From: Candidatus Komeilibacteria bacterium RIFOXYD1_FULL_37_29
GTDB lineage: Bacteria; Patescibacteriota; Patescibacteriia; UBA1558; GWA2-36-10
Assembly (NCBI GenBank): GCA_001818495.1
Contig: MHKS01000005.1
Location: 250,038 to 314,037 of the forward strand
DNA: 64,000 nt
Direction: 5' to 3'
Shown here: positions 1-64,000 of the stretch, piece after piece
Position numbering within the stretch: position 1 is the stretch's first letter
Layout of the letters: each line of letters starts with the position of its first letter
Notes under the pieces: model-generated
Told to the model about the DNA's origin: nothing
Databases searched by the model: none
The model's input: the letters and a program-made list of their open reading frames with translations, nothing else
Translations under genes and position numbers: made by a program

Positions 1-76
1 AGCAACTATCTTTGCTGATAAAGTTTTTGCTCAAGAAGAATTTGGCATCAATGATTTAGCTGATGCTGGGATAGCC

Positions 77-3000
77 TTGGGCACCAGGTCGATTCAAGAG
101 ACCATTGCCGGAATTGTCAATGTATTTTTGGGATTTTTGGGGATACTGGCCACCTTGCTTATTTTGTACGCGGGCTATCTTTGGATGACATCTGCCGGTA
201 ATGCTGAAAAAGTAGCCAAAGCCAAATTATTAATAGCCAGTGCTGTTATTGGCTTGGTGATTATATTGTCGGCTTATGCTATTTCTAGATTTATATTGAG
301 TAGATTATATGAAGAGGCTGGACCAACTGGTCCGGGTGGTGATCCAGGACCTGGTCCGGGTGGATTACCCACTTGTGATGAGCCATTCAATTTAGAAGAT
401 CCTTTGGTCTGCTCTTTAAGTAGAGGTAGTGGACCAGTCGGCAGTGGTTTGACTATCCGCGGTTGGCATTTTGATACTGATAGTGATGGTAATCCTGGCG
501 TTGGTCGAGTAGAAATTGGTGGCGTGGTGGCTGAAGTAGTGGAGTGCGCCGGTTCAGCTATGTGGGATGATAGGCGAGTCAAGGTAAAAATTCCCGATGT
601 TTTAGATCCAGGAAATTATGAAGTTATTTTATATAATGATTTTGTACCAGGTTTAGCCAGTGTAGAAAATCCACATTTTGATTTTACGGTTCTGCCTGGA
701 GTAGCCTCTGTCAATATAGATTGTCTGGTGCCAGATGAAGAAGCTGTTTCAAACCTACCAATTAATGTTCAGATTTTAGGTAATGGTTTTACCGATACTC
801 AAGATAATGTATCTATGACCGCTTGGGTAGCGGGAGCAGAAACGCCAATTGATTTAGCTATTAATTCTTGGTCAGATTTGGAAATCAATGTGGCTGTGCC
901 AGTTGATGCTTTATCTAGTGATATAGTGGTTAGTGTGGGAGCTAGCTTTGACCAAGAATTTTTTAATGTTACTTGCGCTAATGATCCGGAGTGTTCTTCT
1001 GGCTGTTGTAGTGATAATTCTTGCGTTGATTTAGCGATTTGCCAAGGAGCTGATATCCCTGGAGCCAATGCCCCGGTCATACAATCCATATCTCCAGAAG
1101 ATGGAGAAGAAGGAAGTCTCGTTACTATTTTTGGTTATAATTTTGGTAATGACCCGGGGGCAGTTACTTTTGAAGGAGCCCCAGGAGATTTGCCATCGGT
1201 TTTAAGTGGTGGCGTTTGTATTGATGTTTGGACCAATGAATATATTGTGATGGGAGTACCAGCCGGAGCCAACGGAGTTTTAAATGTCGTAATTACTCAA
1301 GCAGCCGGGGCCGGAGGAGAAAGTAGCGATCCTTATCCTGGTTTTGATCGAAATGATATTGTCCGACCAGGTCTTTGTAGTCTTAGCACCGACGAGGGAC
1401 AATACGGCGATGTTTTAGCTATCAGTGGTATAAATTTTGCGGCGACTGACGAAGTTTATTTTGATACAGTCGTTAGTTATGATACCAATATAATTTCAGC
1501 CAACAATGCGACCGCTGAAGTGCCAAATGTAGTTGGTAATCTGGGTGTTAGTTTGCAAACAGTAGCTGATGTGGCTAGTAATTTTTTACCTTTTTCAGCC
1601 TTAGCGATTGGTGGGGGCGGACCAATTATTAGCGAGTTGTCTCCAGACAACGGACCGGTAGATTCTTATGTGACTATTATGGGTTCTAATTTTGGAGATA
1701 ACGTAGGTTTAGTTTTATTTGATCTAGACAATGACCCAGGCAATGGTAATGAAGTACCGGGTAGTTTTGATTTTCCGGTAGTTTGTGGTGATTATTGGTT
1801 TGACAATTATATTATTGTCAAAGTGCCGGCTGGTCCTTGGGTAATTGGTAATGATTATCCAATCAGAGTGCAAAGAAATCCCGACGGTGCTTTGAGTAAT
1901 GATTTTGATTTTACTATTACTGATGTTGAGCCGGGACCACAGATTTGTTCAGTCAGCCCAGACAATGGTCCAATAGGAAATTTGGTAACTATTTCGGGAG
2001 AAAATTTTGGACCAAATTTAGGTAACGTTTTATTTTATAATTCCGTACCAGCCGGAGCTATTGCTAATTGGAGCTCTAATCAGGTTTTTGGAGTAGAGAT
2101 TCCAGTCGGAGCAGTCACTGGCCCTTTGATAGTTAGAGATTCAGCCGGCAATGATAGCAACGGAGTAGCTTTTAGTGTTGGCGCTTGTAGCAATGACTTG
2201 CAATGCGGTGCGGATGTTTGTTGTCCTGGGGAAAATGGTAATTATTGTGCCGCATCCTGCGATATAGTTTTAAATGCTTGTGAATATACCTGGGAAGTTA
2301 GTACCCAAGCGGATCCTTTTGAACTTCATTATAACTATAGTTGTGTTAGTGGTCTTCAATCTCCAACTCCTTGGCCTGATGAGCATGAAGGCGTTGGTGC
2401 CGATGGATTTTTGGCTCCCCAATCATCTCTTGATGCTTTTATTGATACCAATATTTCCGCTTTATTTACTCGCAATGTGGAAGATGTAGATTTTAATACA
2501 AATAATGTAGAGGTGTGGGAGTGTGATGACGGCGCAGTATTTAATCCGGCTACTTGTACGGTTGAAATTTTTGACAATGATGGAATTTTGGAAATTATCA
2601 ATCACAATAGTGACCGAGAAGGTTTTACTTTTAATCCAGCTAATAATTTATTAGCCAATCATTGGTATCAAGTTCGTTTGGGAACATTTAATGCCGAAGT
2701 GGGGGCTGATAGCTGGACACCTGATCCAGTAAATGATGCTTGGCATTTTAAAACTAGGGACAGTGATGTAATGTGCGAGGTTTCTACAGTGGCTGTTACC
2801 CCACAGAGCCCACAGGCCAACATGTATCCTAGTCGAGAAAAGACTTTTACTGCTTCGCCTTTGGCTGATAATTGTAATATCTGCGGTGGAGATTATGATT
2901 GGCAGTGGTCTTTGGGTCCTGACCCAGCGCCGATAGCAGATTATGCTACTATTGTTGGGCCATTTATTAACATGAGTGTTAATCAGGGTTACACTAGGAT

Positions 3001-6000
3001 AGAAGGTGGTCCAATGTCCACACAGTTAGTCACTGATCCAAATCATATTACTTTAATAGCTGAGAATTCTAATTATGGAATATCCGGTGAGTCTTATCCA
3101 ATTATCTTGGCGCCAATTTTAAGAGTAGAAGATAATGTGCCATCTTGTAGTGACTCTTGTACCAATGTAGCAGTCTGGGCAGATTTTAATACAGTGTTGA
3201 GTGGACCATTAAATATAAATGATTTTGCTATCTATCAATGTCTGGATGCTGATTGTAGTGGCTGGGACATTGGTACAAATTATACTAATAATTTAGACTC
3301 TTACGAAGTGCCGGGTGATGGAGTATATCGGGTGGATATTTTGCACGATCCTTTACCAGCCAATGAAAACTATATTGTTATTATTGATGAAACAGTCACC
3401 AATGTTCATGGTTATCCATTGGGATTGGATTATACTTGGGATTTTGGTGTTAGTGATACTAATTGTAGCATCACGGGCGCAGATATTTTGCCAGATAATT
3501 ATACAGCCAACTCTTTAAGCAATATTAATTATCGGGGCTATGCTTTGGCCAATGCTGGCTCTTGCGGTACCCAAGCTATCCAATGTGAAAATTGTCTTTG
3601 GAATTGGAGCAGTAGTAATCCAGCTATCGCTACTATTTTACCAGGCGGAGCAGGAGAACGGACAGTGCCGGCTACGCCAATAGCCAATGGCAATACTAAT
3701 ATAAATTTGGAAATTGATGGTACTCTCTTGGGACTTGGCTCAGCCAACAACAGCACACCTTTGACAGTAGATGTAGCTGGAGCAGATGTAGATTTTACCG
3801 AATTATCCGTTGATAATTATTTCCCCAATTGTGGCGCTTGTACCAATTCTATTGCCGAAGTTTGGTTTAATTCCAATTTGCAATTAGCTACGGTTAATAA
3901 TAATAGCGTCAGAATTTTTGATATTACCGACGGAGTTTATGATAATTCTGGTGTAACAGTTATTGCTAATAGGCATGTGATTTTAGATCATGGGCTATTT
4001 GATTTAGGACATGATTATCGAATTGAAGTAACCGACACAGTTTTAAATAGTAGTAACGATAATATTTTAGGCGGTTGGCAATCGCCAGTGATTACTATTG
4101 AAAATGATGGTTGTCTAGCTGATGCAGCCTGGGTTGATCCAGTGGTGGCTACCGCTGGCGCCAGTGATGCTATAGCTTATCGGGCTGTCACTACGTATGA
4201 TTCTCCAACTTGCGGACCAGCGCCGGTTGATTGTGACAGCTGTACCTTTGATTGGTTAAACAACGCTTTGGGTAGTTTCAATCAAACTGATGTTCAGTAT
4301 CCTATTTTTATGACCTTGGCTAATGTCAATGATGGTGATAGTGCTGTGATGACTTTAAATGTTTGGGAAGGCGCCAACGTTTTGCCAGTCACTGACGGAA
4401 CATTAAATATAGATCTTAGTATTGATGGTGGTAATTCTTTAAATATTATAGATAGTTGGCCGGATTGTGACGGTGCTTGTGATAATTCTCAGGTGGGAGT
4501 CAGGTTTAATACAGCTATAGACGAAACTACTTTGGGCGGTCAATATTCTATCACCGATGTTACCATTGGGGCAGTAGTAACTAGTGGCTATACACTTACC
4601 GGAGGGGACAGAACTTTGATTATAGAACATTTACCTTTGGTTTTGGGTCATGATTATGCGGTGCTGGTTAGTCAGGGCATCGCCAATGTTGATGGTAATT
4701 CTTTGCCAGGGCCGTTTAGTTTTGATTTTACAGTTGGTGAGGCAGAATGTCAGATTACCTCAGTCAATGTTGAGCCGGCTAGTACTACAGCTGTAGCTAG
4801 CCAGGGCATTACTTATAATGTAGAAACTTTGGCCAATACTGTGGCTTGCGGTAATTTGCCAGTTTATTGTGATAGTTGTACTTACAGTTGGTCTGATTTA
4901 CCTGACTTGGGAGCTTTTAATAATGCTACTTTACAAAATCCAATTTTTACCACGTCTCCAGCAGTGGTTAATGGTGATATCATCACTATTGAAGCTGATG
5001 TAGTAGACCAAGGAACTTTGTTTGAAGACAGTGGACAAATAAATATAGTGATTGGTCCAGCAATAAATCCAACGGTTAACTTAATAGGATTTTTCCCGCC
5101 AGATGAAATCTTAATGTGTATCAATGCCGTCCCATATTTCGAATTTGATATTAGTAATGGTGATTTGGATAGGCAGAGTTTGATAGACCAGGCGATTTTC
5201 TTAGAGATAGATGGCACACCAGTTAGTTTTTCAGTGAGATTTTTAGAGTTAAATCCAGGCATTTTATCAGCTATTTACGAGCCAGCTAATGTTTTGGATA
5301 GGGGTACCATTTATTTTTTCGGTTTTATTAACTTAGGACAAGTCAGAGCCGAAGGTGGTGGGCCAGTGGGTGTCAATTTACCAGAACCTTTAAATAATCA
5401 TCTAGGTAATCTCGGCAGATTTTTAATGACCTTAGATGAGGAGTGTCCTATTCAGCATGTAGAAATTTATCCGGCAGCAGATTCTTTTACTTGTATAGAT
5501 AACAATGGTTGTGATGATGATGAGGGGGCTATGATCGGTAACCAGCATTTATACCAGAGTGTAGTCTATGATATTCAAAATAATATACTAGGACAAGCTC
5601 TTTCTACTTATGCTTGGTCCTCTAGTGATAATAATATAGTTGACCCAGAAAGTTTGAATGATCCGGAAATTTTAGGCACAGCTGGGGAAAATGGTATTGC
5701 CCATTTGAATTTAGAAGTTTTCCTAAATACTGATCCAGCTGATGTTTTTAATACTAATAATACAGTGGAGGTAAATACCTGTCAGAATCCTTGGCCAAAT
5801 TTGGCTACTTATCCCTGGAATGACAATACTTTGCCGGATATGAATTTCTCCACTTATTATTGTGAAGAATATGGAATACCAGGCGAAACGATTTTGCCAC
5901 ATATGGATATTCCAAATATTATAAATTCTCCAGATCCCAATGTCATTAGAGAATACATTACTACGATTGAATATCCAATGGCTTTAAATGGGGCTAGTTC

Positions 6001-9000
6001 TTATCTTGGTTCTTTGGCTTATAATGAAAAATCAAACGATGATTCTTGGGCCAAAAAGTTAGTAGCTTTATTTAAACCAGTCAGGGCTAACAGCCAAGGT
6101 AATCCGACAGTTGATATTATCGCTTTTAGAGTCATGAATAATTCAGAGCATCTTTCTATAATCGATTGGTATACCAAAAATGCTCCCAATCCAGAAGGTG
6201 GACAAACTATAACTATCAACGGTTACGAAGCCATGCAAGTCGGCGCTTCAATCTATATAGCGGCCACCAATATTGAAGGTGGAACAATTTATACCAATGT
6301 CTATATAATTGCTCATAATATTGGAGCCAATGCTACGACTTTAGAAATTTATAATCAGTTAGTTGAAAATTTCAAATTAAATGTTAATATTGGTACTACT
6401 TTGGCTGGTACCTGTAATGGTCAGACATCTTTATCGTGTTCTAGTGATTTTGACTGCCCAAATTATTGTGATAATTTTGCTGATAATAATCAGGCCGATT
6501 GTCTAGCCAGTGGCTCAAATTGGCTACCTGATAGTTGTGATGCCTCACTTCTAAAATTGCGTCGGGATACCAAGCGTCTCAGTGATTTGGTTAATATCAA
6601 TGAAGCTGTTTTAGCTTACGGAGAAATGCATAAAGCTTGTGCTAACAACAGCTTGATTTCTTGTCAAAATTCTTCCAATTGTCCGAGCGGGGCAGCTTGT
6701 GTGCCATATTATCCACCTTTAAATTCTGGAACGTATCTAAATGGATCTTCCAATACTCGCTGGCCGTCCTGGCAAGAAACTTTGTCCGGCACTTTGGGCT
6801 ATTCTTTGCCAGAAGATCCAATCAATTTATTTAATGGTTGTAATGATCCTTATAATCCTGAGACTTGTTGGGATGAACAGGCTTTGGAATTTATCTGTCC
6901 AGCCAATTCTTTGGTCTATATGTATAACATCGGGGGCATTGGACAGTCTTACTATTTGGGGGCAAAATTTGAATTTGATATGCAAAATCCTGCCCCGCCA
7001 GTTACTTTTGTTAATAATTTAAATAATCCAGTCACTATGGATTTGGATATCAATACTCCATATTGTGATGCTATTGTGTTAAATCCTCCGGGAGCTTCAG
7101 CTAGCCCCTATTGTGGTAACGGTGTGATTGATAATGATTACTGTACTGAGCCTGTTTATAATAATCAGGCCGCTTGTCTAGCCGCTGGTGCAGATTGGAT
7201 TGTCAGTGAAGAGTGTGATAACGAATTTTGGAGATTTGCTTGTTCAGAGTCTCCGCCAACTGCTAATCCAGCTATACCAACAGTCGGCAACCATGAATGG
7301 TGGAGAGAGCAGACCATTGGTTGTAATCCTCCTGGAACTATCAATAGTACCGGAGAATTGATTGAATGTACTTGGTATAGACCAAGTCCGCCAATTATTG
7401 CCTCTCAATGTGGCGGTTATTGCGGTGATGGAACTCGCCAGCCTTATTATGAAAGATGTGATGGAGGCTTACCAGCTGAACCTTATCATTGTGCTGAGGC
7501 CGGAGTAAACCCATATTGTGCCGATTGTCAGGTGCTTTGTAACAATGGCACAAATATTTATCCAGCTGCTTTATGTGGTGATGGTATTTGGTCACAACCA
7601 ACAGAACAATGTGATCCAACAGCCAACCCAAACGGTAATGCTGGTTGGGATTGTACGGATGGCGGTAACATTGGTTGTAGTAATAGTTGTCAAAGAACTT
7701 GTACAGTAGGTACTCCTTATCCAGGACTTTGTGGTGATGGTTCTTTTAATCCATTAAATGAAGAATGTGATTATTCTAACTACAGTGCACCACTACCAAT
7801 AAATTCTAGCGCCATAGCTAGTTACAGCTGTACTTTATTTTGTGAGATGAATGGTGAATTTTGTGGTGATGGTGTAGCTCAGTATGAATATCAAGAACTA
7901 TGTGATTGGAATGGAGGATCTTATACCAGTCCCACACCATTATTTTCTGATGAATTTCATCAATATGGTTGTCGGGAAAATGGTTTTTATACAGCTTTAA
8001 ATGGAGCAGACTATGGTGCTTGTACAGCTACTTTGGACGGTTGGTGCGGTGACGGTAATATTCAGGACGGTGTAACATTCCCAGATTATGGAGAAGAGTG
8101 TGATCCGGGAGCACCTTGGGATGAAATAGATCAAAACCCTCCACCACCACTGCCGGAAAATAGTAGTATCAACAATCAGTATTCTTGTGATATTGATTGT
8201 GTGGGCAGAATCGGTGGCTATTGTGGCGATAATGCGGCCAATGAACCATTTGAAATTTGTGACGGCTCAGATTATCCAACCAGGCCAATACCATTTTTCT
8301 CTGGACCAAACAATACTTATGCCTGTGATGCTGATTGTAGTGGTGGGGCAGTAGGTGGTGGCTGGTGTGGCGATGGTACCAAAAATAGCAATTATTACGA
8401 AGCCTGTGATTGGGGTATTGAGGGTGCTCAAGATGCAGACAATTATCCATGGCCCCGGGGAGCTAGCTTGAGTAATTTCTCCAGTGAAATGAATCAGTAT
8501 GTTTGTAGCTCCTGTGTAAATTTTGGTGGCTATTGCGGTAACGGTGTAGTGGATGGTGCTTGCACAGTCAATTGTACTGATTGCGATCAAAATAATAATA
8601 ATTGTCAGAGCTCAGTTGGCTGCACTGCCTTTCAGTGTACCTCCAAGAGTGGCACTTTCTTCCCTTATGAGCAGTGCGATAGCGGTTATGACCCGGCCTA
8701 TTTGGTCAATAAAAATGTCGATATTGTTTACATATTTGATACTTCTGGATCTATGAGTGGAGCGGCTGCCCAATTATGTCAATCTACTGCTACAGTAGTT
8801 AACACCTTAAATACTGAGCATCCAGATATAAATTATCGTATTACTATTTTCCCAATGGGCGATGGCGACGGTACAGATGGAGTGGGTTATGAACTGACAG
8901 CTACGGAAACTGATAATATTCAATATTTTTTTGAGTTAGAAAACGGAGAAGGTACTACAGAACCATGGTACGATGAAGTTTTCGATGCCTTGTATTCCAA

Positions 9001-10813
9001 TTGTCCGCAACTGGTCAATCCGGTTACGGGAGCCACTGTTGATCCAAAAATTAGATATCGTAGCTTATACGATGACGCTACCAACGATATTGATGACCCA
9101 GTTGATATCTATGCCGGTGATACAGTTAATGAATTTTGTCCAGCATATGATGCTACAGAGAATTGGGGTTATGATGTCAAGAGAATAGCCGAGGATTATA
9201 ATTGGCTAGAGGGTTATCATAGAATTATTGTACCGGTCAGCAATGAACACGCTGTTTGTGGAGGACAAGGGGGTGCCAGCGCCAACGAAAATTTTGTTGA
9301 GGTTGATGGAATTTATGATATTTTAGCTGAAGCAGTTAGAGCGGCTAAAATTGATCCATCTAATCCAGTCTTTATAAACCCAGTTTTATGGGGAGCTTCG
9401 GGTATTACGACCATTGGTAGCGCCATTGCTGATGCTACTGGTGGACAATTTACTAGCAATACAGCTGGCTGGGAAGTCCAAACCCTTCAAGTAATCAACT
9501 CTACTATTTGTGATGGCGTCGGCGGTGGTGCTGACGGCAATGATCCAGACGGTCATATGGATTGTGTTTTAGACGACACCTGGGTTCCAGCTGAACCGCC
9601 ACCAGCTCCACCTTGTCGTGTCGAAGGACAATCTTGTAGTTTTATTCCTTGTTGTGCTGGACCGGGACTATTTTGTAATGCTTCTCAAGTTTGTGAAGCG
9701 CCAGCTATACCGCCACCAATGATTACTAGTCCACTGACTGCTAGTGGAGCACCTAGTCAGCCATTTACTTATACTATCACCGCCACCAACAATCCCACTT
9801 CATATGGCGCGGCCAATTTACCAGCTGGTTTATCAATCAATACCACTACTGGCGTGATATCGGGCAGTACGGCTGTTTTGGGAACACGCCTAGTCACTAT
9901 CACGGCTACCAATGCTACTGCAACAGACAGCGAAACCCTCAATCTGACTATTGCCGCAGTCCCTGTTATTACTAGCCCCCTAGCTGCCACCGGAACAGCT
10001 AATCAGCCGTTTACTTATACTATTACCGCTACCAATAATCCTACTAGCTTTAACGCTGAGCCATTCTTACCTCAAGGATTATCTATAAATTTAGCCACCG
10101 GAGTAATTTCTGGTGCTACAGCGACTGTGGGGGTACACAATATTACTATTAGTGCCAGCAATAATATCGGTAGTGATTCAGAAACTTTGGTTATTACTAT
10201 TTTGGCGCCTATACCAGTTATTACTTCTCCTTTGACGGCTACTGTGCCAGTTGGCCAGGCTTTTACCTATACTATTACCGCTAGTGGTAACCCTACCAGT
10301 TTTAATGCCGTTGGTTTACCAGCCGGGCTATCTGTAAATACTACTAGTGGTGTAATATCAGGTACGCCAACCATCGCCGGAACCTACAATGTTACTATTA
10401 GCGCTACCAACGGCAGTGGCACCGGTTCAGCTACTTTGGTTTTGACTGTGACGTTAAGCGCGCCAGTCATTACTAGCGCCAATACAGCCACAGCCACACT
10501 AACCAGGTTTTTCGGTTATTTGATTACTGCTACCAACAGTCCAAGCACCTTTAATGCCGTTGGTTTACCAGCCGGACTATCTATTGATACTAATACTGGT
10601 GTAATATCAGGTATTCCGACAGCTACTGGTGTTTACAGTGTCACTATTAGTGCCACTAATGCCGCTGGTACTGGTACTAGCGTATTAACTATTACGGTTA
10701 ATAATTGTAGTGGTGCTAATCAAGCTTGTAGCGCTACTCAACTTTGTTGTTCAGGAACATCTTGTAGTGGTGGTACTTGTTCAATTGTTTCTGATCGAGA
10801 AAGCTCGTTCTAA
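77..10813 (+). CDS. Giant (3578 aa or more) multidomain cell-surface protein. N-terminal double-TM pilin/VirB2-like hairpin, a Gly/Pro linker, about 8 IPT/TIG-like repeats (…VTI.G.NFG…), Cys-rich modules, about 12 CGDG…EECD Cys-rich repeats, a vWA domain (MIDAS DIVYIFDTSGSMSG), 5 tandem Ig-like repeats of the He_PIG type, and a Cys-rich C-terminus.
   Basis: Single 10.7 kb ORF. The frame has no stop back to nt 2, so the start is either TTG at 77 or upstream of the window. Domain calls come from motif reading of the translation. Confidence 0.85.
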   Translation: MGTRSIQETIAGIVNVFLGFLGILATLLILYAGYLWMTSAGNAEKVAKAKLLIASAVIGLVIILSAYAISRFILSRLYEEAGPTGPGGDPGPGPGGLPTCDEPFNLEDPLVCSLSRGSGPVGSGLTIRGWHFDTDSDGNPGVGRVEIGGVVAEVVECAGSAMWDDRRVKVKIPDVLDPGNYEVILYNDFVPGLASVENPHFDFTVLPGVASVNIDCLVPDEEAVSNLPINVQILGNGFTDTQDNVSMTAWVAGAETPIDLAINSWSDLEINVAVPVDALSSDIVVSVGASFDQEFFNVTCANDPECSSGCCSDNSCVDLAICQGADIPGANAPVIQSISPEDGEEGSLVTIFGYNFGNDPGAVTFEGAPGDLPSVLSGGVCIDVWTNEYIVMGVPAGANGVLNVVITQAAGAGGESSDPYPGFDRNDIVRPGLCSLSTDEGQYGDVLAISGINFAATDEVYFDTVVSYDTNIISANNATAEVPNVVGNLGVSLQTVADVASNFLPFSALAIGGGGPIISELSPDNGPVDSYVTIMGSNFGDNVGLVLFDLDNDPGNGNEVPGSFDFPVVCGDYWFDNYIIVKVPAGPWVIGNDYPIRVQRNPDGALSNDFDFTITDVEPGPQICSVSPDNGPIGNLVTISGENFGPNLGNVLFYNSVPAGAIANWSSNQVFGVEIPVGAVTGPLIVRDSAGNDSNGVAFSVGACSNDLQCGADVCCPGENGNYCAASCDIVLNACEYTWEVSTQADPFELHYNYSCVSGLQSPTPWPDEHEGVGADGFLAPQSSLDAFIDTNISALFTRNVEDVDFNTNNVEVWECDDGAVFNPATCTVEIFDNDGILEIINHNSDREGFTFNPANNLLANHWYQVRLGTFNAEVGADSWTPDPVNDAWHFKTRDSDVMCEVSTVAVTPQSPQANMYPSREKTFTASPLADNCNICGGDYDWQWSLGPDPAPIADYATIVGPFINMSVNQGYTRIEGGPMSTQLVTDPNHITLIAENSNYGISGESYPIILAPILRVEDNVPSCSDSCTNVAVWADFNTVLSGPLNINDFAIYQCLDADCSGWDIGTNYTNNLDSYEVPGDGVYRVDILHDPLPANENYIVIIDETVTNVHGYPLGLDYTWDFGVSDTNCSITGADILPDNYTANSLSNINYRGYALANAGSCGTQAIQCENCLWNWSSSNPAIATILPGGAGERTVPATPIANGNTNINLEIDGTLLGLGSANNSTPLTVDVAGADVDFTELSVDNYFPNCGACTNSIAEVWFNSNLQLATVNNNSVRIFDITDGVYDNSGVTVIANRHVILDHGLFDLGHDYRIEVTDTVLNSSNDNILGGWQSPVITIENDGCLADAAWVDPVVATAGASDAIAYRAVTTYDSPTCGPAPVDCDSCTFDWLNNALGSFNQTDVQYPIFMTLANVNDGDSAVMTLNVWEGANVLPVTDGTLNIDLSIDGGNSLNIIDSWPDCDGACDNSQVGVRFNTAIDETTLGGQYSITDVTIGAVVTSGYTLTGGDRTLIIEHLPLVLGHDYAVLVSQGIANVDGNSLPGPFSFDFTVGEAECQITSVNVEPASTTAVASQGITYNVETLANTVACGNLPVYCDSCTYSWSDLPDLGAFNNATLQNPIFTTSPAVVNGDIITIEADVVDQGTLFEDSGQINIVIGPAINPTVNLIGFFPPDEILMCINAVPYFEFDISNGDLDRQSLIDQAIFLEIDGTPVSFSVRFLELNPGILSAIYEPANVLDRGTIYFFGFINLGQVRAEGGGPVGVNLPEPLNNHLGNLGRFLMTLDEECPIQHVEIYPAADSFTCIDNNGCDDDEGAMIGNQHLYQSVVYDIQNNILGQALSTYAWSSSDNNIVDPESLNDPEILGTAGENGIAHLNLEVFLNTDPADVFNTNNTVEVNTCQNPWPNLATYPWNDNTLPDMNFSTYYCEEYGIPGETILPHMDIPNIINSPDPNVIREYITTIEYPMALNGASSYLGSLAYNEKSNDDSWAKKLVALFKPVRANSQGNPTVDIIAFRVMNNSEHLSIIDWYTKNAPNPEGGQTITINGYEAMQVGASIYIAATNIEGGTIYTNVYIIAHNIGANATTLEIYNQLVENFKLNVNIGTTLAGTCNGQTSLSCSSDFDCPNYCDNFADNNQADCLASGSNWLPDSCDASLLKLRRDTKRLSDLVNINEAVLAYGEMHKACANNSLISCQNSSNCPSGAACVPYYPPLNSGTYLNGSSNTRWPSWQETLSGTLGYSLPEDPINLFNGCNDPYNPETCWDEQALEFICPANSLVYMYNIGGIGQSYYLGAKFEFDMQNPAPPVTFVNNLNNPVTMDLDINTPYCDAIVLNPPGASASPYCGNGVIDNDYCTEPVYNNQAACLAAGADWIVSEECDNEFWRFACSESPPTANPAIPTVGNHEWWREQTIGCNPPGTINSTGELIECTWYRPSPPIIASQCGGYCGDGTRQPYYERCDGGLPAEPYHCAEAGVNPYCADCQVLCNNGTNIYPAALCGDGIWSQPTEQCDPTANPNGNAGWDCTDGGNIGCSNSCQRTCTVGTPYPGLCGDGSFNPLNEECDYSNYSAPLPINSSAIASYSCTLFCEMNGEFCGDGVAQYEYQELCDWNGGSYTSPTPLFSDEFHQYGCRENGFYTALNGADYGACTATLDGWCGDGNIQDGVTFPDYGEECDPGAPWDEIDQNPPPPLPENSSINNQYSCDIDCVGRIGGYCGDNAANEPFEICDGSDYPTRPIPFFSGPNNTYACDADCSGGAVGGGWCGDGTKNSNYYEACDWGIEGAQDADNYPWPRGASLSNFSSEMNQYVCSSCVNFGGYCGNGVVDGACTVNCTDCDQNNNNCQSSVGCTAFQCTSKSGTFFPYEQCDSGYDPAYLVNKNVDIVYIFDTSGSMSGAAAQLCQSTATVVNTLNTEHPDINYRITIFPMGDGDGTDGVGYELTATETDNIQYFFELENGEGTTEPWYDEVFDALYSNCPQLVNPVTGATVDPKIRYRSLYDDATNDIDDPVDIYAGDTVNEFCPAYDATENWGYDVKRIAEDYNWLEGYHRIIVPVSNEHAVCGGQGGASANENFVEVDGIYDILAEAVRAAKIDPSNPVFINPVLWGASGITTIGSAIADATGGQFTSNTAGWEVQTLQVINSTICDGVGGGADGNDPDGHMDCVLDDTWVPAEPPPAPPCRVEGQSCSFIPCCAGPGLFCNASQVCEAPAIPPPMITSPLTASGAPSQPFTYTITATNNPTSYGAANLPAGLSINTTTGVISGSTAVLGTRLVTITATNATATDSETLNLTIAAVPVITSPLAATGTANQPFTYTITATNNPTSFNAEPFLPQGLSINLATGVISGATATVGVHNITISASNNIGSDSETLVITILAPIPVITSPLTATVPVGQAFTYTITASGNPTSFNAVGLPAGLSVNTTSGVISGTPTIAGTYNVTISATNGSGTGSATLVLTVTLSAPVITSANTATATLTRFFGYLITATNSPSTFNAVGLPAGLSIDTNTGVISGIPTATGVYSVTISATNAAGTGTSVLTITVNNCSGANQACSATQLCCSGTSCSGGTCSIVSDRESSF

Positions 10814-10834
10814 TATTAAGCTTTAATAATATTT

Positions 10835-11731
10835 ATGTTTGATGACTTAAAACAAGACAGTCCAATAAAATCAACTGCTCCCAATGGAGCGTCCAATACG
10901 AACAACTCGACAGTTCGTCAACCCCAAAGAGCGACTGGTATTGATGATATGTTTGATGATGTGGATCCGGTAGCTAGTGCAAGTAGCGGTGGACCAGTTG
11001 ATCCCAACAAACCTAGTGCTGTAAAGTCGGGTAAGATTAAGGTAGTTTCTCAAACCAACTTACCTACCAGCGCCCAGGCGGCTTCTCAGGTGGCTAGCTA
11101 TCCAGTTATACCACAGCCAGTTCGACCATCTAGCATGCCCACTATGTCACTAGATGATTCTATGGTTGTGACCGACGGAAGATCCAATGGCGTTATGAGA
11201 AAAATAATTATTACTTTTTTAGTCATTGTTCTTTTGGCCTTGGTCGGCGGGGGAGTTTATTATTTCTTTTTAAGAACTAATGGTTTGGACAATAACGCTC
11301 AGCCAAACGATAATGCCAATAATAATGTGGCTAATGAAAATAATAATCAAGTGGATGTATTTAATGAATCCGACCAAGAGCCGACAATCAATGAAGATGA
11401 ATTGGATGATGATTTTGATGGACTGAGCAATGGTTTAGAAAAGACCTATGGCACCAATCCTTTGGAAGTAGATAGTGATAATGACGGAGTTTTTGATCAA
11501 GATGAGGTCGAAACCCACAAGACTGATCCCTTAGCTGATGATAGTGATAGCGACGGACTTAGTGATTATCAGGAAATTATTATTTATAAGTCCGATCCCA
11601 ATGATCCCGATACAGATGGAGACACATTTTTAGACGGTGTGGAGGTGCTAAATGGTTATAATCCACTAGGTGCTGGTAAATTGGAAGAGGCTACTTCTAC
11701 TAGTAATTTAAATACTAACAATACTTTATAA
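10835..11731 (+). CDS. Membrane protein with a disordered N-terminus, one TM helix, an Asn-rich low-complexity region and thrombospondin type-3-like Ca-binding repeats (DxDxDGxxDxxE).
   Basis: ORF. TM segment IIITFLVIVLLALVGGGVYYFF. Repeated DSDNDGVFDQDE, DDSDSDGLSDYQE and DPDTDGDTFLDG motifs. Confidence 0.7.
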   Translation: MFDDLKQDSPIKSTAPNGASNTNNSTVRQPQRATGIDDMFDDVDPVASASSGGPVDPNKPSAVKSGKIKVVSQTNLPTSAQAASQVASYPVIPQPVRPSSMPTMSLDDSMVVTDGRSNGVMRKIIITFLVIVLLALVGGGVYYFFLRTNGLDNNAQPNDNANNNVANENNNQVDVFNESDQEPTINEDELDDDFDGLSNGLEKTYGTNPLEVDSDNDGVFDQDEVETHKTDPLADDSDSDGLSDYQEIIIYKSDPNDPDTDGDTFLDGVEVLNGYNPLGAGKLEEATSTSNLNTNNTL

Positions 11732-11735
11732 AATT

Positions 11736-12854
11736 ATGTTTAATGATCAGAATGTAAATAATCATTCGAGTGGCTTTGGTCGGGGCGATAATAACGGTTT
11801 TGGTAAAAAAAATAGCGCAGCTTTGGGCAATATTTTAGGTGTACAGAAAGAGGTGGTTAATGTCCATGCTATGCCATCCAAGTTTGTCACCACCACTCAG
11901 CGAACCGGCCATTTAACTACTGCTAGTGGAGCCAAAGGATCGGGGCGCAAATTATTATTAATTACTATTTCCTTGATTTTAGTAATCATTGTAGTAATTG
12001 GGGGAATTATGTATTTTGTTAATGGTGGAAAAGAAAAACTCAATTTTAGCCAACTATTTGGTCAAAATTTAGATTCTAATAATGTAGCCAATGAAAGTGT
12101 CAATCAGAATATAAATGACAACACAAACGACAACACCAATGAAGTAGTCAATGACAATACCAATCAGAATATAAACGACAACACCAACGACAACACCAAT
12201 GAAGTAGTCAATGACAATACCAATCAGAATATAAATGACAACACAAACGACAACACCAACGAAACTCCAAATTATCAGCCCGCTGTTGATACAGATGGAG
12301 ACGGTTTAACTACTGAAGAAGAATTGGTCTTTGGCACCAATCCGGATTTGGAGGACACCGATAAAGATGGTTATAAAGATGGACAAGAAATAACTAGTCT
12401 TTATAATCCTTTAGTACCAGCCCAAGATTTATTTTCTTCGGGCCTAGTTAAAAAATTTATTTCCTCCAATTATGGTTATACATTTTTTAGACCCAACACT
12501 TGGACAGCCAAGGTGGTCGGTACAGTTAGTAATATTATTATTTTGCCGGATTCTGAATCTGGTGAATCATTTAATATTGAAATAACGACTAATCCAGAAA
12601 ATAAAACACTTAGCCAGTTATTAGATGAAACGGGTAGTGTTTTTGTTGACGCTGAAAATTATAGTCTAGCTGGAGCACCGGCCTATCGTTCATTAGATGG
12701 CCGTAAAGTATCGGCTATCAGTAACGGTTTTTTATTCGTTATTTCTCACAATGTTAGTGGTTTAGGTGAAGTTAGTTTTGATAATATTTTTGAGATGATG
12801 TTAAAAAGTTTTACCTGGACGGAAATAGAGAGCCCCGATGTCAATGAATTATAA
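11736..12854 (+). CDS. Paralog of the preceding gene: N-terminal disordered region, a TM helix, a 3x tandem 20-aa Asn-rich repeat, TSP3-like Ca-binding repeats and a C-terminal globular domain.
   Basis: ORF with the same architecture and the same MF(D/N)D start. Contains DTDGDGLTTEE and DTDKDGYKDGQE motifs. Confidence 0.7.
   Translation: MFNDQNVNNHSSGFGRGDNNGFGKKNSAALGNILGVQKEVVNVHAMPSKFVTTTQRTGHLTTASGAKGSGRKLLLITISLILVIIVVIGGIMYFVNGGKEKLNFSQLFGQNLDSNNVANESVNQNINDNTNDNTNEVVNDNTNQNINDNTNDNTNEVVNDNTNQNINDNTNDNTNETPNYQPAVDTDGDGLTTEEELVFGTNPDLEDTDKDGYKDGQEITSLYNPLVPAQDLFSSGLVKKFISSNYGYTFFRPNTWTAKVVGTVSNIIILPDSESGESFNIEITTNPENKTLSQLLDETGSVFVDAENYSLAGAPAYRSLDGRKVSAISNGFLFVISHNVSGLGEVSFDNIFEMMLKSFTWTEIESPDVNEL
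12099..12262 (+). repeat. About 2.7 copies of a 60-bp in-frame tandem repeat encoding N(D/E)NTNQNINDNTNDNTNEVV.
   Basis: Near-identical 60-bp units visible directly in the sequence. Confidence 0.8.
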
Positions 12855-13260
12855 GTTATTAAATTTGAATAAAGCCGGTCAGGTGGCTGATTTTTCTTGG
12901 TTGGGTAATCTGGAAAAGATAGTGAGAAATAAGTTTAAATTAAAAAAACAAATATCCATTGCTCTAATTGGAGAAAGGGAAATTAAAAATTTAAATCGTT
13001 TTTATCGGAAGAAAAATAAAATTACGGATGTCCTATCTTTTGGGGTAGCCAATGATTATATTTTAGGGGAAGTATTAATCTGTACCGATCAGGCGCGTCG
13101 GCAGGCTAAAACAAAAAAACAGACTTATCGAGCTGAATTACAGCTTCTGACAATTCATGGAATTTTACATCTTTTGGGTTATGATCATGAAAAGAGTATC
13201 AAAGAGCAAGTTCGTCAGGAGACCACGGAGAACAAAATATTAGTTGATTTAAATACATAA
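12838..13260 (+). CDS. ybeY: Endoribonuclease YbeY (rRNA maturation factor).
   Basis: HGILHLLGYDHE, i.e. the H-x3-H-x5-H zinc motif, at the size typical of the family. Confidence 0.85.
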   Translation: MSMNYKLLNLNKAGQVADFSWLGNLEKIVRNKFKLKKQISIALIGEREIKNLNRFYRKKNKITDVLSFGVANDYILGEVLICTDQARRQAKTKKQTYRAELQLLTIHGILHLLGYDHEKSIKEQVRQETTENKILVDLNT

Positions 13261-13262
13261 TA

Positions 13263-13604
13263 ATGAATTGGAATTTTTATAGAAATTTTAGATTTGCTTT
13301 TCGGGGCCTTAAAAATGTTTTTTATACAGAAAAAACTTTTCGTTTGCATACCTTGATTGCTCTTTTAGTCATTGCCTATTCTTGGTATCAGGGACTGGAA
13401 AAGATTTATTGGGTAGTAGTTTTGATGATTATTGCACTGGTTATGTCTTTGGAAATTTTTAATTCAGCCATTGAGAGACTAGTAGACATGTTGGCTCCGC
13501 GTACCCACAATTTTGCCAAAGAAATCAAAGATCTTTTGGCCGCTATGGTGCTTTTGGTCTCACTTTTTGCCGCGGCCATCGGTTTTATTGTATTTCTATG
13601 GTAG
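13263..13604 (+). CDS. dgkA: Diacylglycerol/undecaprenol kinase, DgkA family.
   Basis: EIFNSAIERLVDML…KDLLAAMVL aligns with E. coli DgkA EILNSAIEAVVDRIG…KDMGSAAVL. Three TM helices. Confidence 0.8.
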   Translation: MNWNFYRNFRFAFRGLKNVFYTEKTFRLHTLIALLVIAYSWYQGLEKIYWVVVLMIIALVMSLEIFNSAIERLVDMLAPRTHNFAKEIKDLLAAMVLLVSLFAAAIGFIVFLW

Positions 13605-13650
13605 TTTATAAATAATTTGTATATTGAGAGTAAAAAAGGGTCTAATCAAT

Positions 13651-13679
13651 TTGGCAAATATAGATAATTTAGTTATAAT
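13651..13679 (+). promoter_or_regulatory. Sigma70-type promoter for ftsA: TTGGCA, 17 nt, TATAAT.
   Basis: Consensus-like -35 and -10 hexamers with a 17-nt spacer, 21 nt upstream of the ftsA ATG. Confidence 0.6.
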
Positions 13680-13699
13680 TAATAATCATAAGACATAAA

Positions 13700-14950
13700 A
13701 TGGTCAGTAACAGGGACATCATTACCGGTTTGGATATCGGCACTAACGCGATTAGGATAGTCATGGGGCAAAGAATGCCCGAGGGCCGTCTTAAGATTAT
13801 TGGTGCGGCTGACACTCCCTCGGAAGGGATTATTAGGGGTAGTATAAATTCTATCGAAGAGGCTGTTTCAGTCATATCCGAGACTATAGAAAAATGTGAA
13901 CGCATGACCGGCATGCGGATTGATAAGATTGTGGTGGGTATTTCTGGTTCACACATTAAAACTATTAGTAGTAAAGGTGTGGTAGCGGTGGCCAAGGCCA
14001 ATGAACAGGTAGAAGACTCAGATGTCGAGAGAGCTTTGGAGGTGGCAGAAAATACCACCACTTTGCCAAATTATGAGATACTACATGTTTTGCCAATTAG
14101 TTACAATTTGGATGATCAAAAGAACATTCGCGAGCCCCAAGGGATGAGTGGCGTGCGTTTGGAAGTAGAAACTCAAGTAGTGCTGGCTTTGTCTTCGCAG
14201 GTCAAAAATATGACCAAAGTTATTTATCGAACGGGAGTAGATATTGAGTTTATAGTTTTTTCTATTTTAGCTACAGCCGAAGCAGTTTTGACTGTCAAGC
14301 AAAAAGAATTGGGTGTGGCTGTAGTCAATATTGGTTCAGCCACCACTTCTTTGGCTGTTTTTGAAGAAGGCAATATTTTACACACCGCAGTTTTACCCGT
14401 TGGTGCTGGACATATCACCAACGATTTAGCGATTGGTCTGAAAACATCAGTGGAAGTAGCCGAGTCTGTCAAGATAGACCACGGTCAAGCCATTGATGAT
14501 GGAATTTCCAAAAGAGATGAAGTGGATTTACACAAATATTCCGAGGAAGAAAAGAAGGGTTCTTATGTTTATAAAAAAGACATTGTTGATATTGCTCAGG
14601 CCAGACTCGAAGAAATATTTTCTTTGGTTAAAGACGAGCTTAAAGCCATTGATCGCGATGGTAAATTGCCGGGCGGTATAATACTGACTGGTGGCGGAGC
14701 CAAGATGCCAATGATCGTTGATCTAGCTAAAGATGTTTTAGAACTGCCAGTTTTTTTGGGCATGCCAGTTGACAGCCATTTTCCCATTGATAAATTAAAC
14801 GATACAGAATATACTACAGCTCTCGGCTTGGTGCTGTGGGCCAATAAAAATATGGAAGGTGGCCGAGGTATCTTGGGTAATATATCCGCAATTTCCCAAA
14901 GTACCGATAGAATGAAACGTTGGTTCAAATCACTTTGGCCATCATCTTAA
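13700..14950 (+). CDS. ftsA: Cell division protein FtsA.
   Basis: ITGLDIGTNAIRIV N-terminus, VVNIGSATTSLAVFEEG, LTGGGAKMP: actin-like ATPase motifs of FtsA. ftsZ follows immediately. Confidence 0.9.
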   Translation: MVSNRDIITGLDIGTNAIRIVMGQRMPEGRLKIIGAADTPSEGIIRGSINSIEEAVSVISETIEKCERMTGMRIDKIVVGISGSHIKTISSKGVVAVAKANEQVEDSDVERALEVAENTTTLPNYEILHVLPISYNLDDQKNIREPQGMSGVRLEVETQVVLALSSQVKNMTKVIYRTGVDIEFIVFSILATAEAVLTVKQKELGVAVVNIGSATTSLAVFEEGNILHTAVLPVGAGHITNDLAIGLKTSVEVAESVKIDHGQAIDDGISKRDEVDLHKYSEEEKKGSYVYKKDIVDIAQARLEEIFSLVKDELKAIDRDGKLPGGIILTGGGAKMPMIVDLAKDVLELPVFLGMPVDSHFPIDKLNDTEYTTALGLVLWANKNMEGGRGILGNISAISQSTDRMKRWFKSLWPSS

Positions 14951-14977
14951 AAATTATATTTATTTAAATTTAAAATA

Positions 14978-16159
14978 ATGGTAAAAAAGAATATCAAAGA
15001 AGTTATGCCGCCGATAGAGACTTTTGCTAATATCAAAGTAATTGGTGTTGGTGGTTCTGGTGGATCAGCTGTCAATCGTATGGTTGCTTCCAAAATTAGA
15101 GGAGTTGATTTTATTGCTGTAAATACCGATGCCCAGGCTTTACATAGTTCTATTGCTCCTCGCAAAATTCATATTGGTAAAACTACCACCAAAGGATTGG
15201 GGGCTGGCATGGATCCAGATTTGGGCCTAAAGAGTGCCGAAGAAAATGAGCAGGATATCATGGAACATATTGCTGGAGCCGATATGGTGTTTATTACTTG
15301 CGGTTTGGGAGGGGGAACTGGTACTGGGGCGGCACCACTAATTGCTGATTTGGCTAGAGAAGCTGGAGCACTGACTGTCGCGGTAGTGACCAAACCATTT
15401 ACTTTTGAAGGGGTCCAAAGAAAAGCCATTGCTGAAAGAGGACTAGAAAGACTGATTGATAAAGTCGATACTATTATTACCATTCCCAATGATCGCTTAC
15501 TGCAAATTATTGATAAAAAAACTTCATTGCTTGAAGCTTTCTCTATTGTTGATGAGGTTTTAAAACAGGGTGTCCAGGGAATTTCGGAGGTCATTACTGT
15601 TCCGGGACTGGTCAATGTAGACTTTGCCGATGTCAAAGCGATTATGAGTTCAGCCGGTAGCGCTTTGATGGGCATTGGTACAGCTAGTGGTGAAAACAGA
15701 GCTCGGGATGCTGCTAAAGCTGCTATTGATAGTCCGCTTTTGGAGCTATCAATAAATGGCGCCACTGGTGTGCTATTTACTATTTCTGGTGCTAGCGATT
15801 TGACTATGTATGAGGTCAATGAAGCAGCCGAGGTGATTACTGGTAGCTGTGATCCAGAAGCAAAAATAATTTTTGGTACAGTGATTGATGAGGCCTTGGG
15901 TGATAAAGTAAAGGTAACGGTTATTGCCACCGGCTTTAAGGGCAATGATAATATGACTGTAAAGTCCAATGTTTCTTCTAGCCACAGTATGAGTCATCCG
16001 GAAAATTTTGCCAAAAAATCTGAAGAAAGAAAAATGAAGCAGGCTTTTGAAAAAGAAAGAGATGATAGAGTAGAAGAAGTAGTGGATGTGCCAAAAACTC
16101 AAAAAGAAGAAGAACTTGATATACCGGCATTTTTACGAAAAAAACTAAGGAACAGATAA
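14978..16159 (+). CDS. ftsZ: Cell division GTPase FtsZ.
   Basis: Tubulin signature GGGTGTGAAP, NTDAQAL, and a C-terminal DIPAFLR tail. Confidence 0.95.
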   Translation: MVKKNIKEVMPPIETFANIKVIGVGGSGGSAVNRMVASKIRGVDFIAVNTDAQALHSSIAPRKIHIGKTTTKGLGAGMDPDLGLKSAEENEQDIMEHIAGADMVFITCGLGGGTGTGAAPLIADLAREAGALTVAVVTKPFTFEGVQRKAIAERGLERLIDKVDTIITIPNDRLLQIIDKKTSLLEAFSIVDEVLKQGVQGISEVITVPGLVNVDFADVKAIMSSAGSALMGIGTASGENRARDAAKAAIDSPLLELSINGATGVLFTISGASDLTMYEVNEAAEVITGSCDPEAKIIFGTVIDEALGDKVKVTVIATGFKGNDNMTVKSNVSSSHSMSHPENFAKKSEERKMKQAFEKERDDRVEEVVDVPKTQKEEELDIPAFLRKKLRNR

Positions 16160-16230
16160 AATGAATCCCGTTAGAAATTCAAATTGTATTACTAATGGGA
16201 TAATATAAACAAGTATAAATTTCTAACGGG

Positions 16231-16704
16231 ATGAACTGTCCGGTTTGTGCTAATAAAGATACTAAAGTAGTAGACTCTCGTCTGGGTGGCGAGGGTTTTA
16301 GTATTCGCCGTCGTCGTTTATGTGCCAAATGTAGTTTTCGTTTTTCTACAGTGGAAAAGATGGAAATCTTGGATTTGACCGTGATCAAACGCGATGGTCG
16401 TCGGGAAAATTATAATAAAGAAAAATTAATCAGAGGTCTTAGAACATCTTTAGAAAAAAGACAGTATTTGGAGGATGATTTTTATAAATTGATCAACGAG
16501 ATTGAAAAAGATATTCAAAAAGACGCTAAAAACGAGATAACTTCTAAAAAAATTGGTGAAATAGTCATGAAGCAGCTGAAATCTTTTGATCAGGTGGCTT
16601 ATATCCGCTATGCTTCAGTTTATCGGTCTTTTAAAGATGTCCAGACATTTCAAAAAGAACTCAATCAACTACTGAGAAAAAAGAAAATCAGGCCTCGCTT
16701 GTAG
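16231..16704 (+). CDS. nrdR: Transcriptional repressor NrdR (zinc ribbon plus ATP cone).
   Basis: MNCPVCANKDTKVVDSR…RRRRLCAKCSFRFSTVEK. Confidence 0.9.
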   Translation: MNCPVCANKDTKVVDSRLGGEGFSIRRRRLCAKCSFRFSTVEKMEILDLTVIKRDGRRENYNKEKLIRGLRTSLEKRQYLEDDFYKLINEIEKDIQKDAKNEITSKKIGEIVMKQLKSFDQVAYIRYASVYRSFKDVQTFQKELNQLLRKKKIRPRL

Positions 16705-16774
16705 GCTACGGTCGAGGGAAAATAGTTATCCACTTGTGGGCTATTTTTTTTCATGTTAAGATCATATTACTTTG

Positions 16775-16905
16775 ACAATTCAATCAGGGAAGTGAGGTGT
16801 GAATCCTCTACAGTCCTAGCTACGGTAAGCTCCATGCAAGTATTATGGGGACAAGTCCGATACCTGAGATATTTGCTTTCTCCTAAGGAGAGAAGAGCTA
16901 AATTT
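16775..16905 (+). promoter_or_regulatory. Putative cobalamin (B12) riboswitch aptamer.
   Basis: CAGGGAAGTGAGGTGTGAATCC…ACAG.CC…CGGTAAG matches the conserved cobalamin-riboswitch core (AGGGAA…GGTG…GAATC…GGTAAG). The downstream gene is a DUF4430/transcobalamin-like protein. Confidence 0.55.
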
Positions 16906-16923
16906 ATTAACCAATAACTTTAA

Positions 16924-16952
16924 CTCTGCTTTTCTTAGGGCAGAGATTTTTT
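16924..16952 (+). terminator. Intrinsic terminator, the likely riboswitch expression platform.
   Basis: Hairpin CTCTGC-ttttcttagg-GCAGAG followed by a T-run. Confidence 0.55.
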
Positions 16953-17037
16953 GTATATAATTTATAATTTAAAATATTATGAACCCCGTTAGAAATTCAT
17001 AAAATATAGCGGGGGAATAAAGAGTAAATATAATATT

Positions 17038-18837
17038 ATGAAAGTTACTAAAATTTTTAACGGGGCGAAAAAAATTATTCTTATTATTTTGGCCATAATT
17101 ACTTTGGTTATTCCCAGTTTGATTTTGGCAGACAATAATACCACCATTAGTTATTTAAAAGGACAAAATCAAAATGCCTGGATTAGTCAGGCTCTTACGG
17201 CTGCTTCAGTAGAAGAAGTGGATATTTCCTATCTAGACTATCAAACTACTGACTTGATGACAGCTGCTAAAAATATTTTGGTTTTAGCCGCTGTAAAATC
17301 TCCGGAAACAGTCAAAATAAATCAGCTAGTAGAAGTTATAGTTACTAGCAAAAATAATGGCCAATTTGGTTCAGTAGATTTATTAAATGATGATTTTTGG
17401 GCTATTTTAGCTTTGGCCTCAGTCAAGCATTTAGATAATACTCAAGATGTTAAAAATTTTATTTTAGAGCACCAAAACAGCGACGGTGGTTGGAGTTGGG
17501 CCAAAAATGGCGCCTCTGATAGCAACGACACAGCCGCCGCTATTATGGCTTTACTTGATTGGGGACTTACTAGCTCATCAACCGAGATCACCAGAGCTTT
17601 GGGTTATTTAAAGAGCGTTCAAAATGATGATGGTGGTTTTGCTTATGATATAGGTAGTCTATCTGATGGAGCTTCGACCGCTTGGATTATGGCGTCTTTA
17701 AATAAAGCAGAGATTAGCGCTAGTAGTTGGCAAAAAAATAATAATAACCCCGTAGCTTTTTTAGAAAATCTTAGACAAGATGACGGGTCATTTTTGTGGA
17801 TGCCGTCTGATGACCACGGTTCTAGTATGGTCACAGCTTATGCTTTATTAGCCCTAAGTGGCCAGAGCTATCCAGTAAATTATATAGACATAGGTACAGA
17901 AGACGAAGAACCGATTTCTGGTCATAGTTTGCGGATTGAAGGGCCAGAGGGCACTATTTGTTTGGCTAGTGGCTTACAGGCCCAAACAGTTTTGGATTTA
18001 TTGGAATTGGGCGCTGAGGTCTGTGATTTTGAATATGTGCTTCAAGACAGCTCTTATGGTACTTATGTTTCGGCTATTGGTGGCTTGAGTGGTCAGGGGA
18101 TGAATGGCTGGCAATATTTTGTCGATTGGCAACCGGCTATGGTAGCGGCTCCTGATTATATTTTAGAGGGTCATCAGGGTGTCTTGTGGGCTTATGGTGG
18201 TTGGCCTTTTTATCCGGTCAGAGTAGAAATAAATAATACCCGTTTTCAAACCGGAGATACTTTGCTAGCTAGTTTCAATTATTATGATGGAGAAAAGTGG
18301 CTACCGCTTGCCAGTCAAGCTGTGATTTTTGGTAGCGATACCTATCAAACAGATAATTTGGGTAAATTTATTTTTACTTTAAACACGGACGGCATTTGGC
18401 CGCTATTTTCTCAACAGTCCGATCAGTATGTTAGAAGTAATCGGGAGTATATTATTGTTGGTAGTGGAGTGTCTAAAGTAGTGGACTTATCAGTCAAAAT
18501 AGAATCTGGTAGTGGTGGAGTAGGTGATAATACTATTGCTTTTAGTATTGATAAATCTAGCATTGATTTTGGTACCTTAAAACCCGGCCAAGCAGCTGAC
18601 ACTATTGTTTCGCTGGTTAATACCGGCAATGTGGATATTCATATTGAAGCCAGTGTCTTGGGTGATCAGCTTTTTCAAAATTTTACTAGCTTAGATCAGA
18701 ATTTATGGGAAGATTATAATATAGCTTTGTCTAGCAGTGCTTCTCGTCCAGTCAATGTCGGATTGTCTGTCCCTACTACTTTTAATACCCCTGGTCAAAA
18801 GGCCGGTCAATTGATTTTTTGGGCCACTAGTCAATAA
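17038..18837 (+). CDS. Secreted or surface transcobalamin-like cobalamin-binding protein: a prenyltransferase/terpene-cyclase-like alpha/alpha toroid repeat domain, a DUF4430-like domain and a C-terminal domain.
   Basis: Signal/TM N-terminus. Repeated DGGW/DDGGF/DDGSF prenyltransferase-like repeats. A GMNGWQYFVDW motif resembling DUF4430. Preceded by the riboswitch-like leader. Confidence 0.55.
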   Translation: MKVTKIFNGAKKIILIILAIITLVIPSLILADNNTTISYLKGQNQNAWISQALTAASVEEVDISYLDYQTTDLMTAAKNILVLAAVKSPETVKINQLVEVIVTSKNNGQFGSVDLLNDDFWAILALASVKHLDNTQDVKNFILEHQNSDGGWSWAKNGASDSNDTAAAIMALLDWGLTSSSTEITRALGYLKSVQNDDGGFAYDIGSLSDGASTAWIMASLNKAEISASSWQKNNNNPVAFLENLRQDDGSFLWMPSDDHGSSMVTAYALLALSGQSYPVNYIDIGTEDEEPISGHSLRIEGPEGTICLASGLQAQTVLDLLELGAEVCDFEYVLQDSSYGTYVSAIGGLSGQGMNGWQYFVDWQPAMVAAPDYILEGHQGVLWAYGGWPFYPVRVEINNTRFQTGDTLLASFNYYDGEKWLPLASQAVIFGSDTYQTDNLGKFIFTLNTDGIWPLFSQQSDQYVRSNREYIIVGSGVSKVVDLSVKIESGSGGVGDNTIAFSIDKSSIDFGTLKPGQAADTIVSLVNTGNVDIHIEASVLGDQLFQNFTSLDQNLWEDYNIALSSSASRPVNVGLSVPTTFNTPGQKAGQLIFWATSQ

Positions 18838-18839
18838 AT

Positions 18840-19406
18840 ATGCTAAAAATTTTCTCAGTTCTATTAGTCGTGTTGTTTGGACTACCTCTCACAGTCCAAG
18901 CCGTTGGTTTGTCTGTTTCGCCGTCTTCTCTGGATATTTTTTATCCGGATGTTTTAACACAAAAAATAAAAATACAAAATATTTCTAGTGAGCCTATAAA
19001 AATCTATGTGCGGGCTGATGATTTTTCAAAAGAGATTAGCTTAGAACCGTCGGAGTTTAATTTGTTACCCCAAGAGATTGCTCTGGTAAATATTTCAGCT
19101 GATTTTAAGCATTTATCAGCCGGTGTTAGAAAAACCAATATTTCTGTTTTGTCCCAAGCTCTAGATAAAAAGAGTTTCAATGCTATCTCTGGTATCAAGG
19201 TGCCAGTCAGTATTTATGTTACGGAAAGTTATTTCAAGTGGTCAGGACCAGCTGTCTTTGTCGTAGTGTTTTTGGGCTTGGGAGTTATTTTTATGCTTTG
19301 GTATTTATTGGTTTATATTTTCCGGCTTAAACCCAAGAAAAATAAATTAGCGGGTTTTAACTTTTTGTTACATCATAAGCGGAAAAAGTGGTATAAATGG
19401 TGGTAA
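18840..19406 (+). CDS. Hypothetical secreted protein with a C-terminal TM anchor and a basic tail.
   Basis: ORF with an N-terminal signal peptide and a C-terminal hydrophobic helix plus KK-rich tail. Translationally coupled to the upstream gene. Confidence 0.45.
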   Translation: MLKIFSVLLVVLFGLPLTVQAVGLSVSPSSLDIFYPDVLTQKIKIQNISSEPIKIYVRADDFSKEISLEPSEFNLLPQEIALVNISADFKHLSAGVRKTNISVLSQALDKKSFNAISGIKVPVSIYVTESYFKWSGPAVFVVVFLGLGVIFMLWYLLVYIFRLKPKKNKLAGFNFLLHHKRKKWYKWW

Positions 19407-19428
19407 TTTGTTATGATATTTGGAGTAG

Positions 19429-19596
19429 GGAGAGGTAGCAGATCCCGCGTAGCGGGACCCCGCTTTGCGGGGGTGGTTTAGAAATAGTAAGTTGATAATT
19501 TCATTTAGTTTTGGAGAGGTGGCAGCTCCCGCGCAGCGGGACCCCGCTTTGCGGGGGTGGTTTAGAAATAGTAAGTTGATAATTTCATTTAGTTTT
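19429..19596 (+). repeat. Tandem direct duplication (2 x 84 bp) immediately upstream of tRNA-Ser. Each unit begins with the first 8 nt of the tRNA (GGAGAGGT) and contains two GC hairpins.
   Basis: Units 19429-19512 and 19513-19596 are about 93% identical. Hairpins cccgc-gta-gcggg and ccccgc-ttt-gcgggg. Confidence 0.8.
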
Positions 19597-19686
19597 GGAG
19601 AGGTGCTAGAGTGGTTGAATAGGGTGCTCTCGAAAAGCACTAGTCCTGAAAGGGACTCGGGGGTTCAAATCCCTCCCTCTCCGCCA
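19597..19686 (+). tRNA. tRNA-Ser (anticodon CGA), class II with a long variable arm and an encoded CCA.
   Basis: Manual fold: acceptor GGAGAGG/CCTCTCC, D-stem CTA/TAG, anticodon stem GTGCT/AGCAC, loop CTCGAAA, 16-nt variable arm, T-loop TTCAAAT, discriminator G, CCA. Confidence 0.85.
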
Positions 19687-19706
19687 TCCTTCGCTAAAGC
19701 TACGGA

Positions 19707-20021
19707 ATGACTAGCCATATGTTATATTATACTTACATTTTATTAAGCTCAAAATCTCATATTTTTTATTTTGGTTCAACGAATAATTTAAAAAATAGAT
19801 TGGAGCTGCATAATAGCGGCAAGGTAACATCAACTAAATCGCATATACCTTGGAAATTAGTTTGGTATTGTGTATTTGAAACGGAAAAACAGGCAAGAGA
19901 TTTTGAGCTTTATTTAAAAACAGGGTCAGGAAAATCTTTTGCTTATAAAAGACTTATTTCCGTGGCTTTAGAGAAGGATTTCAGGGAAGGGAGAATAGGT
20001 AGTCCGAAGCGGAAGCCTTAG
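19707..20021 (+). CDS. Small standalone GIY-YIG nuclease-domain protein.
   Basis: YTYILLSSKSHIFYFGSTNNLKNRLELHNSG matches the GIY…YIG…R…H/N…E catalytic motif set. 104 aa. Confidence 0.7.
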   Translation: MTSHMLYYTYILLSSKSHIFYFGSTNNLKNRLELHNSGKVTSTKSHIPWKLVWYCVFETEKQARDFELYLKTGSGKSFAYKRLISVALEKDFREGRIGSPKRKP

Positions 20022-20033
20022 CTTTTGCGAAGG

Positions 20034-20051
20034 ATACCTCCCTCTCCGCCA
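20034..20051 (+). repeat. Direct repeat of the tRNA-Ser 3' end (17 of 18 nt identical to 19669-19686), an att-like site.
   Basis: ATACCTCCCTCTCCGCCA versus tRNA ATCCCTCCCTCTCCGCCA. It brackets the GIY-YIG gene. Confidence 0.75.
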
Positions 20052-20190
20052 GATTACCAAGTTTGAACCCAAGCAAAATAAGGGTTTTGTGCTATTGAAA
20101 AGCCGGTGTCCGAATAAGGTGCTGATTTTTTAAAATCCTTATCAAATGAGTAAATTTTTGGTAAAATAGAGTTAATAAGAATAGAATTAT

Positions 20191-22020
20191 ATGTCTAAAA
20201 AAATTGATTACGACAACTGGTCAAAAGATGAGATAATCAAGGAGATTAGGCGAATCAAAGAAACTACATACGGACTTGTGTGGCATCGCGACTTACCTGA
20301 GGAAAAAATTGATATTCTTATAAACCCAGATGCTCGGACTCCAAATGAAATGTTCCCTAACGAAATGGCGGGCAAGCCATTTCCAGTTTTGAAAGAGGCA
20401 AAAACAAAAACAATTGAGACTGATAAAAATAAGCCGACAAATATTTTGATTGAGGGTGATAATTATCATTCTCTTGCCGTTTTGAATTTTACTCATCAAG
20501 AAGCAATTGATTTGATTTACATTGATCCGCCTTACAATACTGGCCACAACGATTTTGTTTACAATGATAAAATTAAAAGCGGTTATGTTGTTAAAGATGA
20601 TCCATTTAGGCATAGTAAATGGATTTCTTTCATGGAAAAAAGGTTAAAACTCGCAAAAAATTTATTGAAATCGTCGGGTGTTATTTTTATTAGTATTGAC
20701 GACAATGAATTTGCTCCATTAAAAATGCTGTGTGACGAGATTTTTGATGAAAGTAATTTCATCTCTATGTTGTCAATTGAAAATAATCCTAAGGGACGGA
20801 AAAACTCCGATTTTATATCTATTTGTAATGATTATTGTCTTATATACGCTAAAGACAAAGGTAAAAGTTATTTTGTTGAAAATATTCCCAAACAAGCTGA
20901 CGACTTAACGATTGATGATAATGGAGACTATGTACACAATAGCGGCAAACGGGTCCTTGTTGGAGAAAATAAATTTAATCCGCTTGTAGAAGATTTTGAA
21001 TCAGCTAAGCATTATAGTGTTTATTACAATCAGACTGATAATAAAATTAAAATAGAGGTGGAAAAAAATATTCACGAGGCAAACAAAGATTTATTAAAAA
21101 ACGGATATAAAAGATACTATTCTTATTTTGGAGACAGATTTGTCTTGAATACTTATACAAAATCAAAAATCATAGAGCTTTTCGAAGATGAGGCTCTCGA
21201 ATTCAAAAATGGGAGTATATATGAAAAAAATTTCAGCACAACAATTAGACTAAAAAGTCTTGTTATCAATAAAAAATATGAGGCAGTAATAAATAATGAA
21301 AAAGCAGAATATCAAATAGATGTTAAAACGACTTCAGCGAAGACTGAATTAAAGGATATTTTCAACACTGACCAAATTCCATTTGATAACCCCAAGAATA
21401 TTGGTTTGATAAAATTATTGGTAACATTATTTGAAAATAAATCAATAACTATTTTAGATTTTTTTGCAGGATCGGGAACGACCGGGCATGCAGTCCTTGG
21501 TCAAAATAAAGAAGATGGAGGAAATCGACAATTTATTCTGTGCACGAATAATGAAAATAATATATGCACTGATATCTGCTATCCCCGTCTTGGAAAAGTT
21601 ATAAAGGGATATAAAAATTCAAGAAATGAAAAAATTGATGGTTTGGGTGGAAACCTGAGATATTTTACTGCTTATGACTTTGTAGAAGCTAAGGAAACAG
21701 ATAGAAACAAAAGAAAACTAGTAAACCAATCAACAGAAATGCTTTGCATTAAGGAAAATGCTTTTGAGCTTGTGCAAGAAGTTGAAGATTATAAAATCTT
21801 CAAGAATCATGATAAATATTTGGGAATTATTTTTCATGAAGATTCTATATCGGACTATGTCAAAGCAATAAAAAAGATAAAAGGACACTTTAATACTTAT
21901 ACATTTTCAATGACGGATGATCCTCACAAAGAGGAATTTACTGATGTTGCGGACAAAGTAACTCTTTGTGCAATTCCAGAAATGATTTTGAAAGTATATC
22001 ATGAGATTTTCAAGGAATAA
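20191..22020 (+). CDS. mod: Type III restriction-modification methyltransferase (Mod), a beta-class N6-adenine/N4-cytosine MTase.
   Basis: DPPY (IDPPYNTG) precedes the FxGxG SAM motif (FFAGSGTTGHAV). The adjacent helicase-type res gene overlaps. Confidence 0.75.
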   Translation: MSKKIDYDNWSKDEIIKEIRRIKETTYGLVWHRDLPEEKIDILINPDARTPNEMFPNEMAGKPFPVLKEAKTKTIETDKNKPTNILIEGDNYHSLAVLNFTHQEAIDLIYIDPPYNTGHNDFVYNDKIKSGYVVKDDPFRHSKWISFMEKRLKLAKNLLKSSGVIFISIDDNEFAPLKMLCDEIFDESNFISMLSIENNPKGRKNSDFISICNDYCLIYAKDKGKSYFVENIPKQADDLTIDDNGDYVHNSGKRVLVGENKFNPLVEDFESAKHYSVYYNQTDNKIKIEVEKNIHEANKDLLKNGYKRYYSYFGDRFVLNTYTKSKIIELFEDEALEFKNGSIYEKNFSTTIRLKSLVINKKYEAVINNEKAEYQIDVKTTSAKTELKDIFNTDQIPFDNPKNIGLIKLLVTLFENKSITILDFFAGSGTTGHAVLGQNKEDGGNRQFILCTNNENNICTDICYPRLGKVIKGYKNSRNEKIDGLGGNLRYFTAYDFVEAKETDRNKRKLVNQSTEMLCIKENAFELVQEVEDYKIFKNHDKYLGIIFHEDSISDYVKAIKKIKGHFNTYTFSMTDDPHKEEFTDVADKVTLCAIPEMILKVYHEIFKE

Positions 22021-24262
22021 TTATATGTCATGGATTAATTTTAAAAATTATCAAGAAACTGCAATCGATGAAATACGCGACAAGATTAATGCCCTGCTCA
22101 AAAAAGAGGGTAATAGACTTTGCGTATTCAAAGCTCCGACTGGTTCGGGGAAAACTTTAATGATGGCGGAATGGATGATGAGGTTTTGTGACCCATATTC
22201 GCGAATTGATGGGAAAACTTTTTCTTTTGTATGGATAGCAGTAAATAAATTACATGATCAAAGCCATGACAGTTTAAAAAAGTTTTATGAGCTCAAAGGA
22301 GCGGGGCTTCGTTGTTCATATTTTCACGAACTTGAGGATAGAAAAATAAAACAGAACGAGATTTTATTTTTGAATTGGGCAAGTATCAATAATGAAGACA
22401 AGATTATTGTTCGCGCGAATGAAAGAGATAATAATCTCTCAACAATAATTGATCGGACCAAAGATGCCAGTCGGACAATTATTTTGATTATCGACGAAAG
22501 CCACCATACCGCAAAAAGTAAAAATTCAAAGGCTTTAATAAAAAATATTGACCCTAAAATTACGATCGAGGTTTCTGCTACACCAGAAATTTTTGATTTT
22601 GATGAGCGGGTAACCATTGATATTGAGGATGTACGAAGCGAGGAAATGATAAAGAAAGAAATTGTAGTGAACCCTGGCTTCAAAAATTACACAGTTGATC
22701 CAAAAAAGAACGATCAAACAGCAGACGAATTAATCTTGAAGTCTGCTTTGCAAAAAAGGATTGATTTGCGAAAAAAATTAGAAAAAGATGGTTCAAATGT
22801 CAATCCCTTATTACTTATTCAATTACCGGATACAAAAAAAGGAGTTCCTGATAAAAAAGAGGAGATTGAAACACTTCTTGCTAAATTTGGCTATACAACA
22901 AAAAATGGAAAGTTGGCTGTCTATCTTTCTGAAAAAGATAACAAAATAAATCTTGCTAATATTGAGAAAAATGAAAACGAAGTGGAGGTAATGATGTTCA
23001 AGCAAGCGATTGCACTTGGTTGGGATTGTCCAAGAGCTACAATTCTTGTGCTTTTCCGTCAATGGAAAGATGAAACGATAACATTCTCAATCCAAACATT
23101 GGGAAGAATCATGCGTATGCCTGAGCAAAAACATTATAAAGATCAAGAGTTGAATATTGCTTATCTTTATACTAGTTTACAAGACATTAATACTCGTATT
23201 TTGAAAGGTGCTTCGTCGGGAATAAAATCTCTTACGAGTTATCGCAATGAGAAATATAAAAATATTGACCTAATTTCATATCACTCAAAACGATTCCGTG
23301 AGGAAACTCGTTTGTCTTCTGATTTTGTGAAAATTTTTATCGAAGCCGCTAAAAAAACAAATTTAAAAGATGTTTCGCTAAAAGTCGGGATTGTGAAAAC
23401 AACAATGATCAAAGATGGACGCGTGGAAAATGCGGATAAAGAAATAACAAAGATTGAAAGTGATACTTTTTCTATACCCAAAACAGAGACGGAGCTGCAA
23501 TATACTTTTGATATGTTTGTGCTTGATAATCTTGATCCGTTTGAACATGAAGCCCGTTCTATAAAACGCATAAACGATTCAATTTATACTTTCTTTGGCG
23601 CACGACGCAAAGAAGATGAATGGCCTAAAATACAAGCCACGATACTTTCGTATGAAAAGAATCGCCAAGCTGTAATTGATGCTATTAATCTAGCAAAAGA
23701 TTTATATAAAACCGAAGTTGGAAAAGGCAAAAAAGAACTGATACAAAATGATGAGCCGTGGAATGTGCCAGAAGCTATTAATTTTGATCCGTCATTTGTA
23801 GAGCAAAATTATAAAAAATCTATAATGCAACCATATTACGCTCGTTCTCGGGATGGAGAAAACGGACGATTGTTTGAGGACAGTGAAATTGAAAATGATT
23901 TTATTAAATACCTAGAAAAAGCACAGAAAGTTGTTTGGTGGTTCAGAAATGGGAAACAAGACGGATCATTTTTTGCTGTCCCGCACATTGAACACGGACA
24001 AGAAAAGCCGTTTTATGTTGATTTTATAGTTATGATGAAAAATGGAACTGTTGGGCTTTTTGATACAAAATCAGGATATACTGCCGAACTAGCAAAATCT
24101 CGCTCTGATGGACTTGTAAAATATATTAATGAGCAGAAAAAGAAAAAAATTACTGGCGGAATTGTGAGATACGAAAAGAAAAGTTGGCTATATTTTACTA
24201 ACAAAGAATATAAATATAATCCGAATGATATAAAGGATTGGGAATTTTTGGATTTGAATTAA
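22001..24262 (+). CDS. res: Type III restriction enzyme Res subunit (SF2 helicase plus C-terminal PD-DxK nuclease).
   Basis: Walker A FKAPTGSGKT, DExH IIDESHH, C-terminal VDFIV…GLFDTK. The real start is probably the ATG near 22025. Confidence 0.75.
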   Translation: MRFSRNNYMSWINFKNYQETAIDEIRDKINALLKKEGNRLCVFKAPTGSGKTLMMAEWMMRFCDPYSRIDGKTFSFVWIAVNKLHDQSHDSLKKFYELKGAGLRCSYFHELEDRKIKQNEILFLNWASINNEDKIIVRANERDNNLSTIIDRTKDASRTIILIIDESHHTAKSKNSKALIKNIDPKITIEVSATPEIFDFDERVTIDIEDVRSEEMIKKEIVVNPGFKNYTVDPKKNDQTADELILKSALQKRIDLRKKLEKDGSNVNPLLLIQLPDTKKGVPDKKEEIETLLAKFGYTTKNGKLAVYLSEKDNKINLANIEKNENEVEVMMFKQAIALGWDCPRATILVLFRQWKDETITFSIQTLGRIMRMPEQKHYKDQELNIAYLYTSLQDINTRILKGASSGIKSLTSYRNEKYKNIDLISYHSKRFREETRLSSDFVKIFIEAAKKTNLKDVSLKVGIVKTTMIKDGRVENADKEITKIESDTFSIPKTETELQYTFDMFVLDNLDPFEHEARSIKRINDSIYTFFGARRKEDEWPKIQATILSYEKNRQAVIDAINLAKDLYKTEVGKGKKELIQNDEPWNVPEAINFDPSFVEQNYKKSIMQPYYARSRDGENGRLFEDSEIENDFIKYLEKAQKVVWWFRNGKQDGSFFAVPHIEHGQEKPFYVDFIVMMKNGTVGLFDTKSGYTAELAKSRSDGLVKYINEQKKKKITGGIVRYEKKSWLYFTNKEYKYNPNDIKDWEFLDLN

Positions 24263-24265
24263 ATT

Positions 24266-25450
24266 ATGGCATTAGAATCAGAAAAATTGGAAGAAAAAAT
24301 AGTTGATAATTATTTTACTGATACTCTATATAGTAGTCGGGAATTTAAGGGTGGAGTAGGTAAATTTTTTACAATAGTATCTCAGGATGAAAATGATATC
24401 CCAAATGTAGTTGATGTTGAGCATTCGTATCCTATACGCAATAAAATAAAGACAACGCTGACATTTATCAAAAAAGAAAACGAAATTACAGCCATTTCCT
24501 TTAAGCGTTTTAAATATTATAAAAAAGAACATTGGGTTGAACAACCAGAAGAACAGATTACTTTTTCATACAGTCTTTTTAAAAAAATTATTGGGTATTT
24601 ACAGTTACTATCAGAATTAAATTTGTCGGCTATTAGTGAGCGAAGAATTGCTTTAGCCGATGACACATTACCGAATATTGACGATGAAACAAAAAAGAAG
24701 ATTAAAACATTGCTTTTACGCAAAGATGGGCAAAAAATTATTGAGGAATTAATAAATAGCGGAATAATTACATCAACCGATATTGTAAATATCGGGTATC
24801 GAAAAAAACAACTTGATGTTTTTGAGAAGCTCCTGACACAACCCGATTATTTTGCAACCTATATAACTGAAAGTAAAATTACAGATACTCGTCATGAGTC
24901 TGTTTGGCAACATTTCTTCCATTCTAATGATTGGATTTTTGGATATGGACTAGATTATCGCTTTCTTGGCATCCTGCAAAAAGAAGCTCATATTTCAAAT
25001 ACAGACGTCGCAGGAAAAGGGGCTGTTATAAATGATTTTCTACTCGGGTGCAATAAATTCACCGTTTTGGTTGAATTAAAAAAACACGACACACCATTAT
25101 TTGGAAAAGACAAAAACCGGTCAAACTCTTGGACACTTTCAGATGATTTAATATCTGGTCTATCTCAAATATTAGAGCAAAAAGCTAGTTGGCAGGTTTC
25201 GGCCGAGACAAATGCAAGTGGAAATTTTGACGATAAGGGTAATTTGATAAAACAAAAAACTATCGATCCAAAAAGTATCTTAGTTATCGGATCAACAAAG
25301 CAATTTGATGGTGATGATAAAGAAAATCAAATTAAAGCAAAAACCTTTGAACTTTTTAGACGAGATTCAAGAAATATAGAAATTCTTACTTATGACGAAC
25401 TGTATGAGAGAGCGAAGTTTATTGTTGAACATAAACAGAAAGACAACTAG
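24266..25450 (+). CDS. Protein with a C-terminal PD-(D/E)xK nuclease-like core, possibly Shedu/DUF4263-like. Third gene of the R-M operon.
   Basis: E…VINDFLL…VLVELKK fits an E-D-ExK arrangement. Start lies 4 nt after the res stop. Confidence 0.45.
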   Translation: MALESEKLEEKIVDNYFTDTLYSSREFKGGVGKFFTIVSQDENDIPNVVDVEHSYPIRNKIKTTLTFIKKENEITAISFKRFKYYKKEHWVEQPEEQITFSYSLFKKIIGYLQLLSELNLSAISERRIALADDTLPNIDDETKKKIKTLLLRKDGQKIIEELINSGIITSTDIVNIGYRKKQLDVFEKLLTQPDYFATYITESKITDTRHESVWQHFFHSNDWIFGYGLDYRFLGILQKEAHISNTDVAGKGAVINDFLLGCNKFTVLVELKKHDTPLFGKDKNRSNSWTLSDDLISGLSQILEQKASWQVSAETNASGNFDDKGNLIKQKTIDPKSILVIGSTKQFDGDDKENQIKAKTFELFRRDSRNIEILTYDELYERAKFIVEHKQKDN

Positions 25451-25793
25451 GTTTAAATAGAATAATCCACCTCATTTTTGCTCTTATCTGATTTTAGCTT
25501 CGGTGTCTCAAACCATTCTGGATGAACCTTGAACATAGCCCTTAATTCGCGTATACTTTTATCAATATCCTTAAATTTGAACCACTTTTTTGGTTCAAAC
25601 TTCGGGACATCGCCACCGCCACTCGATTCGCATTTTGCTTCGCAAAAAGCTCACTCGTGATCTACGGTGCTAAAGCACCTTCGACCATTCTAATTCTAGA
25701 ATCGAGTGTATTGAGCGAGCGTAGCGAGTCGAAAGGCACGCGCTATCGTGCTAGCATAAGTGTATTAAAAAATTTCTATATAGTTATTAAAAT

Positions 25794-26387
25794 ATGGATC
25801 AACAAACAATCAATACATACAACAGGATGTCACAAGAGTATGATGATGAAACAGCTGATTTTTGGGAGCGATTTCCTCGAACATTTCTTGATAAATTTAT
25901 TAAGCTATCCGGTAATAAAATACTTGATGTTGGGAGCGGACCAGGTAGAGATGGTTTGATACTTCAACAGGCCGGTAAAAATGTTGTCTGTGTGGATGCT
26001 TCTGCAGCAATGGTGAAATTGTCTTCAGACAGAGGTTTAAACTCTATAGTAGCCAGTTTCGACAATTTACCATTTGAAAATAATTCATTTGACGGCGTAT
26101 GGTCATATACTGCTCTTTTACATATTCCCAAAAAATCTATCGATACCCCTCTTCAAGAGATTTTTCGTATTATCAAACCTTCAGGTATTTTTGCTCTTGG
26201 TCTGATTGAAGGGGACACAGAAGGATACAAAGAAAGCTCTGAAGTGACTATGCCTCGTTGGTTTAGTTTCTATCAGAAAGACGAAGTTGAAAATTTATGC
26301 CAAAAGCACGGATTTGAGCTGGTTTACTTTGAGACTTTTAAACCAGGGTCCAAGCCCTATTTGAATTTTATTTTTCGAAAAATATAA
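25794..26387 (+). CDS. Class I SAM-dependent methyltransferase (small, 197 aa).
   Basis: ILDVGSGPGRDG motif I, post-I acidic residue, DGVWSYTALLH motif. Confidence 0.7.
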   Translation: MDQQTINTYNRMSQEYDDETADFWERFPRTFLDKFIKLSGNKILDVGSGPGRDGLILQQAGKNVVCVDASAAMVKLSSDRGLNSIVASFDNLPFENNSFDGVWSYTALLHIPKKSIDTPLQEIFRIIKPSGIFALGLIEGDTEGYKESSEVTMPRWFSFYQKDEVENLCQKHGFELVYFETFKPGSKPYLNFIFRKI

Positions 26388-26417
26388 TACTACTAGAACA
26401 TTTTTATCTATCTCAAT

Positions 26418-26665
26418 TTTCACTGTCTTTTCAGGCAGTTTTTTGGTATAATCAAAGCATTAATTAATAAAAATATTATGATTGACGAAGAAATAAAGCA
26501 AATTATTCAGGAAAATAAGGACACTTTGGCTAATATTGATAAAAGGATTGGTCGGATTGAGAAAAATTTTATTTGGAGTTCAATTTTTGGTTTTATAAAG
26601 ATTGTTATTATTGTAGCACCGATTGTTTTTGGTATTATTTATTTTACGCCATTTTTGAAAGATTT
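26418..26665 (+). repeat. Left copy of an approximately 248-bp direct repeat (promoter plus the 5' portion of a small membrane-protein gene).
   Basis: About 95% identical to 33401-33648. Confidence 0.85.
26444..26452 (+). promoter_or_regulatory. Extended -10 promoter element (TGgTATAAT) for the small membrane-protein gene. An identical copy lies at 33427-33435.
   Basis: TGGTATAAT 26 nt upstream of the ATG, duplicated inside the direct repeat. Confidence 0.55.
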
Positions 26666-26690
26666 AAATAAATTGGGTATTATTACATAA
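26478..26690 (+). CDS. Small coiled-coil/TM protein, a truncated paralog of 33461..33811.
   Basis: The first 60 aa are nearly identical to the 33461 copy, then the sequence diverges and ends. Confidence 0.55.
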   Translation: MIDEEIKQIIQENKDTLANIDKRIGRIEKNFIWSSIFGFIKIVIIVAPIVFGIIYFTPFLKDLNKLGIIT

Positions 26691-26707
26691 TTAAGAAATG
26701 GTAGTAT

Positions 26708-28426
26708 ATGAAAAAGTCAAAAGTCATATTAGGGATTACTGCCTTTAATCATGATTCTTCGGCGTGCTTAATTTATCAAGGTAGAGTAATTGCATTTTGT
26801 GAGGAGGAAAGATTCAATGGCATAAAACATACCGGAGATTTTCCGATAAAATCAATTTTATTTTGTTTAGAAAAAGCTGGTTTGTCATTAAATGATGTGA
26901 CTGATGTAGCTTTTTATTTTAATATTAAAAAATGTTTATTGAGTTATATAAAGAACAATAATCCACTCTATTATATTATTCATCCATCTTTATTTAAGAG
27001 GAAAAGATTTTATTATGAAATTATTTGGTTATTTAGTTTTATAAACAAAATTAATTCAATTAAAAAACTCCTTAATAATTATAAGATAAAGATTACTTAT
27101 GTAGATCATCATATGGCGCACGCTTGGTATGGGTATTTTTCTTCAAATTTTAAAAATTGCACGGTAGTTTCTAATGACAGCGTAGGCGAGAGTGTGAGTA
27201 GTTTAGCCGTAAAGATACAGAGAGAAGATAAAAAAATTATTTTTGGTAAGACATTCAGTCAAACAGACCCTCACTCTATTGGGTATTTGTATGGTGCTAT
27301 AACTGAATTTTTAGGATTCAAAAGAGGTCAAGACGAAGGAAAGGTTATGGCTATGGCGGCTTTAGGGAAAGATAAATATGTAAAATATTTTGATGACTTG
27401 ATTAGATATTTACCTAATGGGGAATTTAGAATAAGTAAGGAGTTGATTTCCTTACGTAATTTTCAGCCAAAATCACAAAGATTAAGCAATGATTTTTTAA
27501 AAAAATTTGGATATTATCGTCAACCCCAAGAACCATTTATCCAAAAGCATTATGATATTGCTTATGCAATACAAGGGGTAACGGAAAAAATTTTATATCA
27601 CCAATTAAAATATATTAATGATGATAATATAGTCATTACTGGTGGTATTGCTCAAAATAGTGTAGCCAACGGGAAACTCAACAATTTTTTTTATAAAAGA
27701 AATATATTTATTCCTCCGATTCCTAATGATGCCGGGTGTGGTATTGGCGCGGCGCTTTCTTTATATTATAAGTATTATGAAGATTTACCAGAGTTTGTGG
27801 ATACTGCGTTTTTAGGCCCAGAATTTTCTGATCATAAAATCATTAAAACATTAGAAAATAATAAAATAAATTTTAAAATTATAAAAAATCAGACGGAATT
27901 CATTATTAATGAGCTTTTGAAAAATAAGATTATCGCTATATATAGAAATGAGATGGAGTGTGGTCCTAGGGCATTAGGTAATAGGAGTATAATAGCCAAT
28001 CCAATTGATCCGGCGATGAAGAATTACATCAATGAAAAAATAAAACACCGTGAATTTTTTCAGCCATACGGCGGGTTGATTATTGATAAAAATGTTAAAG
28101 AAGTATTTGATTATAAGAATAAAAATATTTCCGGACCATATATGTCTTTTGTTTATCCAATTAAAGATAAATGGTTAAAAATGTTTCCATCTTTGGTTCA
28201 TTTTGATAAAACTTCTAGAATTCAAATAATAAAGAAGGAACAAAATTTTTTATATAGTCTCTTGGAAGAATTTTATAAAAAAACAGGTGTCCCCGTAATT
28301 ATAAATACTTCCCTTAATTTAAGAGGGCAGCCTATGGCAAGAAGCCATCAAGATGCTTTAAACACATTTTATAATTCGGGGATTCATTATATTTTATTTA
28401 ATAACAGTATTCTAGTTTCAAAATGA
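26708..28426 (+). CDS. Carbamoyltransferase, NodU/CmcH/NovN family (O-carbamoyltransferase).
   Basis: N-terminal ILGITAFNHDSSACL…CEEERFNGIKH and DHHMAHAW, the hallmarks of the NodU/CmcH family. 572 aa. Confidence 0.75.
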   Translation: MKKSKVILGITAFNHDSSACLIYQGRVIAFCEEERFNGIKHTGDFPIKSILFCLEKAGLSLNDVTDVAFYFNIKKCLLSYIKNNNPLYYIIHPSLFKRKRFYYEIIWLFSFINKINSIKKLLNNYKIKITYVDHHMAHAWYGYFSSNFKNCTVVSNDSVGESVSSLAVKIQREDKKIIFGKTFSQTDPHSIGYLYGAITEFLGFKRGQDEGKVMAMAALGKDKYVKYFDDLIRYLPNGEFRISKELISLRNFQPKSQRLSNDFLKKFGYYRQPQEPFIQKHYDIAYAIQGVTEKILYHQLKYINDDNIVITGGIAQNSVANGKLNNFFYKRNIFIPPIPNDAGCGIGAALSLYYKYYEDLPEFVDTAFLGPEFSDHKIIKTLENNKINFKIIKNQTEFIINELLKNKIIAIYRNEMECGPRALGNRSIIANPIDPAMKNYINEKIKHREFFQPYGGLIIDKNVKEVFDYKNKNISGPYMSFVYPIKDKWLKMFPSLVHFDKTSRIQIIKKEQNFLYSLLEEFYKKTGVPVIINTSLNLRGQPMARSHQDALNTFYNSGIHYILFNNSILVSK

Positions 28427-29247
28427 TTAAAGATTTTCAAAAGATAGAGTTTTTAAAATCACTTTACAGTGATAAAGACTTAATATCGTTTCGTGGCAAT
28501 TTTTTAAAAAATAATTCCAACCGTAAATTCTCATTAAGATCTTTTATTATTAAACTTTTGCCGATGCTAAAGGATAAAAAAATATTAGACATTGGTTGCG
28601 GAGACGGGTCATTCCTCAATAAATTACATACGGTATATCCTCAAAATAAATATTTTGGTTTGGATGTAGTAGATAATGCTAAATGCCATAAATTGAAATT
28701 TCTTGACTACAAAATTTATGATGGTAAATCCAGGGTTTATTATACGGAAAAATTTGATGTGATATTTTGTATGCACACTGTTTATCATATCGAAGATTTA
28801 TTCACTTTTTTTACAACGATGAAAGACTATTTAAAGCCCCATGGCATTATTATCATTACTACGAAGTCTAAATTGACTTTTCCTAAAATAGAATCAATCT
28901 TTTTAAAGATTGTCGGTAAGCTTGACTTAAAAAAATATTTAAAAATTAGCAAACACAGAGAGGAATCAAAATTTTGTTTGGAGAACGGATTAAACAGATT
29001 AAAAAAACACTTCGCTAGGCGGTCATTTAGTATAAATGAGTATGTTTTAGAAACGCAGGTTTTTGTTAATGACAAAAAAGATCTTTTGAAATATGTTTTT
29101 TCTACAAATAGATATAATATTTTGAAAGATACTTTAAACAAAAAAATTGTTGAAAAATATACAAAACTTTGGTTTGAAGAAATTGATAAAGATCAGATAT
29201 TCATTGATAAATATACGGAGGCTGTTTATTTAATAAAAAAATTATGA
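28423..29247 (+). CDS. Class I SAM-dependent methyltransferase.
   Basis: ILDIGCGDGSF motif I, D at the end of beta2, FDVIFCMHTVYH. Overlaps its neighbours and lies in the operon. Confidence 0.7.
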   Translation: MIKDFQKIEFLKSLYSDKDLISFRGNFLKNNSNRKFSLRSFIIKLLPMLKDKKILDIGCGDGSFLNKLHTVYPQNKYFGLDVVDNAKCHKLKFLDYKIYDGKSRVYYTEKFDVIFCMHTVYHIEDLFTFFTTMKDYLKPHGIIIITTKSKLTFPKIESIFLKIVGKLDLKKYLKISKHREESKFCLENGLNRLKKHFARRSFSINEYVLETQVFVNDKKDLLKYVFSTNRYNILKDTLNKKIVEKYTKLWFEEIDKDQIFIDKYTEAVYLIKKL

Positions 29248-30311
29248 AAATAGGTTATAGTTGCTGGGGATTTTTGGGTAACGGAATAAAGGATACACCG
29301 GATGGCGGGAGGAGTCACCGGTTGACTTTATTGAAAGAATTAATCCGTCAAGGAGTTGAAATAGTAATGTTGCAAAAGAATAGAGACCTCATTGAAGGCA
29401 ATCAAAGTTTTTCACGAAAGAATTTAATATTTAGTGGTGAGTTACCGGAAATAGATGCTCTATTTGTAGAATATAGATGGAAGATAGTAGGAAGGAATTA
29501 TAAGGTGAGAAAAAATAATCCAGCCTATACTCCGGATTTCGATAGACAGAGTGAATTAATTAATTTTTATAATAATAGAAATATTCCTATTATTATTTGG
29601 GATAAAGATCAGAAACTTGGTAAGAATGAAATAAAAGGCATTAAAAATTTGATTGTATTTGAACCTGCTTTAAAGCCAAGGTTTAATAGAAAAAGTTTAT
29701 TGTTTCCGATGGACAATCATAGAACAAAAATTGTCCTCAAATTGATAGGTAAGTATAAAAAAAATATTAAGAGCTCCAAGTTGTGTTACATTGGAAATCA
29801 ATATGAGAGAGATGGTAGTTTTAAAGAGTTTATTAATAAGCCAGCCAGTATGCTCGATACCAAAACACCAGTATTTGGTAATTGGAACAAATATCCAGAA
29901 AAGTATAAGCAAAATATGCAAAAATTTTCCAATGTTGAATTTAAAGGTAGGGTGCAGTTTAATAAAGTTAATAATATTTATAAAAAATCTTTTTCTACAG
30001 TTCTTATCGCGCCACGGAGATATTATATCACGGGTCATTTTACACAAAGATTATTTGAGGCAATGTGGGGCTTATGCATTCCTTTTACCCCGCAGCAATA
30101 TCATGGATGGCAGGGTTTAATAATAAAAGATTTTATAATTAGATCTGGCAAAGATTTAATAAATAAGATAAAAAAATTAGAAACAACGCCCGATTCAGAT
30201 ATAAGGAGAATGTTTGATAGACAGTTTGAGAAACTTAATTTATTTAATGCCAGTAAACAAGCCAGTATAATTATAAACGAAATCAATAATCATAATGGTA
30301 GACTCGGGTAA
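29244..30311 (+). CDS. GT-B glycosyltransferase resembling phage T4 DNA beta-glucosyltransferase (BGT), a candidate hydroxymethyl-pyrimidine DNA glycosyltransferase.
   Basis: 355 aa versus BGT at 351 aa. An MKI…N-terminus, YIGNQYERDGSFKEFI against BGT YGGSFRSGQRESKMVEFL, and FTQRLFEAMWGLCIPF against BGT ITLRVWETMASDAVMLI. The comparison is from memory and needs confirmation. Confidence 0.5.
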   Translation: MKIGYSCWGFLGNGIKDTPDGGRSHRLTLLKELIRQGVEIVMLQKNRDLIEGNQSFSRKNLIFSGELPEIDALFVEYRWKIVGRNYKVRKNNPAYTPDFDRQSELINFYNNRNIPIIIWDKDQKLGKNEIKGIKNLIVFEPALKPRFNRKSLLFPMDNHRTKIVLKLIGKYKKNIKSSKLCYIGNQYERDGSFKEFINKPASMLDTKTPVFGNWNKYPEKYKQNMQKFSNVEFKGRVQFNKVNNIYKKSFSTVLIAPRRYYITGHFTQRLFEAMWGLCIPFTPQQYHGWQGLIIKDFIIRSGKDLINKIKKLETTPDSDIRRMFDRQFEKLNLFNASKQASIIINEINNHNGRLG

Positions 30312-31074
30312 TAAAAATAAATCTTTAGAAATTGTAATTGATTCTAAACACTATATTAAAAAAAGATATTCTGATATCCAACGTTTTTTTTGTGAATTAA
30401 AATATCTTAAATATTTTAAAGATGAAGATATCAATGTTCCTTTTATATATAAATTTGATAAAATCCAAAAAACAATAATAATAGATAAAATAAAGGGGAA
30501 AATCGGCGATTCATTAAATAATAGAGACACAAAACTATGCATTGATGTGCTTGTCAAAATAATTTTTATTTTTGGTTTGGAAAAGAAAAATAATAATGAA
30601 ATTGATAGGTATATTTCAAAAGTCAGGTCAAATATAATATGGTGGTGTGAAAATAATAATTATATAGTAGAAAAAGAAAAATTAAATATTTTACTTCAAA
30701 AGTTAAGAAAAGTGTGTTATATATCTTTATTCAAAGATGCCAAACCATCTAATTGGATTTTTCAAAAAGATAAAATATACGCAATAGACTTTGATTATGT
30801 AAAAAAATCATTTTTTTTAGCAGATTTAGCACAACTTTTAAGTTATATTTCATTAAGGAAAAAAATAAGTTATATTTTCTTTGTAAATTATTATCTAAAG
30901 CAAATATTCCCAAAAATGAAGGATTATGATAAATTTTATATACCTTTTAAATTAGCGCTTGTTAATTCCAACATTGCTTCTGAACTTCACAGAGAGAATT
31001 TAGGAGCCTATGTAAAAAGGGGTTTTGCCAAACAAAACAGGTTTATTTTGAGTGAATTTAAGATAATATTATAA
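30295..31074 (+). CDS. Small protein-kinase-like fold phosphotransferase (Kdo-kinase/APH-like).
   Basis: Catalytic-loop-like FKDAKPSNWIF (D-x-K-P-x-N) and IYAIDFDY (DFG-equivalent). 259 aa. Confidence 0.5.
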   Translation: MVDSGNKNKSLEIVIDSKHYIKKRYSDIQRFFCELKYLKYFKDEDINVPFIYKFDKIQKTIIIDKIKGKIGDSLNNRDTKLCIDVLVKIIFIFGLEKKNNNEIDRYISKVRSNIIWWCENNNYIVEKEKLNILLQKLRKVCYISLFKDAKPSNWIFQKDKIYAIDFDYVKKSFFLADLAQLLSYISLRKKISYIFFVNYYLKQIFPKMKDYDKFYIPFKLALVNSNIASELHRENLGAYVKRGFAKQNRFILSEFKIIL

Positions 31075-31955
31075 TGTCAATATCAATAACCGCCAAATCA
31101 GCTAATGAAGCATTCATTAAAATAGCTGATAAATTGTATAATAATCCGGAATATGTTTCTAGTCCTCGAAGCTGGGAAACAAGGGAGTTATTAGGGGCTT
31201 TTATTGTTATCAACAATCCCTATGATCGTTTTATAAATAATGTTCATAGGAAGATTTCTTTAAAGTATCTTATTGGTGAATGGTTATGGTATGAGCGAGG
31301 ATCCAATTCTTTAAATGAAATTAATTATTATGCAAAATTTTGGAGCAGTATTTCGGATGATAAAATAACTGCCAATTCAGCTTATGGTCATAGAATTTTA
31401 GGGATCAATAAGTTCGTGATTATTAATCAATGGAAGTGGGCCAAACGGCAAATAATAAAAGATAAGGAAACAAGGAGAGCCATCATTTTTATTGGATTGC
31501 CAAGTGATATGAAAAACGAAACGAAAGATTTTCCTTGCACTATGTCACTCCAGTTTTTAATAAGAAATAATGAGTTACATTTAATTTGCAATATGAGGAG
31601 CAATGATTTAGTATTGGGTTTTACTTATGATGTAGCTACCTTTACTTTATATCAAGAAAAAATGTTGTTGGAGTTGAAAAAATATTATCCAAAATTAAAG
31701 ATAGGTAAATATTTTCATATGGTAGGCAGTTTACACGTATATAAGAAAAACTATGAGATGATAAAAAAAGTGATAAATGATCAGGACAATAATTTGAAAA
31801 TTACCATGCCTCGCATGGGTGATTTAAAAGAAATAAAAAAACTCCAGTATAACGAGAGTATTATAAGAGAAAATAAAAATAAAAAGTTTAAAAAAATTGA
31901 AGATAGATTCTGTATCTGGTGTCAGAATATTTTATTAAATAAAATTAAATACTAA
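31074..31955 (+). CDS. Thymidylate-synthase-family pyrimidine hydroxymethylase, predicted dCMP hydroxymethylase (T4 gp42-like).
   Basis: ThyA-fold motifs EWLWYERG, catalytic Cys in FPCTMSLQF and MRSNDLVLGFTYDVATF. This aligns gap-free to E. coli ThyA QRSCDVFLGLPFNIASY with Asp at the Asn177 position, which is the cytosine-specificity switch. Confidence 0.6.
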   Translation: MSISITAKSANEAFIKIADKLYNNPEYVSSPRSWETRELLGAFIVINNPYDRFINNVHRKISLKYLIGEWLWYERGSNSLNEINYYAKFWSSISDDKITANSAYGHRILGINKFVIINQWKWAKRQIIKDKETRRAIIFIGLPSDMKNETKDFPCTMSLQFLIRNNELHLICNMRSNDLVLGFTYDVATFTLYQEKMLLELKKYYPKLKIGKYFHMVGSLHVYKKNYEMIKKVINDQDNNLKITMPRMGDLKEIKKLQYNESIIRENKNKKFKKIEDRFCIWCQNILLNKIKY

Positions 31956-31956
31956 A

Positions 31957-32628
31957 ATGAAAGGCATAATTATAGACGGAGTTGTTTCTTCTGGTAAAAC
32001 GTCTATCTTAAAACATCTTCATCGTCTGATTTCAGAACAAAACCCTACTTCAACCAAGTTTTTTATTAGTGAACACTATACTGAGAGAATGTTGGAGCAT
32101 TTGAAAGATAAAGGTGAATTAGACGGTAGCCATATAAAAGCCCACGTTGATCAGTTAATCCATACTTTAGCTTCTTTTCAGTCTATGTTGGATAATTCTA
32201 AGTTTCGTGATAACCCGAAAGGAGCAGATTTGTTTGTTACTTTAGAAAGATTTATTCTAACCCATTTGTCCTCAGTGGACATAGGAGATAAATATAGTCT
32301 TGATGAAGTCAAAGCTCATTTTGAAATTTTAAACAAGCTAGGAGTAAAACAAGTAGCTTTAATAATTCCCGAATCAAGACTAAAAGAAAATATCATGTCG
32401 ACTCTGCAATATCGAAATGACGCCTGGTTGGATTATTTGTATTCTAGGGGTGGAGAAAAAGAAATTATAGAATATTATATCAATTGGCAGAATAATTTTT
32501 TAGAGTATATCAACAAATTTAAAGATATAATAGATACCTTAGTCATCGAAGTAAAAGATCAAGACTATCTTCAATATAGTAATACTATTTTTAATAGTTG
32601 TATTAAATCAGATATTCTCTCAAAATAA
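31957..32628 (+). CDS. P-loop nucleotide kinase (dNMP-kinase-like, possibly T4 gp1-like, or a 5-hm-pyrimidine kinase).
   Basis: Walker A GVVSSGKTS similar to T4 gp1 GVKRSGKDT. No Tmk DRY/TxEPGG motifs. 223 aa. Confidence 0.45.
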   Translation: MKGIIIDGVVSSGKTSILKHLHRLISEQNPTSTKFFISEHYTERMLEHLKDKGELDGSHIKAHVDQLIHTLASFQSMLDNSKFRDNPKGADLFVTLERFILTHLSSVDIGDKYSLDEVKAHFEILNKLGVKQVALIIPESRLKENIMSTLQYRNDAWLDYLYSRGGEKEIIEYYINWQNNFLEYINKFKDIIDTLVIEVKDQDYLQYSNTIFNSCIKSDILSK

Positions 32629-33114
32629 ATGTTTTTTAATTTTATGTTTTTTATACTTTACCCCGGCTAAATCAAAGAGTTTTTTAGAAACGATAAAATT
32701 ATTCGCATCTTTGTCTGATCTATCATCTTGATAGATTATATTTTTTATGCCGCTTTGGATAATAATTTTTGCACACTCATTGCAGGGGAAGAGTAAACAG
32801 TAAAGTTTTGCATTTTCGGCTGATTGATTAGTATTTAAAATGGCATTTACTTCAGCGTGAACAACATACGGATATTTTGTATTTAAGATATTTTTTTTGT
32901 TATGCCCGTAATTATTACTCCAAGAAAAATGCCCTTCCTTAATACCTCTAGGCCAACCGTTGTAGCCAACTCCTAAAACAACATTATTTTTATCAACCAC
33001 GACAGCTCCGGTTTGAGTTGATGGGTCTTTTGATCTCTGAGCTATAACTTGAGCCATTAGCATAAATGTTTCATCCCACGATAAATAGTTTTTTCTAGCT
33101 TTTATATTATCCAT
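32620..33114 (-). CDS. dCMP deaminase (deoxycytidylate deaminase, zinc-dependent).
   Basis: HAEVNAI and PCNECAKII zinc-binding motifs. 164 aa. Confidence 0.85.
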   Translation of the reverse strand: MDNIKARKNYLSWDETFMLMAQVIAQRSKDPSTQTGAVVVDKNNVVLGVGYNGWPRGIKEGHFSWSNNYGHNKKNILNTKYPYVVHAEVNAILNTNQSAENAKLYCLLFPCNECAKIIIQSGIKNIIYQDDRSDKDANNFIVSKKLFDLAGVKYKKHKIKKHLF

Positions 33115-33400
33115 TTTTGTAGGTTAGATCACTTTATAAGAATATAATACCCCATACTTATCTTAAAAGTCAAAGATTATAACTATTATTTTTATGTCGA
33201 AACTAGTCAACAAACTAAAACCGAGAAAAATTTTTGGTTGTCAGAAAGAAGCTTGAATAATATAGGCAAGAAAGAGAGTTTTATTATAATGCTCGGAGGA
33301 GATATGTGAAATATTATGAACCAAACATTTAATTCGCAATGATTACTGGTTGTTCTATATAAAAAGATAGAGCCGTTAGTGTTAGTTGACGATTTCTGTT

Positions 33401-33648
33401 TTTCACTGTCTTTTCAGGCAGTTTTTTGGTATAATCAAAGCATTAATTAATAAAAATATTATGATTGACGAAGAAATAAAGCAAATTATTCAGGAAAATA
33501 AGGAAACTTTAGCTAATATTGATAAAAGAATTGGTCGGATTGAGAAAAATTTTATTTGGAGTTCAATTTTTGGTTTTGTAAAGATTGTTATTATTTTAGG
33601 GCCGATTATTTTTGGTATTATTTATTTTACGCCATTTTTAAAAGATTT
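33401..33648 (+). repeat. Right copy of the approximately 248-bp direct repeat.
   Basis: About 95% identical to 26418-26665. Confidence 0.85.
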
Positions 33649-33811
33649 TATTCGTATTTATGAACCATTTTTCAAGAATCTACCGATTACTTTACAAAAT
33701 TTAAACAATCCTTCTTCGGACTCAAATATTCCAACTGGCGCTCAGGCTGGGTTAGAAAATTTTTGTGATCCACAAGTTCGCGAGGCCATGATCGATAGTC
33801 TTTGTAAATAA
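33461..33811 (+). CDS. Small coiled-coil/TM protein, the full-length paralog of 26478..26690.
   Basis: The ORF track gives 33386..33811. The ATG at 33461 corresponds to the start of the paralog and lies downstream of the duplicated promoter. Confidence 0.55.
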   Translation: MIDEEIKQIIQENKETLANIDKRIGRIEKNFIWSSIFGFVKIVIILGPIIFGIIYFTPFLKDFIRIYEPFFKNLPITLQNLNNPSSDSNIPTGAQAGLENFCDPQVREAMIDSLCK

Positions 33812-33817
33812 AAAATC

Positions 33818-34903
33818 ATGGAAGAATTACGCAGTAAAATAAAAACTTTATTTTTGGAGATTTCTAAATCTTTGAAAATTTTTGATTTAGAAAATAAAAA
33901 AAGTAAATTGGGAGAACTCAAAAACGAAATGACCAGACCAGACTTTTGGAATGACCAAGAACGAGCCAAAAATATTAGCTGGCAAGCCAGTGTTTTGGAG
34001 AAGGGTATCAATGACTGGCAGAATATAGCCAAGGAAGTAGCCGAGCTTAATGATTTGTCTCAAGATCAGCAGGCTGAGGAGTTATTAAAAGAATTGGAAA
34101 ATAAGTATAATATTCTTTATAATCAATTTACATCTTTGGCCGTTCAACTTTTTCTGCAAGGAAAATATGACGAGCTAGCCGCTATCATCACTGTCAATGC
34201 TGGAGCCGGAGGAGTAGATGCTCAAGACTGGGCGCAAATGATCGAAAGAATGTATTTACGACTAGCTGAGAAAAATAATTGGCAGGTCCATTTGATGTCG
34301 CGTTCAGTCGGCTCGGAAGCAGGGATTAAAAGTGTGATTTTTAAAGTCCAAGGTCCTTATGCTTATGGCTATTTAAAAAACGAAGCTGGAGTACATCGTT
34401 TGGTCCGTTTGTCGCCTTATGATGCTGATCACGCCCGGCATACTTCTTTTGCTATGTTAGAAGTTTTGCCGGAGATAATCAATCCGGAGATAGATATCAA
34501 AGAAGAAGATATCAAAGTTGATACTTTTCGGTCTTCTGGTAATGGCGGTCAGTCGGTCAATACTACTGATTCGGCTGTGCGGGTGACACATCTACCAACG
34601 GGAATTTCCGCTGGCTGTCAAAACGAGAGATCACAGATACAAAATAAAAAGCAAGCTCTCAGTCATCTCTACGCCAAATTGCAAAAATATTATGAGGCCG
34701 AGCAAGAAGACGAAAGAAAAATGATAAAGGGAGAATATACCGAAGCGGCTTGGGGCAATCAAATTCGCTCTTATGTTATTCATCCGTATAAAATGGTCAA
34801 AGACCATCGGACAAATTTTCAGTCCAAAGATCCAGACAGGGTCTTAGGTGGAGATTTAATGCCATTTATTAAGGCCAATTTGGAAAAAAATGTAGTGGCC
34901 TAA
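33818..34903 (+). CDS. prfB: Peptide chain release factor 2.
   Basis: SPxD-region, GGQ motif (SGNGGQSVNTTDSAVR). Full-length with no frameshift required. Confidence 0.85.
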   Translation: MEELRSKIKTLFLEISKSLKIFDLENKKSKLGELKNEMTRPDFWNDQERAKNISWQASVLEKGINDWQNIAKEVAELNDLSQDQQAEELLKELENKYNILYNQFTSLAVQLFLQGKYDELAAIITVNAGAGGVDAQDWAQMIERMYLRLAEKNNWQVHLMSRSVGSEAGIKSVIFKVQGPYAYGYLKNEAGVHRLVRLSPYDADHARHTSFAMLEVLPEIINPEIDIKEEDIKVDTFRSSGNGGQSVNTTDSAVRVTHLPTGISAGCQNERSQIQNKKQALSHLYAKLQKYYEAEQEDERKMIKGEYTEAAWGNQIRSYVIHPYKMVKDHRTNFQSKDPDRVLGGDLMPFIKANLEKNVVA

Positions 34904-34928
34904 ACAATTTTGTGCTATAATAGACTAT

Positions 34929-36407
34929 ATGTTTGAGCATTTGGGTCCAGCACCAGAAGTAGGAATGTATAGACCAGGACCAAAATACAAATTGTATTTG
35001 AGTCTGCTTTTTTTGGCTATCTTAGGATTTATTTTCTCGGCTGCTATTAGCCGTGGGCCCAGCTCTCGGGCTATGGAGCCGGAGATTTTATCATCCGAGG
35101 TGTTAGTTGACAGTAGTGATAAAAAAATTGTTTCTAGCGCCAAAAATTTTCCGATTTTTGATTTTGTAGTCGAGGTTGATAATGCCAATACCTCTCTTTA
35201 TAAGCTAAATATTTTAGTAGAAGGTATTTATGATTTGAATTTACTCAAAGATTTAAAGTTGTTTCATGAAAATGTCCAACTCGGTCAAATAGAGCAAATA
35301 GACAGCACTGGTAAAATATATTTTGATTTAAAAGAGTACCAGCTACCAGTGGGTCAGAATAGGTTTTCTTTATTTTTTAGCAGTGGCGATAGTCTCAAAG
35401 ACAGTCCAGTTTTAAAGTTTAGTATTCCCACCAAAGATGACATCTTTCTTATTAGCTCTGGTCAAGTTTTTAGACCACGGGCTGATTTTCCTGTTAGTAG
35501 CGGGCTCATTTCTATTTCTGATCAGGGGCAAATCATGGCTTCTAACAGTTATATTATTGATGATTTTATTGTTGATTCAGAGGTGCCTCAACCGGTTTCA
35601 TCTTTTGAGCTTAGGTCTATTGGTGAAAAAGCTGATTTAAAACAAATAATATTATCCTATCAAAATTTAAGTGACGGGGCTGATACAAAGGCAGATTTCT
35701 TTTTATCTTTAGAGGGAGCACCCATTGCTCAAGCGTCATCTCAAGATGGCCAGATTATTTTTGATATTAAAAAAGGTATACTGCTAGAAGAGTTGTCTAG
35801 AAAAATATTTGAGTTGCACACCTTTGCTTTACCAGAGGGAAGCTATCAGTTTTCTTTAGACAATGTTTCTGCTCAAGGTGTCTGGTCCGGAGCTGACATT
35901 GCACTGCCAGCGCCAATTGCTTTAAGCCAAGTGGAAGCTAGAGCCTATTTTATGCAGTTTCAAGCCAAGGAGTTGGATCAGCGATTAACAGAGGGTTGGA
36001 ATAAAATTTATAATTTACAAATTAGCGCCAGAGGGGCTAAGACACTTTATTTAAATAAATTTACTTGGAGTATTGCCCCACAAAATTTGGATATAACCGC
36101 TTTGGAAATTTGGTACAGTGGTCAGCCCTATATTGCCGATATCATCTTTGAAGACGGCCAAGTAATTGTTAAAACAGACGGTCAAGATCCTTTGCCGATT
36201 GGTCAAGAGCCAACTGAATTATTACTTTTAGCCAAGGTAGAAAATATCAAAAACAAAGCCAAAATAGAGGCCTTTATTTTACCAGATGATAGTCCACTTG
36301 ATCAGGAAAATATTTTTGGCCATATTATCTGGTCAGATGGGCAAGATTTTTATAACGGTTATAAAATGCCATATTTACCGCTTCAGCCGAGTATCTTAAA
36401 CAATTAA
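34929..36407 (+). CDS. Hypothetical membrane-anchored secreted protein (492 aa).
   Basis: ORF with an N-terminal TM helix and no recognisable motif. Confidence 0.45.
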   Translation: MFEHLGPAPEVGMYRPGPKYKLYLSLLFLAILGFIFSAAISRGPSSRAMEPEILSSEVLVDSSDKKIVSSAKNFPIFDFVVEVDNANTSLYKLNILVEGIYDLNLLKDLKLFHENVQLGQIEQIDSTGKIYFDLKEYQLPVGQNRFSLFFSSGDSLKDSPVLKFSIPTKDDIFLISSGQVFRPRADFPVSSGLISISDQGQIMASNSYIIDDFIVDSEVPQPVSSFELRSIGEKADLKQIILSYQNLSDGADTKADFFLSLEGAPIAQASSQDGQIIFDIKKGILLEELSRKIFELHTFALPEGSYQFSLDNVSAQGVWSGADIALPAPIALSQVEARAYFMQFQAKELDQRLTEGWNKIYNLQISARGAKTLYLNKFTWSIAPQNLDITALEIWYSGQPYIADIIFEDGQVIVKTDGQDPLPIGQEPTELLLLAKVENIKNKAKIEAFILPDDSPLDQENIFGHIIWSDGQDFYNGYKMPYLPLQPSILNN

Positions 36408-36432
36408 ATCCTGCCTTAGAGCAGGATTTTTT
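36407..36432 (+). terminator. Intrinsic terminator.
   Basis: AATCCTGC-cttaga-GCAGGATT followed by TTTTTT. Confidence 0.65.
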
Positions 36433-36485
36433 GACAAAGATGTTTTTCTTTGTTTAAATATAGCCAAGAAAAGTAAAAAGCGGTT

Positions 36486-37799
36486 TTGATGAGCAAAAGC
36501 AAAATATTTTTGTTGGTTAGTTTTATTTTTTTAGCTGGTAATTTTTTTTGGTTGTTATATTTTGAAGATAGGGGAAACCATAATTTTAATTATGGTTCTT
36601 TTTATAGTTTCACCGCCCAGGTAGTCAGAGTTGATAAAAAAATTAATGGTTATAATATTGTGGTCCGTCCCGAAGGACTGGCCGATTTTTTCGGTCAGAT
36701 TTTGTTGTATACGCCACTTTACCCGGAGTATTATTATGGCGATATTTTGCAAATCTCCGGCAAGATTTATCAGCCGGAAAAACTAGCTGGCGACGATGGT
36801 CAGGTTTTTGCTTATGATAAATATCTCGCCAAAGATAATATTTTTGGCACCAGCTTCCGGCCGATTTTAAAAAAAATTGGTCAGTCAAAAAATCTGACTT
36901 TTTATGTTTATCAGGCCAGGCATTATTTTTGGCAAAACCTCAATGATTATTTGAGAGAGCCAGCTTCGGCTTTGGCCAAGGCCATGTTTTTGTCTCCTCA
37001 GCGGGAAATCAGCCCAGAGCTTTGGGATGTTTTTGCCAAAGTCGGCGTCAGTCATATGATCTCTATTTCCGGTTCGCATATGGTGATTATTATTTGGTTG
37101 TTGCAGTCTTTTTTGATTGCCGTGGGGTTTAGCAGAAAATCAGCTTGGTGGTGGCTGGTGATTTTTTTGTTGTTTTATTTATATTTGATTGGTTTTATCA
37201 GTCCGGCGGTACGCTCGGCCGCCATGGCTATCATTTTATTGTCCGGGCCATTTGTGGGTCGTCAGACTGATTCAGTTTATAGTCTGTTTTTGGTGGCCGA
37301 TATTTTGGTAGCTTTAAATCCTTTTATTATTTTATATGATATTGGTTTTCAGTTGTCTTTTTTGGCGGTTTTGGGATTGGTGTATTATGCTAGATTTTTT
37401 AATAAAATTTTGATTTTTATTCCTAGTAAATTCAAATTGCGCGAAGTCTTGGCCATGACTTTGGCCTCACAAGTGTTTACTTGGCCAATTACTGTTTATA
37501 ATTTTGGTATATTTTCCATTGTGGCTCCTTTGGCCAATTTTTTGATTCTGCCACTACTTCCAGCAGTTTTAGTTTTGTCCATGGCTTTAAGTGTCTGTGG
37601 CTTTTGGCCGTTTTTAGCCGAGCTTATCTCCTGGTCATTATTTTTGCTTTTAAAAATCATTGTCTTGATCAGTCAGCTGTTATCGCAAGTGTCTTATGCT
37701 TCTGTTTATATCAAAGGTTTTGATATTTGGTCTTTGTTTTTGTCTTTATTTTTTATAGGTGTTATTACTTGGATTTTAAAGCCACGGTCTTATGAATAA
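36486..37799 (+). CDS. comEC: ComEC/Rec2 DNA-uptake channel, N-terminal part (DUF4131 OB fold plus the membrane competence domain).
   Basis: VGVSHMISISGSHMVIII competence-domain motif and many TM helices. Confidence 0.7.
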   Translation: MMSKSKIFLLVSFIFLAGNFFWLLYFEDRGNHNFNYGSFYSFTAQVVRVDKKINGYNIVVRPEGLADFFGQILLYTPLYPEYYYGDILQISGKIYQPEKLAGDDGQVFAYDKYLAKDNIFGTSFRPILKKIGQSKNLTFYVYQARHYFWQNLNDYLREPASALAKAMFLSPQREISPELWDVFAKVGVSHMISISGSHMVIIIWLLQSFLIAVGFSRKSAWWWLVIFLLFYLYLIGFISPAVRSAAMAIILLSGPFVGRQTDSVYSLFLVADILVALNPFIILYDIGFQLSFLAVLGLVYYARFFNKILIFIPSKFKLREVLAMTLASQVFTWPITVYNFGIFSIVAPLANFLILPLLPAVLVLSMALSVCGFWPFLAELISWSLFLLLKIIVLISQLLSQVSYASVYIKGFDIWSLFLSLFFIGVITWILKPRSYE

Positions 37800-38586
37800 A
37801 ATAATATTATTAATACTGGTTATTGGTGGAATTTTATTTTTTTCTTTATATTACGAAAAAAAACAACTTGAGATATATTTTTTAGATGTTGGCCAAGGCG
37901 ATGCTATTTTAATTCGTAGCCCCCAGGGACAAAATATACTGATTGATGGCGGTCCAGACAACCAATTGCTCTCCGAGCTTGGCCAAGTCCTGCCTTGGTG
38001 GGAAAGGCAAATTGATTATGTGATCGTTAGCCATTATCATGATGATCATTTGACCGGACTGATAGAATTGTTAAATAAGTACAAGATTAAAAATGTTTTA
38101 GTGACCGCTCATCAACCTGATGATTTTTTATATCAGGTTTGGGCAGATAAATTGTTAGCAAAAAATATTAAGCCAACAGTAGTTAAAGCCGGTGATAGTT
38201 TTGTTGCCTCTGATGGTCTCTCCTGGCAAGTTATTTTAGCTGACTCAGAGCATGAGGATTATAATGAGAATTCTTTGGTTATTAGACTGACTTATCATAA
38301 TAAAAGTTTTTTATTGACCGGAGATTTGGGCAAAGTCGGGGAGGATAAAATTTTATCTGCTGGCTTAGCCATTGATGCTGATTATCTCAAAGTCGGCCAT
38401 CACGGCAGCAAGTATTCTTCTTCGGCCGAGTTTTTAGAAGTAGTCAGTCCAGAGATTTGTATTATACAATCGGGAAAAGATAATAAGTTTGGTCATCCGC
38501 ATCTGGAGACACTCAAAAGATTGTCAGCGGTGGGTTGTCAGATTATGAACACCCAAGATTTGGGCACAATTAGCTTTAATTTTTAG
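37792..38586 (+). CDS. Metallo-beta-lactamase domain protein, the ComEC C-terminal nuclease domain encoded as a separate ORF.
   Basis: VSHYHDDHLTG (HxHxDH) and a later DLGKVGED…GHHGS. Overlaps the comEC stop by 8 nt. Confidence 0.7.
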   Translation: MNKIILLILVIGGILFFSLYYEKKQLEIYFLDVGQGDAILIRSPQGQNILIDGGPDNQLLSELGQVLPWWERQIDYVIVSHYHDDHLTGLIELLNKYKIKNVLVTAHQPDDFLYQVWADKLLAKNIKPTVVKAGDSFVASDGLSWQVILADSEHEDYNENSLVIRLTYHNKSFLLTGDLGKVGEDKILSAGLAIDADYLKVGHHGSKYSSSAEFLEVVSPEICIIQSGKDNKFGHPHLETLKRLSAVGCQIMNTQDLGTISFNF

Positions 38587-38821
38587 GGTTGTTATATTTA
38601 TTTTTTGGTATTATAATTTAACAAAGTCCACATATAGTATGTGGATTGTCGTACATATCAACCGATGCTTTATAAGCATCAGCAAGGAGTTTCTATTATG
38701 AAACGCTTGAATCCACTTCGTATGAAGTGGCAAGAAGGTTTAGGCGGCAACAAGATCGAGAAGAACAAGGTCGTATCTGACCCGACAGACGGCCGCTAAC
38801 CAAGAAGGTCGCCGGTTCGCA

Positions 38822-38862
38822 GGGGGTCCAAAGTGTAGTCTTTGGCCCCCTTATTTATTTTC
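38822..38862 (+). terminator. Strong intrinsic terminator.
   Basis: GGGGGTCCAAAG-tgtag-tCTTTGGCCCCC followed by a T-rich tail. Confidence 0.7.
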
Positions 38863-38879
38863 TTGATTTTTGTATAGAT

Positions 38880-39308
38880 TTGACCTATAATAAAGGCACT
38901 AAATCATTAAATTTTTGCTTTATGGCCAGTGATAAGAAAATTAAAATTTTACTCATCGAAGACGAGGAAATGCTCGCCAATATGTACGAGGTCAAGTTTA
39001 AAAACGAAGGTTTTGACTTGGAAAAAGCTTTAGATGGAGCTGAGGGTTTGGCTAAAGCCAAGGCCAATGTGCCAGATTTTATATTGTTGGATATTATTAT
39101 GCCAAAAATGGACGGCTTTTCAGTCTTGAAAGCTCTCAAAGATGATCCAGCTACCAAAAATGTGCCAGTTATTTTACTGACCAATCTTGGTCAGGAAGAA
39201 GATGTTGAAAAGGGTAAAGAATTGGGAGCAGTTGGTTATTTGGTTAAGGCCAATATTACTCCTTCCGAAGTAGTGGCCGAAGTAAAGAAAAAGCTTGGCA
39301 AAAAATAA
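38880..39308 (+). CDS. Standalone response-regulator receiver domain (CheY-like).
   Basis: KILLIEDEE…DFILLDIIMPKMDG…YLVK. The real start is probably Met at 38922. Confidence 0.8.
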   Translation: MTYNKGTKSLNFCFMASDKKIKILLIEDEEMLANMYEVKFKNEGFDLEKALDGAEGLAKAKANVPDFILLDIIMPKMDGFSVLKALKDDPATKNVPVILLTNLGQEEDVEKGKELGAVGYLVKANITPSEVVAEVKKKLGKK

Positions 39309-39381
39309 AATTTTTGTTAGTATATAGCCACCGCACCTCGCTTCGGCGGGGTGAGTTTAAATAATTAATAGTTTACGGAGT

Positions 39382-39960
39382 ATGAATTTTAAAGAGGAAA
39401 AAACATTTGTGATGATCAAGCCGGACGGTGTCCGCAAGAATCTGATTGGCGAAATTATTGCTCGTTTTGAACAACGCGATTTAAAAATAGTAGCTTTGGA
39501 AATGTTTCAGCCAACTGTTGCCCAGATTGATGAGCATTATCCCAAGGATAAGGCTTGGATCGCTCGCTTGGGTCAAAAAACTTTAAGTACTTATGAAAAA
39601 TACGGAGTTGATCCGATTAAAGAGCTGGGTACTGACAATGATTTTGAAATTGGTCAGATGGTCCGCAAGTGGTTGGTTGATTATATGACCTCTGCTCCTT
39701 TGGTTAGAATGGTGGTCCAAGGTATTCATGCGGTTGATATGGTTCGTAAAATTTGCGGTGTCACTATTCCCAATATGGCTGACATGGGTACTATTCGTGG
39801 TGATTTTTCCTCTGATTCTCCTTCAGTAGCTAATAGTGAAAAAAGAGCAGTAATGAATTTGATCCATGCGTCTGAAACTCCGCAAGAAGCTGAACACGAA
39901 ATGAAACATTGGTTTGGAAGCAGAAAGGTTATATTCAATTACGAGCGTTACCAAGATTAA
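39382..39960 (+). CDS. ndk: Nucleoside diphosphate kinase.
   Basis: TFVMIKPDGV, and His in NLIHASE. 192 aa with an insertion. Confidence 0.8.
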   Translation: MNFKEEKTFVMIKPDGVRKNLIGEIIARFEQRDLKIVALEMFQPTVAQIDEHYPKDKAWIARLGQKTLSTYEKYGVDPIKELGTDNDFEIGQMVRKWLVDYMTSAPLVRMVVQGIHAVDMVRKICGVTIPNMADMGTIRGDFSSDSPSVANSEKRAVMNLIHASETPQEAEHEMKHWFGSRKVIFNYERYQD

Positions 39961-39965
39961 AAATT

Positions 39966-39997
39966 AAAAAGAGCTAGGTTTAGCTCTTTTTTTGTTT
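39966..39997 (+). terminator. Intrinsic terminator after ndk.
   Basis: AAAGAGCTA-ggttt-AGCTCTTT followed by TTTTT. Confidence 0.65.
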
Positions 39998-40362
39998 TAG
40001 TTTGCTAGGATATTTTTCCGGTGTTATAATGGCTTTGTAGCCTCTTCTTTTAAAAATATGTAACTCTACAACAATTGCTATCGGTGTTTTATATTAGCTT
40101 AGACCTTGGTCTTATGTTTGCGAACACCACCCTTTTAAATAGGGGTTATACATATAGGAAAGAATGCTACTTAGTCAATTTTATCAGTAACCAATCAAAC
40201 ATGCTGACATGTGACTAGCAAAAAGGTGTTTTATAAGTTTTGCACTATACAAACGCCTTTTTGTTTTGGTTTAAAAAATATTTTTGTCAATAAAAAAATC
40301 CAGTTGCCCTTAGTTGCTATATAAACATTAATTAGCAGGAGCCACTGGATTAAATAATAAAA

Positions 40363-40554
40363 TTATTTTGAAGTTTGTTTTTTCTTTAATTTGTTGAGAG
40401 TCTTTAAACAAGAAGTGCAAATAGTCATTCTAGCACCACCCAATTTTTTGGATTGCAAGTTGATTTTCATGGTTCGGCGGCTGGCCATATTGGAATGGCT
40501 GCGTGAATTACCACTTACTTTCCCTCGGTTACAGATATCACATACTTTGGCCAT
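40363..40554 (-). CDS. rpmB: 50S ribosomal protein L28.
   Basis: MAKVCDICNRGKVSGNSRSHSN…. Confidence 0.85.
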   Translation of the reverse strand: MAKVCDICNRGKVSGNSRSHSNMASRRTMKINLQSKKLGGARMTICTSCLKTLNKLKKKQTSK

Positions 40555-40638
40555 ATGCTTGAATTTCTAATTAATTAAGCTATAATTATTAATACGACGT
40601 AGAATAATTTAGCATAAAAGTAACTTTTTGTCAAAGCT

Positions 40639-41268
40639 ATGTTAATATCAACTTTGTTTTCCGAGCCATCTCTATTTTTAATTGTTATATTGTCTATTAT
40701 TTATGCCTTAACGGTTCATGAGTTTTCTCATGCTCTAGCCGCCACTTATTTGGGGGATAATACAGCCAAATATAGCGGTCGGCTAAATTTAAATCCCTTA
40801 TCTCATCTGGAGATCTTTGGTACTTTGATGTTACTTTTTGCCGGCTTTGGCTGGGGTAAACCAGTGCCGGTCAATCCTTTTAATCTTCGTTTTAAACGAT
40901 GGGGGGAGGCCATAGTTTCTTTGGCTGGTCCGGTTTCAAATTTTATATCGGCGGCCATTTTTGTTGCTTTGGCTAGTTTACTGGTCAGATTTATGCCAGC
41001 TGGTAGTTTATTGTTTGATTTCTTGTTTTATTTGATTTTTATCAATTTTGTTTTAGGAGTTTTTAATCTTATTCCTATTCCGCCACTAGATGGCTCCAAG
41101 GTTCTTTTTGCCATATTGCCCGCCAATTTTGAAGGTTTTAAGCGTAGTTTTTCTGTTAATGGACCATGGGTACTGCTCGGTTTGATATTTTTGGATAATT
41201 TTGTTGGTGTCAACATTTTTGGTCATATTTTTCAGTTTTTCATAAATATAATATATTTGCTATTCTAA
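40639..41268 (+). CDS. Site-2 protease family zinc metalloprotease (peptidase M50).
   Basis: HEFSHALAA HExxH motif, NLIPIPPLDGSKV LDG motif, multiple TM helices. Confidence 0.7.
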   Translation: MLISTLFSEPSLFLIVILSIIYALTVHEFSHALAATYLGDNTAKYSGRLNLNPLSHLEIFGTLMLLFAGFGWGKPVPVNPFNLRFKRWGEAIVSLAGPVSNFISAAIFVALASLLVRFMPAGSLLFDFLFYLIFINFVLGVFNLIPIPPLDGSKVLFAILPANFEGFKRSFSVNGPWVLLGLIFLDNFVGVNIFGHIFQFFINIIYLLF

Positions 41269-41452
41269 AATTTATTCAAATCTTAGCTAAAGACCAGATT
41301 TGCCAAGATTATTTTGGCAAATTTTTATTTAAATAGTAGACAATCCTTGACTTTGTTAATTTTTTATGCTATTTTATTGGGGACTTTTCTTTGGAAACAA
41401 TGGGTTGTTTTTGGAGAAAAATTAGTCGCATTTTTATTTTTTTTAATACAAT

Positions 41453-41890
41453 ATGCCAACAGTCAATCAATTATTGAGACATCCTAGAAGAAAACAGAAA
41501 GCCAAGAGTTCTACACCGGCTTTACATACTGTTTTAAATAGCTTAAGAAGAAGAAAAAGAGAGCTTCCCGAAGGTGCTCCTTTTAAGCGTGGTGTTTGCA
41601 TTAAGGTAACTACCAGCACCCCCAAAAAACCGAACTCTGCTCTTCGTAAAATTGCTAGGGTTAGATTATCGAACGGTATGGAAGTAACTGCTTATATTCC
41701 CGGCGAAGGTCACAACTTACAAGAGCACAGCATTGTGTTAATTCGTGGTGGTAGGGTCAAAGATTTACCTGGTGTCCGTTATCATATTGTCCGTGGTGTT
41801 TATGACACCCAAGGTGTGGCTAGTAGAAAACAGGGCCGATCTTTGTATGGTACTAAAAAGGAAAAAGCTGCCAAAAAAAAAGTAAAATAA
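41453..41890 (+). CDS. rpsL: 30S ribosomal protein S12, with an approximately 18-aa insertion and a C-terminal Lys tail.
   Basis: MPTVNQL…[10 protein letters not shown]…[20 protein letters not shown]. Confidence 0.9.
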
Positions 41891-41914
41891 TATTTCAATA
41901 AACCTAATCAAATT

Positions 41915-42379
41915 ATGAGAGGAAAAAGAAGTCCCAAGAGAGATATTTTGCCAGATCCTAAATTTCAAAGGATTGACATTGCTAAGTTGATCAACAAAGT
42001 AATGACCAGAGGTAAAAAAACTACCGCCCAAAAAGTTGTTTATGAGGCCTTTGAGTATATTTCTGAGAAAACCAAACAGGATCCGATTGGTATCTATGAC
42101 GCGGCTATTAGAAATGTTTCCCCCAGTCTAGAAGTAAAAGGTAAAAGAATTGGTGGCGCCAATTATCAGGTGCCGATTGTAGTGACTGGTGAAAGAAAAC
42201 TTATTTTAGCTTACCGTTGGATTTTGGAAGCGGCGCGCAGTCGCAAAGGTTCGGCTATGTATAAAAGATTGGGTGATGAGTTGATATCAGCGTCTACCGG
42301 AGAAGGAACAGCTATGAAAAAGCGTGAAGATGTCCAGAAAATGGCTGAATCAAACAAAGCCTTTGCTCACTTTGCTTAA
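41915..42379 (+). CDS. rpsG: 30S ribosomal protein S7.
   Basis: S7 family sequence located between rpsL and fusA. Confidence 0.85.
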   Translation: MRGKRSPKRDILPDPKFQRIDIAKLINKVMTRGKKTTAQKVVYEAFEYISEKTKQDPIGIYDAAIRNVSPSLEVKGKRIGGANYQVPIVVTGERKLILAYRWILEAARSRKGSAMYKRLGDELISASTGEGTAMKKREDVQKMAESNKAFAHFA

Positions 42380-42463
42380 ATTAAAAATTTTTAAATAAAA
42401 GGCAGACATTGTCTGCATTTTATTTTTAACCCATAAACCAATCCATTAAATCAAAACAATATT

Positions 42464-44560
42464 ATGGCCAGACAACCATTGGAAAAAGTAAGAAATATCG
42501 GAATTATCGCTCACATTGATGCTGGAAAGACCACAGTCACCGAGCGTATACTTTTTTATACTGGTAAAAAACATAAGATTGGAGAAGTGCACGAAGGTAA
42601 GGCTGAAATGGACTGGATGGAGCAGGAAAAAGAGCGCGGTATTACCATTACCTCGGCCGCTACGACTTGTTTTTGGCCATTACCAGATTGGTTGGGAGGC
42701 GACAAAGCCAACGTCAATATTATTGATACTCCTGGTCACGTGGACTTTACAGTGGAAGTAGAAAGATCATTGCGTGTGCTAGATGGCGGTGTCATTGTCT
42801 TTGACGGTGTAGCTGGTGTGGAACCACAATCAGAAACTGTTTGGCGTCAAGCTGATAAATATCATGTTCCTAGACTGGCCTTTATCAACAAGATGGACAG
42901 AATGGGAGCGGATTTTTATTTTGATATGAAGACCATCTATGAGAGATTGACCAAGCACGCTCATCCAGTACAGTTACCGATTGGAGCCGCTGAAACTTTT
43001 GTTGGTATAGTCAATTTATTGGAACGGGAAGCCTGGTATTATTTGGATGAAGATGGCAAACAATATGAAAAAAGAGATATTCCAGCCGATATGAAAGATA
43101 AGGTAGAGCAGTATCGCTCTCAGCTGATTGAAGCCGTGGTAGAGCACGATGACGTCTTGATGGAAAAATATCTAGCTGGCGAAGAATTAGCTATAAATGA
43201 TATTAAAAAAGTTTTACGTAAAGCTGTTATTAGTAATAAAATAGTGCCGATATTTTGCGGCTCAGCTTTGAAAAACAAAGGAGTCCAATTCTTATTGGAT
43301 GCTATTGTTTCTTATTTGCCGTCACCACTTGATGTACCACCAATTGAAGGTACTGAGCCAAGAAATGAAGAAAATAAAATCAAAGTAAAAATTGGAGATA
43401 ATGAGCCATTTGTTGGCCTAGCTTTTAAAGTAGCTACCGATCCTTATGTCGGACGACTCACTTATGTGCGTGTTTATGCCGGTACCCTAAAATCCGGATC
43501 TTATGTCTATAATGCTAACACCGAAAAGAAAGAAAGAATCGGTCGTATTTTGAGAATGCACGCCAATGCTCGAGAAGAAGTACAGGAAATTTTTAGTGGA
43601 GATATAGTGGCTGTAGTGGGACTAAAAGATACTACCACTGGTCATTCTTTGTGTGATCCAGATCATCCAGTAGTTTTGGAAAGTATGGATTTTCCTGATC
43701 CAGTAATTTTTGTGGCTGTCGAGCCAAAGACCAAAGCTGACCAAGAAAAGATGGGTATGGCCTTAGCCAAATTGACCGAAGAAGATCCTACCTTTACTGT
43801 TAGGTCAGATGAAGAAACCAATCAAACTGTTCTTGGTGGTATGGGAGAATTACATTTGGATATCATTGTCGATCGTATGAAACGAGAGTTTTCTGTTGAG
43901 GCCAATGTCGGTGCTCCACAGGTAGCCTATAAAGAAACTATTATGGGTACGGCTGAAGCGGAAGGAAAATATATCAAACAATCCGGTGGTCGCGGTCAAT
44001 ACGGACATTGTTGGCTTCGTTTAGAGCCACAAGAACGCGGTAAGGGCTTTGAATTTATTGATGAAATTAAAGGTGGAGCTATTCCTCGAGAATATATTCC
44101 AGCTATTCAAAAAGGTGTTAAGGAAACTATGGACAATGGTATTTTGGCTGGTTATCAAATTCAGGATATCAAGGTAGCTGTCTATGATGGATCTTTCCAT
44201 GATGTTGATTCATCTGAAGCTGCTTTTAAAGTAGCTGGCTCTATGGCTTTTAAAGCTGCTTTTAGGTTGGCTAAGCCGGTTATTTTGGAGCCGATTATGA
44301 AAGTAGAAGCTGTTACTCCGGAACAATACATGGGTGATGTAATTGGTGATTTAAATTCCAAGAGAGGACAAGTATCAGAAATGAGTGATCGGGCTGGTGT
44401 CAAAGTAATTGCTGCTGAAGTGCCTTTATCAGAAATGTTTGGTTATGCTACGGCCCTTCGCTCAATGACTCAAGGCAGAGCTAGTTATAGTATGGAATTT
44501 TCCAAATATCAGGAAGTGCCTCGTAGTGTTGCTGAAGCCATCATCAGTAAAAAAGCTTAA
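42464..44560 (+). CDS. fusA: Elongation factor G.
   Basis: [22 protein letters not shown]; 698 aa. Confidence 0.95.
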
Positions 44561-44571
44561 TGATTATAATT

Positions 44572-44600
44572 TTATCCCGCCGCGTTTGACGCGGCGGGAT
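44572..44600 (+). terminator. Palindromic terminator after fusA. The same palindrome occurs inverted after tuf.
   Basis: CCCGCCGCG-tttgac-GCGGCGGG followed by a T-run. Confidence 0.65.
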
Positions 44601-44670
44601 TTTTTTAATTTTAAGAAGCGCCTCAGTGGAGACGCTTCTTTTTACAGGGAGGGAGGGGGAGCAACACAGG

Positions 44671-45114
44671 TTATTCTGTGATATCGTCGACAAGCTTGTG
44701 GTAGCCGACACTGATATGATCCTGATTTGGCAGGTTCCACCAGAAAGCCAGGCCGTAGCGGCCGACTTCGATTAGAGCTTTGTCTATGAGTTCAGGGAAC
44801 TCCATGCGCAGATACAGCTTCATTAAGCTGCGGAGTAGAAAGAGCCGATCTTCCAGCGGAGAAACAAAGTCGTTGTAGAATTCGTTGCTCTCATCTGATT
44901 TGCACGGCAGTTTTTTATGTCTCCTTTTGAGATCTTTGAGTGCCCATTCAGTTTCCTGAATCAGGCGATAGAACTTCTTGATCAGCGGGCTAGCAGTACC
45001 CACTACGACTTGATGGGGACCGATTTTTATGTTCGGCCACAACATTGATTTTTTCAAATCAACTGCCTTTACCTCTTCAATGAGTTCTAGTGCCAGATCT
45101 TTTTCTGCTGTCAA
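44671..45114 (-). CDS. Hypothetical protein on the opposite strand inside the str operon. Its GC content is clearly higher than the flanks.
   Basis: 147-aa ORF. Local GC is about 47% against about 35% in the flanks. Confidence 0.5.
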   Translation of the reverse strand: MTAEKDLALELIEEVKAVDLKKSMLWPNIKIGPHQVVVGTASPLIKKFYRLIQETEWALKDLKRRHKKLPCKSDESNEFYNDFVSPLEDRLFLLRSLMKLYLRMEFPELIDKALIEVGRYGLAFWWNLPNQDHISVGYHKLVDDITE

Positions 45115-45461
45115 AATATCCTCCTTGTGAGTGATTGTTAATTCTCTTCCAGTGAGAAGAAATGGAGGCGAAGAGCTAGGGTTTTGACCGTGGTCACCGC
45201 TAACCAGATAAATATACCGAAGTAATCAAGCTAAAGCCCAATTAAATCTGGCTAAGCTTATCTGTTTCGCTGCTCCAATTCTCCTCACTGGAAAAAGTAA
45301 TTGTAAATAACTTTTATAATGATAAATCATAGCATATATTTAAATTATTGTCAATAGTTACTGCTCTTGTTTTTGTTTGACAAAATAAAGCTTTTTGCTA
45401 TAAAATACCAACACTTTCCCCATTGAATGGGGTGCAGTAATTTACCTAAAAGCGTAATAAT

Positions 45462-45836
45462 ATGCCAAATTATAAGCAAATGGAAAGGGTGTTAGATTTA
45501 GCCGCTAAGACTGGCGATAAAGTGATTGTTTTATCAGATCATCATGATCCTTATGTTTTGATGACTATCAAGGAATATGAGGCTCTATTACACGGTCCGT
45601 CTTCAGTCAAAAATTTATCAGAAGATGAATTGCTTAGTAAAATTAACCGCGATATAGCCATTTGGAAAGCCTCCCAGGAGAGTTTAAGTGACTATAGTTT
45701 AGAGGATTTTAAGGTGGATAGCATTAGAAAAGATGAAAAAAAGCCTGAAATATCTAAGAAAAATGCCGATAAGCCTATTGTTGATAAGTCAGTTAATCCA
45801 GAGGAAGATAGGTATTATATTGAGCCAGTAGATTAA
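45462..45836 (+). CDS. Hypothetical acidic protein (124 aa).
   Basis: ORF with no recognisable motif. Confidence 0.4.
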   Translation: MPNYKQMERVLDLAAKTGDKVIVLSDHHDPYVLMTIKEYEALLHGPSSVKNLSEDELLSKINRDIAIWKASQESLSDYSLEDFKVDSIRKDEKKPEISKKNADKPIVDKSVNPEEDRYYIEPVD

Positions 45837-46031
45837 AATATTGGCTAATATTAGATAAAAGATTTGATAAATCAAAGCGGGTCCCTTAGGGGCTTGTCAA
45901 ATTTTTAAAACAGTGCTATAATCTGTTTGTTTTAAAAAAACAATATATAGATAATTAATAAATAATTTTTAAGATAGCTGGTTTACAAACCCCTGTATTT
46001 AAGGAGGGCTATCACGAAGGAGAAAAATAAA

Positions 46032-47219
46032 ATGGCAAATGTTTTCAAACGTGAAAAGCCGCACGTAAATATTGGCACCATTGGTCATGTAGACCATGGT
46101 AAAACTACTCTCACTGCAGCTATTTTAAAAGTATTATCCGCCGCCGGTGGTGTAGCTCAACAGAAGGACGTTGATCAAATTGATAATGCTCCAGAAGAAA
46201 GAGAACGTGGTATTACTATTGCTACATCTCATGTTGAGTATGAATCAGATAAGAGACACTATGCACACGTTGACTGTCCCGGTCATGCTGACTATGTCAA
46301 AAACATGATTACTGGTGCAGCTCAAATGGATGGTGCTATTTTAGTGGTATCCGCCGCTGATGGTCCAATGCCTCAAACCAGAGAACACATTCTATTAGCT
46401 CGTCAGGTTGGCGTGCCTTATATTGTTGTTTTCTTAAACAAAATGGATCAAGTAGACGATCCAGAATTGGTTGATCTAGTAGAAGAAGAAATCAGAGATT
46501 TACTTAAAAAATACGAATTCCCTGGAGACAAAACTCCAATTATTCGTGGTAGTGCTTTAAAAGCTTTGGAAAATCCAATTGGCGAATATGCCAAACCTAT
46601 TTTAGATCTTATTAAAGCCGTTGATGAATATATTCCTGAACCAAAACGTGATACTGATAAACCATTTTTGATGCCGATTGAAGACATCTTCTCAATTGAA
46701 GGTCGTGGTACTGTAGTAACCGGCCGTATTGACAGAGGTATTGTCAAACTAAACGATGAAGTAGCCTTAGTTGGTATCCATGACACTACTAAAACAGTAG
46801 TGACTGGTATTGAGATGTTTAACAAACAATTGGACGAAGGTAGAGCTGGTGATAATGCTGGACTACTTTTACGCGGTACTAAGAAAGAAGAAGTTGAGCG
46901 CGGTCAAGTTTTGGCCAAGCCAGGTTCTATTACTCCTCATACCGAATTTGAAGCTGAAACTTATGTTTTAAGCAAAGAAGAAGGTGGTCGTCATACCCCA
47001 TTTTTCAAAGGTTATAAACCACAGTTCTATATCCGTACTACAGATATTACTGGTGAAGTAGAACTTCCAGAAGGTACTGAGATGGTTATGCCAGGGGACA
47101 CCATCAATTTAAAAATTAAATTGATTGCTCCAGTCGCCCTTGAAGAGAAATCCAAGTTTGCTATCCGCGAAGGCGGACGCACTGTTGGTGCTGGTGTAGT
47201 AACCAAGATTATCAAATAA
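46032..47219 (+). CDS. tuf: Elongation factor Tu.
   Basis: [22 protein letters not shown]. Confidence 0.95.
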
Positions 47220-47227
47220 ATTTACAT

Positions 47228-47258
47228 TTACCCAGCCGCGTCAAACGCGGCTGGGTAA
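47228..47258 (+). terminator. Palindromic terminator after tuf.
   Basis: CCCAGCCGCG-tcaaac-GCGGCTGGG. Confidence 0.65.
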
Positions 47259-47300
47259 AGGGGTTTAAATAATTTAAGTAAATTAACAATTCACAATTTC

Positions 47301-47630
47301 ATGCCAGTCAAAGCTAAAGAAGATACTCAGTCAAGAATTCGTATCAAGATTAGAGCCTATGATCACAAAATCATTGATCAGTCTACCAAGACTATCATTG
47401 AGACTGTTGATCGTAGTGGAGCTAAGATTATCGGACCCATTCCGCTGCCTACCGAAAAAAAGAAATTCACGGTTCTTCGTTCAACTTTTGTTCACAAAGA
47501 TGCCCGTGATCAGTATGAAATGAGAGTTCACAAAAGACTTTTGGATATTATTGATCCTACTCCGCAAACTGTTGATGCTTTACAGAGCCTCAATTTACCA
47601 GCCGGTGTAGATTTGGAAATAAAAATGTAA
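47301..47630 (+). CDS. rpsJ: 30S ribosomal protein S10.
   Basis: [15 protein letters not shown]…. Confidence 0.9.
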
Positions 47631-47959
47631 TCATTGCTTGTTCATTGGGTAATTAAAAATTCTTTGTTTGTTTAGACAACCCCAATCCCATAATCTATCT
47701 AGATTATTTGCTTGGGAAGTGTATAGATAGATAAAGTTTTGTAAGAAGGATAAAAATAGTAAAATTGTTTAAACACTACTGCTAATCAGGCAGTAGCCAT
47801 AAAGCGAAAAAATTAGCCCGAGGCTAATAGTCGCGATTTTATCCTTAAAAGTATTTTGTCAGTATTTTTGAAGATAGAATCGCGATTTTTTTCACCTACA
47901 TAAATTTATATAAAAAAGGTGATCCCGCTCTGCGGGGTAAAAGAGTAGATTTAAATTAT

Positions 47960-48736
47960 ATGGCCAAGTTTATCTTAGGAAGAAAATTGAATATGACCCA
48001 AAAGTTTTTGGCAGACGGTCGTTTGGTCCCAGTTACAGTAGTAGAAGCTGGTCCTTGTACAGTTGTTCAAGTAAAGAGCAAAGATAAGGAAAAATACACT
48101 TCTATTCAGGTGGGATTTGCCCAAAAACCCCAGGTCAATAAACCACTGGCAGGTCATCTAAAAGGATTGGAAAATTTTAGATACTTGAAAGAATTTAGAT
48201 TAGATAATATTGAGAATTTCACCAAAGGGAAAGTTTTTGATGTTACTAGTTTTTCAGCTGGTGATAATTTGAAAATTACCGCTACATCCAAAGGAAAGGG
48301 TTTTCAAGGCGTGGTAAAAAGACACGGTTTTCACGGTTCTCCAGCTAGTCATGGTCACAAAGACCAGCTTAGAATGTCTGGTTCTGTCGGAGCAACCGAC
48401 CCAGCTAGAGTTTTTAAAGGCACTCGCATGGGTGGACGCATGGGTTCAGATACAGTGACTGTTAACAATCTGGAATTAATCGAAGTAGATGTAGCTAAAA
48501 ATTTGCTTTATATTAAAGGAGCTGTGCCCGGTTCTAGAAATGCTTTGGTAACTATTTGGTCCGATGGTGGTCAAATTGTTTTTGTAGAAAAGCCAAAGGA
48601 AGTGGTAAAAACAGAAGTTGTTAAAGAAGCAGTGGCTGCCAAACCAGCCGGAGAAGTAAAAACCGAACTAGCTGTTGAGCCAAAAGAGCTTGAAAAAAAA
48701 GCAGTCAAACAAGAAGAAAATAAGGAAGAGAAATAA
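47960..48736 (+). CDS. rplC: 50S ribosomal protein L3, with a C-terminal Lys/Glu-rich extension.
   Basis: L3 family sequence and its position in the operon. Confidence 0.9.
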   Translation: MAKFILGRKLNMTQKFLADGRLVPVTVVEAGPCTVVQVKSKDKEKYTSIQVGFAQKPQVNKPLAGHLKGLENFRYLKEFRLDNIENFTKGKVFDVTSFSAGDNLKITATSKGKGFQGVVKRHGFHGSPASHGHKDQLRMSGSVGATDPARVFKGTRMGGRMGSDTVTVNNLELIEVDVAKNLLYIKGAVPGSRNALVTIWSDGGQIVFVEKPKEVVKTEVVKEAVAAKPAGEVKTELAVEPKELEKKAVKQEENKEEK

Positions 48737-48741
48737 ATTAT

Positions 48742-49377
48742 ATGGCAGAGATTAAAGTAAAATTATATGATTTTCAGGGTAAGGAGCTAGGAGAAGAAAT
48801 TCTAGATTCCAAACTTTTTGGTGTAGCCGTTGATCCCCAGATTATCCAGGAAATAGTTGTTTCCCAAAGAAAAAATGCTCGGGAAGTATTGGCTCATACC
48901 AAAGGAAGATCAGAAGTTCGCGGTGGTGGTAAAAAACCATGGAAGCAAAAAGGAACCGGTCGGGCTCGTCATGGTTCTATCCGTTCTCCACTTTGGATTG
49001 GTGGTGGTATTACTTTTGGTCCAACTAGAGAAAGAAATTTTTCTGTCAAAGTTAATAAAAAAGTCAAAAAGAAAGCCATGGCCATGGTCTTATCTGATAA
49101 AGTAGCTAATAGTAAATTAGTTTTAGTAGAATCATACAATCTTCCAGAAGCCAAAACCAAGCTTTTACAAACTGCTTTTACAAAATTACCAAATAAGAAT
49201 AAATCAACTTTGGTAGTTACTAAGAGTGCTGAGGAAAATATTGTCCGAGCTTCAAAAAATTTACCAAAAGTGCATACTATCAATTATGGTAGTTTGAATT
49301 TGGTAGATTTGATGAAAAATGAATATTTGGTTCTTAATAAGGAATTACTTAAAAAAGTAAGCGAACATTATTTATAA
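48742..49377 (+). CDS. rplD: 50S ribosomal protein L4.
   Basis: L4 family sequence and its position in the operon. Confidence 0.9.
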   Translation: MAEIKVKLYDFQGKELGEEILDSKLFGVAVDPQIIQEIVVSQRKNAREVLAHTKGRSEVRGGGKKPWKQKGTGRARHGSIRSPLWIGGGITFGPTRERNFSVKVNKKVKKKAMAMVLSDKVANSKLVLVESYNLPEAKTKLLQTAFTKLPNKNKSTLVVTKSAEENIVRASKNLPKVHTINYGSLNLVDLMKNEYLVLNKELLKKVSEHYL

Positions 49378-49381
49378 ACAT

Positions 49382-49861
49382 ATGGGTTTGTTCAGTAAAA
49401 AAAATAAAGAAGTAGCTAAGGACACGGTTAGTCAAACCGCTAAAGATTCTGTGTCTAGTCAGGCCAGTAGCCAGCTTAAGGTAGTTGATAAAAAAGTTAA
49501 GGCTTTGAAAAACAGTCAACCCAAAAGTAAAAAAGTTACTGATAAAAAAGATGGCCATAAGTTCGGTGGACAAAATGCCCAAGCGCATCGATTTTTACTT
49601 AGACCAGTTATTTCTGAAAAGGCCACCATTAGTGTCAGCGACGGAAAATATACTTTTGAAGTATCTGGCGATTCTAATAAAGTAGCTATTAAAAAAGCGA
49701 TTGAAGAAATATATGGAGTCAGGCCAATCGGAGTAAATATTATCAACCAATGCGGTAAAAATGTTCGTTTTGGTAGAAAATTTGGACAAACCAAAAATGT
49801 TAAAAAAGCCATTGTTACTCTGAAAAAGGGTGATAGTATAAAACTATACGAGGGTATTTAA
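49382..49861 (+). CDS. rplW: 50S ribosomal protein L23, with an approximately 60-aa N-terminal Ser/Lys-rich extension.
   Basis: HRFLLRPVISEKA…IEEIYGVRP. Confidence 0.85.
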   Translation: MGLFSKKNKEVAKDTVSQTAKDSVSSQASSQLKVVDKKVKALKNSQPKSKKVTDKKDGHKFGGQNAQAHRFLLRPVISEKATISVSDGKYTFEVSGDSNKVAIKKAIEEIYGVRPIGVNIINQCGKNVRFGRKFGQTKNVKKAIVTLKKGDSIKLYEGI

Positions 49862-49872
49862 TATAGATCTAT

Positions 49873-50721
49873 ATGCCAATTAAAGTTTACAAACCAACCA
49901 CACCAGCTCGCCGTAAAACCAGCGTTTTGATAAATAAAAATTTATCTAAAAAACGTCCGGAGAAATCTTTGGTTATTATTAGAAAAGAACAAGCTGGTCG
50001 TAACAACCAAGGCCGTATTTCTGTCAGACACAAGGGTGGTGGAGAAAAAAGATATATCAGATTGATTGACTTTAAACAATCTAAATTTGATATGCCCGCT
50101 AAAGTAACAGCCGTAGAGTATGACCCAAATAGAAACGCTGATATTGCTTTAGTTGTTTATCCAGACGGTGTAAAGAGTTATATTGTTGCCGCCGAAGGAA
50201 TGGCTGTTGGTCACGAAGTATTGTCTTCCGAGAAAAAAATTGATATTAAAGTTGGCAATCGTTTAGTTTTAAAAAATATTCCTACCGGTACGATTGTTTA
50301 TAATGTAGAAATGGTTCCGGGTAAAGGCGGTCAATTGGCTCGCAGTGCTGGAAATGGTTTAGTGTTGATGGCTATTTATGATGGTAAAGCTCAACTAAAG
50401 ATGCCAAGTGGAGAAATCAGAGTTGTCCCAGAAAATTGTATGGCTTCTATTGGTATGCCTAGCAATTCTGAACACAGAAATATCCGTTATGGTAAAGCTG
50501 GCCGGAAGCGTCATATGGGTATCAGACCAACTGTTCGTGGTAAAGTTATGAACCCGGTCGATCACCCTCATGGTGGTGGAGAAGGTCATAATCCGATTGG
50601 TATGAAACATCCTAAGACCTACAAAGGTAAACCGGCTTATGGTGTCAAAACTAGAAAGAGAAATAAGAGGAGTGATCGGATGATTATCAAACGTCGTTTA
50701 TCTAGAACGGGTAGAAAATAA
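49873..50721 (+). CDS. rplB: 50S ribosomal protein L2.
   Basis: [12 protein letters not shown]. Confidence 0.95.
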
Positions 50722-50741
50722 TTGGTAAATATTTATAAATT

Positions 50742-51026
50742 ATGTCAAGAAGTTTAAAAAAAGGTCCGTTTACAGATCCAAAGTTGCTCAAAAAAGTAGC
50801 CGGTCTAAAACCAGAAAGCGGTTCAGTGATCAAAACTTGGTCACGTTCTTCAGTTATTACACCGGAGATGGTTGGTTTTACTTTTGGAGTGCATAATGGT
50901 CGGATTCATTCCAACGTTTATGTAGTGGAAAACATGGTTGGACATCGTTTGGGAGAATTTGCTCCAACCAGAAAATTTGTTGTTCACGGTGGTAAAATGG
51001 CCAAGAGTCAAACCCAGGAAAGTTAA
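50742..51026 (+). CDS. rpsS: 30S ribosomal protein S19.
   Basis: [10 protein letters not shown]…GHRLGEF. Confidence 0.9.
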
Positions 51027-51049
51027 TTTAGGTAAATTATTTATATTGT

Positions 51050-51571
51050 ATGGTTGAATCAAAAGCACAATTGAAAAATCTTCGCATCTCCTACAAGAAA
51101 GTCGGTTTGGTAGCCGGCGCTATTCGTGGTTTGGATGTCAGTGTTGCTTTGGCTAAACTTCAGATTGTTTTTAAAAAATCTTCTCCAGAAATTGAGAAAT
51201 TGCTTAAATCAGCTGTCGCCAATGCTATTGATAGATACAGTGTTAAAGAAGAGGACTTGAAGATTAAGAGCATTATAGTTAATAAAGCCATGGATCTAAA
51301 GCGTTGGAAACCAGCGGCTTTTGGTCGGGCCCATCCTTTCCGCAAGGCTTCTTGTCATGTAGCCATTATTTTGCAAACCAAAGAAGGAGTCAAAGTTGTG
51401 GCTAAAGAAAAGGTTAAAAAAGTCATAGACACGGTTGATTTGACCAAAACTGATAAGAAATTGGGTTCTCGGGTTGATAGCAAAAAAGTCAATAGTAATA
51501 TAAGCAAGAAAACAGTTAAGGAATCTACGACTGGTGCAGCCAAAGATAAATCTAAAGTAAAAAAGGGTTAA
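51050..51571 (+). CDS. rplV: 50S ribosomal protein L22, with a C-terminal Lys-rich extension.
   Basis: L22 family sequence and its position in the operon. Confidence 0.85.
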   Translation: MVESKAQLKNLRISYKKVGLVAGAIRGLDVSVALAKLQIVFKKSSPEIEKLLKSAVANAIDRYSVKEEDLKIKSIIVNKAMDLKRWKPAAFGRAHPFRKASCHVAIILQTKEGVKVVAKEKVKKVIDTVDLTKTDKKLGSRVDSKKVNSNISKKTVKESTTGAAKDKSKVKKG

Positions 51572-51575
51572 TTAT

Positions 51576-52367
51576 ATGGGAAAAAAGGTAAATCCAAGAG
51601 TATTTAGATTAGGCTTGAGTGAGAAATGGAGATCTCGCTGGTATTCTGGTAGGGATTTTTCTAAATTTTTACAACAAGATGTTTGTCTCAGAAGGGGTCT
51701 AAATCATGAATTAAAAGAAGCCGGTATTGATCGGATTGAGATTGAAAGAAATAGAGGCGAAATTATTGTCAATATTTTGGCTGCCAAACCAGGTATTATC
51801 ATCGGTCGTGGTGGTAGTGGTATTGAAGATCTAAAGAAAAAGATTAAAAGTAAATATTTAGACAAGGATATTAAGTTGAGTGTTAATATTAGAGAAGTCG
51901 CCATTCCTAATCAATCAGCCAATATCATTGTTGATGCGGTCAGAGTTGATTTGGAAAAGCGTATTCCTTTTAGACGAGTACTGAAGCAAAATGTAGATAA
52001 GGTTATGAAAGCTGGCGCTAAGGGAGTAAAGATTTTGGTTGCCGGTCGTTTAAACGGAGTAGATATTGCCCGTCGTGAAAAAATCGTCCAAGGTAAAATT
52101 CCTCTACAAACTTTAAGATCAAATATTGATTATAGTCGTGGCGTTGCTCAGACTATGTATGGAGTGATTGGTATTAAAGTGTGGGTTTATAAGGGAGAAT
52201 ATTTTACTAAAAAAGAAGAAAAAGAAGCTACCAAGAAACTGGCTCCGGTTAAAAGCGCCAAGCTATTTTCCGGCGATGATATGAAGCGAAGACCAATAGA
52301 AAAACCTAGCACCAGTCGACGTGAAACCGGCACTCGTGTTCATCCTAGAGCAAAAACCAAGAAATAA
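51576..52367 (+). CDS. rpsC: 30S ribosomal protein S3.
   Basis: MGKKVNPRVFRLG… KH domain. Confidence 0.9.
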   Translation: MGKKVNPRVFRLGLSEKWRSRWYSGRDFSKFLQQDVCLRRGLNHELKEAGIDRIEIERNRGEIIVNILAAKPGIIIGRGGSGIEDLKKKIKSKYLDKDIKLSVNIREVAIPNQSANIIVDAVRVDLEKRIPFRRVLKQNVDKVMKAGAKGVKILVAGRLNGVDIARREKIVQGKIPLQTLRSNIDYSRGVAQTMYGVIGIKVWVYKGEYFTKKEEKEATKKLAPVKSAKLFSGDDMKRRPIEKPSTSRRETGTRVHPRAKTKK

Positions 52368-52397
52368 TATTTCAAATAATTTCCACATAATAAATAT

Positions 52398-52814
52398 ATG
52401 TTAGCACCAAAGAAAGTAAAACATAGAAAATGGCATAGAGGAGATCAAATAAAAGGTAAGGCTACCCGTATGAATAGGGTGAGCTTTGGCGACTATGGTT
52501 TGAAAAGTTTACAGACCGGTTGGATTACTGCTCGTCAAATTGAATCTGCTCGTCGAGCTGTGGTTGGACATATGCAACGCGGTGGGGAAATGTTTATTCG
52601 TATTTTTCCAGATAAGCCTATTACCGCCAAAGGTAGCGAGATGCCGATGGGTAAAGGTAAAGGAGCTGTTGATCATTATGTAGCGACAGTTAAGCCAGGC
52701 ACCATTATGTTGGAAATTGGTGGAGTAGATGCAGAAACCGCTAAGCGTTCTTTACAATTAGCCGGTTACAAATTGCCAGTCAAAACAAAATTGGTCAGCA
52801 AGGAATTATTATAA
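52398..52814 (+). CDS. rplP: 50S ribosomal protein L16.
   Basis: L16 family sequence and its position in the operon. Confidence 0.9.
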   Translation: MLAPKKVKHRKWHRGDQIKGKATRMNRVSFGDYGLKSLQTGWITARQIESARRAVVGHMQRGGEMFIRIFPDKPITAKGSEMPMGKGKGAVDHYVATVKPGTIMLEIGGVDAETAKRSLQLAGYKLPVKTKLVSKELL

Positions 52815-52819
52815 AATAT

Positions 52820-53035
52820 ATGAAAATTTCAGAATTAAGAAAATTAGATATAGAAAAGCTAAACGACACATTGGCAGAATTGCGTAATAAAAATCGTGAG
52901 CTTAGGTTTTCTATTACTAATAATCAATTGAAGAATGTCAGACAGGCCCGAGTAGTTAAAAAGGAGATTGCTAAAATTTTGACAGCTTTAAATGAAAAAA
53001 GAACAGTGGCTGAAGATTTGAAACAAGAAAAATAA
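52820..53035 (+). CDS. rpmC: 50S ribosomal protein L29.
   Basis: Small and helical, located between L16 and S17. Confidence 0.8.
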   Translation: MKISELRKLDIEKLNDTLAELRNKNRELRFSITNNQLKNVRQARVVKKEIAKILTALNEKRTVAEDLKQEK

Positions 53036-53046
53036 TTTGAAATAAG

Positions 53047-53295
53047 ATGGAAAAGACATTAATAAAAAAGAAATTAGAGGGTCAGGTAGTCAGCGATAAG
53101 ATGGATAAAACCGTTGTAGTTTTGGTGACGACCATAAAAACCCACCCTAAGTATGGTAAACAATTCAAGGCATCTAAAAAATACAAAGCTCATGATGAAA
53201 AAAATGAGTATAAAGTAGGTGACCAAGTATTGCTCCAGGCCTGTCGTCCACTATCTAAAGATAAAAGATGGCGAGTAATTAAAAAAGTAAAGTAA
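53047..53295 (+). CDS. rpsQ: 30S ribosomal protein S17.
   Basis: S17 family sequence and its position in the operon. Confidence 0.85.
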
Positions 53296-53305
53296 ACATA
53301 CAGAT

Positions 53306-53677
53306 ATGATTCAACACATGTCACTATTAAAAGTCGCAGATAATTCTGGTGCAAAATTGGTAAAATGCATTAGGGTTTTAGGTGGCTATAAAAAAAGATA
53401 TGCTCGTGTTGGCGATTTGATTACGGTAGCTGTCAGAAGCGCCCAGCCTCATAGTGCTGTTAAAAAAGGTCAGGTACTACATGCGGTCATTGTCAGACAA
53501 AGAAAAGAAATTCGTAGAATCAACGGTACTTATATTCGTTTTGACGATAACGCTGTGGTCATTGTGGATAAGAAAAATAAAGAGTTAAAAGGTACTCGTA
53601 TTTTTGGGCCAGTCGCTCGCGAGCTTCGAGCCGCCGGCTATACCAAGCTTATTTCATTAGCCCCAGAAGTTTTATAA
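53306..53677 (+). CDS. rplN: 50S ribosomal protein L14.
   Basis: [17 protein letters not shown]…. Confidence 0.9.
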
Positions 53678-53681
53678 ACAT

Positions 53682-54008
53682 ATGAACATCAAGATAAAAG
53701 TAAATGATAAAGTACAAGTGCTGTCCGGCAAGGATAAGGGTAAAACTGGTAAAGTTTTACAGATTTTGCCTGGCCTAAACAAAGCAGTGGTTGAAGGTAT
53801 CAATACTATGTACAAGCACATTAAGTCACGTAAAAAAGGGGAGAAGGGCCAAAGAGTTCAATTTAATGGTCCAGTGATTGGCAGTAACTTGATGTTGGTT
53901 TGTCCAAAATGCAACAAACCTAGTCGCTTGGGAGTGAAGATTTCCGAAATGGCCAATAAAAAAACCAAAGTAAGATTTTGTAAAAAATGTAAGGAAGTAA
54001 TTGATTAG
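53682..54008 (+). CDS. rplX: 50S ribosomal protein L24, with a C-terminal CxxC…CxxC zinc-ribbon-like extension.
   Basis: KOW motif GKDKGKTGKV. C-terminal CPKCNKP…CKKCKE. Confidence 0.85.
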   Translation: MNIKIKVNDKVQVLSGKDKGKTGKVLQILPGLNKAVVEGINTMYKHIKSRKKGEKGQRVQFNGPVIGSNLMLVCPKCNKPSRLGVKISEMANKKTKVRFCKKCKEVID

Positions 54009-54040
54009 GTTTTACTAGATGTAGTTAAATATATAAAAAT

Positions 54041-54592
54041 ATGAGCAGATTAGCAGACAAATATAAAAAAGATTTAAAGCCTCAATTGGCCAAAACTTTG
54101 GGTTTAAAAAATCTAATGGCCGCTCCCAAAGTAGAAAAAGTGGTACTTAATATTGGTATTGGAAAAGCCACCCAAGACAAACAATGGATTGATTTGGCTA
54201 CTTCTATTTTAGGTCGGATTACCGGTCAAAAAGCCGTTACTACTAAATCTAGAAAATCAATTTCTAATTTTAAAGTACGTAAAGGTATGGTAGTGGGAGC
54301 CAAAGTAACCTTACGCGGTGAGAAGATGTATGATTTTTTGGATAGATTGGTCAATGTCACTATTCCACGATTGCGAGATTTTTTTGGCTTAGATCTTAAA
54401 AAGGGCTTTGACAAGCACGGAAATTATACTATTGGTTTTAAAGAACACATTGTTTTTCCGGAGATTGGTATGGACGATTTGGATAAAATACATGGGTTAG
54501 AACTCACCGTAGTTACTTCTGCTAAAAATGATCAAGATACTTTAGAATTGCTCAAGGTCTTGGGATTTCCTTTTAAAAAAAGTAAAAAATAA
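54041..54592 (+). CDS. rplE: 50S ribosomal protein L5.
   Basis: L5 family sequence and its position in the operon. Confidence 0.9.
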
Positions 54593-54609
54593 TTGTAAAA
54601 ATTCTTAAT

Positions 54610-54795
54610 ATGGCAACATCAGCACAAATTGCAAAATCAAACAGAACACCAAAGTATTCAACACGAATTACCCGTCGTTGTTGGCGATGTGGCAGACACC
54701 GTTCTTATATGAGAAGATTCGACCTTTGTCGCATTTGTTTTAGGGAGTTAGCTGATAAAGGCGAAATTCCGGGAATTAAAAAATCAAGTTGGTAA
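54610..54795 (+). CDS. rpsZ: 30S ribosomal protein S14 type Z (zinc-binding).
   Basis: 61 aa, CWRCGRH…CRICFRE. Confidence 0.9.
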
Positions 54796-54815
54796 TTAAT
54801 TATAATTAAAATATC

Positions 54816-55205
54816 ATGACAGATCCTATTGCAGACATGTTAACAAGAATAAGGAATGCCGCAGCCGTTAAAAAGGTGGAGGTAGTTTTGCCTTATTCAA
54901 AGTTAAAGTTTAATATAGCCAAGATTTTGGAAAAAGAAAGTTATATATCCAAAGTAGAAAAGATCAAGACTGGAAAGTTTGATGAACTTAAAATTGAATT
55001 GAAATACACCAGTCATGGTCCAGCCATTAGGCATATTAAGAGAATTTCTAAACCTGGTCAGAGAATTTATTCTGCTGGAAAAGAATTGCCCCGTGTTTTA
55101 AACGGCTATGGCTTGGCTATCCTTTCTACTTCCAAAGGAATTATGACTAATAAGGAAGCAAAAAGTCAGAATATAGGTGGAGAATTAGTTTGTGAAATTT
55201 GGTAA
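54816..55205 (+). CDS. rpsH: 30S ribosomal protein S8.
   Basis: MTDPIADMLTRIRNA…. Confidence 0.9.
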   Translation: MTDPIADMLTRIRNAAAVKKVEVVLPYSKLKFNIAKILEKESYISKVEKIKTGKFDELKIELKYTSHGPAIRHIKRISKPGQRIYSAGKELPRVLNGYGLAILSTSKGIMTNKEAKSQNIGGELVCEIW

Positions 55206-55214
55206 TAAAAAATT

Positions 55215-55769
55215 ATGTCAAGAGTTGGAAAAAAACCAATAGAAATACCCAAAGGCGTTGAAGTAAAAATAAACGCCGAAAAAATGGGTTATCAAGTAGG
55301 CATTAAAGGACCGAAAGGATCTTTGAATGTTGCTTTACCACAGGGAGTGGTTGTTGAACAAAAAGATAATCAGCTTGTTTTAAGTGTACAGAATTCTGAA
55401 GATGGGCATGAAAAGGCTCTCTGGGGTCTATCTAGATCATTGATCAACAATGCTGTTTTAGGAGTGACTGGTGGATTTTCTAAAGAATTAGAAATCAACG
55501 GTGTCGGTTTTAAAGTGGCTTTGCAAGGAAAGAAATTGGTATTAAATGTTGGATTTTCTCATCCAGTAGAATATGCTTTACCCGATGGTATCGTGGCGGT
55601 TGTAGAAAAAAATAACATTAAAATATCAGGTATTGATAAGCAGCTATTGGGCCAGGTCACCGCTGAAATCAGGGCTATTAAAAAACCAGAGCCATATAAA
55701 GGTAAAGGTATTAAATATATTGACGAACATATTCGCAGAAAAGCTGGTAAAGTTGTCAAAGCTGCCTAA
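55215..55769 (+). CDS. rplF: 50S ribosomal protein L6.
   Basis: L6 family sequence and its position in the operon. Confidence 0.9.
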   Translation: MSRVGKKPIEIPKGVEVKINAEKMGYQVGIKGPKGSLNVALPQGVVVEQKDNQLVLSVQNSEDGHEKALWGLSRSLINNAVLGVTGGFSKELEINGVGFKVALQGKKLVLNVGFSHPVEYALPDGIVAVVEKNNIKISGIDKQLLGQVTAEIRAIKKPEPYKGKGIKYIDEHIRRKAGKVVKAA

Positions 55770-55789
55770 GTCCATTAATATAAAATATT

Positions 55790-56146
55790 ATGAAGGATAA
55801 AAATAAAGTAAAACTAAGCAATATTATCAGACGACAGCGTCGAACCAGGGCTAAAATTAGTGGTACTGCTGTTCGGCCGAGAGTTTCTGTTTTCAAGAGT
55901 TTGATGCATACTAGCGTTCAAGCGATTGATGATGTAGCCAGAAAGACTTTGGCTGCTATGACTGATAAAACTCTTAAAGTTAAGGGTACCAAATCAGACA
56001 AAGCAGCTGCTTTGGGCGAGGAGTTTGGTAAAAAATTGAAAACTCTTAAGATTGAGGCCATCATTTTTGATAAAGGAGCTTATAAATACCACGGCCGAGT
56101 AAAAGCTTTAGCCGACGGCATTAGAAAAGCAGGTATAAATTTTTAA
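55790..56146 (+). CDS. rplR: 50S ribosomal protein L18.
   Basis: L18 family sequence and its position in the operon. Confidence 0.85.
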   Translation: MKDKNKVKLSNIIRRQRRTRAKISGTAVRPRVSVFKSLMHTSVQAIDDVARKTLAAMTDKTLKVKGTKSDKAAALGEEFGKKLKTLKIEAIIFDKGAYKYHGRVKALADGIRKAGINF

Positions 56147-56150
56147 TATT

Positions 56151-56888
56151 ATGGAAGAAAAAAATATAAAAGAAATTGAGCCTAAGGTTTTGGAACAAAG
56201 TAGCGATGATTTACAAGTCATTGATGATTTGGTCAAAACCCCCGCTGATCAAAAAGTTTTTACCAAAGTAAAGGTTAACTTTAGACGGGCTCCTATTAAG
56301 AGACGACAGTCAGATAAACCAAAAGATGATTTTGAACAAAAAGTTTTGGATTTAGCTAGAGTTACTCGTGTGATGGCCGGTGGTAAGAGAATGAAATTTA
56401 GAGCCACTATGGTTATTGGTGATAAAAAAGGTAAAGTTGGTATCGGCATTGCTAAAGGTATGGATGTTTCTATGGCTATTTCTAAAGCAGTGTCTAAAGC
56501 CAGGAAAAATTTGGTGGAAGTACCGATTATTGATGGTACAGTACCTCATCAGGTACGGATCAATGATCATTCAGCTAAACTGATGATTCGTCCAGCTCGT
56601 TCTGGTAGTGGTATCAAAGCTGGTGGTGTAATGCGTATTGTTTTTGAGTTAGCTGGAATCAAGGACGTAGTAGCCAAAATTTTGGGTACCAGTAATAAAG
56701 TAAACAACGCCAAAGCTACTGTTAAGGCTTTAAATTCTTTTATTCCTCAGGCTGTTGAAGCAGCTCGAGCTAGTAAAAAAGCGCCAGCTCAGCCAGCCAC
56801 TTATAGTGCTCATAATCAAAATAGGGGAGCTTTTGTTAGAAAAGATAAACCCACCGGTCACAAAAAAGACCGAGGAGAAAGTAAATAA
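56151..56888 (+). CDS. rpsE: 30S ribosomal protein S5, with N- and C-terminal extensions (245 aa).
   Basis: S5 core motifs RVTRVMAGGKRMKFRA…, flanked by extensions. Confidence 0.9.
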   Translation: MEEKNIKEIEPKVLEQSSDDLQVIDDLVKTPADQKVFTKVKVNFRRAPIKRRQSDKPKDDFEQKVLDLARVTRVMAGGKRMKFRATMVIGDKKGKVGIGIAKGMDVSMAISKAVSKARKNLVEVPIIDGTVPHQVRINDHSAKLMIRPARSGSGIKAGGVMRIVFELAGIKDVVAKILGTSNKVNNAKATVKALNSFIPQAVEAARASKKAPAQPATYSAHNQNRGAFVRKDKPTGHKKDRGESK

Positions 56889-56890
56889 AT

Positions 56891-57412
56891 ATGTTGAATC
56901 TACACAGTCTAAAAAAATCAAAAGGAACCAAAAGAAAGAGAGAAAGATTGGGACGCGGTAATGCTACTGGCAGTGGAAATTATTCTACTCGTGGTATGAA
57001 GGGTCAGCGCGCTCGTTCTGGCGGTAAATCTGGTTTGGCTTTACGCAGTATCAGAAGCTATCTTTTGGCTGTACCAAAAGTTAGGGGTTTTAAATCTCTA
57101 AGTATTCCTCGATCAGTTGTTAATGTGGGTGATTTGGAAAAGAATTTCTCTAGCGGTGAGAAAGTTAATATTAGAGCAATGCTTAAGGCCGGATTAATTA
57201 TGACCATTTCTGGCGGCGTTAAAGTATTGTCTTTGGGTAAAATTAGTAAAAATTTAATTGTTGAGGCCAATGCTTTTTCAGCTGAAGCTAAAGGAAAGAT
57301 TGAAGCAGCTGGTGGTAAGGCTATTGTAGTTTACGGTAGTAAGCGGGCCAAAGAATTATCGGCCAAAGCTGGTCAAAAAGATGATCAGGCCACAGCAGAA
57401 ATTAAGGCTTAA
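56891..57412 (+). CDS. rplO: 50S ribosomal protein L15. It directly follows S5; no L30 gene lies between them.
   Basis: GRGNATGSGNYSTRGMKGQ…. Confidence 0.9.
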   Translation: MLNLHSLKKSKGTKRKRERLGRGNATGSGNYSTRGMKGQRARSGGKSGLALRSIRSYLLAVPKVRGFKSLSIPRSVVNVGDLEKNFSSGEKVNIRAMLKAGLIMTISGGVKVLSLGKISKNLIVEANAFSAEAKGKIEAAGGKAIVVYGSKRAKELSAKAGQKDDQATAEIKA

Positions 57413-57429
57413 GAAATAAATAAAAATTT

Positions 57430-58707
57430 ATGTTAGCCAAACTACAACAAATTTTCAAGGCTAAGGATATTAGAAACAATATTCTCTTTGTTTTGGCTCT
57501 CTTGATAGTATTTAGAATAGCCGCTCATATTCCAGTACCAGGAGTTAATGTCATGGATTTGCAGGCATATTTTTCTGGCAATCAGGTTTTAGGATTGTTG
57601 GATTTATTTTCCGGCGGGGCCATGCAAAATTTTTCTATTGTAATGTTGGGAGTTGGTCCTTATATCACTGCTTCCATTATTTTTCAATTATTGGTCATGA
57701 TTGTCCCAAAACTAGAAGCTATGTCTAAAGAGGGAGAATACGGTCGTCAAAAAATCAATCAATATACTAGAATCGCTACTGTGCCCTTGGCCATAATCCA
57801 GGGTTACAGCTTTCTTAAACTTTTATCCAATCAGACTAATGGTCAGTTATTAGCCAATATTACTTCTATGCAACTTATTGCCACTTTACTGATAGTGACC
57901 GCCGGTACTATATTTTTGATGTGGATTGGAGAACTTATTAGCGAACGTCATATTGGAAATGGTGTATCACTTATTATCTTTGCTGGTATTGTCAGCGGTT
58001 TGCCCCAGTCAATTAGAAATACTTTTATATCAGTGGATAATACTATGGTATTAAATTTGGTAATATTTGCCGTGATTGCTTTAATTACCATTGCCGCCAT
58101 TGTGCTTATTACTGAAGGTACTAGAAATATCCCAGTTTCTTATGCTCGGCATGTGGTGGGACAGAAAAATCTGGGTGGAGTCAAAACTCATTTACCACTT
58201 CGTGTTAATCAAGCCGGAGTAATTCCAATTATCTTTGCTATTTCAGTGATTATTTTTCCACCAATGGTAGCCCAGTTTTTTATCCGTTCGCAAGTAAATT
58301 GGATTGCTGATTCTTCCCAATGGATTATTGATATTTTTGCCAATCAAACTTTTTATGCTATTTTTTATTTTTTAATGGTAGTATTTTTTACCTATTTTTA
58401 CACTTCCGTCATTTTCAAACCAACAGAAATAGCTGAAAATCTTCAAAAACAAGGAGGCTTTATTCCAGGCATTAGACCAGGTAAAAATACTTCGGATTAT
58501 TTAAATTTTACTATGAACCGAGTGGTTTTTGCTGGAGCAGTATTTTTGGGTCTCGTCGCCATATTACCGCTTATCGTTGGTCCGGTGACTGGTATTGCTA
58601 CTATCAATATTGGTGGTACTAGTCTGCTCATTACCGTAGCCGTGGTTATTGAAACAGTCAAACAAATTGATGCCCAATTAGTTATGAGAGACTACGAAGG
58701 ATTTTAA
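57430..58707 (+). CDS. secY: Preprotein translocase subunit SecY.
   Basis: 10-TM protein with SecY signature regions, located after rplO. Confidence 0.9.
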   Translation: MLAKLQQIFKAKDIRNNILFVLALLIVFRIAAHIPVPGVNVMDLQAYFSGNQVLGLLDLFSGGAMQNFSIVMLGVGPYITASIIFQLLVMIVPKLEAMSKEGEYGRQKINQYTRIATVPLAIIQGYSFLKLLSNQTNGQLLANITSMQLIATLLIVTAGTIFLMWIGELISERHIGNGVSLIIFAGIVSGLPQSIRNTFISVDNTMVLNLVIFAVIALITIAAIVLITEGTRNIPVSYARHVVGQKNLGGVKTHLPLRVNQAGVIPIIFAISVIIFPPMVAQFFIRSQVNWIADSSQWIIDIFANQTFYAIFYFLMVVFFTYFYTSVIFKPTEIAENLQKQGGFIPGIRPGKNTSDYLNFTMNRVVFAGAVFLGLVAILPLIVGPVTGIATINIGGTSLLITVAVVIETVKQIDAQLVMRDYEGF

Positions 58708-58814
58708 TTTTTACATTTATTTTTAATCAAAACCCCTTCCAAAATATCTCTGGCGGGGGTTTTGATTTTAAGTAGTTAATTTGCTATAATCTTATTGACA
58801 ATATAAGGAATAAT

Positions 58815-59465
58815 ATGGCACAACAAATGAAAAGAATAGTACTTTTAGGGCCACAAGCTTCTGGCAAAAGTACTCAATCTAAAGTCATTACGGATTTTTT
58901 AAAAATACCCCTGGTTTCAGCTAGTCATAGTTTACGTAAGATGATAGGGCGTGGTACTGTTTTGGGTAAAAAAATCAAAGAACTGATGGACCAAGGGTCC
59001 TTGGTGCCAGATGATCAGATGATCAGTTTGATTTTGGGAGAGTTGGGCAGTGAATATTGTCTGAATGGTTATTTATTAGATGGTTTTCCTAGAAATATAC
59101 GTCAAGCTCAAGTTTTGGATAGCAGTTGTGGGGTAGATAAGGTTTTTAATATTGAAATATCTGATGAAGAGGCTATTAAGCGCATGGCTGGTAGGCGGAT
59201 GTGTTCCAATGGTCATGTTTTTCATATTAAGTTTAAGCCTTCTGGCAAAGGGGATATTTGTGATATCTGTGACCAAGAGCTTTATCAGCGTGAAGATGAT
59301 AAGGAAGAAATAGTTAAAAAAAGATTGGGTATTTATCGAAGAGACACTTCCAAGTTATTGGATTATTATGATAAGCAAAATAAATTAGTCAGTTTTGATG
59401 GGGAAAAAGATATTAGTGAAGTTTCAGAGGATATTTTAAATTATTTAAAAGCCAATGTTGGATAA
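58815..59465 (+). CDS. adk: Adenylate kinase with a zinc-binding lid.
   Basis: P-loop GPQASGKSTQ, LID CSNGH…CDICD. Confidence 0.85.
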   Translation: MAQQMKRIVLLGPQASGKSTQSKVITDFLKIPLVSASHSLRKMIGRGTVLGKKIKELMDQGSLVPDDQMISLILGELGSEYCLNGYLLDGFPRNIRQAQVLDSSCGVDKVFNIEISDEEAIKRMAGRRMCSNGHVFHIKFKPSGKGDICDICDQELYQREDDKEEIVKKRLGIYRRDTSKLLDYYDKQNKLVSFDGEKDISEVSEDILNYLKANVG

Positions 59466-60201
59466 AAAAACTCCCGAGGAAATCAAAATTTTAAGAGAAG
59501 GCGGTAAAAAACTAGGTCAGATTTTGCGTCAGCTTGTTGAAGAGACAGTAGTGGGAAATACCGGTCGAAAATTAAATGACCGGGCGGAAAAATTAATCAA
59601 ACAAGCTGGTGGTGTTCCATCTTTTAAGAATTATCAAGGTTTTCCAGCGGCTTTATGTGTATCGATAAATGATGTGGTAGTGCATGGCATACCGACCGAT
59701 GAATCTTTTCAAGAAGGTGATCTAGTAGGGCTTGATTTGGGTATGCAATACAAAGGCCTTTATACCGATACAGCTATTACCGTAGGGGTTGGTCGGATCA
59801 GTTCAGCCGCTGAAAAGCTTCTTTTTGCTACTAAAAAGTCTTTAGATTTAGCCATTTCTCAACTTAAAGTCGGTGGCTATATTTCTGATATTGGTCAAAC
59901 TATTGAGCAATTTATCAAGCCTTATGGCTATGGGATAGTCAGAGATTTAGCTGGTCATGGTGTTGGTCGGCAGGTGCACGAAAATCCTAGTATCCCCAAT
60001 TATTACATTGGCCGAAATTCAGTAAAAATATTTGATGGTATGGTCATTGCTATTGAGCCAATGTTGATTATAAATAACAATTGGAGAATAAAGATCAAAA
60101 ATAATAAATGGGATGTTGTTTCTCAAGACGGCAGTTTAACCGCTCATTTTGAACATTCGGTCGCTATTACTCAGGATGGGCCAATTATTTTGACAGAATA
60201 A
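59455..60201 (+). CDS. map: Methionine aminopeptidase type I.
   Basis: Pita-bread fold metal ligands (D…D…H…E…E pattern). Located after adk. Confidence 0.85.
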   Translation: MLDKKTPEEIKILREGGKKLGQILRQLVEETVVGNTGRKLNDRAEKLIKQAGGVPSFKNYQGFPAALCVSINDVVVHGIPTDESFQEGDLVGLDLGMQYKGLYTDTAITVGVGRISSAAEKLLFATKKSLDLAISQLKVGGYISDIGQTIEQFIKPYGYGIVRDLAGHGVGRQVHENPSIPNYYIGRNSVKIFDGMVIAIEPMLIINNNWRIKIKNNKWDVVSQDGSLTAHFEHSVAITQDGPIILTE

Positions 60202-60207
60202 ATAATC

Positions 60208-60594
60208 ATGACGAAGAAAAAATTTTTAGGCATTGATTTTGGAGATAAAAGAGTCGGTTTGGCTTTGGCAGAGGACAAAGGACCGGCTCTGCCTTTTAAA
60301 GTGATTCCCAATGATTCCAAATTAGTGGCTTCTTTACAAGAGATTATCAAGCAAGAAAATATCACCGCTGTAGTGGTAGGCTTACCACATAGTTTTTCTG
60401 GCCAAGAAAATGAGCGAATGTTTTTGACTAAAAAATTTGTCGAAATATTACAGCATAATTTGAGTATAGAAGTCTATACTATTGATGAACAATTTACTTC
60501 TAAGCTTTATGAGAAAATGGGTGTGACTAAAGATTTAGACAAACATGCCGCTACCGCTATTTTAGATACTTATTTGATTAAAAATGATTTTTAA
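60208..60594 (+). CDS. ruvX: Putative pre-16S rRNA nuclease / Holliday-junction-resolvase-like protein YqgF/RuvX.
   Basis: LGIDFGDKRVGLALAE RNase-H-like N-terminus. Confidence 0.7.
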   Translation: MTKKKFLGIDFGDKRVGLALAEDKGPALPFKVIPNDSKLVASLQEIIKQENITAVVVGLPHSFSGQENERMFLTKKFVEILQHNLSIEVYTIDEQFTSKLYEKMGVTKDLDKHAATAILDTYLIKNDF

Positions 60595-61654
60595 TATTCC
60601 CAAATTTATTTTTGTTTTTATCTTGGCTCTAGTTTTATCTGGGGTCTTGGTAAAATTGGTCATGATTTTAGCGCGCCGTTTAAAGATTTTAGATTATCCC
60701 AATACTGATCGAAAGATTCATCAAAAACCCATACCGCTTTTAGGGGGCTTGGCTATCTACGGAGCTTTCTTACTAACGGTGTTTATTTTATGGCAACAGA
60801 AGCTACTACTAGATGGCCGAGTAGATTTGTCTATCATTGTCTGGTTTTTGCTAGCAGGCCTGGTTTTAATGATTAATGGCTATTTGGATGATAAATACTC
60901 CTTAGCCCCTAAAATAAGCATTGGGGGGCCTATTTTGGCCTCTCTGATAGTGATTGTCGGGGGTTTAAAGATTGCGTACATTACTAATCCGAGTGGTGGG
61001 GTATTATATCTAGATGGTTTGTTTAATTGGGATTTTATTGGGTTGGCTATTACATTTTTGTGGCTGATGGGGATTACTTATACTACCAAACTTTTAGATG
61101 GTATTGACGGCCTGACTTCCAGTATTGGACTGATTGCTAGCTTGGTTATCTTTGGCGTTAGTATGAGTTGGGATGTAGCTGGCTCAAGTACTTCTCTTTT
61201 ATCTTTAGCTTTGGCTGGTTCTATTCTTGGTTTTTTGATTTTTAATTGGCATCCCGCTAAGATATTTTTGGGAGAAGCTGGTAGTACATTTATTGGTTTT
61301 GCTCTCGGTGTTTTATCGATTATTTCTGGTTCTAAAATAGCTACAGCTCTTTTAGTTATGGGGCTACCGGTTTTGGATATTTTTTGGGTAATTATAAAAA
61401 GAATTAAGCGCGGTCAGGTTTTTTGGCATAGCGATCAGGAACACTTACATTTTCGACTGTTAAAAAGCGGGTTTTCCCAAAAACAGATTGTTTTATTTCT
61501 CAGCGCCGTTTCTTTGTCATTTGGAATAATTTCCATATTCTTTACTACTAAAATTAAAATCAGTGCTTTACTTATTGTAATAATTTTAATGATTATATTA
61601 AGTAGTTGGATAAATTATCGTTTAAGAGAACAAGATGAAAAAACAAAAATTTAA
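60584..61654 (+). CDS. Polyprenyl-phosphate sugar-1-phosphate transferase, MraY/WecA (GT4) family, WecA/TagO-like.
   Basis: DDKYS, LLDGIDGL, and HSDQEHLHFRL (compare the WecA DxxHxHH motif). About 10 TM helices. Confidence 0.65.
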   Translation: MIFNIPKFIFVFILALVLSGVLVKLVMILARRLKILDYPNTDRKIHQKPIPLLGGLAIYGAFLLTVFILWQQKLLLDGRVDLSIIVWFLLAGLVLMINGYLDDKYSLAPKISIGGPILASLIVIVGGLKIAYITNPSGGVLYLDGLFNWDFIGLAITFLWLMGITYTTKLLDGIDGLTSSIGLIASLVIFGVSMSWDVAGSSTSLLSLALAGSILGFLIFNWHPAKIFLGEAGSTFIGFALGVLSIISGSKIATALLVMGLPVLDIFWVIIKRIKRGQVFWHSDQEHLHFRLLKSGFSQKQIVLFLSAVSLSFGIISIFFTTKIKISALLIVIILMIILSSWINYRLREQDEKTKI

Positions 61655-62099
61655 ATTAGTTATCTTGATAGCCGTCTTGGGCCTATTGACTATTGCTTAT
61701 TACAGTTTTGCTTATTTTAATAATAAGCCAACGGTGACTATCAATGGCCATGTCTTTGAGGTTGATGTGGCCGAAGAGGCTGATGATATAGAAAGAGGTT
61801 TGTCTGGGCGTAAAGATTTGGCTGATGACCAGGCTATGCTTTTTATTTTTCCTAGGAAGCAGGAATTAGCTTTTTGGATGCATGGCATGAATTTTAATGT
61901 TGATCTTTTATGGATAGATGGTAATAAGGTATTAGATTATGAAAAAAATATGCCAGCTCCAGGTGATAATACAGCCATTAGAGATTTGCCTAGATTTTTT
62001 CCGTCTCAGCCAGTTGATAAGGTTTTGGAAATAAAAGCCGGGCTGATTGATTTATTGGGTATAAAAATAGGGGACTCAGTTGATATAAATATTGACTAG
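61635..62099 (+). CDS. DUF192-family protein (COG1430).
   Basis: LFIFP…WMHGMNFNVDLLWID, similar to the DUF192 signature. Confidence 0.5.
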   Translation: MKKQKFKLVILIAVLGLLTIAYYSFAYFNNKPTVTINGHVFEVDVAEEADDIERGLSGRKDLADDQAMLFIFPRKQELAFWMHGMNFNVDLLWIDGNKVLDYEKNMPAPGDNTAIRDLPRFFPSQPVDKVLEIKAGLIDLLGIKIGDSVDINID

Positions 62100-62448
62100 T
62101 GTTAATTTATCAGGTAAGAGGTTTAAATATATGACAGCAGAGCGTTGGCAGGAGATAAAATTTCATATTAAGGAAAATTTTGGCATAGAAGACGAGTATG
62201 AAGAAGATTTAGATCCGGGGTTGGCTGAAGTTATACAATTTACCGGACCGCGGGGAAAAATGTTGGCCCGTTTTGTTACTCGGCCAAAATTATTGGATAA
62301 AAAGACTAGTTTTTCCAATCGAGTTGGCTCAAATGTCAAGGTGGATTATGTTTATTCGCCTGATGAGACAGCCTCTCATGTGGAAATGTATAGTTGGTCA
62401 GAACAGAAAGATGATTGGGTAAAACTGGATTCGGAGTCTTTATTGTAA
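62092..62448 (+). CDS. Hypothetical protein.
   Basis: ORF only. Confidence 0.4.
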   Translation: MTSVNLSGKRFKYMTAERWQEIKFHIKENFGIEDEYEEDLDPGLAEVIQFTGPRGKMLARFVTRPKLLDKKTSFSNRVGSNVKVDYVYSPDETASHVEMYSWSEQKDDWVKLDSESLL

Positions 62449-62461
62449 GTATTTAATAAGT

Positions 62462-62872
62462 ATGCAACAGACAAAACGTGTTTTAATGTTGATCCTAGCT
62501 TTTGCGGGGCTTGGTTTAGTGGCTGTATTTTTTACTCATGAAGCAGCTAAGCCGAGTGAATTAGTTTCTATGGAAAATTATGTTATTCATGTCGAACCGT
62601 GGATTAGTCAAGCCCACCGCGATCAATCTCTGGCCAATATAACAGTCGTAAGAGATAATTTTTTAAATTTTAAAGGTTCTGATCATTCTATGGGGGCAAC
62701 CCATCTAGCTCTATTTTTAGCTTTTGATGCTTGGCAGAGATTTTTAATAACTGGTGATAATAATAATATAAATCAGTCCCTCAAACATTTTTCTGTAGCC
62801 AAGGATTTGTTACCGGAACTGAGAGTAGAAATAGAAAATTTGGAAAATTTATTAAGACAAAAAAATGCTTAA
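62462..62872 (+). CDS. Hypothetical secreted protein.
   Basis: ORF with an N-terminal signal peptide. Confidence 0.4.
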   Translation: MQQTKRVLMLILAFAGLGLVAVFFTHEAAKPSELVSMENYVIHVEPWISQAHRDQSLANITVVRDNFLNFKGSDHSMGATHLALFLAFDAWQRFLITGDNNNINQSLKHFSVAKDLLPELRVEIENLENLLRQKNA

Positions 62873-63590
62873 ATACTTAACAATTTTTATCAGCTCACTG
62901 TTACTGCTAGCTGGATTTTGGTCTTTATTTTATAGTCAAAAAAATATACATTATTGGTTAGTGGCCATAGCGGTGGCGGTGATTTTATTGTCTGGGCGTA
63001 TTTTATCCCGAAATAGATTTTTTCGTTTTAAGATATTGTGGCTCAATCTTATTTTTGTTTACATATCTCAGTTATTATTTCTTTTACTCTTGATTTCTGA
63101 AGAATGGCGATATCTTTTATCTCTGGTTTTGTCTTTATTATGGATGTTGATTTGGTGGCTCTTGGCCAAGTATTTTGAAAATATAGATAATATAGAAAAT
63201 AGCAATTATTTGGTAGTTAATAAGTTTTTTTATTATTTAGCTTTTTGGTTTTTAGCCACTAGTTTGTATTCCTTAGTTATTTTTATACACTTTCCCTTGC
63301 TTTATGCTTATTTGATCTGTATTGTTTTTACATTTTTTTGGTTAGTTGATATTGTCCGATATCAGGATAATTTTAGTTGGGTTAATCTAATTTTTTCCCT
63401 ATTTATTTTAAGCCAAATTTTGGTGGCAGTTTATTTATTGCCAGTTAGTTTTTATGTGGCTGGTACTATTGCAACTTTATGGTTTTTCTTTATAATAGAT
63501 AATACGGCCAATACTTTGAGGTCTTTTAAGCTATACTTAGGCCTATTTTTATTGATAACGATACTTTTATTAACTACTTCTATAATATAA
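62865..63590 (+). CDS. Hypothetical polytopic membrane protein.
   Basis: ORF with at least 6 hydrophobic helices. Confidence 0.45.
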   Translation: MLKYLTIFISSLLLLAGFWSLFYSQKNIHYWLVAIAVAVILLSGRILSRNRFFRFKILWLNLIFVYISQLLFLLLLISEEWRYLLSLVLSLLWMLIWWLLAKYFENIDNIENSNYLVVNKFFYYLAFWFLATSLYSLVIFIHFPLLYAYLICIVFTFFWLVDIVRYQDNFSWVNLIFSLFILSQILVAVYLLPVSFYVAGTIATLWFFFIIDNTANTLRSFKLYLGLFLLITILLLTTSII

Positions 63591-63655
63591 TAAAATATAC
63601 GTGCTCGGTTAGAAATTTGTGGTAATAACCGGGCTAACAATTAATTTGATACTTT

Positions 63656-64000
63656 ATGCTTGATAATAAAATTTCTAATAGGACAGAAGATAGACACAAA
63701 CATTTTGAAAGGCCCACTACACAGCGGCCACCGTCCATGTTTAACCTGACTTTATGGGCTATTTTTGTCAGTCTAGCGGCTGGTTTTGGGGGTTATTTAT
63801 TGGCCAATTATATACTGCCGAGCAGTAATACCAATTATTTTAGCGTCGATAATTTAGGTCGAAATATCAATGTTGATATTGATCAACCTATGGTAGATAT
63901 TGGTAATCAACATCAAAAAAGCATAGCGGGAGTTTATAAAAAAGTAGCTACGGCTACTAGTATTGGCCAGACTATTTTTTCCCAAGAAGATTTTTTGGGA
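63656..64000 (+). CDS. Hypothetical membrane-anchored protein, 3'-truncated by the window end.
   Basis: ATG at 63656, 115 codons without a stop to the window end, and a TM helix. Confidence 0.4.
   Translation, partial: MLDNKISNRTEDRHKHFERPTTQRPPSMFNLTLWAIFVSLAAGFGGYLLANYILPSSNTNYFSVDNLGRNINVDIDQPMVDIGNQHQKSIAGVYKKVATATSIGQTIFSQEDFLG

Follow-up and report, generated by a model that had tools for sequence, protein, structure and literature searches.

Directly after C74 of an intact tRNA-Ser gene, the 64-kb stretch of DNA that was analysed (the window) carries a unit of about 350 bp (positions 19685–20036). With a probability of about 0.6, we take it to be a site-specific mobile mini-element whose insertion after C74 duplicates 14 bp of the target. 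Its sole ORF with a domain encodes a GIY-YIG nuclease. The original prediction of a very small mobile unit, with this nuclease as its only cargo and a duplicated tRNA end at its border, is supported by the recurrence of the architecture at many tRNAs in about 80 genomes. A search of open-access papers and bioRxiv returned no published description of such elements, in agreement with the novelty that the prediction had claimed.

Structure of the tRNA-Ser locus

The features of the locus are collected in Table 1. The upstream copy of the duplicated target is the functional end of tRNA-Ser and takes in the 3′ strands of two stems (T and acceptor) along with G73 and C74. The downstream copy is an orphan that runs straight into the flank that follows CCA in empty sites. 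The direct repeat reported earlier between 19669–19686 and 20034–20051 is confirmed, with 17 of 18 nucleotides identical, and the 64 kb contain two exact occurrences of the 15-mer CCTCCCTCTCCGCCA (19672–19686 and 20037–20051), where 0.07 would be expected. Comparison across the family shows that the duplication generated by the mechanism corresponds to tRNA positions 61/62–74, with 13 nt here and 14 nt in most loci. The additional identity of the "CA" at this locus is coincidental: this variant of the element happens to have CA at the start of its left end, and CCA was already encoded in the original gene.

Three copies of an imperfect palindrome are found in the element, designated LE (left end), IRi (internal inverted copy of LE) and RE (right end). 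The outermost pairs of LE make use of G73 and C74 of the tRNA; the copy in the window departs from perfect pairing at the outermost position, with GAC in place of GGC. RE overlaps the final codons of the ORF (G-S-P-K to the stop). The inverted repeat that had been described as 15 bp long is real and extends to 20 nt (19686–19705 versus 20016–20035; 18 of 20 matching, with a chance expectation of 0), its right arm (20016–20036) being only the 3′ part of the 41-nt RE palindrome. The GIY-YIG assignment of the gene stands and its length does not. An upstream in-frame ATG at 19707 (ORF 19707–20021) would yield the 104 aa first proposed; in the homologues and in the deposited annotation, translation begins at the second ATG, 19719, for a product of 100 aa.

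Table 1. Features of the tRNA-Ser locus in the window and of its empty counterpart.
Feature	Position	Strand	Description
Two tandem 84-nt units	19429–19596	+	Per unit: tRNA 5′-end copy (GGAGAGGT), GC-rich hairpins (two), upstream flank (36 nt)
tRNA-Ser(CGA), intact target gene	19597–19686	+	ARAGORN; Rfam tRNA 52.1 bits, E 6e-10
tRNA-Ser(CGA) landmarks			G73 = 19683, C74 = 19684; CCA encoded
Upstream copy of the duplicated target	19672–19684	+	Exact repeat of 20037–20049
Left-end palindrome (LE)	19683–19711	+	GC-N-ATCCTTCGC-TAAA-GCTACGGA(A)T-N′-GC; 29 bp
GIY-YIG nuclease gene	19719–20021	+	100 aa; Pfam PF01541, E 1.5e-16
Internal inverted LE copy (IRi)	19958–19979	+	Within ORF codons S-V-A-L-E-K-D
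Right-end palindrome (RE)	19998–20038	+	41 nt; GGTAGTCCGAAGC...GCGAAGGATACC; enlarged loop here
Downstream orphan copy of the tRNA 3′ end	20037–20051	+	Duplication 20037–20049 plus the original CA of CCA
tRNA-Ser-adjacent module outside the element	20052–20180	+	GATTACCAAGTTTGAACC..., terminator-like hairpin, promoter-like box
Empty junction, further form			...CTCCGCCA followed by GATTACC

The two tandem 84-nt units upstream of the tRNA are probably ORF-less relics of a second type of element that targets tRNA 5′ ends. Full-length elements of this type, with a short GIY-YIG ORF and similar hairpins, are present in loci L009, L016, L077, L088 and L092. Their duplications take in unique upstream flank (17 nt in L009) and can thus only arise at insertion.

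Recurrence at other tRNA genes

Homologues from 80 other genomes display the same plan: a same-strand tRNA, LE starting from G73-C74, the nuclease ORF with the internal inverted copy of LE, RE across the stop codon, and a copy of positions 61–74 of the local tRNA. The hosts are mostly CPR bacteria; assignments outside this group (e.g., "Weeksellaceae" for L073) rest on record labels, several of which are apparently unreliable. A same-strand tRNA ends 25–112 nt upstream of the ORF in 55 of 81 loci, mainly tRNA-Gln (23), tRNA-Ser (17) and tRNA-Asn (9), with Gly, Tyr, Trp and Leu also represented, and 10 further loci are cut by contig ends. Another 16 loci, although their upstream sequence is long enough, have no intact tRNA before LE, only a 3′ fragment. 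Introns were considered as the cause of the ARAGORN misses in these 16 loci and rejected, as Rfam gave neither a tRNA nor a group I intron there. In total, at least 10 different tRNAs serve as targets, mostly with G as the discriminator base 73, and the nuclease is the sole conserved gene of the unit across genomes.

The last 13 nt of the local tRNA are found just after RE with no mismatch in 39 of 70 loci and with one mismatch in another 10. In the cross-locus control, the same comparison was exact in 1 of 679 pairs of unrelated loci. Counted back from C74, the exact run in the 39 exact loci measures 14 nt in 31, 13 nt in five and 15 nt in three. The downstream copy derives from another tRNA in a few loci (L053, L002/3/15); overall it tracks the local tRNA despite saturated synonymous sites in the ORF. 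GIY-YIG genes at tRNAs lacking a duplicated end, named in the original prediction as the pattern that would speak against it, are not what the survey revealed, the duplication being present at no more than one mismatch in 13 in 49 of the 70 loci.

Copy number is low, with mostly one element per genome as judged from the loci. Several observations are signs of activity: one MAG contains two copies at two different tRNA-Gln genes (L064/L069), which are mutual nearest relatives, each with its own matching duplication; the copy at L067 is a pseudogene with intact ends; and the downstream copy, as noted, follows the local tRNA. Relatives cluster in part by host clade, and one tRNA family is occupied per clade: Ser isoacceptors in Shapirobacteria/Collierbacteria and Gln-TTG in one group of Moranbacteria. 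Because synonymous divergence is mostly saturated and relatives partly cluster by host clade, mobility is slow and a good part of inheritance vertical. The identity of one protein (P0100) across contigs was examined as proof of recent jumps and discarded: its context is the same on all contigs read, at least 24. Carriage by phages was likewise rejected, as the LE motif has no match in IMG/VR. Taken together, the family is probably old and widespread in CPR/Patescibacteria and composed of site-specific selfish mini-elements.

Empty sites and the neighbouring defence island

A comparison with empty sites had been proposed as a check, and it gave a positive result. The predicted empty junction, ATCCCTCCCTCTCCGCCA joined directly to GATTACC, is present in 19 metagenome contigs. 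In L094 and L082, the empty junction is followed by about 125 nt of the downstream flank of the window.

This flank (20052–20180) heads a low-GC defence island and was used as the empty-site marker. The same sequence lies directly after the CCA of various tRNA-Ser genes in L082, L084, L087, L094 and others, and in L009 it comes after the element. The island, from 20 to 33.7 kb, is low in GC and contains a type III R-M system and Shedu; no recombinase domain was found in it. An attR for the island was sought as a third copy of the tRNA end or a second copy of the left module, and was rejected since neither is present in the 64-kb window. The suggestion that the nuclease gene marks the left edge of an island reaching to 33.7 kb is thus not supported: the island stands apart from the element and begins with a conserved module of its own, which abuts the CCA of tRNA-Ser in other genomes, and here the element sits between tRNA and module.

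Palindromic ends of the element

Pairing holds for 92.9% of the cells among 41 distinct LE sequences, with compensatory changes at 7 of the 11 pairs, a level that 0 of 500 shuffles reached. For RE, 47 distinct sequences give 93% paired cells and 7 compensatory pairs of 11, which include three inner pairs left out of the selection. RE has a DNA fold of -6.6 kcal/mol. The outer pairs of LE covary with bases 73–75 of the target. Across the family, the best inverted partner of LE is IRi. In 71 loci, LE and the reverse complement of IRi differ at 3.8 of 22 positions within a locus versus 5.9 of 22 between loci, and synonymous variants of IRi are mirrored in LE. Long-range pairing of LE with RE was considered as the key feature and abandoned, given that LE and RE variants change independently and the steady partner of LE is IRi.

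Despite the strong covariation, an RNA-structure reading of the ends, in which hairpins would act within a joint transcript of tRNA and mRNA, was dropped. No bias of G.T over A.C is seen in LE, in RE or in LE:IRi, and the end hairpins are thermodynamically weak and no more stable than shuffles. This suggests recognition of DNA, or by protein, rather than RNA structure, and the pattern of substitutions points to dyad symmetry at the DNA level.

Structural affinity of the nuclease

The nuclease matches the Pfam GIY-YIG family with 60.9 bits (cut-off 22.6), and is 100% identical to a protein of Ca. Komeilibacteria RIFOXYC1_FULL_37_11. The catalytic residues Y8/Y10, Y21, G23, R31, H35 and E60/E67 are invariant in 30 homologues, and N36 is nearly so (≥90%). 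A profile search of the PDB retrieved 1zg2 (2.9e-6), 1ywl and SLX1 entries. No NCBIfam model matched the protein, including the group I intron endonuclease model TIGR01453.

The predicted structure (pLDDT 87) was compared to known folds using Foldseek. The top 11 matches are Slx1, UPF0213 and HIGLE proteins, with a probability of 1.0 for Slx1 (7cq2, 6sei) and At-HIGLE, and UvrC appears at E > 0.8. Among solved structures, the nearest relatives are the nuclease domain of Slx1, UPF0213 BH0048 and At-HIGLE. By sequence profile and modeled fold, the nuclease belongs with Slx1/UPF0213, and not with UvrC or I-TevI. The polypeptide consists of one nuclease domain, one helix and a basic tail, with none of the DNA-binding domain of I-TevI/Seg enzymes; the label "homing-endonuclease-like" given to it earlier does not suit a bare Slx1/UPF0213-type domain.

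The dN/dS ratio of 0.10–0.16 indicates purifying selection. A recent horizontal sweep was rejected as the source of the 75–88% protein identity across phyla. With synonymous sites at saturation and a dN/dS of about 0.1, this identity reflects constraint, not recency.

Discussion

The anatomy of the unit, its recurrence, the empty site, the covariation of the ends, the fold of the nuclease and the purifying selection are shown by the analysis; the cutting enzyme, the cleavage sites and the joining step, either by staggered-cut insertion or by homing, are inferred. In the preferred reading of a site-specific insertion, the element would comprise one gene for a nuclease of about 100 aa of the Slx1/UPF0213 type and three copies of an imperfect palindrome of 22–30 bp (LE, IRi and RE). 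It would insert in a fixed orientation directly after C74, mostly at tRNAs with G73, and duplicate positions 61–74, which comprise G73 and C74 as well as the 3′ strand of each of two stems, T and acceptor. Strand nicks about 14 bp apart, at 60/61 and 74/75, followed by synthesis and ligation by the host, may complete the insertion and generate the duplication. As the duplication ends precisely where the tRNA does, the gene would stay complete through the upstream copy, and the downstream copy would be orphaned.

To our knowledge, GIY-YIG enzymes cut by hydrolysis, strand transfer is not among their known activities, and a lone 100-aa nuclease acting as a "transposase" would, therefore, be without precedent. 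Known GIY-YIG enzymes produce 2-nt 3′ overhangs (PMC2330249), not staggers of 14 nt. The low copy number, the single context of one identical protein on at least 24 contigs, the saturated divergence with partial clustering by host clade, the 16 loci with only a 3′ tRNA fragment before LE and the few downstream copies taken from another tRNA also weigh against the preferred reading. In its favour, the sister elements at tRNA 5′ ends generate their duplications at insertion, and SegB of phage T4 offers a precedent for the geometry. A broader proposal is that the elements form a new class of DNA transposon, in which an Slx1-like GIY-YIG nuclease is the sole protein and reads the palindromic ends (as cruciforms or hairpins) together with the acceptor and T-arm, nicks are spaced by 14 bp, the host carries out synthesis and ligation, and a sister lineage mirrors this arrangement at tRNA 5′ ends. 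We advance this proposal tentatively, at odds somewhat below even.

The duplicated ends may also be read in terms of homing, an explanation that we regard as doubtful. In that scheme, the nuclease breaks an unoccupied tRNA gene within or close to its T loop or 3′ end, and repair copies the occupied allele using portable homology arms, the whole tRNA on the left and the 14-nt downstream copy on the right. The same tRNA could be entered in any genome whatever DNA flanks it, the duplication would be inherited with the element instead of being remade at each insertion, and the palindromes would serve regulation or self-protection. A single copy per genome, a sporadic distribution like that of homing endonuclease genes, and the persistence of the element on one tRNA family within host clades agree with homing. 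Some downstream copies come from a different but similar tRNA (L053), as co-conversion predicts, and the match of the downstream copy to the tRNA despite saturated dS is accounted for. In addition, SegB shows that homing can be driven by a GIY-YIG enzyme directed at the T-arm and CCA end of tRNA genes of many kinds (PMC2330249). However, an extra illegitimate event is needed for each of at least 10 tRNA targets, 14 nt is very short for recombinational repair, and the protein is devoid of the DNA-binding domain typical of homing GIY-YIG enzymes. The covariation of three inverted palindromic copies within the element is left unexplained, and the sister elements at 5′ ends duplicate unique non-tRNA flank, which is impossible for a carried arm.

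Greater difficulties are met by the remaining explanations. A domesticated gene linked to tRNAs, immobile at present and with a host role for nuclease and hairpins such as processing of tRNA transcripts, control of expression or blocking of the tRNA attB site to integrating elements, is improbable. The strong purifying selection, the stable context in a widely sampled population of Levybacteria and the partial clustering by host clade fit such a role, and in either copy the insertion parts the T arm from what lies downstream, presumably breaking up a typical attB; the patchy distribution, the many different tRNAs occupied, the existence of empty sites, the paralogues at different tRNAs of one genome and the decaying pseudogene copy do not. 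Moreover, a duplication that matches the target has no obvious host function, and the palindromes bear no RNA-type (G.U) signature. The original prediction interpreted the repeats as classic attL/attR sites, which would make the unit a mini-cassette, or the 20–33.7 kb island, moved by a tyrosine or serine recombinase that acts in trans or was lost. Duplication of a tRNA 3′ end is indeed the usual footprint of integrase insertion, and the low-GC defence island begins right after the downstream copy. This interpretation is nonetheless very improbable: neither element nor island encodes an integrase, the 64 kb hold no third copy of the tRNA end, the left-end module of the island abuts tRNA-Ser directly in other genomes where the element is absent, and the 350-bp unit recurs with its own duplication in 80 genomes of many phyla and at many tRNAs, with the nuclease as the sole conserved gene and the duplication fixed at 13–15 nt (61–74) whatever the tRNA. 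Finally, the unit is formally readable as an insertion at 60/61, that is, an intervening sequence (a T-loop intron, or a permuted or split tRNA) whose true 3′ end is the downstream copy, with 365 nt removed from the RNA, and CPR tRNA genes often contain group I introns (PMC13011429). We give this view almost no credence, as a complete, well-scoring tRNA precedes the element, Rfam at E ≤ 1 reveals only the intact tRNA and no ribozyme, and the mismatches of LE/IRi and of the hairpins show no wobble bias.

The closest parallel to the proposed mini-element is SegB of phage T4, a free-standing GIY-YIG homing endonuclease located in a tRNA gene cluster, which recognises the T-arm motif GGTTCRANTCC of tRNA genes, including those for Asn, Gln, Ser, Leu, Gly and Tyr, and cuts just past the CCA end (PMC2330249). 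Both are GIY-YIG genes among tRNA genes, SegB behaves selfishly, as the element would, and the cut landmark of SegB nearly coincides with the insertion point after C74. By contrast, SegB is larger, has a DNA-binding part, cleaves both strands to leave 2-nt overhangs and relies on homologous repair to pass from one phage genome to another; it has no terminal palindromes and no duplicated tRNA end, and the nuclease of the element is a bare domain of about 100 aa. Homing enzymes of the I-TevI/Seg type cut alleles that lack the gene, which is then copied in by recombinational repair, with no target duplication; for the element, empty alleles exist, and a duplication of 13–15 nt flanks the gene. 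With Slx1 and UPF0213 proteins (YhbQ, BH0048) the nuclease shares its catalytic core, and, by analogy, their branched or hairpin DNA substrates would fit the palindromic ends. Slx1 differs in that it partners Slx4 in repair and bears a RING domain, and the element family differs from UPF0213/Slx1 at the C-terminus, where IRi and RE encode an additional helix and a basic tail. We know of no function assigned to bacterial UPF0213 proteins and of no reported link of theirs to tRNA genes, terminal palindromes or target duplications.

Among mobile elements, casposons resemble the unit in their terminal inverted repeats, a target-site duplication of 14–15 bp and the use of the T-psi-C part of a tRNA gene 3′ end as the target (PMC5137440). 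They are, however, 8–20 kb long, encode a Cas1 integrase and PolB, and their duplication overlaps the tRNA by 5 bp (PMC5137440), whereas here 350 bp contain a single ORF for a 100-aa nuclease, and no part of the duplication falls outside the tRNA. Islands and prophages that integrate at tRNAs through tyrosine integrases also insert at the 3′ end, restore a complete tRNA and have a direct repeat of the tRNA end on their far side, but they carry the replacement tRNA end (attP) and an integrase; the element has no recombinase and its repeat is fixed at 61–74 across many different tRNAs. Inverted copies (LE, IRi and RE) and a duplication of fixed length are reminiscent of classical insertion sequences, which differ from the element in that no DDE, HUH, serine or tyrosine recombinase or Cas1 is encoded by it, only a GIY-YIG nuclease. 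IS200/IS605 and REP/RAYT systems are likewise small, with imperfect palindromes at their ends, which are read as structure, and short stretches of element bases that pair with the target (compare the GC of LE with G73-C74), and the RAYT gene is flanked by inverted REP hairpins. Both, however, rely on HUH Y1 transposases with covalent intermediates, make no target duplication and do not target tRNA genes.

Biological implications

If confirmed, the element would represent a mobility strategy absent from the current list, whereby a 350-bp element with a bare nuclease enters an essential gene that is universally conserved and the gene stays functional, because what is duplicated coincides with the 3′ strand of the acceptor/T-arm helix. 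SegB, casposons, integrases and the element would then converge on the T-psi-C landmark. Confirmation would also provide the first concrete biological context for the large UPF0213/YhbQ (bacterial Slx1-like) family, with LE/RE and tRNA-gene ends as candidate substrates, and would explain the many genes for "GIY-YIG nuclease family protein" beside CPR tRNAs, as well as some assembly breaks at tRNAs. A tiny nuclease with a predictable insertion site next to tRNAs could be of interest to biotechnology. Should the elements prove to be a new transposon class, the duplication itself would rebuild the essential gene, and tRNA termini would constitute a dedicated habitat of nuclease-only elements in CPR bacteria.

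The tRNA-Ser locus and its GIY-YIG gene

[quoted passage not shown] The original prediction of a duplicated tRNA 3' end and an inverted repeat around this gene is confirmed. The last 18 nt of tRNA-Ser recur downstream of the ORF with 17 of 18 nucleotides identical, and the 15-mer CCTCCCTCTCCGCCA is present in exactly two copies in 64 kb, against 0.07 expected. The inverted repeat matches at 18 of 20 positions, where none would be expected by chance, and a further copy lies within the ORF. With the second ATG taken as the start, as judged by homologues, the product has 100 aa, matches the GIY-YIG family of Pfam (E 1.5e-16) and is 100% identical to a protein of Candidatus Komeilibacteria RIFOXYC1_FULL_37_11.

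Features of the tRNA-Ser locus and the adjoining island in the window
Feature	Coordinates	Description
Tandem 84-nt units	19429–19596	two units, 96% identical
tRNA-Ser(CGA)	19597–19686	intact
Inverted repeat	19686–19705 / 20016–20035	around the GIY-YIG gene
Start of GIY-YIG ORF	19719	second ATG
Further copy of inverted repeat	19960–19979	within the ORF
Repeat of tRNA-Ser 3' end	20034–20051	last 18 nt of the tRNA gene
Conserved module	20052–20180	GATTACCAAGTTTGAACC..AAAATAAGGGTTTT, terminator-like hairpin, promoter-like TTATCAAATGAG..TGGTAAAAT; after the downstream copy
Defence and nucleotide-modification island	20191–33114	low GC (27–34%), headed by the module
Type III R-M, mod	20191–22020	in island
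Type III R-M, res	22001–24262	in island
Shedu SduA	24266–25450	in island
Rest of island		three methyltransferases, carbamoyltransferase, thymidylate-synthase-like gene, dCMP deaminase

The catalytic GIY-YIG residues are all invariant among 30 homologues except N36, which is nearly so. A profile search of solved structures ranks the UPF0213 proteins BH0048 and EF2693 first and Slx1 next. The predicted AlphaFold structure (pLDDT 87) matches BH0048, the nuclease domain of Slx1 and HIGLE, a plant homologue of Slx1, with UvrC far behind. The protein has no DNA-binding domain, and NCBIfam gave no match at all, the group I intron endonuclease model included. The dN/dS values of 0.10–0.16, with dS saturated in most pairs, show that the family is old and that its nuclease is maintained in working form.

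A family of elements at tRNA 3' ends

A protein search returned more than 540 homologues at 72–88% identity from many CPR phyla, including Komeili-, Moran-, Jorgensen-, Wildermuth-, Portnoy-, Kaiser- and Levybacteria. Scanning one genome per species gave 130 loci, of which 80 were kept; L numbers denote homologous or comparison loci in other genomes and metagenome contigs. With the window counted, a same-strand tRNA gene ends 25–112 nt 5' of the ORF in 55 of 81 loci, and in 10 more the contig end falls inside the tRNA. The targets are tRNA-Gln (23), Ser (17) and Asn (9), and also Gly, Tyr, Trp and Leu, with discriminator G73 in 50 of about 54 usable tRNAs. A conserved left end (LE), (N)ATCCTTCGCTAAAGCTACGGAAT(N')GC, begins straight after C74 (tRNA numbering). 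The right end (RE), GGTAGTCCGAAGC...GCG(T/A)AGGATA, contains the final ORF codons (G-S-P-K...stop), and directly 3' of it the 3' end of the local tRNA itself is repeated. Many loci (L007, L011, L017, L052, L062, L073 and others) carry non-CPR record labels (Gammaproteobacteria, Scalindua, Bacteroidetes, Weeksellaceae), and the proteins of L011 ("Bacteroidetes") and L013 ("Parcubacteria") are 99% identical. These labels look unreliable, so that any host range beyond the CPR is tentative.

Palindromic ends

LE is an imperfect 29-nt palindrome whose outer pairs include tRNA G73–C74. Over 41 distinct sequences, 92.9% of cells are paired and compensatory changes occur in 7 of 11 pairs, a degree of pairing reached by 0 of 500 shuffles and by no slid register. 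The base following C74 covaries with its partner (C-G, A-T, T-A), and in loci with discriminator A the partner GC is replaced by GT. RE has a comparable palindromic structure (93% paired; 7 of 11 pairs compensatory); its sequences were picked by the outer arms, and the three inner pairs, which played no part in selection, hold 39 compensatory cells. The inverted sequence that pairs best with LE is a third copy (IRi), located in the codons S-V-A-L-A-K-D. Within a locus, 3.8 of the 22 positions differ between LE and IRi, against 5.9 of 22 between loci, and synonymous IRi variants are mirrored in the non-coding LE.

Because G.T is not favoured over A.C in the hairpins or in LE:IRi pairing (7 vs 11, 5 vs 10, 50 vs 50) and the hairpins of the ends fold no better than shuffles, RNA structure was rejected, and we read the ends as dyad symmetry kept at the DNA level, presumably a protein-binding site or a protein-stabilised cruciform. 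Rfam detects nothing except tRNA in the element region. LOOT RNA (RF03000) scores above the gathering threshold near the elements of L024 (2170–2290, minus strand) and L046 (4111–4237, minus strand), matches that are probably unrelated to them.

Several loci display additional rearrangements. The same palindromic mini-insert of about 42 nt (TCCGTCGCTACTACGTAGCTATGGAATAGC..AGTATAGCTAC) is nested in LE, some 20–110 nt before the ORF, in the unrelated loci L027, L028 and L035, suggesting that an even smaller parasite exploits the ends of the element. Solo left ends 3' of the downstream repeat, and tandem additions of RE 3' arms or of entire REs (L050 2318–2354, L013 2882–2901, L003, L015, L025, L056, L057, L079 (right ends)), resemble traces left where insertion, excision or recombination has recurred at one site. 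L054 (1–210) has three tandem copies of a unit of about 30 nt (gaatggcttgccacttcgaagtcatacgta) between LE and ORF.

Target duplication and insertion point

The duplication was assessed in 70 loci from the best match, just 3' of the ORF, to the 13 nt ending at C74. The match has no mismatch in 39 loci and one in 10, against 1 exact match among 679 cross-locus controls. The exact run back from C74 is mostly 14 nt (31 loci; 5 loci, including the window, have 13 nt and 3 have 15 nt), so that the duplication covers tRNA positions 61–74. These comprise the 3' strands of the T and acceptor stems, G73 and C74, or one uninterrupted strand of the acceptor/T-arm helix with two further bases. The sequence after C74 is not the same in the two copies: the downstream copy retains CCA where the original gene encoded it (L009, L047, the window), and the upstream copy runs on into the element's first bases (AA, TA or CA). 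Because the copies diverge there, insertion is placed after C74, and in some variants the "CA" that follows is supplied by the element itself.

In L020, L021, L002/L003/L015 and L070, LE is preceded only by a tRNA 3' fragment (T loop on) or an unrelated tRNA-like end, and L021 contains three copies of the tRNA-Leu 3' end within 300 nt, one inverted. At about 520–560 in L096, unrelated DNA in place of a tRNA body precedes a tRNA-Ser 3' end that begins at the T loop (..CCGA/ATCCCTCCCTCTCCGCCA), an arrangement that may represent another kind of insertion or a rearrangement in the T loop.

Empty sites and the neighbouring island

Deletion of the element and one repeat would leave the junction ATCCCTCCCTCTCCGCCA/GATTACC, which a metagenome search found on 19 contigs. 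In L094, L082, L084 and L087, tRNA-Ser is directly followed by about 125 nt matching the conserved module of the window. The predicted empty tRNA-Ser site is thus found in metagenome contigs. The module occurs across L081–L099 and in L009 (2823–2905), the cargo after it varies between genomes, and it resembles the left end of an island family associated with tRNA-Ser. Because the module abuts tRNA-Ser in the empty-site loci, and L009 has the order of the window (tRNA-Ser, element, repeat, module), the GIY-YIG unit is inserted between the tRNA and an island that is an entity of its own. The alternative in the original prediction, that the repeat marks the left edge of the larger island, is not borne out, as the module follows tRNA-Ser without the element elsewhere. 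On unrelated contigs, the module lies directly 3' of the CCA of many different tRNA-Ser genes.

Sister elements at tRNA 5' ends

A second GIY-YIG element lies shortly 5' of the tRNA in L009 (2085–2410), L016 (2100–2419), L077, L088, L092/L099, L084 and L026, in an arrangement that mirrors the 3'-end element. Its gene encodes about 80 aa, 40–50% identical to the 3'-end family. Ahead of the gene are GC-rich hairpins as well as an orphan repeat comprising the first 10–12 nt of the tRNA and 1–7 nt of unique upstream flank. These duplications measure 13–17 nt and, because unique flank is included, must arise at insertion. Each 84-nt unit in the window contains the tRNA-Ser 5' end GGAGAGGT and 36 nt of the tRNA upstream flank, along with two GC-rich hairpins of this kind, CCCGCGTAGCGGG and CCCCGCTTTGCGGGG. 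Matching hairpins occur in L088 in inverted orientation, and the units are probably ORF-less relics of the 5'-end element, inserted twice in tandem.

Mobility and competing explanations

Several observations favour mobility. The elements occupy many different tRNAs, whose identity is not reflected in protein similarity: in 24 of 31 cases the nearest protein neighbour sits at another tRNA type. One MAG carries two copies at two tRNA-Gln genes (L064/L069); they are 86% identical and each other's closest relatives, and each carries a repeat matching its own tRNA. A pseudogene copy (L067 1–420; stop at codon 5) in the same MAG as the intact L016 preserves LE, RE and a 16-nt repeat. Many contigs break at the element. 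The empty sites, and the solo ends, tandem RE arms and nested LE insert described above, also speak for movement. Slowness is indicated by the rule of one copy per genome, partial clustering of relatives by host clade, one identical protein in a single context on at least 24 contigs and the absence of any LE-motif match in IMG/VR.

We consider the GIY-YIG unit a site-specific mobile mini-element, with a probability of roughly 0.85. The Slx1-like nuclease would act on the palindromic ends and the T-arm/acceptor region of the tRNA gene; staggered cuts at 60/61 and 74/75 would yield insertion after C74 and a 14-bp duplication, and host repair would complete the process. The main rival is homing, in which the tRNA and the 14-nt repeat serve as portable homology arms. 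The orphan repeat matches the local tRNA despite saturated synonymous sites in the ORFs, which requires continuing re-insertion, homing or conversion. Integrase att sites, the "classic attL/attR" reading of the original prediction, fit poorly: no integrase is encoded in the island, and neither the window nor the island's right side yields a second att-like copy. A tRNA intron and a purely domesticated gene are likewise a poor fit to the data.

Precedent for landmark and geometry is provided by T4 SegB, a GIY-YIG enzyme that recognises GGTTCRANTCC in many tRNA genes and cleaves immediately 3' of CCA (PMC2330249), and by casposons, which use the T-psi-C region of tRNA-Pro with a 15-bp duplication (PMC5137440). 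The combination of features in this element does not have one. Full-text searches, mostly of open-access journals, returned no GIY-YIG element with palindromic ends and a tRNA-end duplication and no functional link of UPF0213 proteins to tRNA genes; the GIY-YIG mini-cassette at a tRNA, presented as undescribed, has no earlier description in this literature. The known kind to which the unit belongs is the selfish nuclease-gene element at tRNA genes; that it might represent a categorically new, nuclease-only transposon class is a tentative possibility.

Follow-up and report, generated by a model that had tools for sequence, protein, structure and literature searches.

The mod-res-sduA locus lies in the genome of a groundwater member of the Patescibacteria, in a stretch of 64,000 nucleotides (the window). 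The genes and signals around it are as follows.

20104..20124, + strand: terminator-like hairpin followed by a T-run, closing the upstream tRNA-Ser/GIY-YIG unit (consensus scan only)
20139..20187, + strand: two overlapping sigma-70-like promoter matches, 4-24 nt 5' of the mod ATG (consensus scan)
20191..22020, + strand: mod, Type III beta-class DNA methyltransferase, 609 aa
22025..24262, + strand: res, Type III restriction subunit, 745 aa
24266..25450, + strand: sduA, Type 1 Shedu nuclease, 394 aa
25453..25620, - strand: degraded 3' end of a convergent gene (…KFEPKKWFKFKDIDKSIRELRAMFKVHPEWFETPKLKSDKSKNEVDYSI*), with in-frame stops upstream in its translation
25794-26387: SAM methyltransferase, 197 aa

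A preliminary description of this DNA had noted mod, res and a third open reading frame, and all three are present where it placed them, with two corrections. The start of res is most likely the ATG at 22025, which leaves a 4-nt gap after mod and gives a protein of 745 aa, and not the position 22001; the later start is shared by public gene calls and by 18 homologues. The spacing between res and sduA, given as 4 nt, is in fact 3 nt, with the last nucleotide of the res stop at 24262 and the first of sduA at 24266. The three genes are probably co-transcribed. The upstream boundary of the operon is marked by the terminator-like hairpin at 20104..20124, a consensus scan found no terminator-like sites on the + strand between mod, res and sduA, and promoter-like sites occur upstream of mod only (TTATCA-17-TAAAAT with TG, and TTGGTA-18-TAGAAT). 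These promoter matches are no more frequent than in shuffled sequences and are therefore suggestive at most. No RNA element was detected in the operon when 16-34 kb were scanned with Rfam.

Two further features of the surrounding DNA were considered and rejected. One large island might have been delimited by an att-type repeat of the 3' end of tRNA-Ser; however, the 15-nt repeat (copies at 19672-19686 and 20037-20051) brackets the GIY-YIG gene only, and the R-M/Shedu block lies outside it. The DNA shared at the res-sduA junction might have been a conserved recombination site. Instead, it encodes the conserved Res C-terminus (…W-x-x-L-D-L-N*), which is present also in relatives of Res that have no sduA.

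The first two genes form an ordinary Type III pair, and both proteins have the architecture expected of Type III subunits. Mod matches Pfam N6_N4_Mtase (E=4.6e-29) and PADLOC MTase_III (E=1.9e-76), and its DPPY motif (residue 112, nt 20524) precedes FAGSG (residue 425, nt 21463). This beta-class motif order and the MTase_III match bear out the initial identification of mod from DPPY followed by FxGxG. In relatives of Mod, the N- and C-terminal thirds are conserved while the target-recognition region between the two motifs is variable; because alignment covers residues 1-222 and 380-608 only, the middle of the protein is replaced in many of them. Res matches Pfam ResIII (E=6.7e-21) and PADLOC REase_III (E=4.7e-20). 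It carries the helicase motifs GSGKT(40), DESH(157), SAT(184) and QTLGRIMR(357), and near its C-terminus the nuclease motif E623...Y664-V-D666...D680-T-K682 (D666 at nt 24020, K682 at nt 24068). Helicase motifs I, II, III and VI and the nuclease motif are invariant in 19 sequences at 62-89% identity, and with the family matches they support the earlier call of an SF2 helicase joined to a PD-(D/E)xK nuclease. The idea that SduA substitutes for a lost Res nuclease was rejected because this PD-(D/E)xK motif is invariant. The Res family is large and centred on the Patescibacteria, with 6,752 proteins at E<=1e-5 among 8,000 candidates scored.

Type III enzymes carry out ATP-dependent cleavage that requires two inversely oriented unmethylated sites, and their Mod subunit hemimethylates DNA. 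The pair described here resembles classical systems of the EcoP15I/EcoP1I type in its order, mod then res, in its beta-class Mod, where motif IV precedes motif I and the target-recognition domain varies, and in a Res predicted to combine an SF2 helicase with a C-terminal PD-(D/E)xK domain. It differs in that Res is short at 745 aa and in that a sequence search against the PDB detected no solved structure matching it.

The third gene encodes a Shedu nuclease. The hallmarks of Shedu are anti-phage protection by a single gene and a homotetrameric assembly. The preliminary description had guessed at a Shedu/DUF4263-like protein from an E…D…ELK pattern, and HMM searches are positive: over residues 210-380 SduA scores 104.2 bits with Pfam PF14082, where the cutoff is 27, and it matches PADLOC PDLC00392 from end to end (E=1.7e-154). 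A beta-rich N-terminal region and a helical linker (~1-200) precede the DUF4263 nuclease domain (~201-387), whose fold agrees with that of solved Shedu structures. The pattern itself is real and marks SduA as a PD-(D/E)xK nuclease of this family, with the set E211, D257, E270-L-K272 and Q301 (VELK being residues 269-272). These residues align with E204/D249/E264/K266/Q295 of the Type 1A Shedu from Bacillus cereus (PDB 8TI8/8TI9) and are invariant in 62 homologues. No sequence-level match was found between SduA and the DNA-end-sensing SduA of Escherichia coli (PDB 8PS4/8PS5). The N-terminal sensor domain, modelled with a pLDDT of 61.6, was matched to no class, and the PUA-fold reader (EVE, SAD_SRA or similar) that is the hallmark of Type 1E was not found in the protein.

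Is sduA then a regular part of this Type III family? The position after res was surveyed in 80 loci with a Res at 59-92% identity, 64 of them with at least 1.2 kb downstream; this sampling, like that for SduA below, rests on word and pattern matches and on MAG contigs and is not an unbiased census. Shedu lies downstream in 5 of the 80 loci (in 3 if only the 64 with that much flanking sequence are counted), and by PADLOC it comes from two unrelated lineages, one PDLC00392-like (L130, 86% identity) and the other PDLC00385 (L103, L112, L123 and L152). The closest Res relatives (L087-L090, with Res at 91-92%) have no Shedu. In 42 of 69 loci res is followed by some other, tightly coupled gene, and these occupants fall into more than 25 unrelated clusters, among them Old/GajA-like proteins, SMODS+AGS_C (a CBASS cyclase), Ppl-like proteins, PDC-S46, DUF6119, DUF4145, DUF4357/RAMA, Schlafen, serine recombinases and GatB; several match nothing in Pfam or PADLOC. 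In this Res family, the 3' end of res thus carries a cargo slot of variable content, and in the window sduA fills it. As the Res motifs are intact, Shedu is rare and the contents of the slot are varied, SduA is not a third Type III subunit. The suggestion of a three-gene Type III variant is accordingly not sustained, the closest mod-res relatives having no sduA and Res keeping its own nuclease motifs. The refuting case that had been named, a common Type III subtype that always carries an unrelated accessory gene, holds in modified form, for the accessory gene is often but not always present and is itself variable.

The same question can be asked from the side of SduA. Counting an sduA as R-M-associated when R-M subunits lie on the same strand within 4.5 kb, 25 of 76 loci with relatives of SduA (about one third) have the gene within an operon of Type I or Type III. 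The remaining ones stand alone beside housekeeping genes, so that the gene does occur elsewhere without mod and res, an outcome which the preliminary description had named as counting against its reading. The arrangements found are mod-res-sduA in Type III operons and either hsdM-hsdS-sduA-hsdR or hsdM-hsdS-hsdR-sduA in Type I operons, where the usual position is between hsdS and hsdR (L026, L036, L039, L047, L050, L052, L063 and L067). Partners of similar SduAs differ widely. Between the window and L008, SduA is 81% identical while Res and Mod are each 31.5% identical; between L008 and L010 the values are 88% for SduA and 44% for Res. Because SduAs at 70-88% identity are thus paired with Res proteins at only 28-44% identity, the gene has been shuffled between operons. 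Some 150 nt 3' of sduA are conserved between the window and L010, with Res at only 29% identity, and the degraded end of the convergent gene travels with sduA. Judged from these identities, sduA has been swapped among different Type I and Type III operons with no co-evolution with any one of them. The earlier description of the locus, in which another defence nuclease is fused to an R-M system, holds at the level of the operon. Among SduA relatives of at least 60% identity with enough flanking sequence, 7 of 11 are embedded in R-M operons, a high rate that runs counter to autonomy.

Given what was observed here (the identities of the genes, their intact catalytic motifs, the geometry of the operon, the sporadic distribution and the discordant divergence), we consider it likely that two autonomous systems make up one compact, probably co-transcribed defence operon, with sduA in the variable slot after res. 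Mod would methylate host sites through a swappable recognition domain, and Res, with its SF2 helicase and its own PD-(D/E)xK nuclease, would cut unmethylated DNA together with Mod. [quoted passage not shown] By analogy with the characterised B. cereus and E. coli proteins, SduA would act independently, in keeping with the account of Shedu as a single-gene system in a survey of Shedu (Gu et al., bioRxiv 10.1101/2023.08.10.552793). The arrangement may bring co-expression, co-transfer and layered immunity, in which Shedu would catch phages that escape restriction or would act on DNA ends.

The gaps of a few nucleotides are tighter than ordinary defence-island clustering, and some functional coupling to translocating R-M enzymes is therefore conceivable. 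In its general form, the PDLC00392-like SduA clade would be tuned to the ATP-dependent translocating enzymes of Types I and III, using the ends they make or sensing their inhibition. This is doubtful, although such tuning would lead to repeated independent capture beside res or hsdR, as is found in the embedded third of relatives and most often in the closest.

A more specific proposal is that SduA guards the R-M system in the manner of PrrC, lying latent on Mod/Res (on HsdMSR in relatives) and being freed when a phage anti-restriction protein disables restriction, so that its nuclease would serve as a fail-safe. EcoprrI-PrrC, an anticodon nuclease in a Type Ic R-M operon, is likewise a second-line nuclease encoded within such an operon, and the hsdS-hsdR position of sduA is that of prrC in EcoprrI (review PMC12707154). 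The frequent embedding and the very short gaps of sduA agree with this, as does the proposal in the survey that Shedu "may specifically complement" R-M (Gu et al., bioRxiv 10.1101/2023.08.10.552793). PrrC, however, cleaves RNA and is kept silent through binding by its R-M partner, whereas SduA belongs to a DNase family, works alone in tested cases and shows no co-divergence with its R-M neighbours. That similar SduAs have partners as divergent as those above, of Type I as well as of Type III, speaks against a specific protein-protein interface. Moreover, R-M genes are missing from the neighbourhood of two thirds of SduA relatives, a single gene suffices for protection by the characterised Shedu proteins, and many unrelated defence genes occupy the same slot after res. 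Embedding in R-M operons is found, but a specific partnership, whether as co-divergence or as obligatory association, is not, and a guard of this kind is unlikely.

Very unlikely is a role for SduA as an end-processing partner, activated by the DNA ends that Res or HsdR produces and degrading restricted DNA in Patescibacteria as RecBCD does elsewhere. [quoted passage not shown] Such a role is consistent with the repeated capture of sduA beside nuclease subunits that depend on ATP, in Type I as in Type III systems.

Downstream of the operon lies a cassette predicted to act on cytosine, plausibly yielding 5hmC or 5-carbamoyloxymethyl-C. The preliminary description had set it immediately beside the R-M genes and read the hypermodification as possible self-protection against the nuclease, a toxin/antitoxin-like logic resembling Dnd or Dpd. 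The two are not adjacent: 1.26 kb separate the sduA stop (25450) from the carbamoyltransferase start (26708), and this gap holds a 343-nt spacer with the degraded gene end, the 197-aa SAM methyltransferase and one copy of a 249-nt direct repeat. The cassette is a separate module, bracketed by its own 249-nt repeats, which are 96% identical and point to a separate insertion. Homologues of the core cassette genes are absent from 160 loci with SduA or Res relatives, where the only cassette-related matches are weak ones to its two generic SAM methyltransferases (MT197 in L040, MT274 in L113), and the cassette recurs as a conserved unit in L167 and L168 with neither Shedu nor Type III R-M. Neither the self-protection idea nor a Dnd/Dpd-like co-occurrence is supported by these comparisons. 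A scan of viral contigs with the TS homologue gave no matches; its single-protein patterns were probably too specific, since a protein search later turned up a phage-like contig. The mod-res-sduA operon is independent of the neighbouring cassette. A modification-dependent or modification-sensitive SduA, paired with a cassette that protects or marks self DNA, is therefore extremely improbable: it is largely refuted by the lack of co-occurrence, and no reader domain was found in SduA, even though operon and cassette share one low-GC block (27-34% against 36-45% in the flanks) and some Shedu classes bear PUA/EVE/SRA readers (Gu et al., bioRxiv 10.1101/2023.08.10.552793).

The arrangement of the genes has been described before for hundreds of Shedu genes. 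The survey places 602 of 5,499 Shedu genes inside R-M systems, which are of Types I, II, III and IV (Gu et al., bioRxiv 10.1101/2023.08.10.552793). The present locus is alike in having a DUF4263 Shedu gene inside a Type III R-M operon and differs in its host, Patescibacteria not being among the major hosts listed in that survey. Because the pattern of Shedu within R-M is already published, the locus alone changes little and adds a Patescibacteria example. The exchange of sduA between R-M operons and the variable cargo slot after res are additions to what the consulted sections of that survey contain. The comparisons show directly that sduA passes among operons of Type I and Type III that are unrelated to one another, yet stays nucleotide-tight beside the helicase-nuclease subunit. 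They also make the 3' end of res, in this Type III family of the CPR, a hotspot for defence cargo that varies from locus to locus and could be mined for new defence genes. If a functional coupling between Shedu and translocating restriction enzymes were shown, it would be a second, DNA-targeting case of the "second line" logic of R-M systems known from PrrC.

The mod-res-sduA operon comes from the genome of a groundwater member of the Patescibacteria (CPR). An identical SduA occurs on contigs from Rifle and from metagenomes of other aquifers; annotations place close homologues in Patescibacteria, Paceibacterota and Nomurabacteria. GC content is 27-34% across the 20-33 kb block vs 36-45% in the flanks, and the block is laid out as follows.

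Features of the block
20191-22020, + strand: mod, Type III methyltransferase gene, an ORF present as first described
from 22025 (best start), + strand: res, restriction subunit gene, 745 aa, after a 4-nt gap
24266-25450, + strand: sduA, Shedu nuclease gene, 394 aa, beginning 3 nt past the res stop
directly downstream of sduA: spacer of 343 nt
25794-26387: class I SAM methyltransferase, 197 aa, between sduA and the cassette
26708-33114: cassette of carbamoyltransferase, methyltransferase, 355-aa ORF, 259-aa ORF, thymidylate-synthase (TS) homologue, 223-aa P-loop protein and dCMP deaminase (the last on the - strand)

The start of res is placed at 22025 because the public gene calls and 18 aligned homologues begin there (MSWINF/MWIEF). 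A promoter-like pair lies immediately 5' of mod and 3' of a terminator-like hairpin. Since such a pair was noted only before mod and no terminator-like site was found on the + strand between mod, res and sduA, the three genes are likely co-transcribed.

Mod is a beta-class N6/N4 methyltransferase, with DPPY (residue 112) before FAGSG (residue 425) and matches to Pfam N6_N4_Mtase (E=4.6e-29) and PADLOC MTase_III (E=1.9e-76). Its relatives keep the N- and C-terminal thirds and have the middle replaced, in alignment the classical signature of target-recognition domain swapping. Res carries the helicase motifs GSGKT, DESH, SAT and QTLGRIMR and a C-terminal pattern, E623...Y-V-D666...D680-T-K682, all invariant among 19 sequences of 62-89% identity. 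It matches Pfam ResIII (E=6.7e-21) and PADLOC REase_III (E=4.7e-20), and no solved structure was detectable by sequence search. The invariance of the C-terminal motif argues that Res keeps its own nuclease.

Judged by sequence, the third ORF encodes a Shedu nuclease of full length. The PADLOC SduA model PDLC00392 covers residues 9-393 (E=1.7e-154), Pfam SduA_C scores 104 bits (cutoff 27), and B. cereus Shedu (8TI8) aligns with residues 201-387 (E=3.7e-13; 2.5e-22 with a 62-sequence profile). E211, D257, E270, K272 and Q301, invariant in 62 homologues, are the counterparts of the five catalytic residues of B. cereus Shedu defined by Gu et al. (bioRxiv 10.1101/2023.08.10.552793), in whose scheme the protein is a Type 1 Shedu, placed to type rather than class. 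These matches confirm the preliminary description of a nuclease-like third gene, perhaps Shedu/DUF4263. The first 200 residues of the protein make up a beta-rich domain plus helices, for which there was no match in Pfam and structural comparison gave no significant neighbour.

A three-gene Type III variant had also been proposed, and the relatives of Res speak against it. A metagenome scan with the Res alignment gave 80 loci (Res 59-92% identical), Mod adjoining in nearly all. A Shedu-like gene occurs in 3 of the 64 whose contig extends 1.2 kb or more past res, or 5/80 when shorter contigs are included, and these five are split between two unrelated Shedu subfamilies: L130 has a window-type SduA of 86% identity that starts 5 nt past res and is truncated where the contig ends, while L103, L112, L123 and L152 have a Shedu of the PDLC00385 type, 323-343 aa and only about 25% identical. 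The mod-res pairs nearest to that of the window, L087-L090 (Res 91-92%), lack sduA. Another same-strand ORF of at least 100 aa lies within 32 nt after res at 42 of 69 loci, and the more than 25 unrelated clusters into which they sort include OLD/GajA-like ATPase-TOPRIM nucleases, a CBASS-type SMODS+AGS_C cyclase, a Ppl-like PHP/AAA_21 protein, PDC-S46 (E=2.7e-263), DUF6119, DUF4145, DUF4357/RAMA, Schlafen/AlbA_2, serine recombinases and plain housekeeping genes such as gatB. Inserted genes are also found between mod and res at about 20 loci (Schlafen+HATPase_c_4 in L096, L097 and L165). Given this diversity at both positions, sduA sits in a slot for variable cargo in this Type III family rather than in the position of a third subunit.

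Across L087-L166, this Patescibacteria family has a cargo hotspot at the res 3' end, with variable and translationally coupled occupants. Proteins of 480-630 aa in the slot at L089, L109, L114 and L146 match neither Pfam nor PADLOC and are candidate new defence genes.

From the side of SduA, a genome scan gave 80 loci with relatives of 31-92% identity in many phyla. R-M neighbours, called on the same strand within 4.5 kb by HMMs of neighbour clusters anchored on Pfam annotation, were present at 25 of 76 informative loci; L013, with two N6_N4 methylase ORFs, is one further case. The order mod-res-sduA recurs in L008, L010, L012 and L016, and hsdM-hsdS-hsdR-sduA is found in L009. The commonest order is hsdM-(x)-hsdS-sduA-hsdR (L026, L036, L039, L047, L050, L052, L063, L067 and others). 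Of the SduA relatives that reach 60% identity and have sufficient flank, 7/11 are R-M-embedded. About two thirds of all SduA loci have no R-M neighbour, so the third ORF does occur elsewhere without mod and res; in L017, L018 and L020 it stands alone beside housekeeping genes or a recombinase.

The divergence of SduA is discordant with that of Res and Mod in these alignments. Between the window and L008, SduA is 81% identical and Res and Mod 31.5% each; between L008 and L010 the values are 88%, 44% and 38%, and between L008 and L012 Res is 84% and SduA 75% identical. About 150 nt past the sduA stop, where a convergent gene has its degraded 3' end, are common to the window and L010 despite a Res only 29% identical. 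The simplest reading is that different operons, of Type III and Type I, have exchanged sduA together with its 3' flank. No recombination site was found at the sduA 5' junction; the conserved DNA at the res-sduA junction, considered as one, instead encodes the family-wide Res C-terminus.

Two other arrangements were seen among the SduA relatives. A short-form clade of 316-342 aa (Enterobacteria, Vibrio, Clostridia; L065-L082), homologous only across the nuclease domain, always has a conserved ORF of about 109-125 aa 1-3 nt upstream (e.g., L073:9728-10732, with a 125-aa ORF), a possible case of the two-component arrangement that bioRxiv 10.1101/2025.09.13.674623 names 'KELShedu'. At L015:2568-11170, an SduA 70% identical to that of the window follows an HsdR-like protein (HSDR_N + ResIII) whose C-terminal domain resembles that of the window Res, and which is preceded by a NERD-UvrD-TBP-TOTE conflict-system protein.

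The TS homologue of the cassette is closest to MilA CMP 5-hydroxymethylase (E=1.5e-30), then T4 dCMP hydroxymethylase (1.3e-17), with ThyA weaker. Some members of its family carry a fused thymidylate-kinase domain, and a phage-like 52-kb contig has a carbamoyltransferase and a TS-kinase fusion between primase and DNA polymerase III alpha. The cassette, which lies on a bacterial chromosome, resembles the pathway published by Yang et al. (eLife 2021, PMC8670742), in which 5hmC in DNA, RNA and dNTPs is turned into 5-carbamoyloxymethylcytosine by a phage carbamoyltransferase that co-occurs with a TS homologue. Cytosine hypermodification is a plausible label because of these affinities and this precedent; DNA is the putative target, and a small-molecule product of the MilA/bacimethrin type is conceivable.

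Direct repeats of 249 nt (96% identity; 26417-26665 and 33400-33648) flank the cassette and duplicate the 5' part, about 82 codons, of a 141-aa membrane-protein ORF (33386-33811), which suggests a discrete insertion event. The cassette is syntenic as a unit in other Patescibacteria, L167 and L168 (35-60% identity), where neither Shedu nor Type III R-M was found beside it. Its relatives lie at L167:3839-11350, L168:2196-9224 and L169:8215-11533. None of its core genes has a homologue in the 160 SduA and Res loci, the only matches being weak ones to two generic SAM methyltransferases (MT197 in L040, MT274 in L113). By these comparisons the cassette is a module separate from the R-M/Shedu operon. 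With its own repeats, recurrence without Shedu and lack of co-occurrence, there is no comparative support for a modification/restriction tie or for hypermodification as toxin/antitoxin-like self-protection against the nuclease. The 197-aa methyltransferase partially matches mad2 of the MADS system in PADLOC (E=2.5e-14); since in L167 and L168 it likewise adjoins the cassette, from the opposite strand, it may be part of that module instead of the operon.

Upstream of the operon, tRNA-Ser(CGA) at 19597-19686 is directly preceded by a tandem duplication of 84 nt (19429-19512 and 19513-19596, 96% identity). Each repeat opens with GGAGAGGT, like the 5' end of the tRNA, and then has a GC-rich hairpin. 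An exact 15-nt direct repeat, CCTCCCTCTCCGCCA (region 19672-20051), identical to the tRNA-Ser 3' end, flanks a 104-aa GIY-YIG nuclease gene (19707-20021); the arrangement resembles a very small mobile element inserted at the tRNA. Further upstream, a cobalamin riboswitch match (16745-16885; 34.4 bits vs a gathering score of 31.5) precedes a 599-aa prenyltransferase-toroid/DUF4430 ORF (17038-18837), possibly a B12-binding or uptake protein.

We consider it probable that one operon holds two autonomous defence systems, a Type III R-M system and a Type 1 Shedu nuclease. The former would discriminate self from non-self by methylation and the latter would use its N-terminal domain to sense an infection cue that switches it on, the benefit being co-expression, co-transfer and layered protection. 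Gu et al. (bioRxiv 10.1101/2023.08.10.552793) describe Shedu as a one-gene system whose N-terminal and linker domains keep it autoinhibited; of 5,499 Shedu genes with genomic context they place 602 inside R-M systems (Types I, II, III and IV) and 87 inside BREX, systems for which they propose Shedu as a possible complement. PrrC in EcoprrI (reviewed in PMC12707154) is, like sduA here, a second-line nuclease gene embedded in an R-M operon, and SduA as a PrrC-like guard of R-M is the first alternative, an unlikely one. Loeff et al. (bioRxiv 10.1101/2023.08.10.552762) showed the E. coli SduA to clamp free DNA ends and to nick DNA; that the SduA of this operon is an end-processing partner of restriction is quite unlikely. 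The modification-linked nuclease first suggested is highly improbable, as Pfam and structural comparison found no PUA/EVE/SRA modification reader in the SduA N-terminal 200 residues and the 160 loci lack the cassette core genes.

From the counts of Gu et al., the work of Loeff et al. and the PrrC precedent, the general phenomenon is therefore already known; Shedu in an R-M operon is a documented arrangement, correctly identified here. What this operon adds is modest: evidence for the shuffling of sduA between R-M operons and for a variable cargo slot in the CPR Type III family.

Follow-up and report, generated by a model that had tools for sequence, protein, structure and literature searches.

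The locus described here raises the question of how a seven-gene cassette came to be enclosed by two nearly identical copies of a promoter and the 5' part of a small gene, and whether these copies are the ends of a self-mobile element, the arms of a switch or the scar of an insertion. All positions refer to the window, i.e., the whole 64-kb stretch of DNA that was analyzed. The direct repeats occupy positions 26417-26665 and 33400-33648. Precise alignment required no gaps and gave 240 identical positions out of 249 nt (96.4%), in good agreement with the repeats of approximately 248 bp and 95% identity given in a preliminary description of this DNA. The match is far above chance expectation. 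The pair is the sole long dispersed repeat of the window, and identity drops sharply beyond both of its edges. Exactly nine mismatches were counted (offsets 105, 111, 129, 178, 196, 200, 201, 208 and 240), the initial 105 nt being free of them. The copies are spaced by 6,983 nt and bracket 6,734 nt with the seven genes. Both junctions were recovered in separate assemblies: L001 and L016 cover both copies, L017, L020, L025 and L026 the left copy, and L002-L006 the right copy. The repeat layout is therefore not an assembly artefact.

Each copy contains a terminator-like hairpin with a T-run, the promoter TGGTATAAT and 62 2/3 codons of a small open reading frame, as had been proposed (a promoter and about 60 codons). 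On the plus strand of the left copy, the hairpin (26422-26439; ACTGTCT-TTTC-AGGCAGT, then T6; folding energy -7.1 kcal/mol, z -3.1) is followed by the extended -10 promoter (26444-26452), a 5' untranslated region and codons 1-62 of the small gene. The corresponding elements of the right copy, on the same strand, are the hairpin at 33405-33422 and TGGTATAAT at 33427-33435. The hairpin is kept in relatives and is built from a different sequence in L010; the motif TGnTATAAT is conserved in L008, L010 and L012-L015. A scan for consensus promoters gave no enrichment over shuffled sequences. As read from the sequence, the cassette operon has its best promoter candidate in TGGTATAAT of the left copy. 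The left edge of the repeat, marked by the hairpin, is the start of a conserved hairpin/promoter module, and synteny is broken at this point in every relative (L008, L010, L012-L015).

The intact small gene (33461-33811, plus strand) follows the right promoter copy and encodes a protein with an N-terminal helix, a single membrane-spanning segment and two conserved Cys in its C-terminal part. The protein is restricted to a narrow Komeilibacteria clade (5 clusters in 5.8 billion proteins). A truncated left copy of 70 aa and an intact right copy had been described before; this arrangement stands, and the length of the right product was corrected from 117 to 116 aa. The release factor 2 gene prfB (33818-34903, plus strand) starts 6 nt 3' of the small gene, an adjacency common to L009, L014 and L015, and is probably co-transcribed with it from the right promoter copy.

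The left copy ends in a different way. Its 70-aa open reading frame (26478-26690, plus strand) consists of small-gene codons 1-62 in frame with the last 8 codons of a short leader open reading frame of the cassette, and its tail FLKDLNKLGIIT is homologous to the leader tail FLDDLDRLKIIK of L028, which carries a related cassette. Homology between the window and the L028 cassette starts at 26651, 15 nt inside the repeat. These 15 nt (ATTTTTGAAAGATTT, 26651-26665, plus strand; 33634-33648 in the right copy) thus form a patch in which L028-type cassette homology begins and homology to the right copy ends. When the small-gene module was compared with the L028 leader, the best 15-mer matched at 13 of 15 positions, was unique among 38,606 position pairs and ended exactly at the repeat edge (33648); 20% of shuffled leaders also give a 13/15 patch somewhere, and only the position of the patch is informative. 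The left junction lies inside the best patch between the small gene and the leader, and in frame; the 70-aa open reading frame is therefore a fusion product. At the right junction L028 is unrelated: the cassette-side intergenic region 33115-33399 is not homologous to the matching L028 region.

The cassette has a GC content of 0.285 versus 0.37-0.40 for the core genome. Six of its genes lie on the plus strand, overlap or almost abut, and begin 17 nt past the fusion open reading frame; they would form one operon. They encode a carbamoyltransferase of the NodU/CmcH type (26708-28426, 572 aa, Carbam_trans_N/C), a SAM-dependent methyltransferase (28423-29247, 274 aa), a glycosyltransferase of the CgeB/Glyco_trans_1_2 family (29244-30311, 355 aa), a kinase-like protein with weak APH/Bud32 similarity (30295-31074, 259 aa), a cytosine-nucleotide 5-hydroxymethylase with thymidylate synthase fold (31074-31955, 293 aa) and a P-loop protein with the fold of nucleoside/nucleotide-monophosphate kinases (31957-32628, 223 aa). 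The Streptomyces counterpart of the kinase-like protein matches APH. The predicted structure of the P-loop protein (pLDDT 89.5) is similar to adenylate, dTMP and uridine-cytidine kinases (TM about 0.5-0.57). The seventh gene, encoding a dCMP deaminase of 164 aa (32620-33114), is on the minus strand and convergent with the other six. The region upstream of it (33115-33399) contains minus-strand promoter-like sites that are not significant by themselves.

The hydroxymethylase matches the CMP hydroxymethylase MilA (1.5e-30), the T4 dCMP hydroxymethylase gp42 (1.3e-17) and thymidylate synthases (about 1e-13), and carries the cytosine-type Asp at the base-specifying position (TYDVATF). Homology thus supports cytosine nucleotides as its substrates. 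Candidates for a further decoration of 5hmC are the carbamoyltransferase, with its characteristic domains, and the glycosyltransferase, whose family profile matches the T4 DNA beta-glucosyltransferase (1bgt, E 4.4e-7). A carbamoyltransferase acting on 5hmC has a precedent, the product being 5-carbamoyloxymethylcytosine (PMC8670742). The assignment as a putative DNA-modification operon plus dCMP deaminase was upheld at the level of homology, and its chemistry is to be taken as a prediction. The product may also be a nucleotide-derived metabolite, since MilA is the closest solved hydroxymethylase and the chromosomes of many actinomycetes carry the same set of genes.

Relatives were searched for an empty site, i.e., a single intact small gene directly before prfB, and such sites were found. 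L014 (about 93% nucleotide identity) has the same upstream methyltransferase gene, a gene for a 92-aa protein, the intact small gene and prfB, and no cassette. Among more distant relatives, L008/L009, L010, L015 and L007 have a single intact small gene, which stands directly before prfB wherever the contig reaches that far; the uninterrupted target without cassette was seen in L014, L008/L009, L010 and L015. Since L014 shares the upstream methyltransferase, the small gene and prfB, the cassette must have been gained as a unit. Together with the same seven-gene cassette in other chromosomal contexts of other CPR lineages, this substantiates the earlier view of a discrete unit inserted at the small gene. 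The empty site of L014 is not an excision product, because L014 is a diverged strain with an extra gene.

The best explanation, to which a probability of roughly 55% was assigned, is that the repeats are the scar of an insertion-duplication carried out by general recombination of the host, with homology at one end and microhomology at the other, and neither the ends of a self-mobile element nor a switch. The incoming cassette of about 6.7 kb, with no evident promoter of its own, would have entered the chromosome at the small gene preceding prfB. An illegitimate crossover could have occurred at the 15-nt patch (13/15), between small-gene codons 58-62 and the short leader of the cassette. The second crossover would have been homologous, within a block of terminator, promoter, small gene and prfB also present on the incoming DNA. 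The donor was presumably a strain close to the recipient in which the cassette already stood ahead of the small gene. The route may have been either homology-facilitated illegitimate recombination (HFIR), with linear DNA as the substrate, or the integration of a circular molecule through a single crossover. In E. coli, an assay set up to detect HFIR gave a duplication-diagnostic PCR product from 56 of 60 recombinants, and the 14 that were sequenced had duplications of 109-950 bp, the homologous segment flanking the insert after single crossover of a circular molecule (PMC3240628). Transformation can also create duplications (PMC3784515). A ComEC competence gene is located 2.7 kb downstream (36486-37799).

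After these steps, the locus would start with the resident promoter and 62 codons joined in frame to the end of the leader, and continue with the cassette, a second promoter, the intact small gene and prfB. A duplication of 249 nt with a truncated upstream and an intact downstream copy is the layout predicted for insertion-duplication of a promoter-bearing 5' gene fragment. In the left copy, the hairpin may shield the six-gene operon from upstream transcription while TGGTATAAT drives it; the right copy would keep the small gene and the essential prfB expressed. Such a division of roles would explain why the duplication was retained.

Some observations count against insertion-duplication. The postulated donor arrangement, in which the cassette and its own leader would stand immediately before the small gene, was not encountered among the relatives, and neither was the exact recipient arrangement of methyltransferase gene, 29 nt and module. 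In addition, the 92-aa gene between the methyltransferase and the small gene of L014 is missing from the window; the insertion model therefore needs at least one extra event. The two repeat copies are each other's closest relatives (96.4% versus at most 95.5% to any sampled allele) and have the same 5 additional nt (TTTTC) in front of the hairpin. Both features are also explained by a duplication in place, and gene conversion could have homogenized the copies.

A duplication in place would mean that the cassette already resided upstream of the small gene and that the terminator/promoter/5' segment was later copied to the front of the cassette, replacing the original upstream region without transfer between strains. 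The copying could have begun at the 15-nt patch, by template switching or unequal sister-chromosome exchange, and been completed by a deletion; the patch junction fits such a history equally well, and the absence of the 92-aa gene to the left of the left copy is as expected for a remodelled flank. However, a simple unequal exchange at the patch duplicates the whole 6,983-nt unit and gives two cassettes, and a second, precisely placed deletion is then needed. The direction of change is also the opposite of that expected for a recent, decayed copy of the right segment: at sites 111, 178 and 200 the left copy is ancestral and the right, functional copy derived. Overall, the left copy has mostly ancestral states, and the right copy has three unique states, one shared only with the distant L010 and two shared with other alleles, a pattern that fits copies of different origin. 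Capture of the promoter in place was rated as rather unlikely. Mosaic repeat copies in nearly identical assemblies suggest gene conversion, and the two copies probably still swap short tracts.

Two further cassette lineages are each flanked by a duplicated local regulatory segment of their own, unlike the 249-nt repeat: a duplication of about 40 nt containing TGTGGTATAAT in L028/L029, and one of 59 nt in L113/L114. Because the same outcome is seen in these two lineages, insertion with promoter duplication appears to be a route that this cassette has taken repeatedly, probably under selection. Target duplication at three targets in three lineages is, on the other hand, somewhat awkward for a two-step donor-recipient history and could indicate a dedicated mechanism. 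Flanking repeats in three lineages also agree with an integrative element of the integrase type, in which the repeats are attL and attR, the element brings the replacement 5' end, and the recombinase acts in trans or was lost. A low-GC unit between direct repeats with a restored target gene is in line with this idea, and the small inverted repeat that opens each copy could be a binding site. But the three repeats (249, about 40 and 59 nt) are wholly different in sequence and length and share no att core, and chance microhomology with the leader accounts for the left junction. Searches with Pfam, PHROGs, NCBIfam and PADLOC detected no integrase or transposase among the seven cassette genes, and no site-specific recombinase, serine recombinases included, in these genes or their neighbours. 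The nearest nuclease-type gene encodes a GIY-YIG protein (19707-20021). No excised form was present among the contigs read, and an integrase-driven origin was considered highly improbable. A transposon or insertion sequence was rejected: there is no transposase, no terminal inverted repeats pairing the cassette ends were found, and the duplications are long and differ in length from case to case.

It had also been suggested that the cassette might be lost, exchanged or phase-variable by way of the repeats. A segment of 249 nt at 96% identity suffices for RecA-dependent deletion, which is possible in principle as the mosaic copies indicate that the repeats exchange sequence; in a programmed switch, recombination between the repeats would reversibly remove and restore the cassette. 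Several contigs end at the repeat. However, no precise deletion or circle junction was detected among the contigs read with an identical small protein (18), carbamoyltransferase (21) or upstream methyltransferase (23), and the suggestion gained no support from this contig-level check for excised or circular forms. Contig breaks are the usual effect of a repeat in short-read graphs; likewise, the contigs L019 and L113, covering one period plus an overlap, are a normal assembly product of repeats. A deletion would moreover be irreversible without a system for circle maintenance or re-integration, and no recombinase is present. A programmed switch is hardly credible on these grounds.

A more speculative and, in our judgement, improbable reading combines several of these elements. 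The hydroxymethylcytosine-type cassette of about 7 kb might represent a distinct kind of mobile unit of CPR bacteria, inserting independently of a recombinase or with one acting in trans just 3' of resident promoters. It would duplicate 40-250 nt of the target, capture the promoter and spare the gene behind the insertion; by means of its duplicated arms it would be able to exit as a circle and re-enter related genomes. If true, such a unit could disseminate a modification of self DNA acting in concert with the Type III restriction and Shedu genes nearby.

Under insertion-duplication, the locus provides a base-level picture of operon acquisition by a streamlined CPR bacterium without obvious mobile-element machinery at the site, with a promoter duplication placed so that the new genes can be expressed and the essential gene downstream is not silenced. 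The host is a groundwater CPR bacterium. A phage-like gene set for the predicted hydroxymethylation and decoration of cytosine, present in the chromosomes of several CPR phyla and many actinomycetes, merits chemical testing.

Among known systems, Campbell-type insertion-duplication, in which a circular DNA bearing the 5' part of a chromosomal gene integrates by one crossover, gives the same picture: exactly the shared segment is directly repeated on the two sides of the insert, with a copy upstream that stops where the fragment ends and a complete copy downstream that includes the promoter. The present case differs as a natural event without plasmid backbone or replication genes, for which a circular intermediate is hypothetical, and one edge of the shared segment was itself made by a microhomology join with the leader. 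HFIR during natural transformation is known from Acinetobacter, S. pneumoniae and P. stutzeri. It resembles the proposed event in that foreign genes enter a competent cell without mobility genes, being anchored by homology on one side and joined at a short stretch of identity on the other. In classical HFIR, the stretch of recipient DNA that separates the two joins is usually lost, whereas here the illegitimate join lies within the anchor region and 249 nt were duplicated; competence of the host is hypothetical. Integrative elements that replace the end of a target gene, such as the tRNA-targeting islands and, for the 3' end of icd, phage 21 and e14, carry an integrase gene and use a defined att core for recombination. 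They also leave the target intact through a near-identical substitute, the displaced segment forming a truncated copy at the other end; here, in contrast, integrase and att core are absent and the duplicated end is the 5' end with the promoter. The predicted cargo resembles phage 5hmC pathways (T4 gp42, gp1, beta-glucosyltransferase and cd; carbamoyltransferase of PMC8670742) in having a hydroxymethylase with cytosine-type Asp, an NMP-kinase-fold protein, a beta-glucosyltransferase relative, a carbamoyltransferase and a dCMP deaminase. Unlike these pathways, it is encoded in the chromosome of a CPR bacterium, next to Type III restriction-modification and Shedu genes, no dCTPase was seen, and its closest solved hydroxymethylase relative acts on CMP in antibiotic synthesis.

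A repeat search of the whole window returned a single long dispersed repeat, with copies at 26417-26665 and 33400-33648. Pairwise alignment of the copies with their flanks gave 249 ungapped nucleotides at 96% identity, spaced by 6,983 nt, and identity collapsed outside both edges. The long direct repeats of the preliminary description, which had been made from the sequence alone, were borne out by this alignment. Its account of the genes was also correct, except that the repeat is 249 rather than 248 nt long and the right ORF has 116 rather than 117 aa. Each copy contains a 7-bp hairpin followed by T6 (26422-26439 and 33405-33422), which scores as an intrinsic terminator (-7.1 kcal/mol, z -3.1), then the extended -10 promoter TGGTATAAT (26444-26452 and 33427-33435), and last 62 2/3 codons of a small membrane-protein ORF. 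The left ORF (26478-26690) has 70 aa; the right ORF (33461-33811) ends 6 nt short of prfB. Nucleotides 1-105 of the repeat are identical between the copies. The nine differences (offsets 105, 111, 129, 178, 196, 200, 201, 208 and 240) fall into eight codons, with five conservative replacements (D15E, I40V, V46L, A47G and V50I) and three synonymous changes. An assembly artefact was rejected as the source of the duplication because several contigs from independent assemblies cross each junction. An exact 30-mer of the promoter module had 0 matches in the metagenome and genome contig collections, which do not hold the locus of this organism.

The left junction was analyzed by comparison to the closest related cassette (L028/L029), in which seven genes lie in the same order with about 84% nucleotide identity to 26651-33108. 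In L028, a short leader ORF (MQTLLFEDYAKFLDDLDRLKIIK) is located 5' of the carbamoyltransferase gene, and similarity to the window begins at 26651, 15 nt inside the repeat. At the junction, the left copy reads ATTTTTGAAAGATTT followed by AAATAA, the right copy ATTTTTAAAAGATTT followed by TATTCG, and the L028 leader ATTTTTAGACGATTT followed by AGATAG. Small gene and leader agree at 13 of 15 positions. No other of the 38,606 position pairs gave a 15-mer match this good, and the match ends exactly at the repeat edge. A 13/15 patch somewhere was reached by 20% of shuffled leaders; the informative feature is the position of the patch. The in-frame join and the homology of the 70-aa ORF tail (FLKDLNKLGIIT) to the leader tail (FLDDLDRLKIIK) mark this ORF as a fusion of small-gene codons 1-62 to the last eight leader codons.

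The six plus-strand cassette genes overlap or abut, the first starting 17 nt past the fusion ORF. TGnTATAAT and the hairpin are kept across relatives; in L010, a relative of 52% protein identity, the hairpin is built from different sequence. No better promoter candidate for the operon was evident, and the consensus scan was uninformative in this AT-rich DNA. On this basis, the left module would both stop transcription arriving from upstream and drive the operon, and the right module would block read-through and maintain expression of the small gene and prfB. A junction promoter at 26655-26683 was not claimed, the sigma-70 consensus scan showing no enrichment over shuffled sequences.

The small-protein family comprised five clusters among 5.8 billion proteins. 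In L014, a strain of about 93% nucleotide identity, the same methyltransferase gene, a gene for a 92-aa membrane protein that the window lacks, an intact small gene and prfB were found. L008/L009 (59% protein identity) have the 92-aa gene, the small gene and prfB. L010 carries a homologue of the window ORF 18840-19406 with the small gene 89 nt later, and the whole 19.4-33.4 kb segment is missing. Still other genes lie 5' of the small gene in L015 and L007 (closer and more distant relatives). In all cassette-free relatives, similarity to the window starts at the hairpin base, where the repeat has its left edge. Content 5' of the hairpin/promoter module thus varies between genomes, which makes this region a hotspot, and the cassette counts as one of its insertions. 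Insertion as a unit at the small gene, as first proposed, is upheld by L014, L008/L009 and L010, all with an intact small gene and no cassette. The empty site expected along with it was recovered in the form of cassette-free relatives, with the extra 92-aa gene in L014 as the departure. An upstream plus-strand ORF in L005 was considered as an empty site and rejected, being collinear with the cassette side. In the related strains L012 (1-1194) and L013, similarity to the window stops at 33843; the prfB frame ends after about nine conserved codons (13 in total), and a Fic-like gene is next. It represents a further insertion into this hotspot at the start of a gene.

The window encodes the proteins of Candidatus Komeilibacteria bacterium RIFOXYC1_FULL_37_11, a CPR organism from groundwater. 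GC content is 0.285 in the cassette, 0.33 in neighbouring genes and 0.37-0.40 in the core genome. The low-GC region begins past tRNA-Ser (19597-19686), and the cassette forms its inner part. The low-GC region also contains a GIY-YIG gene (19707-20021), Type III restriction-modification genes (mod 20191-22020, res 22001-24262), a Shedu (SduA) gene (24266-25450) and a SAM methyltransferase gene (25794-26387). The Type III and Shedu genes (20191-25450), immediately 5' of the cassette, constitute a defence-type island, which the relative L010 does not have. On each side of the GIY-YIG gene stands an exact copy of the tRNA-Ser 3' end, CCTCCCTCTCCGCCA (19672-19686 and 20037-20051), with the inverted repeats TCCTTCGCTAAAGCTA (19687-19702) and TAGCTTTTGCGAAGGA (20019-20034) just inside; the whole looks like a small GIY-YIG element inserted at the tRNA end. 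The 3'-end repeat was dismissed as a boundary of cassette or island, since its only two copies bracket the GIY-YIG gene alone. Directly 5' of this tRNA-Ser(cga), an 84-nt tandem duplication (19429-19596, 96% identical) has units that start with GGAGAGGT, resembling a tRNA 5' end, and contain GC-rich hairpins; possible identities are fragments of a pseudo-tRNA and a small structured RNA. Further upstream are a 3,578-aa ORF with internal repeats at the window start (77-10813) and a cobalamin riboswitch (16745-16885; Rfam, 34.4 bits) 5' of a prenyltransferase/DUF4430-like gene. The 3' side of the cassette carries prfB, an unknown gene, ComEC (2.7 kb downstream) and ribosomal protein genes. In the window, prfB is a single 361-aa ORF without the classical programmed frameshift. 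In L001 (9000-10113), a strain 99.7% identical to the window, it was called as two ORFs of 259 and 108 aa. The split has three possible sources: a frameshift, an error in sequencing, or the programmed frameshift of the classical kind.

The seven genes enclosed by the repeats encode a carbamoyltransferase (26708-28426), a SAM methyltransferase (28423-29247), a 355-aa glycosyltransferase (29244-30311) whose family profile matches T4 DNA beta-glucosyltransferase (1bgt, E 4.4e-7), a kinase-like protein (30295-31074), a thymidylate-synthase-fold enzyme (31074-31955), a 223-aa protein (31957-32628) and, on the minus strand, a dCMP deaminase (32620-33114). The closest solved structures to the thymidylate-synthase-fold enzyme, which retains the cytosine-type Asp, are the CMP 5-hydroxymethylase MilA (1.5e-30) and T4 dCMP hydroxymethylase (1.3e-17). 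Neither the 223-aa protein nor the kinase-like protein (259 aa) had a useful sequence match among solved structures; the 223-aa protein was placed by fold search only, with a confident NMP-kinase fold. In modified phage contigs, 5-carbamoyloxymethylcytosine is made by a carbamoyltransferase co-occurring with a thymidylate synthase homologue and a dCMP deaminase (PMC8670742), and on this precedent the reading of the cargo with most support, as far as homology can tell, is 5-hydroxymethylcytosine-type modification of nucleic acid. The cassette might instead make a nucleotide-derived metabolite. Many actinomycete chromosomes carry the same gene set (thymidylate-synthase-like enzyme, carbamoyltransferase, glycosyltransferase, methyltransferase, APH-like kinase and histidine phosphatase), and core cassette genes are present in other CPR phyla. 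The core set (window 26708-33114; L030-L109, for example L084 7099-13950) is conserved in chromosomes of several CPR phyla, and also in MAGs of Rickettsiales and Bdellovibrionales and dozens of genomes from Streptomyces, Kitasatospora and Micromonospora. Across these it consists of a cytosine-type hydroxymethylase, a carbamoyltransferase, a T4-beta-glucosyltransferase-like enzyme, a methyltransferase, an APH-like kinase and often a histidine phosphatase, and looks like a widespread uncharacterised pathway built on phage-like 5hmC enzymes. A viral-contig collection scanned with the glycosyltransferase and the thymidylate-synthase-like protein yielded no relatives and thus no evidence of phage origin.

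Flanking repeats recur in other lineages. The L028/L029 cassette sits 5' of another gene (155 aa) and has on either side a copy of an approximately 40-nt repeat that includes TGTGGTATAAT. Its copies are only 92-95% identical, and an overlap from circular assembly was therefore ruled out. A second dispersed element, GGAGCCACTTAAATAATCGCTTAAyAGAGCGGTTATTTT (L029 4658-5275, L028 6796-6918; 82% between copies), is placed on either side of the 155-aa gene and suggests repeat-rich intergenic regions in this lineage. L113/L114, whose glycosyltransferase is 63% identical, carry a 7,317-nt unit made up of the seven genes and one for a histidine phosphatase, located after GAPDH and a gene for a membrane protein. 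A 59-nt repeat (hairpin, T-run and TTGACT; 97-98% identical) borders this unit on both sides, and the sequences outside the two copies are distinct. Three lineages thus have three targets and three unrelated target-derived duplications. At the more distant cassettes L030-L035, L044, L110, L112 and L115, no flanking repeats were found. IS-type transposase genes lie near some cassettes without a flanking repeat and adjoin the cassette in two more distant lineages, at L115 967-1962 and L031 13111-14100 (IS30-like; integrase-core type); IS elements may be a further vehicle for the cassette.

No integrase, serine recombinase or transposase was detected among the seven genes or their neighbours (Pfam, PHROGs, NCBIfam, PADLOC), and the window repeat search found no inverted repeats pairing the cassette ends. 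Excision was checked in contigs with an identical small protein (18), carbamoyltransferase (21) or methyltransferase (23). None contained a precise deletion or circle junction, and several ended at the repeat, as short-read graphs would be expected to give. Nothing in these sets supports the excision or phase variation through the repeats that the preliminary description suggested, although either might occur at low frequency.

For each copy, six assemblies agree with the window. L016 (GCA_036736165.1) differs from it at 6 of 20,351 positions; four of the six lie in the repeats, all at copy-distinguishing sites and all changed to the base of the other copy (chance of at least 4/6 in the repeats, 5e-6). 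Left copies with right-type bases occur in L003 and L027, and L021 has an almost fully right-type repeat joined to the cassette start. The L011 right copy has left-type bases at offsets 178-208. Its protein P0010 had been considered as an excision hybrid or empty site; the contig has the cassette-side upstream flank, which identifies a mosaic right copy. These patterns suggest short-tract gene conversion between the copies, and short-read graph simplification of 96%-identical repeats could mimic such mosaics.

The best reading of the repeats is a scar left by recombination, with promoter duplication as a useful by-product, and not mobile-element ends or a switch. At sites 111, 178 and 200, the left copy has ancestral-like states. 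In the right copy, the states at 111 and 200 are unique, that at 178 recurs only in the distant L010, and two others are common to L015-type alleles. This allele pattern fits two origins of the copies and is not decisive. Duplication in place was kept as the main rival because the two copies are each other's closest relatives, a TTTTC extension 5' of the hairpin is common to both, and the relatives examined showed no donor arrangement and no exact recipient arrangement. Of more interest are the kind of cargo carried and the fact that the structure recurs at three targets.

As a recombination scar, the structure belongs to an already known kind, insertion-duplication or homology-facilitated illegitimate recombination (HFIR). 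Where the shared fragment holds a promoter and a gene 5' end, insertion-duplication leaves the layout seen here, a truncated upstream copy and an intact downstream copy with promoter, the duplication being as long as the shared segment. Two equivalent routes could be drawn. By the first, a linear fragment from a related strain with the cassette already before its small gene would enter by double crossover, joined on the left at the patch and on the right anywhere in the small-gene/prfB homology, which would be HFIR. By the second, a 6,983-nt circle, cut from such a strain via the same patch, would enter by single crossover. Duplications are known to arise by transformation in pneumococcus (PMC3784515). 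In an HFIR-designed E. coli assay, the duplication-diagnostic PCR product was obtained in 56 of 60 recombinants, and the 14 that were sequenced had 109-950-bp duplications of the homologous segment, from a circular molecule and a single crossover (PMC3240628). These E. coli recombinants, in which single crossover of a circular molecule duplicated the homologous segment, are an experimental precedent for the second route.
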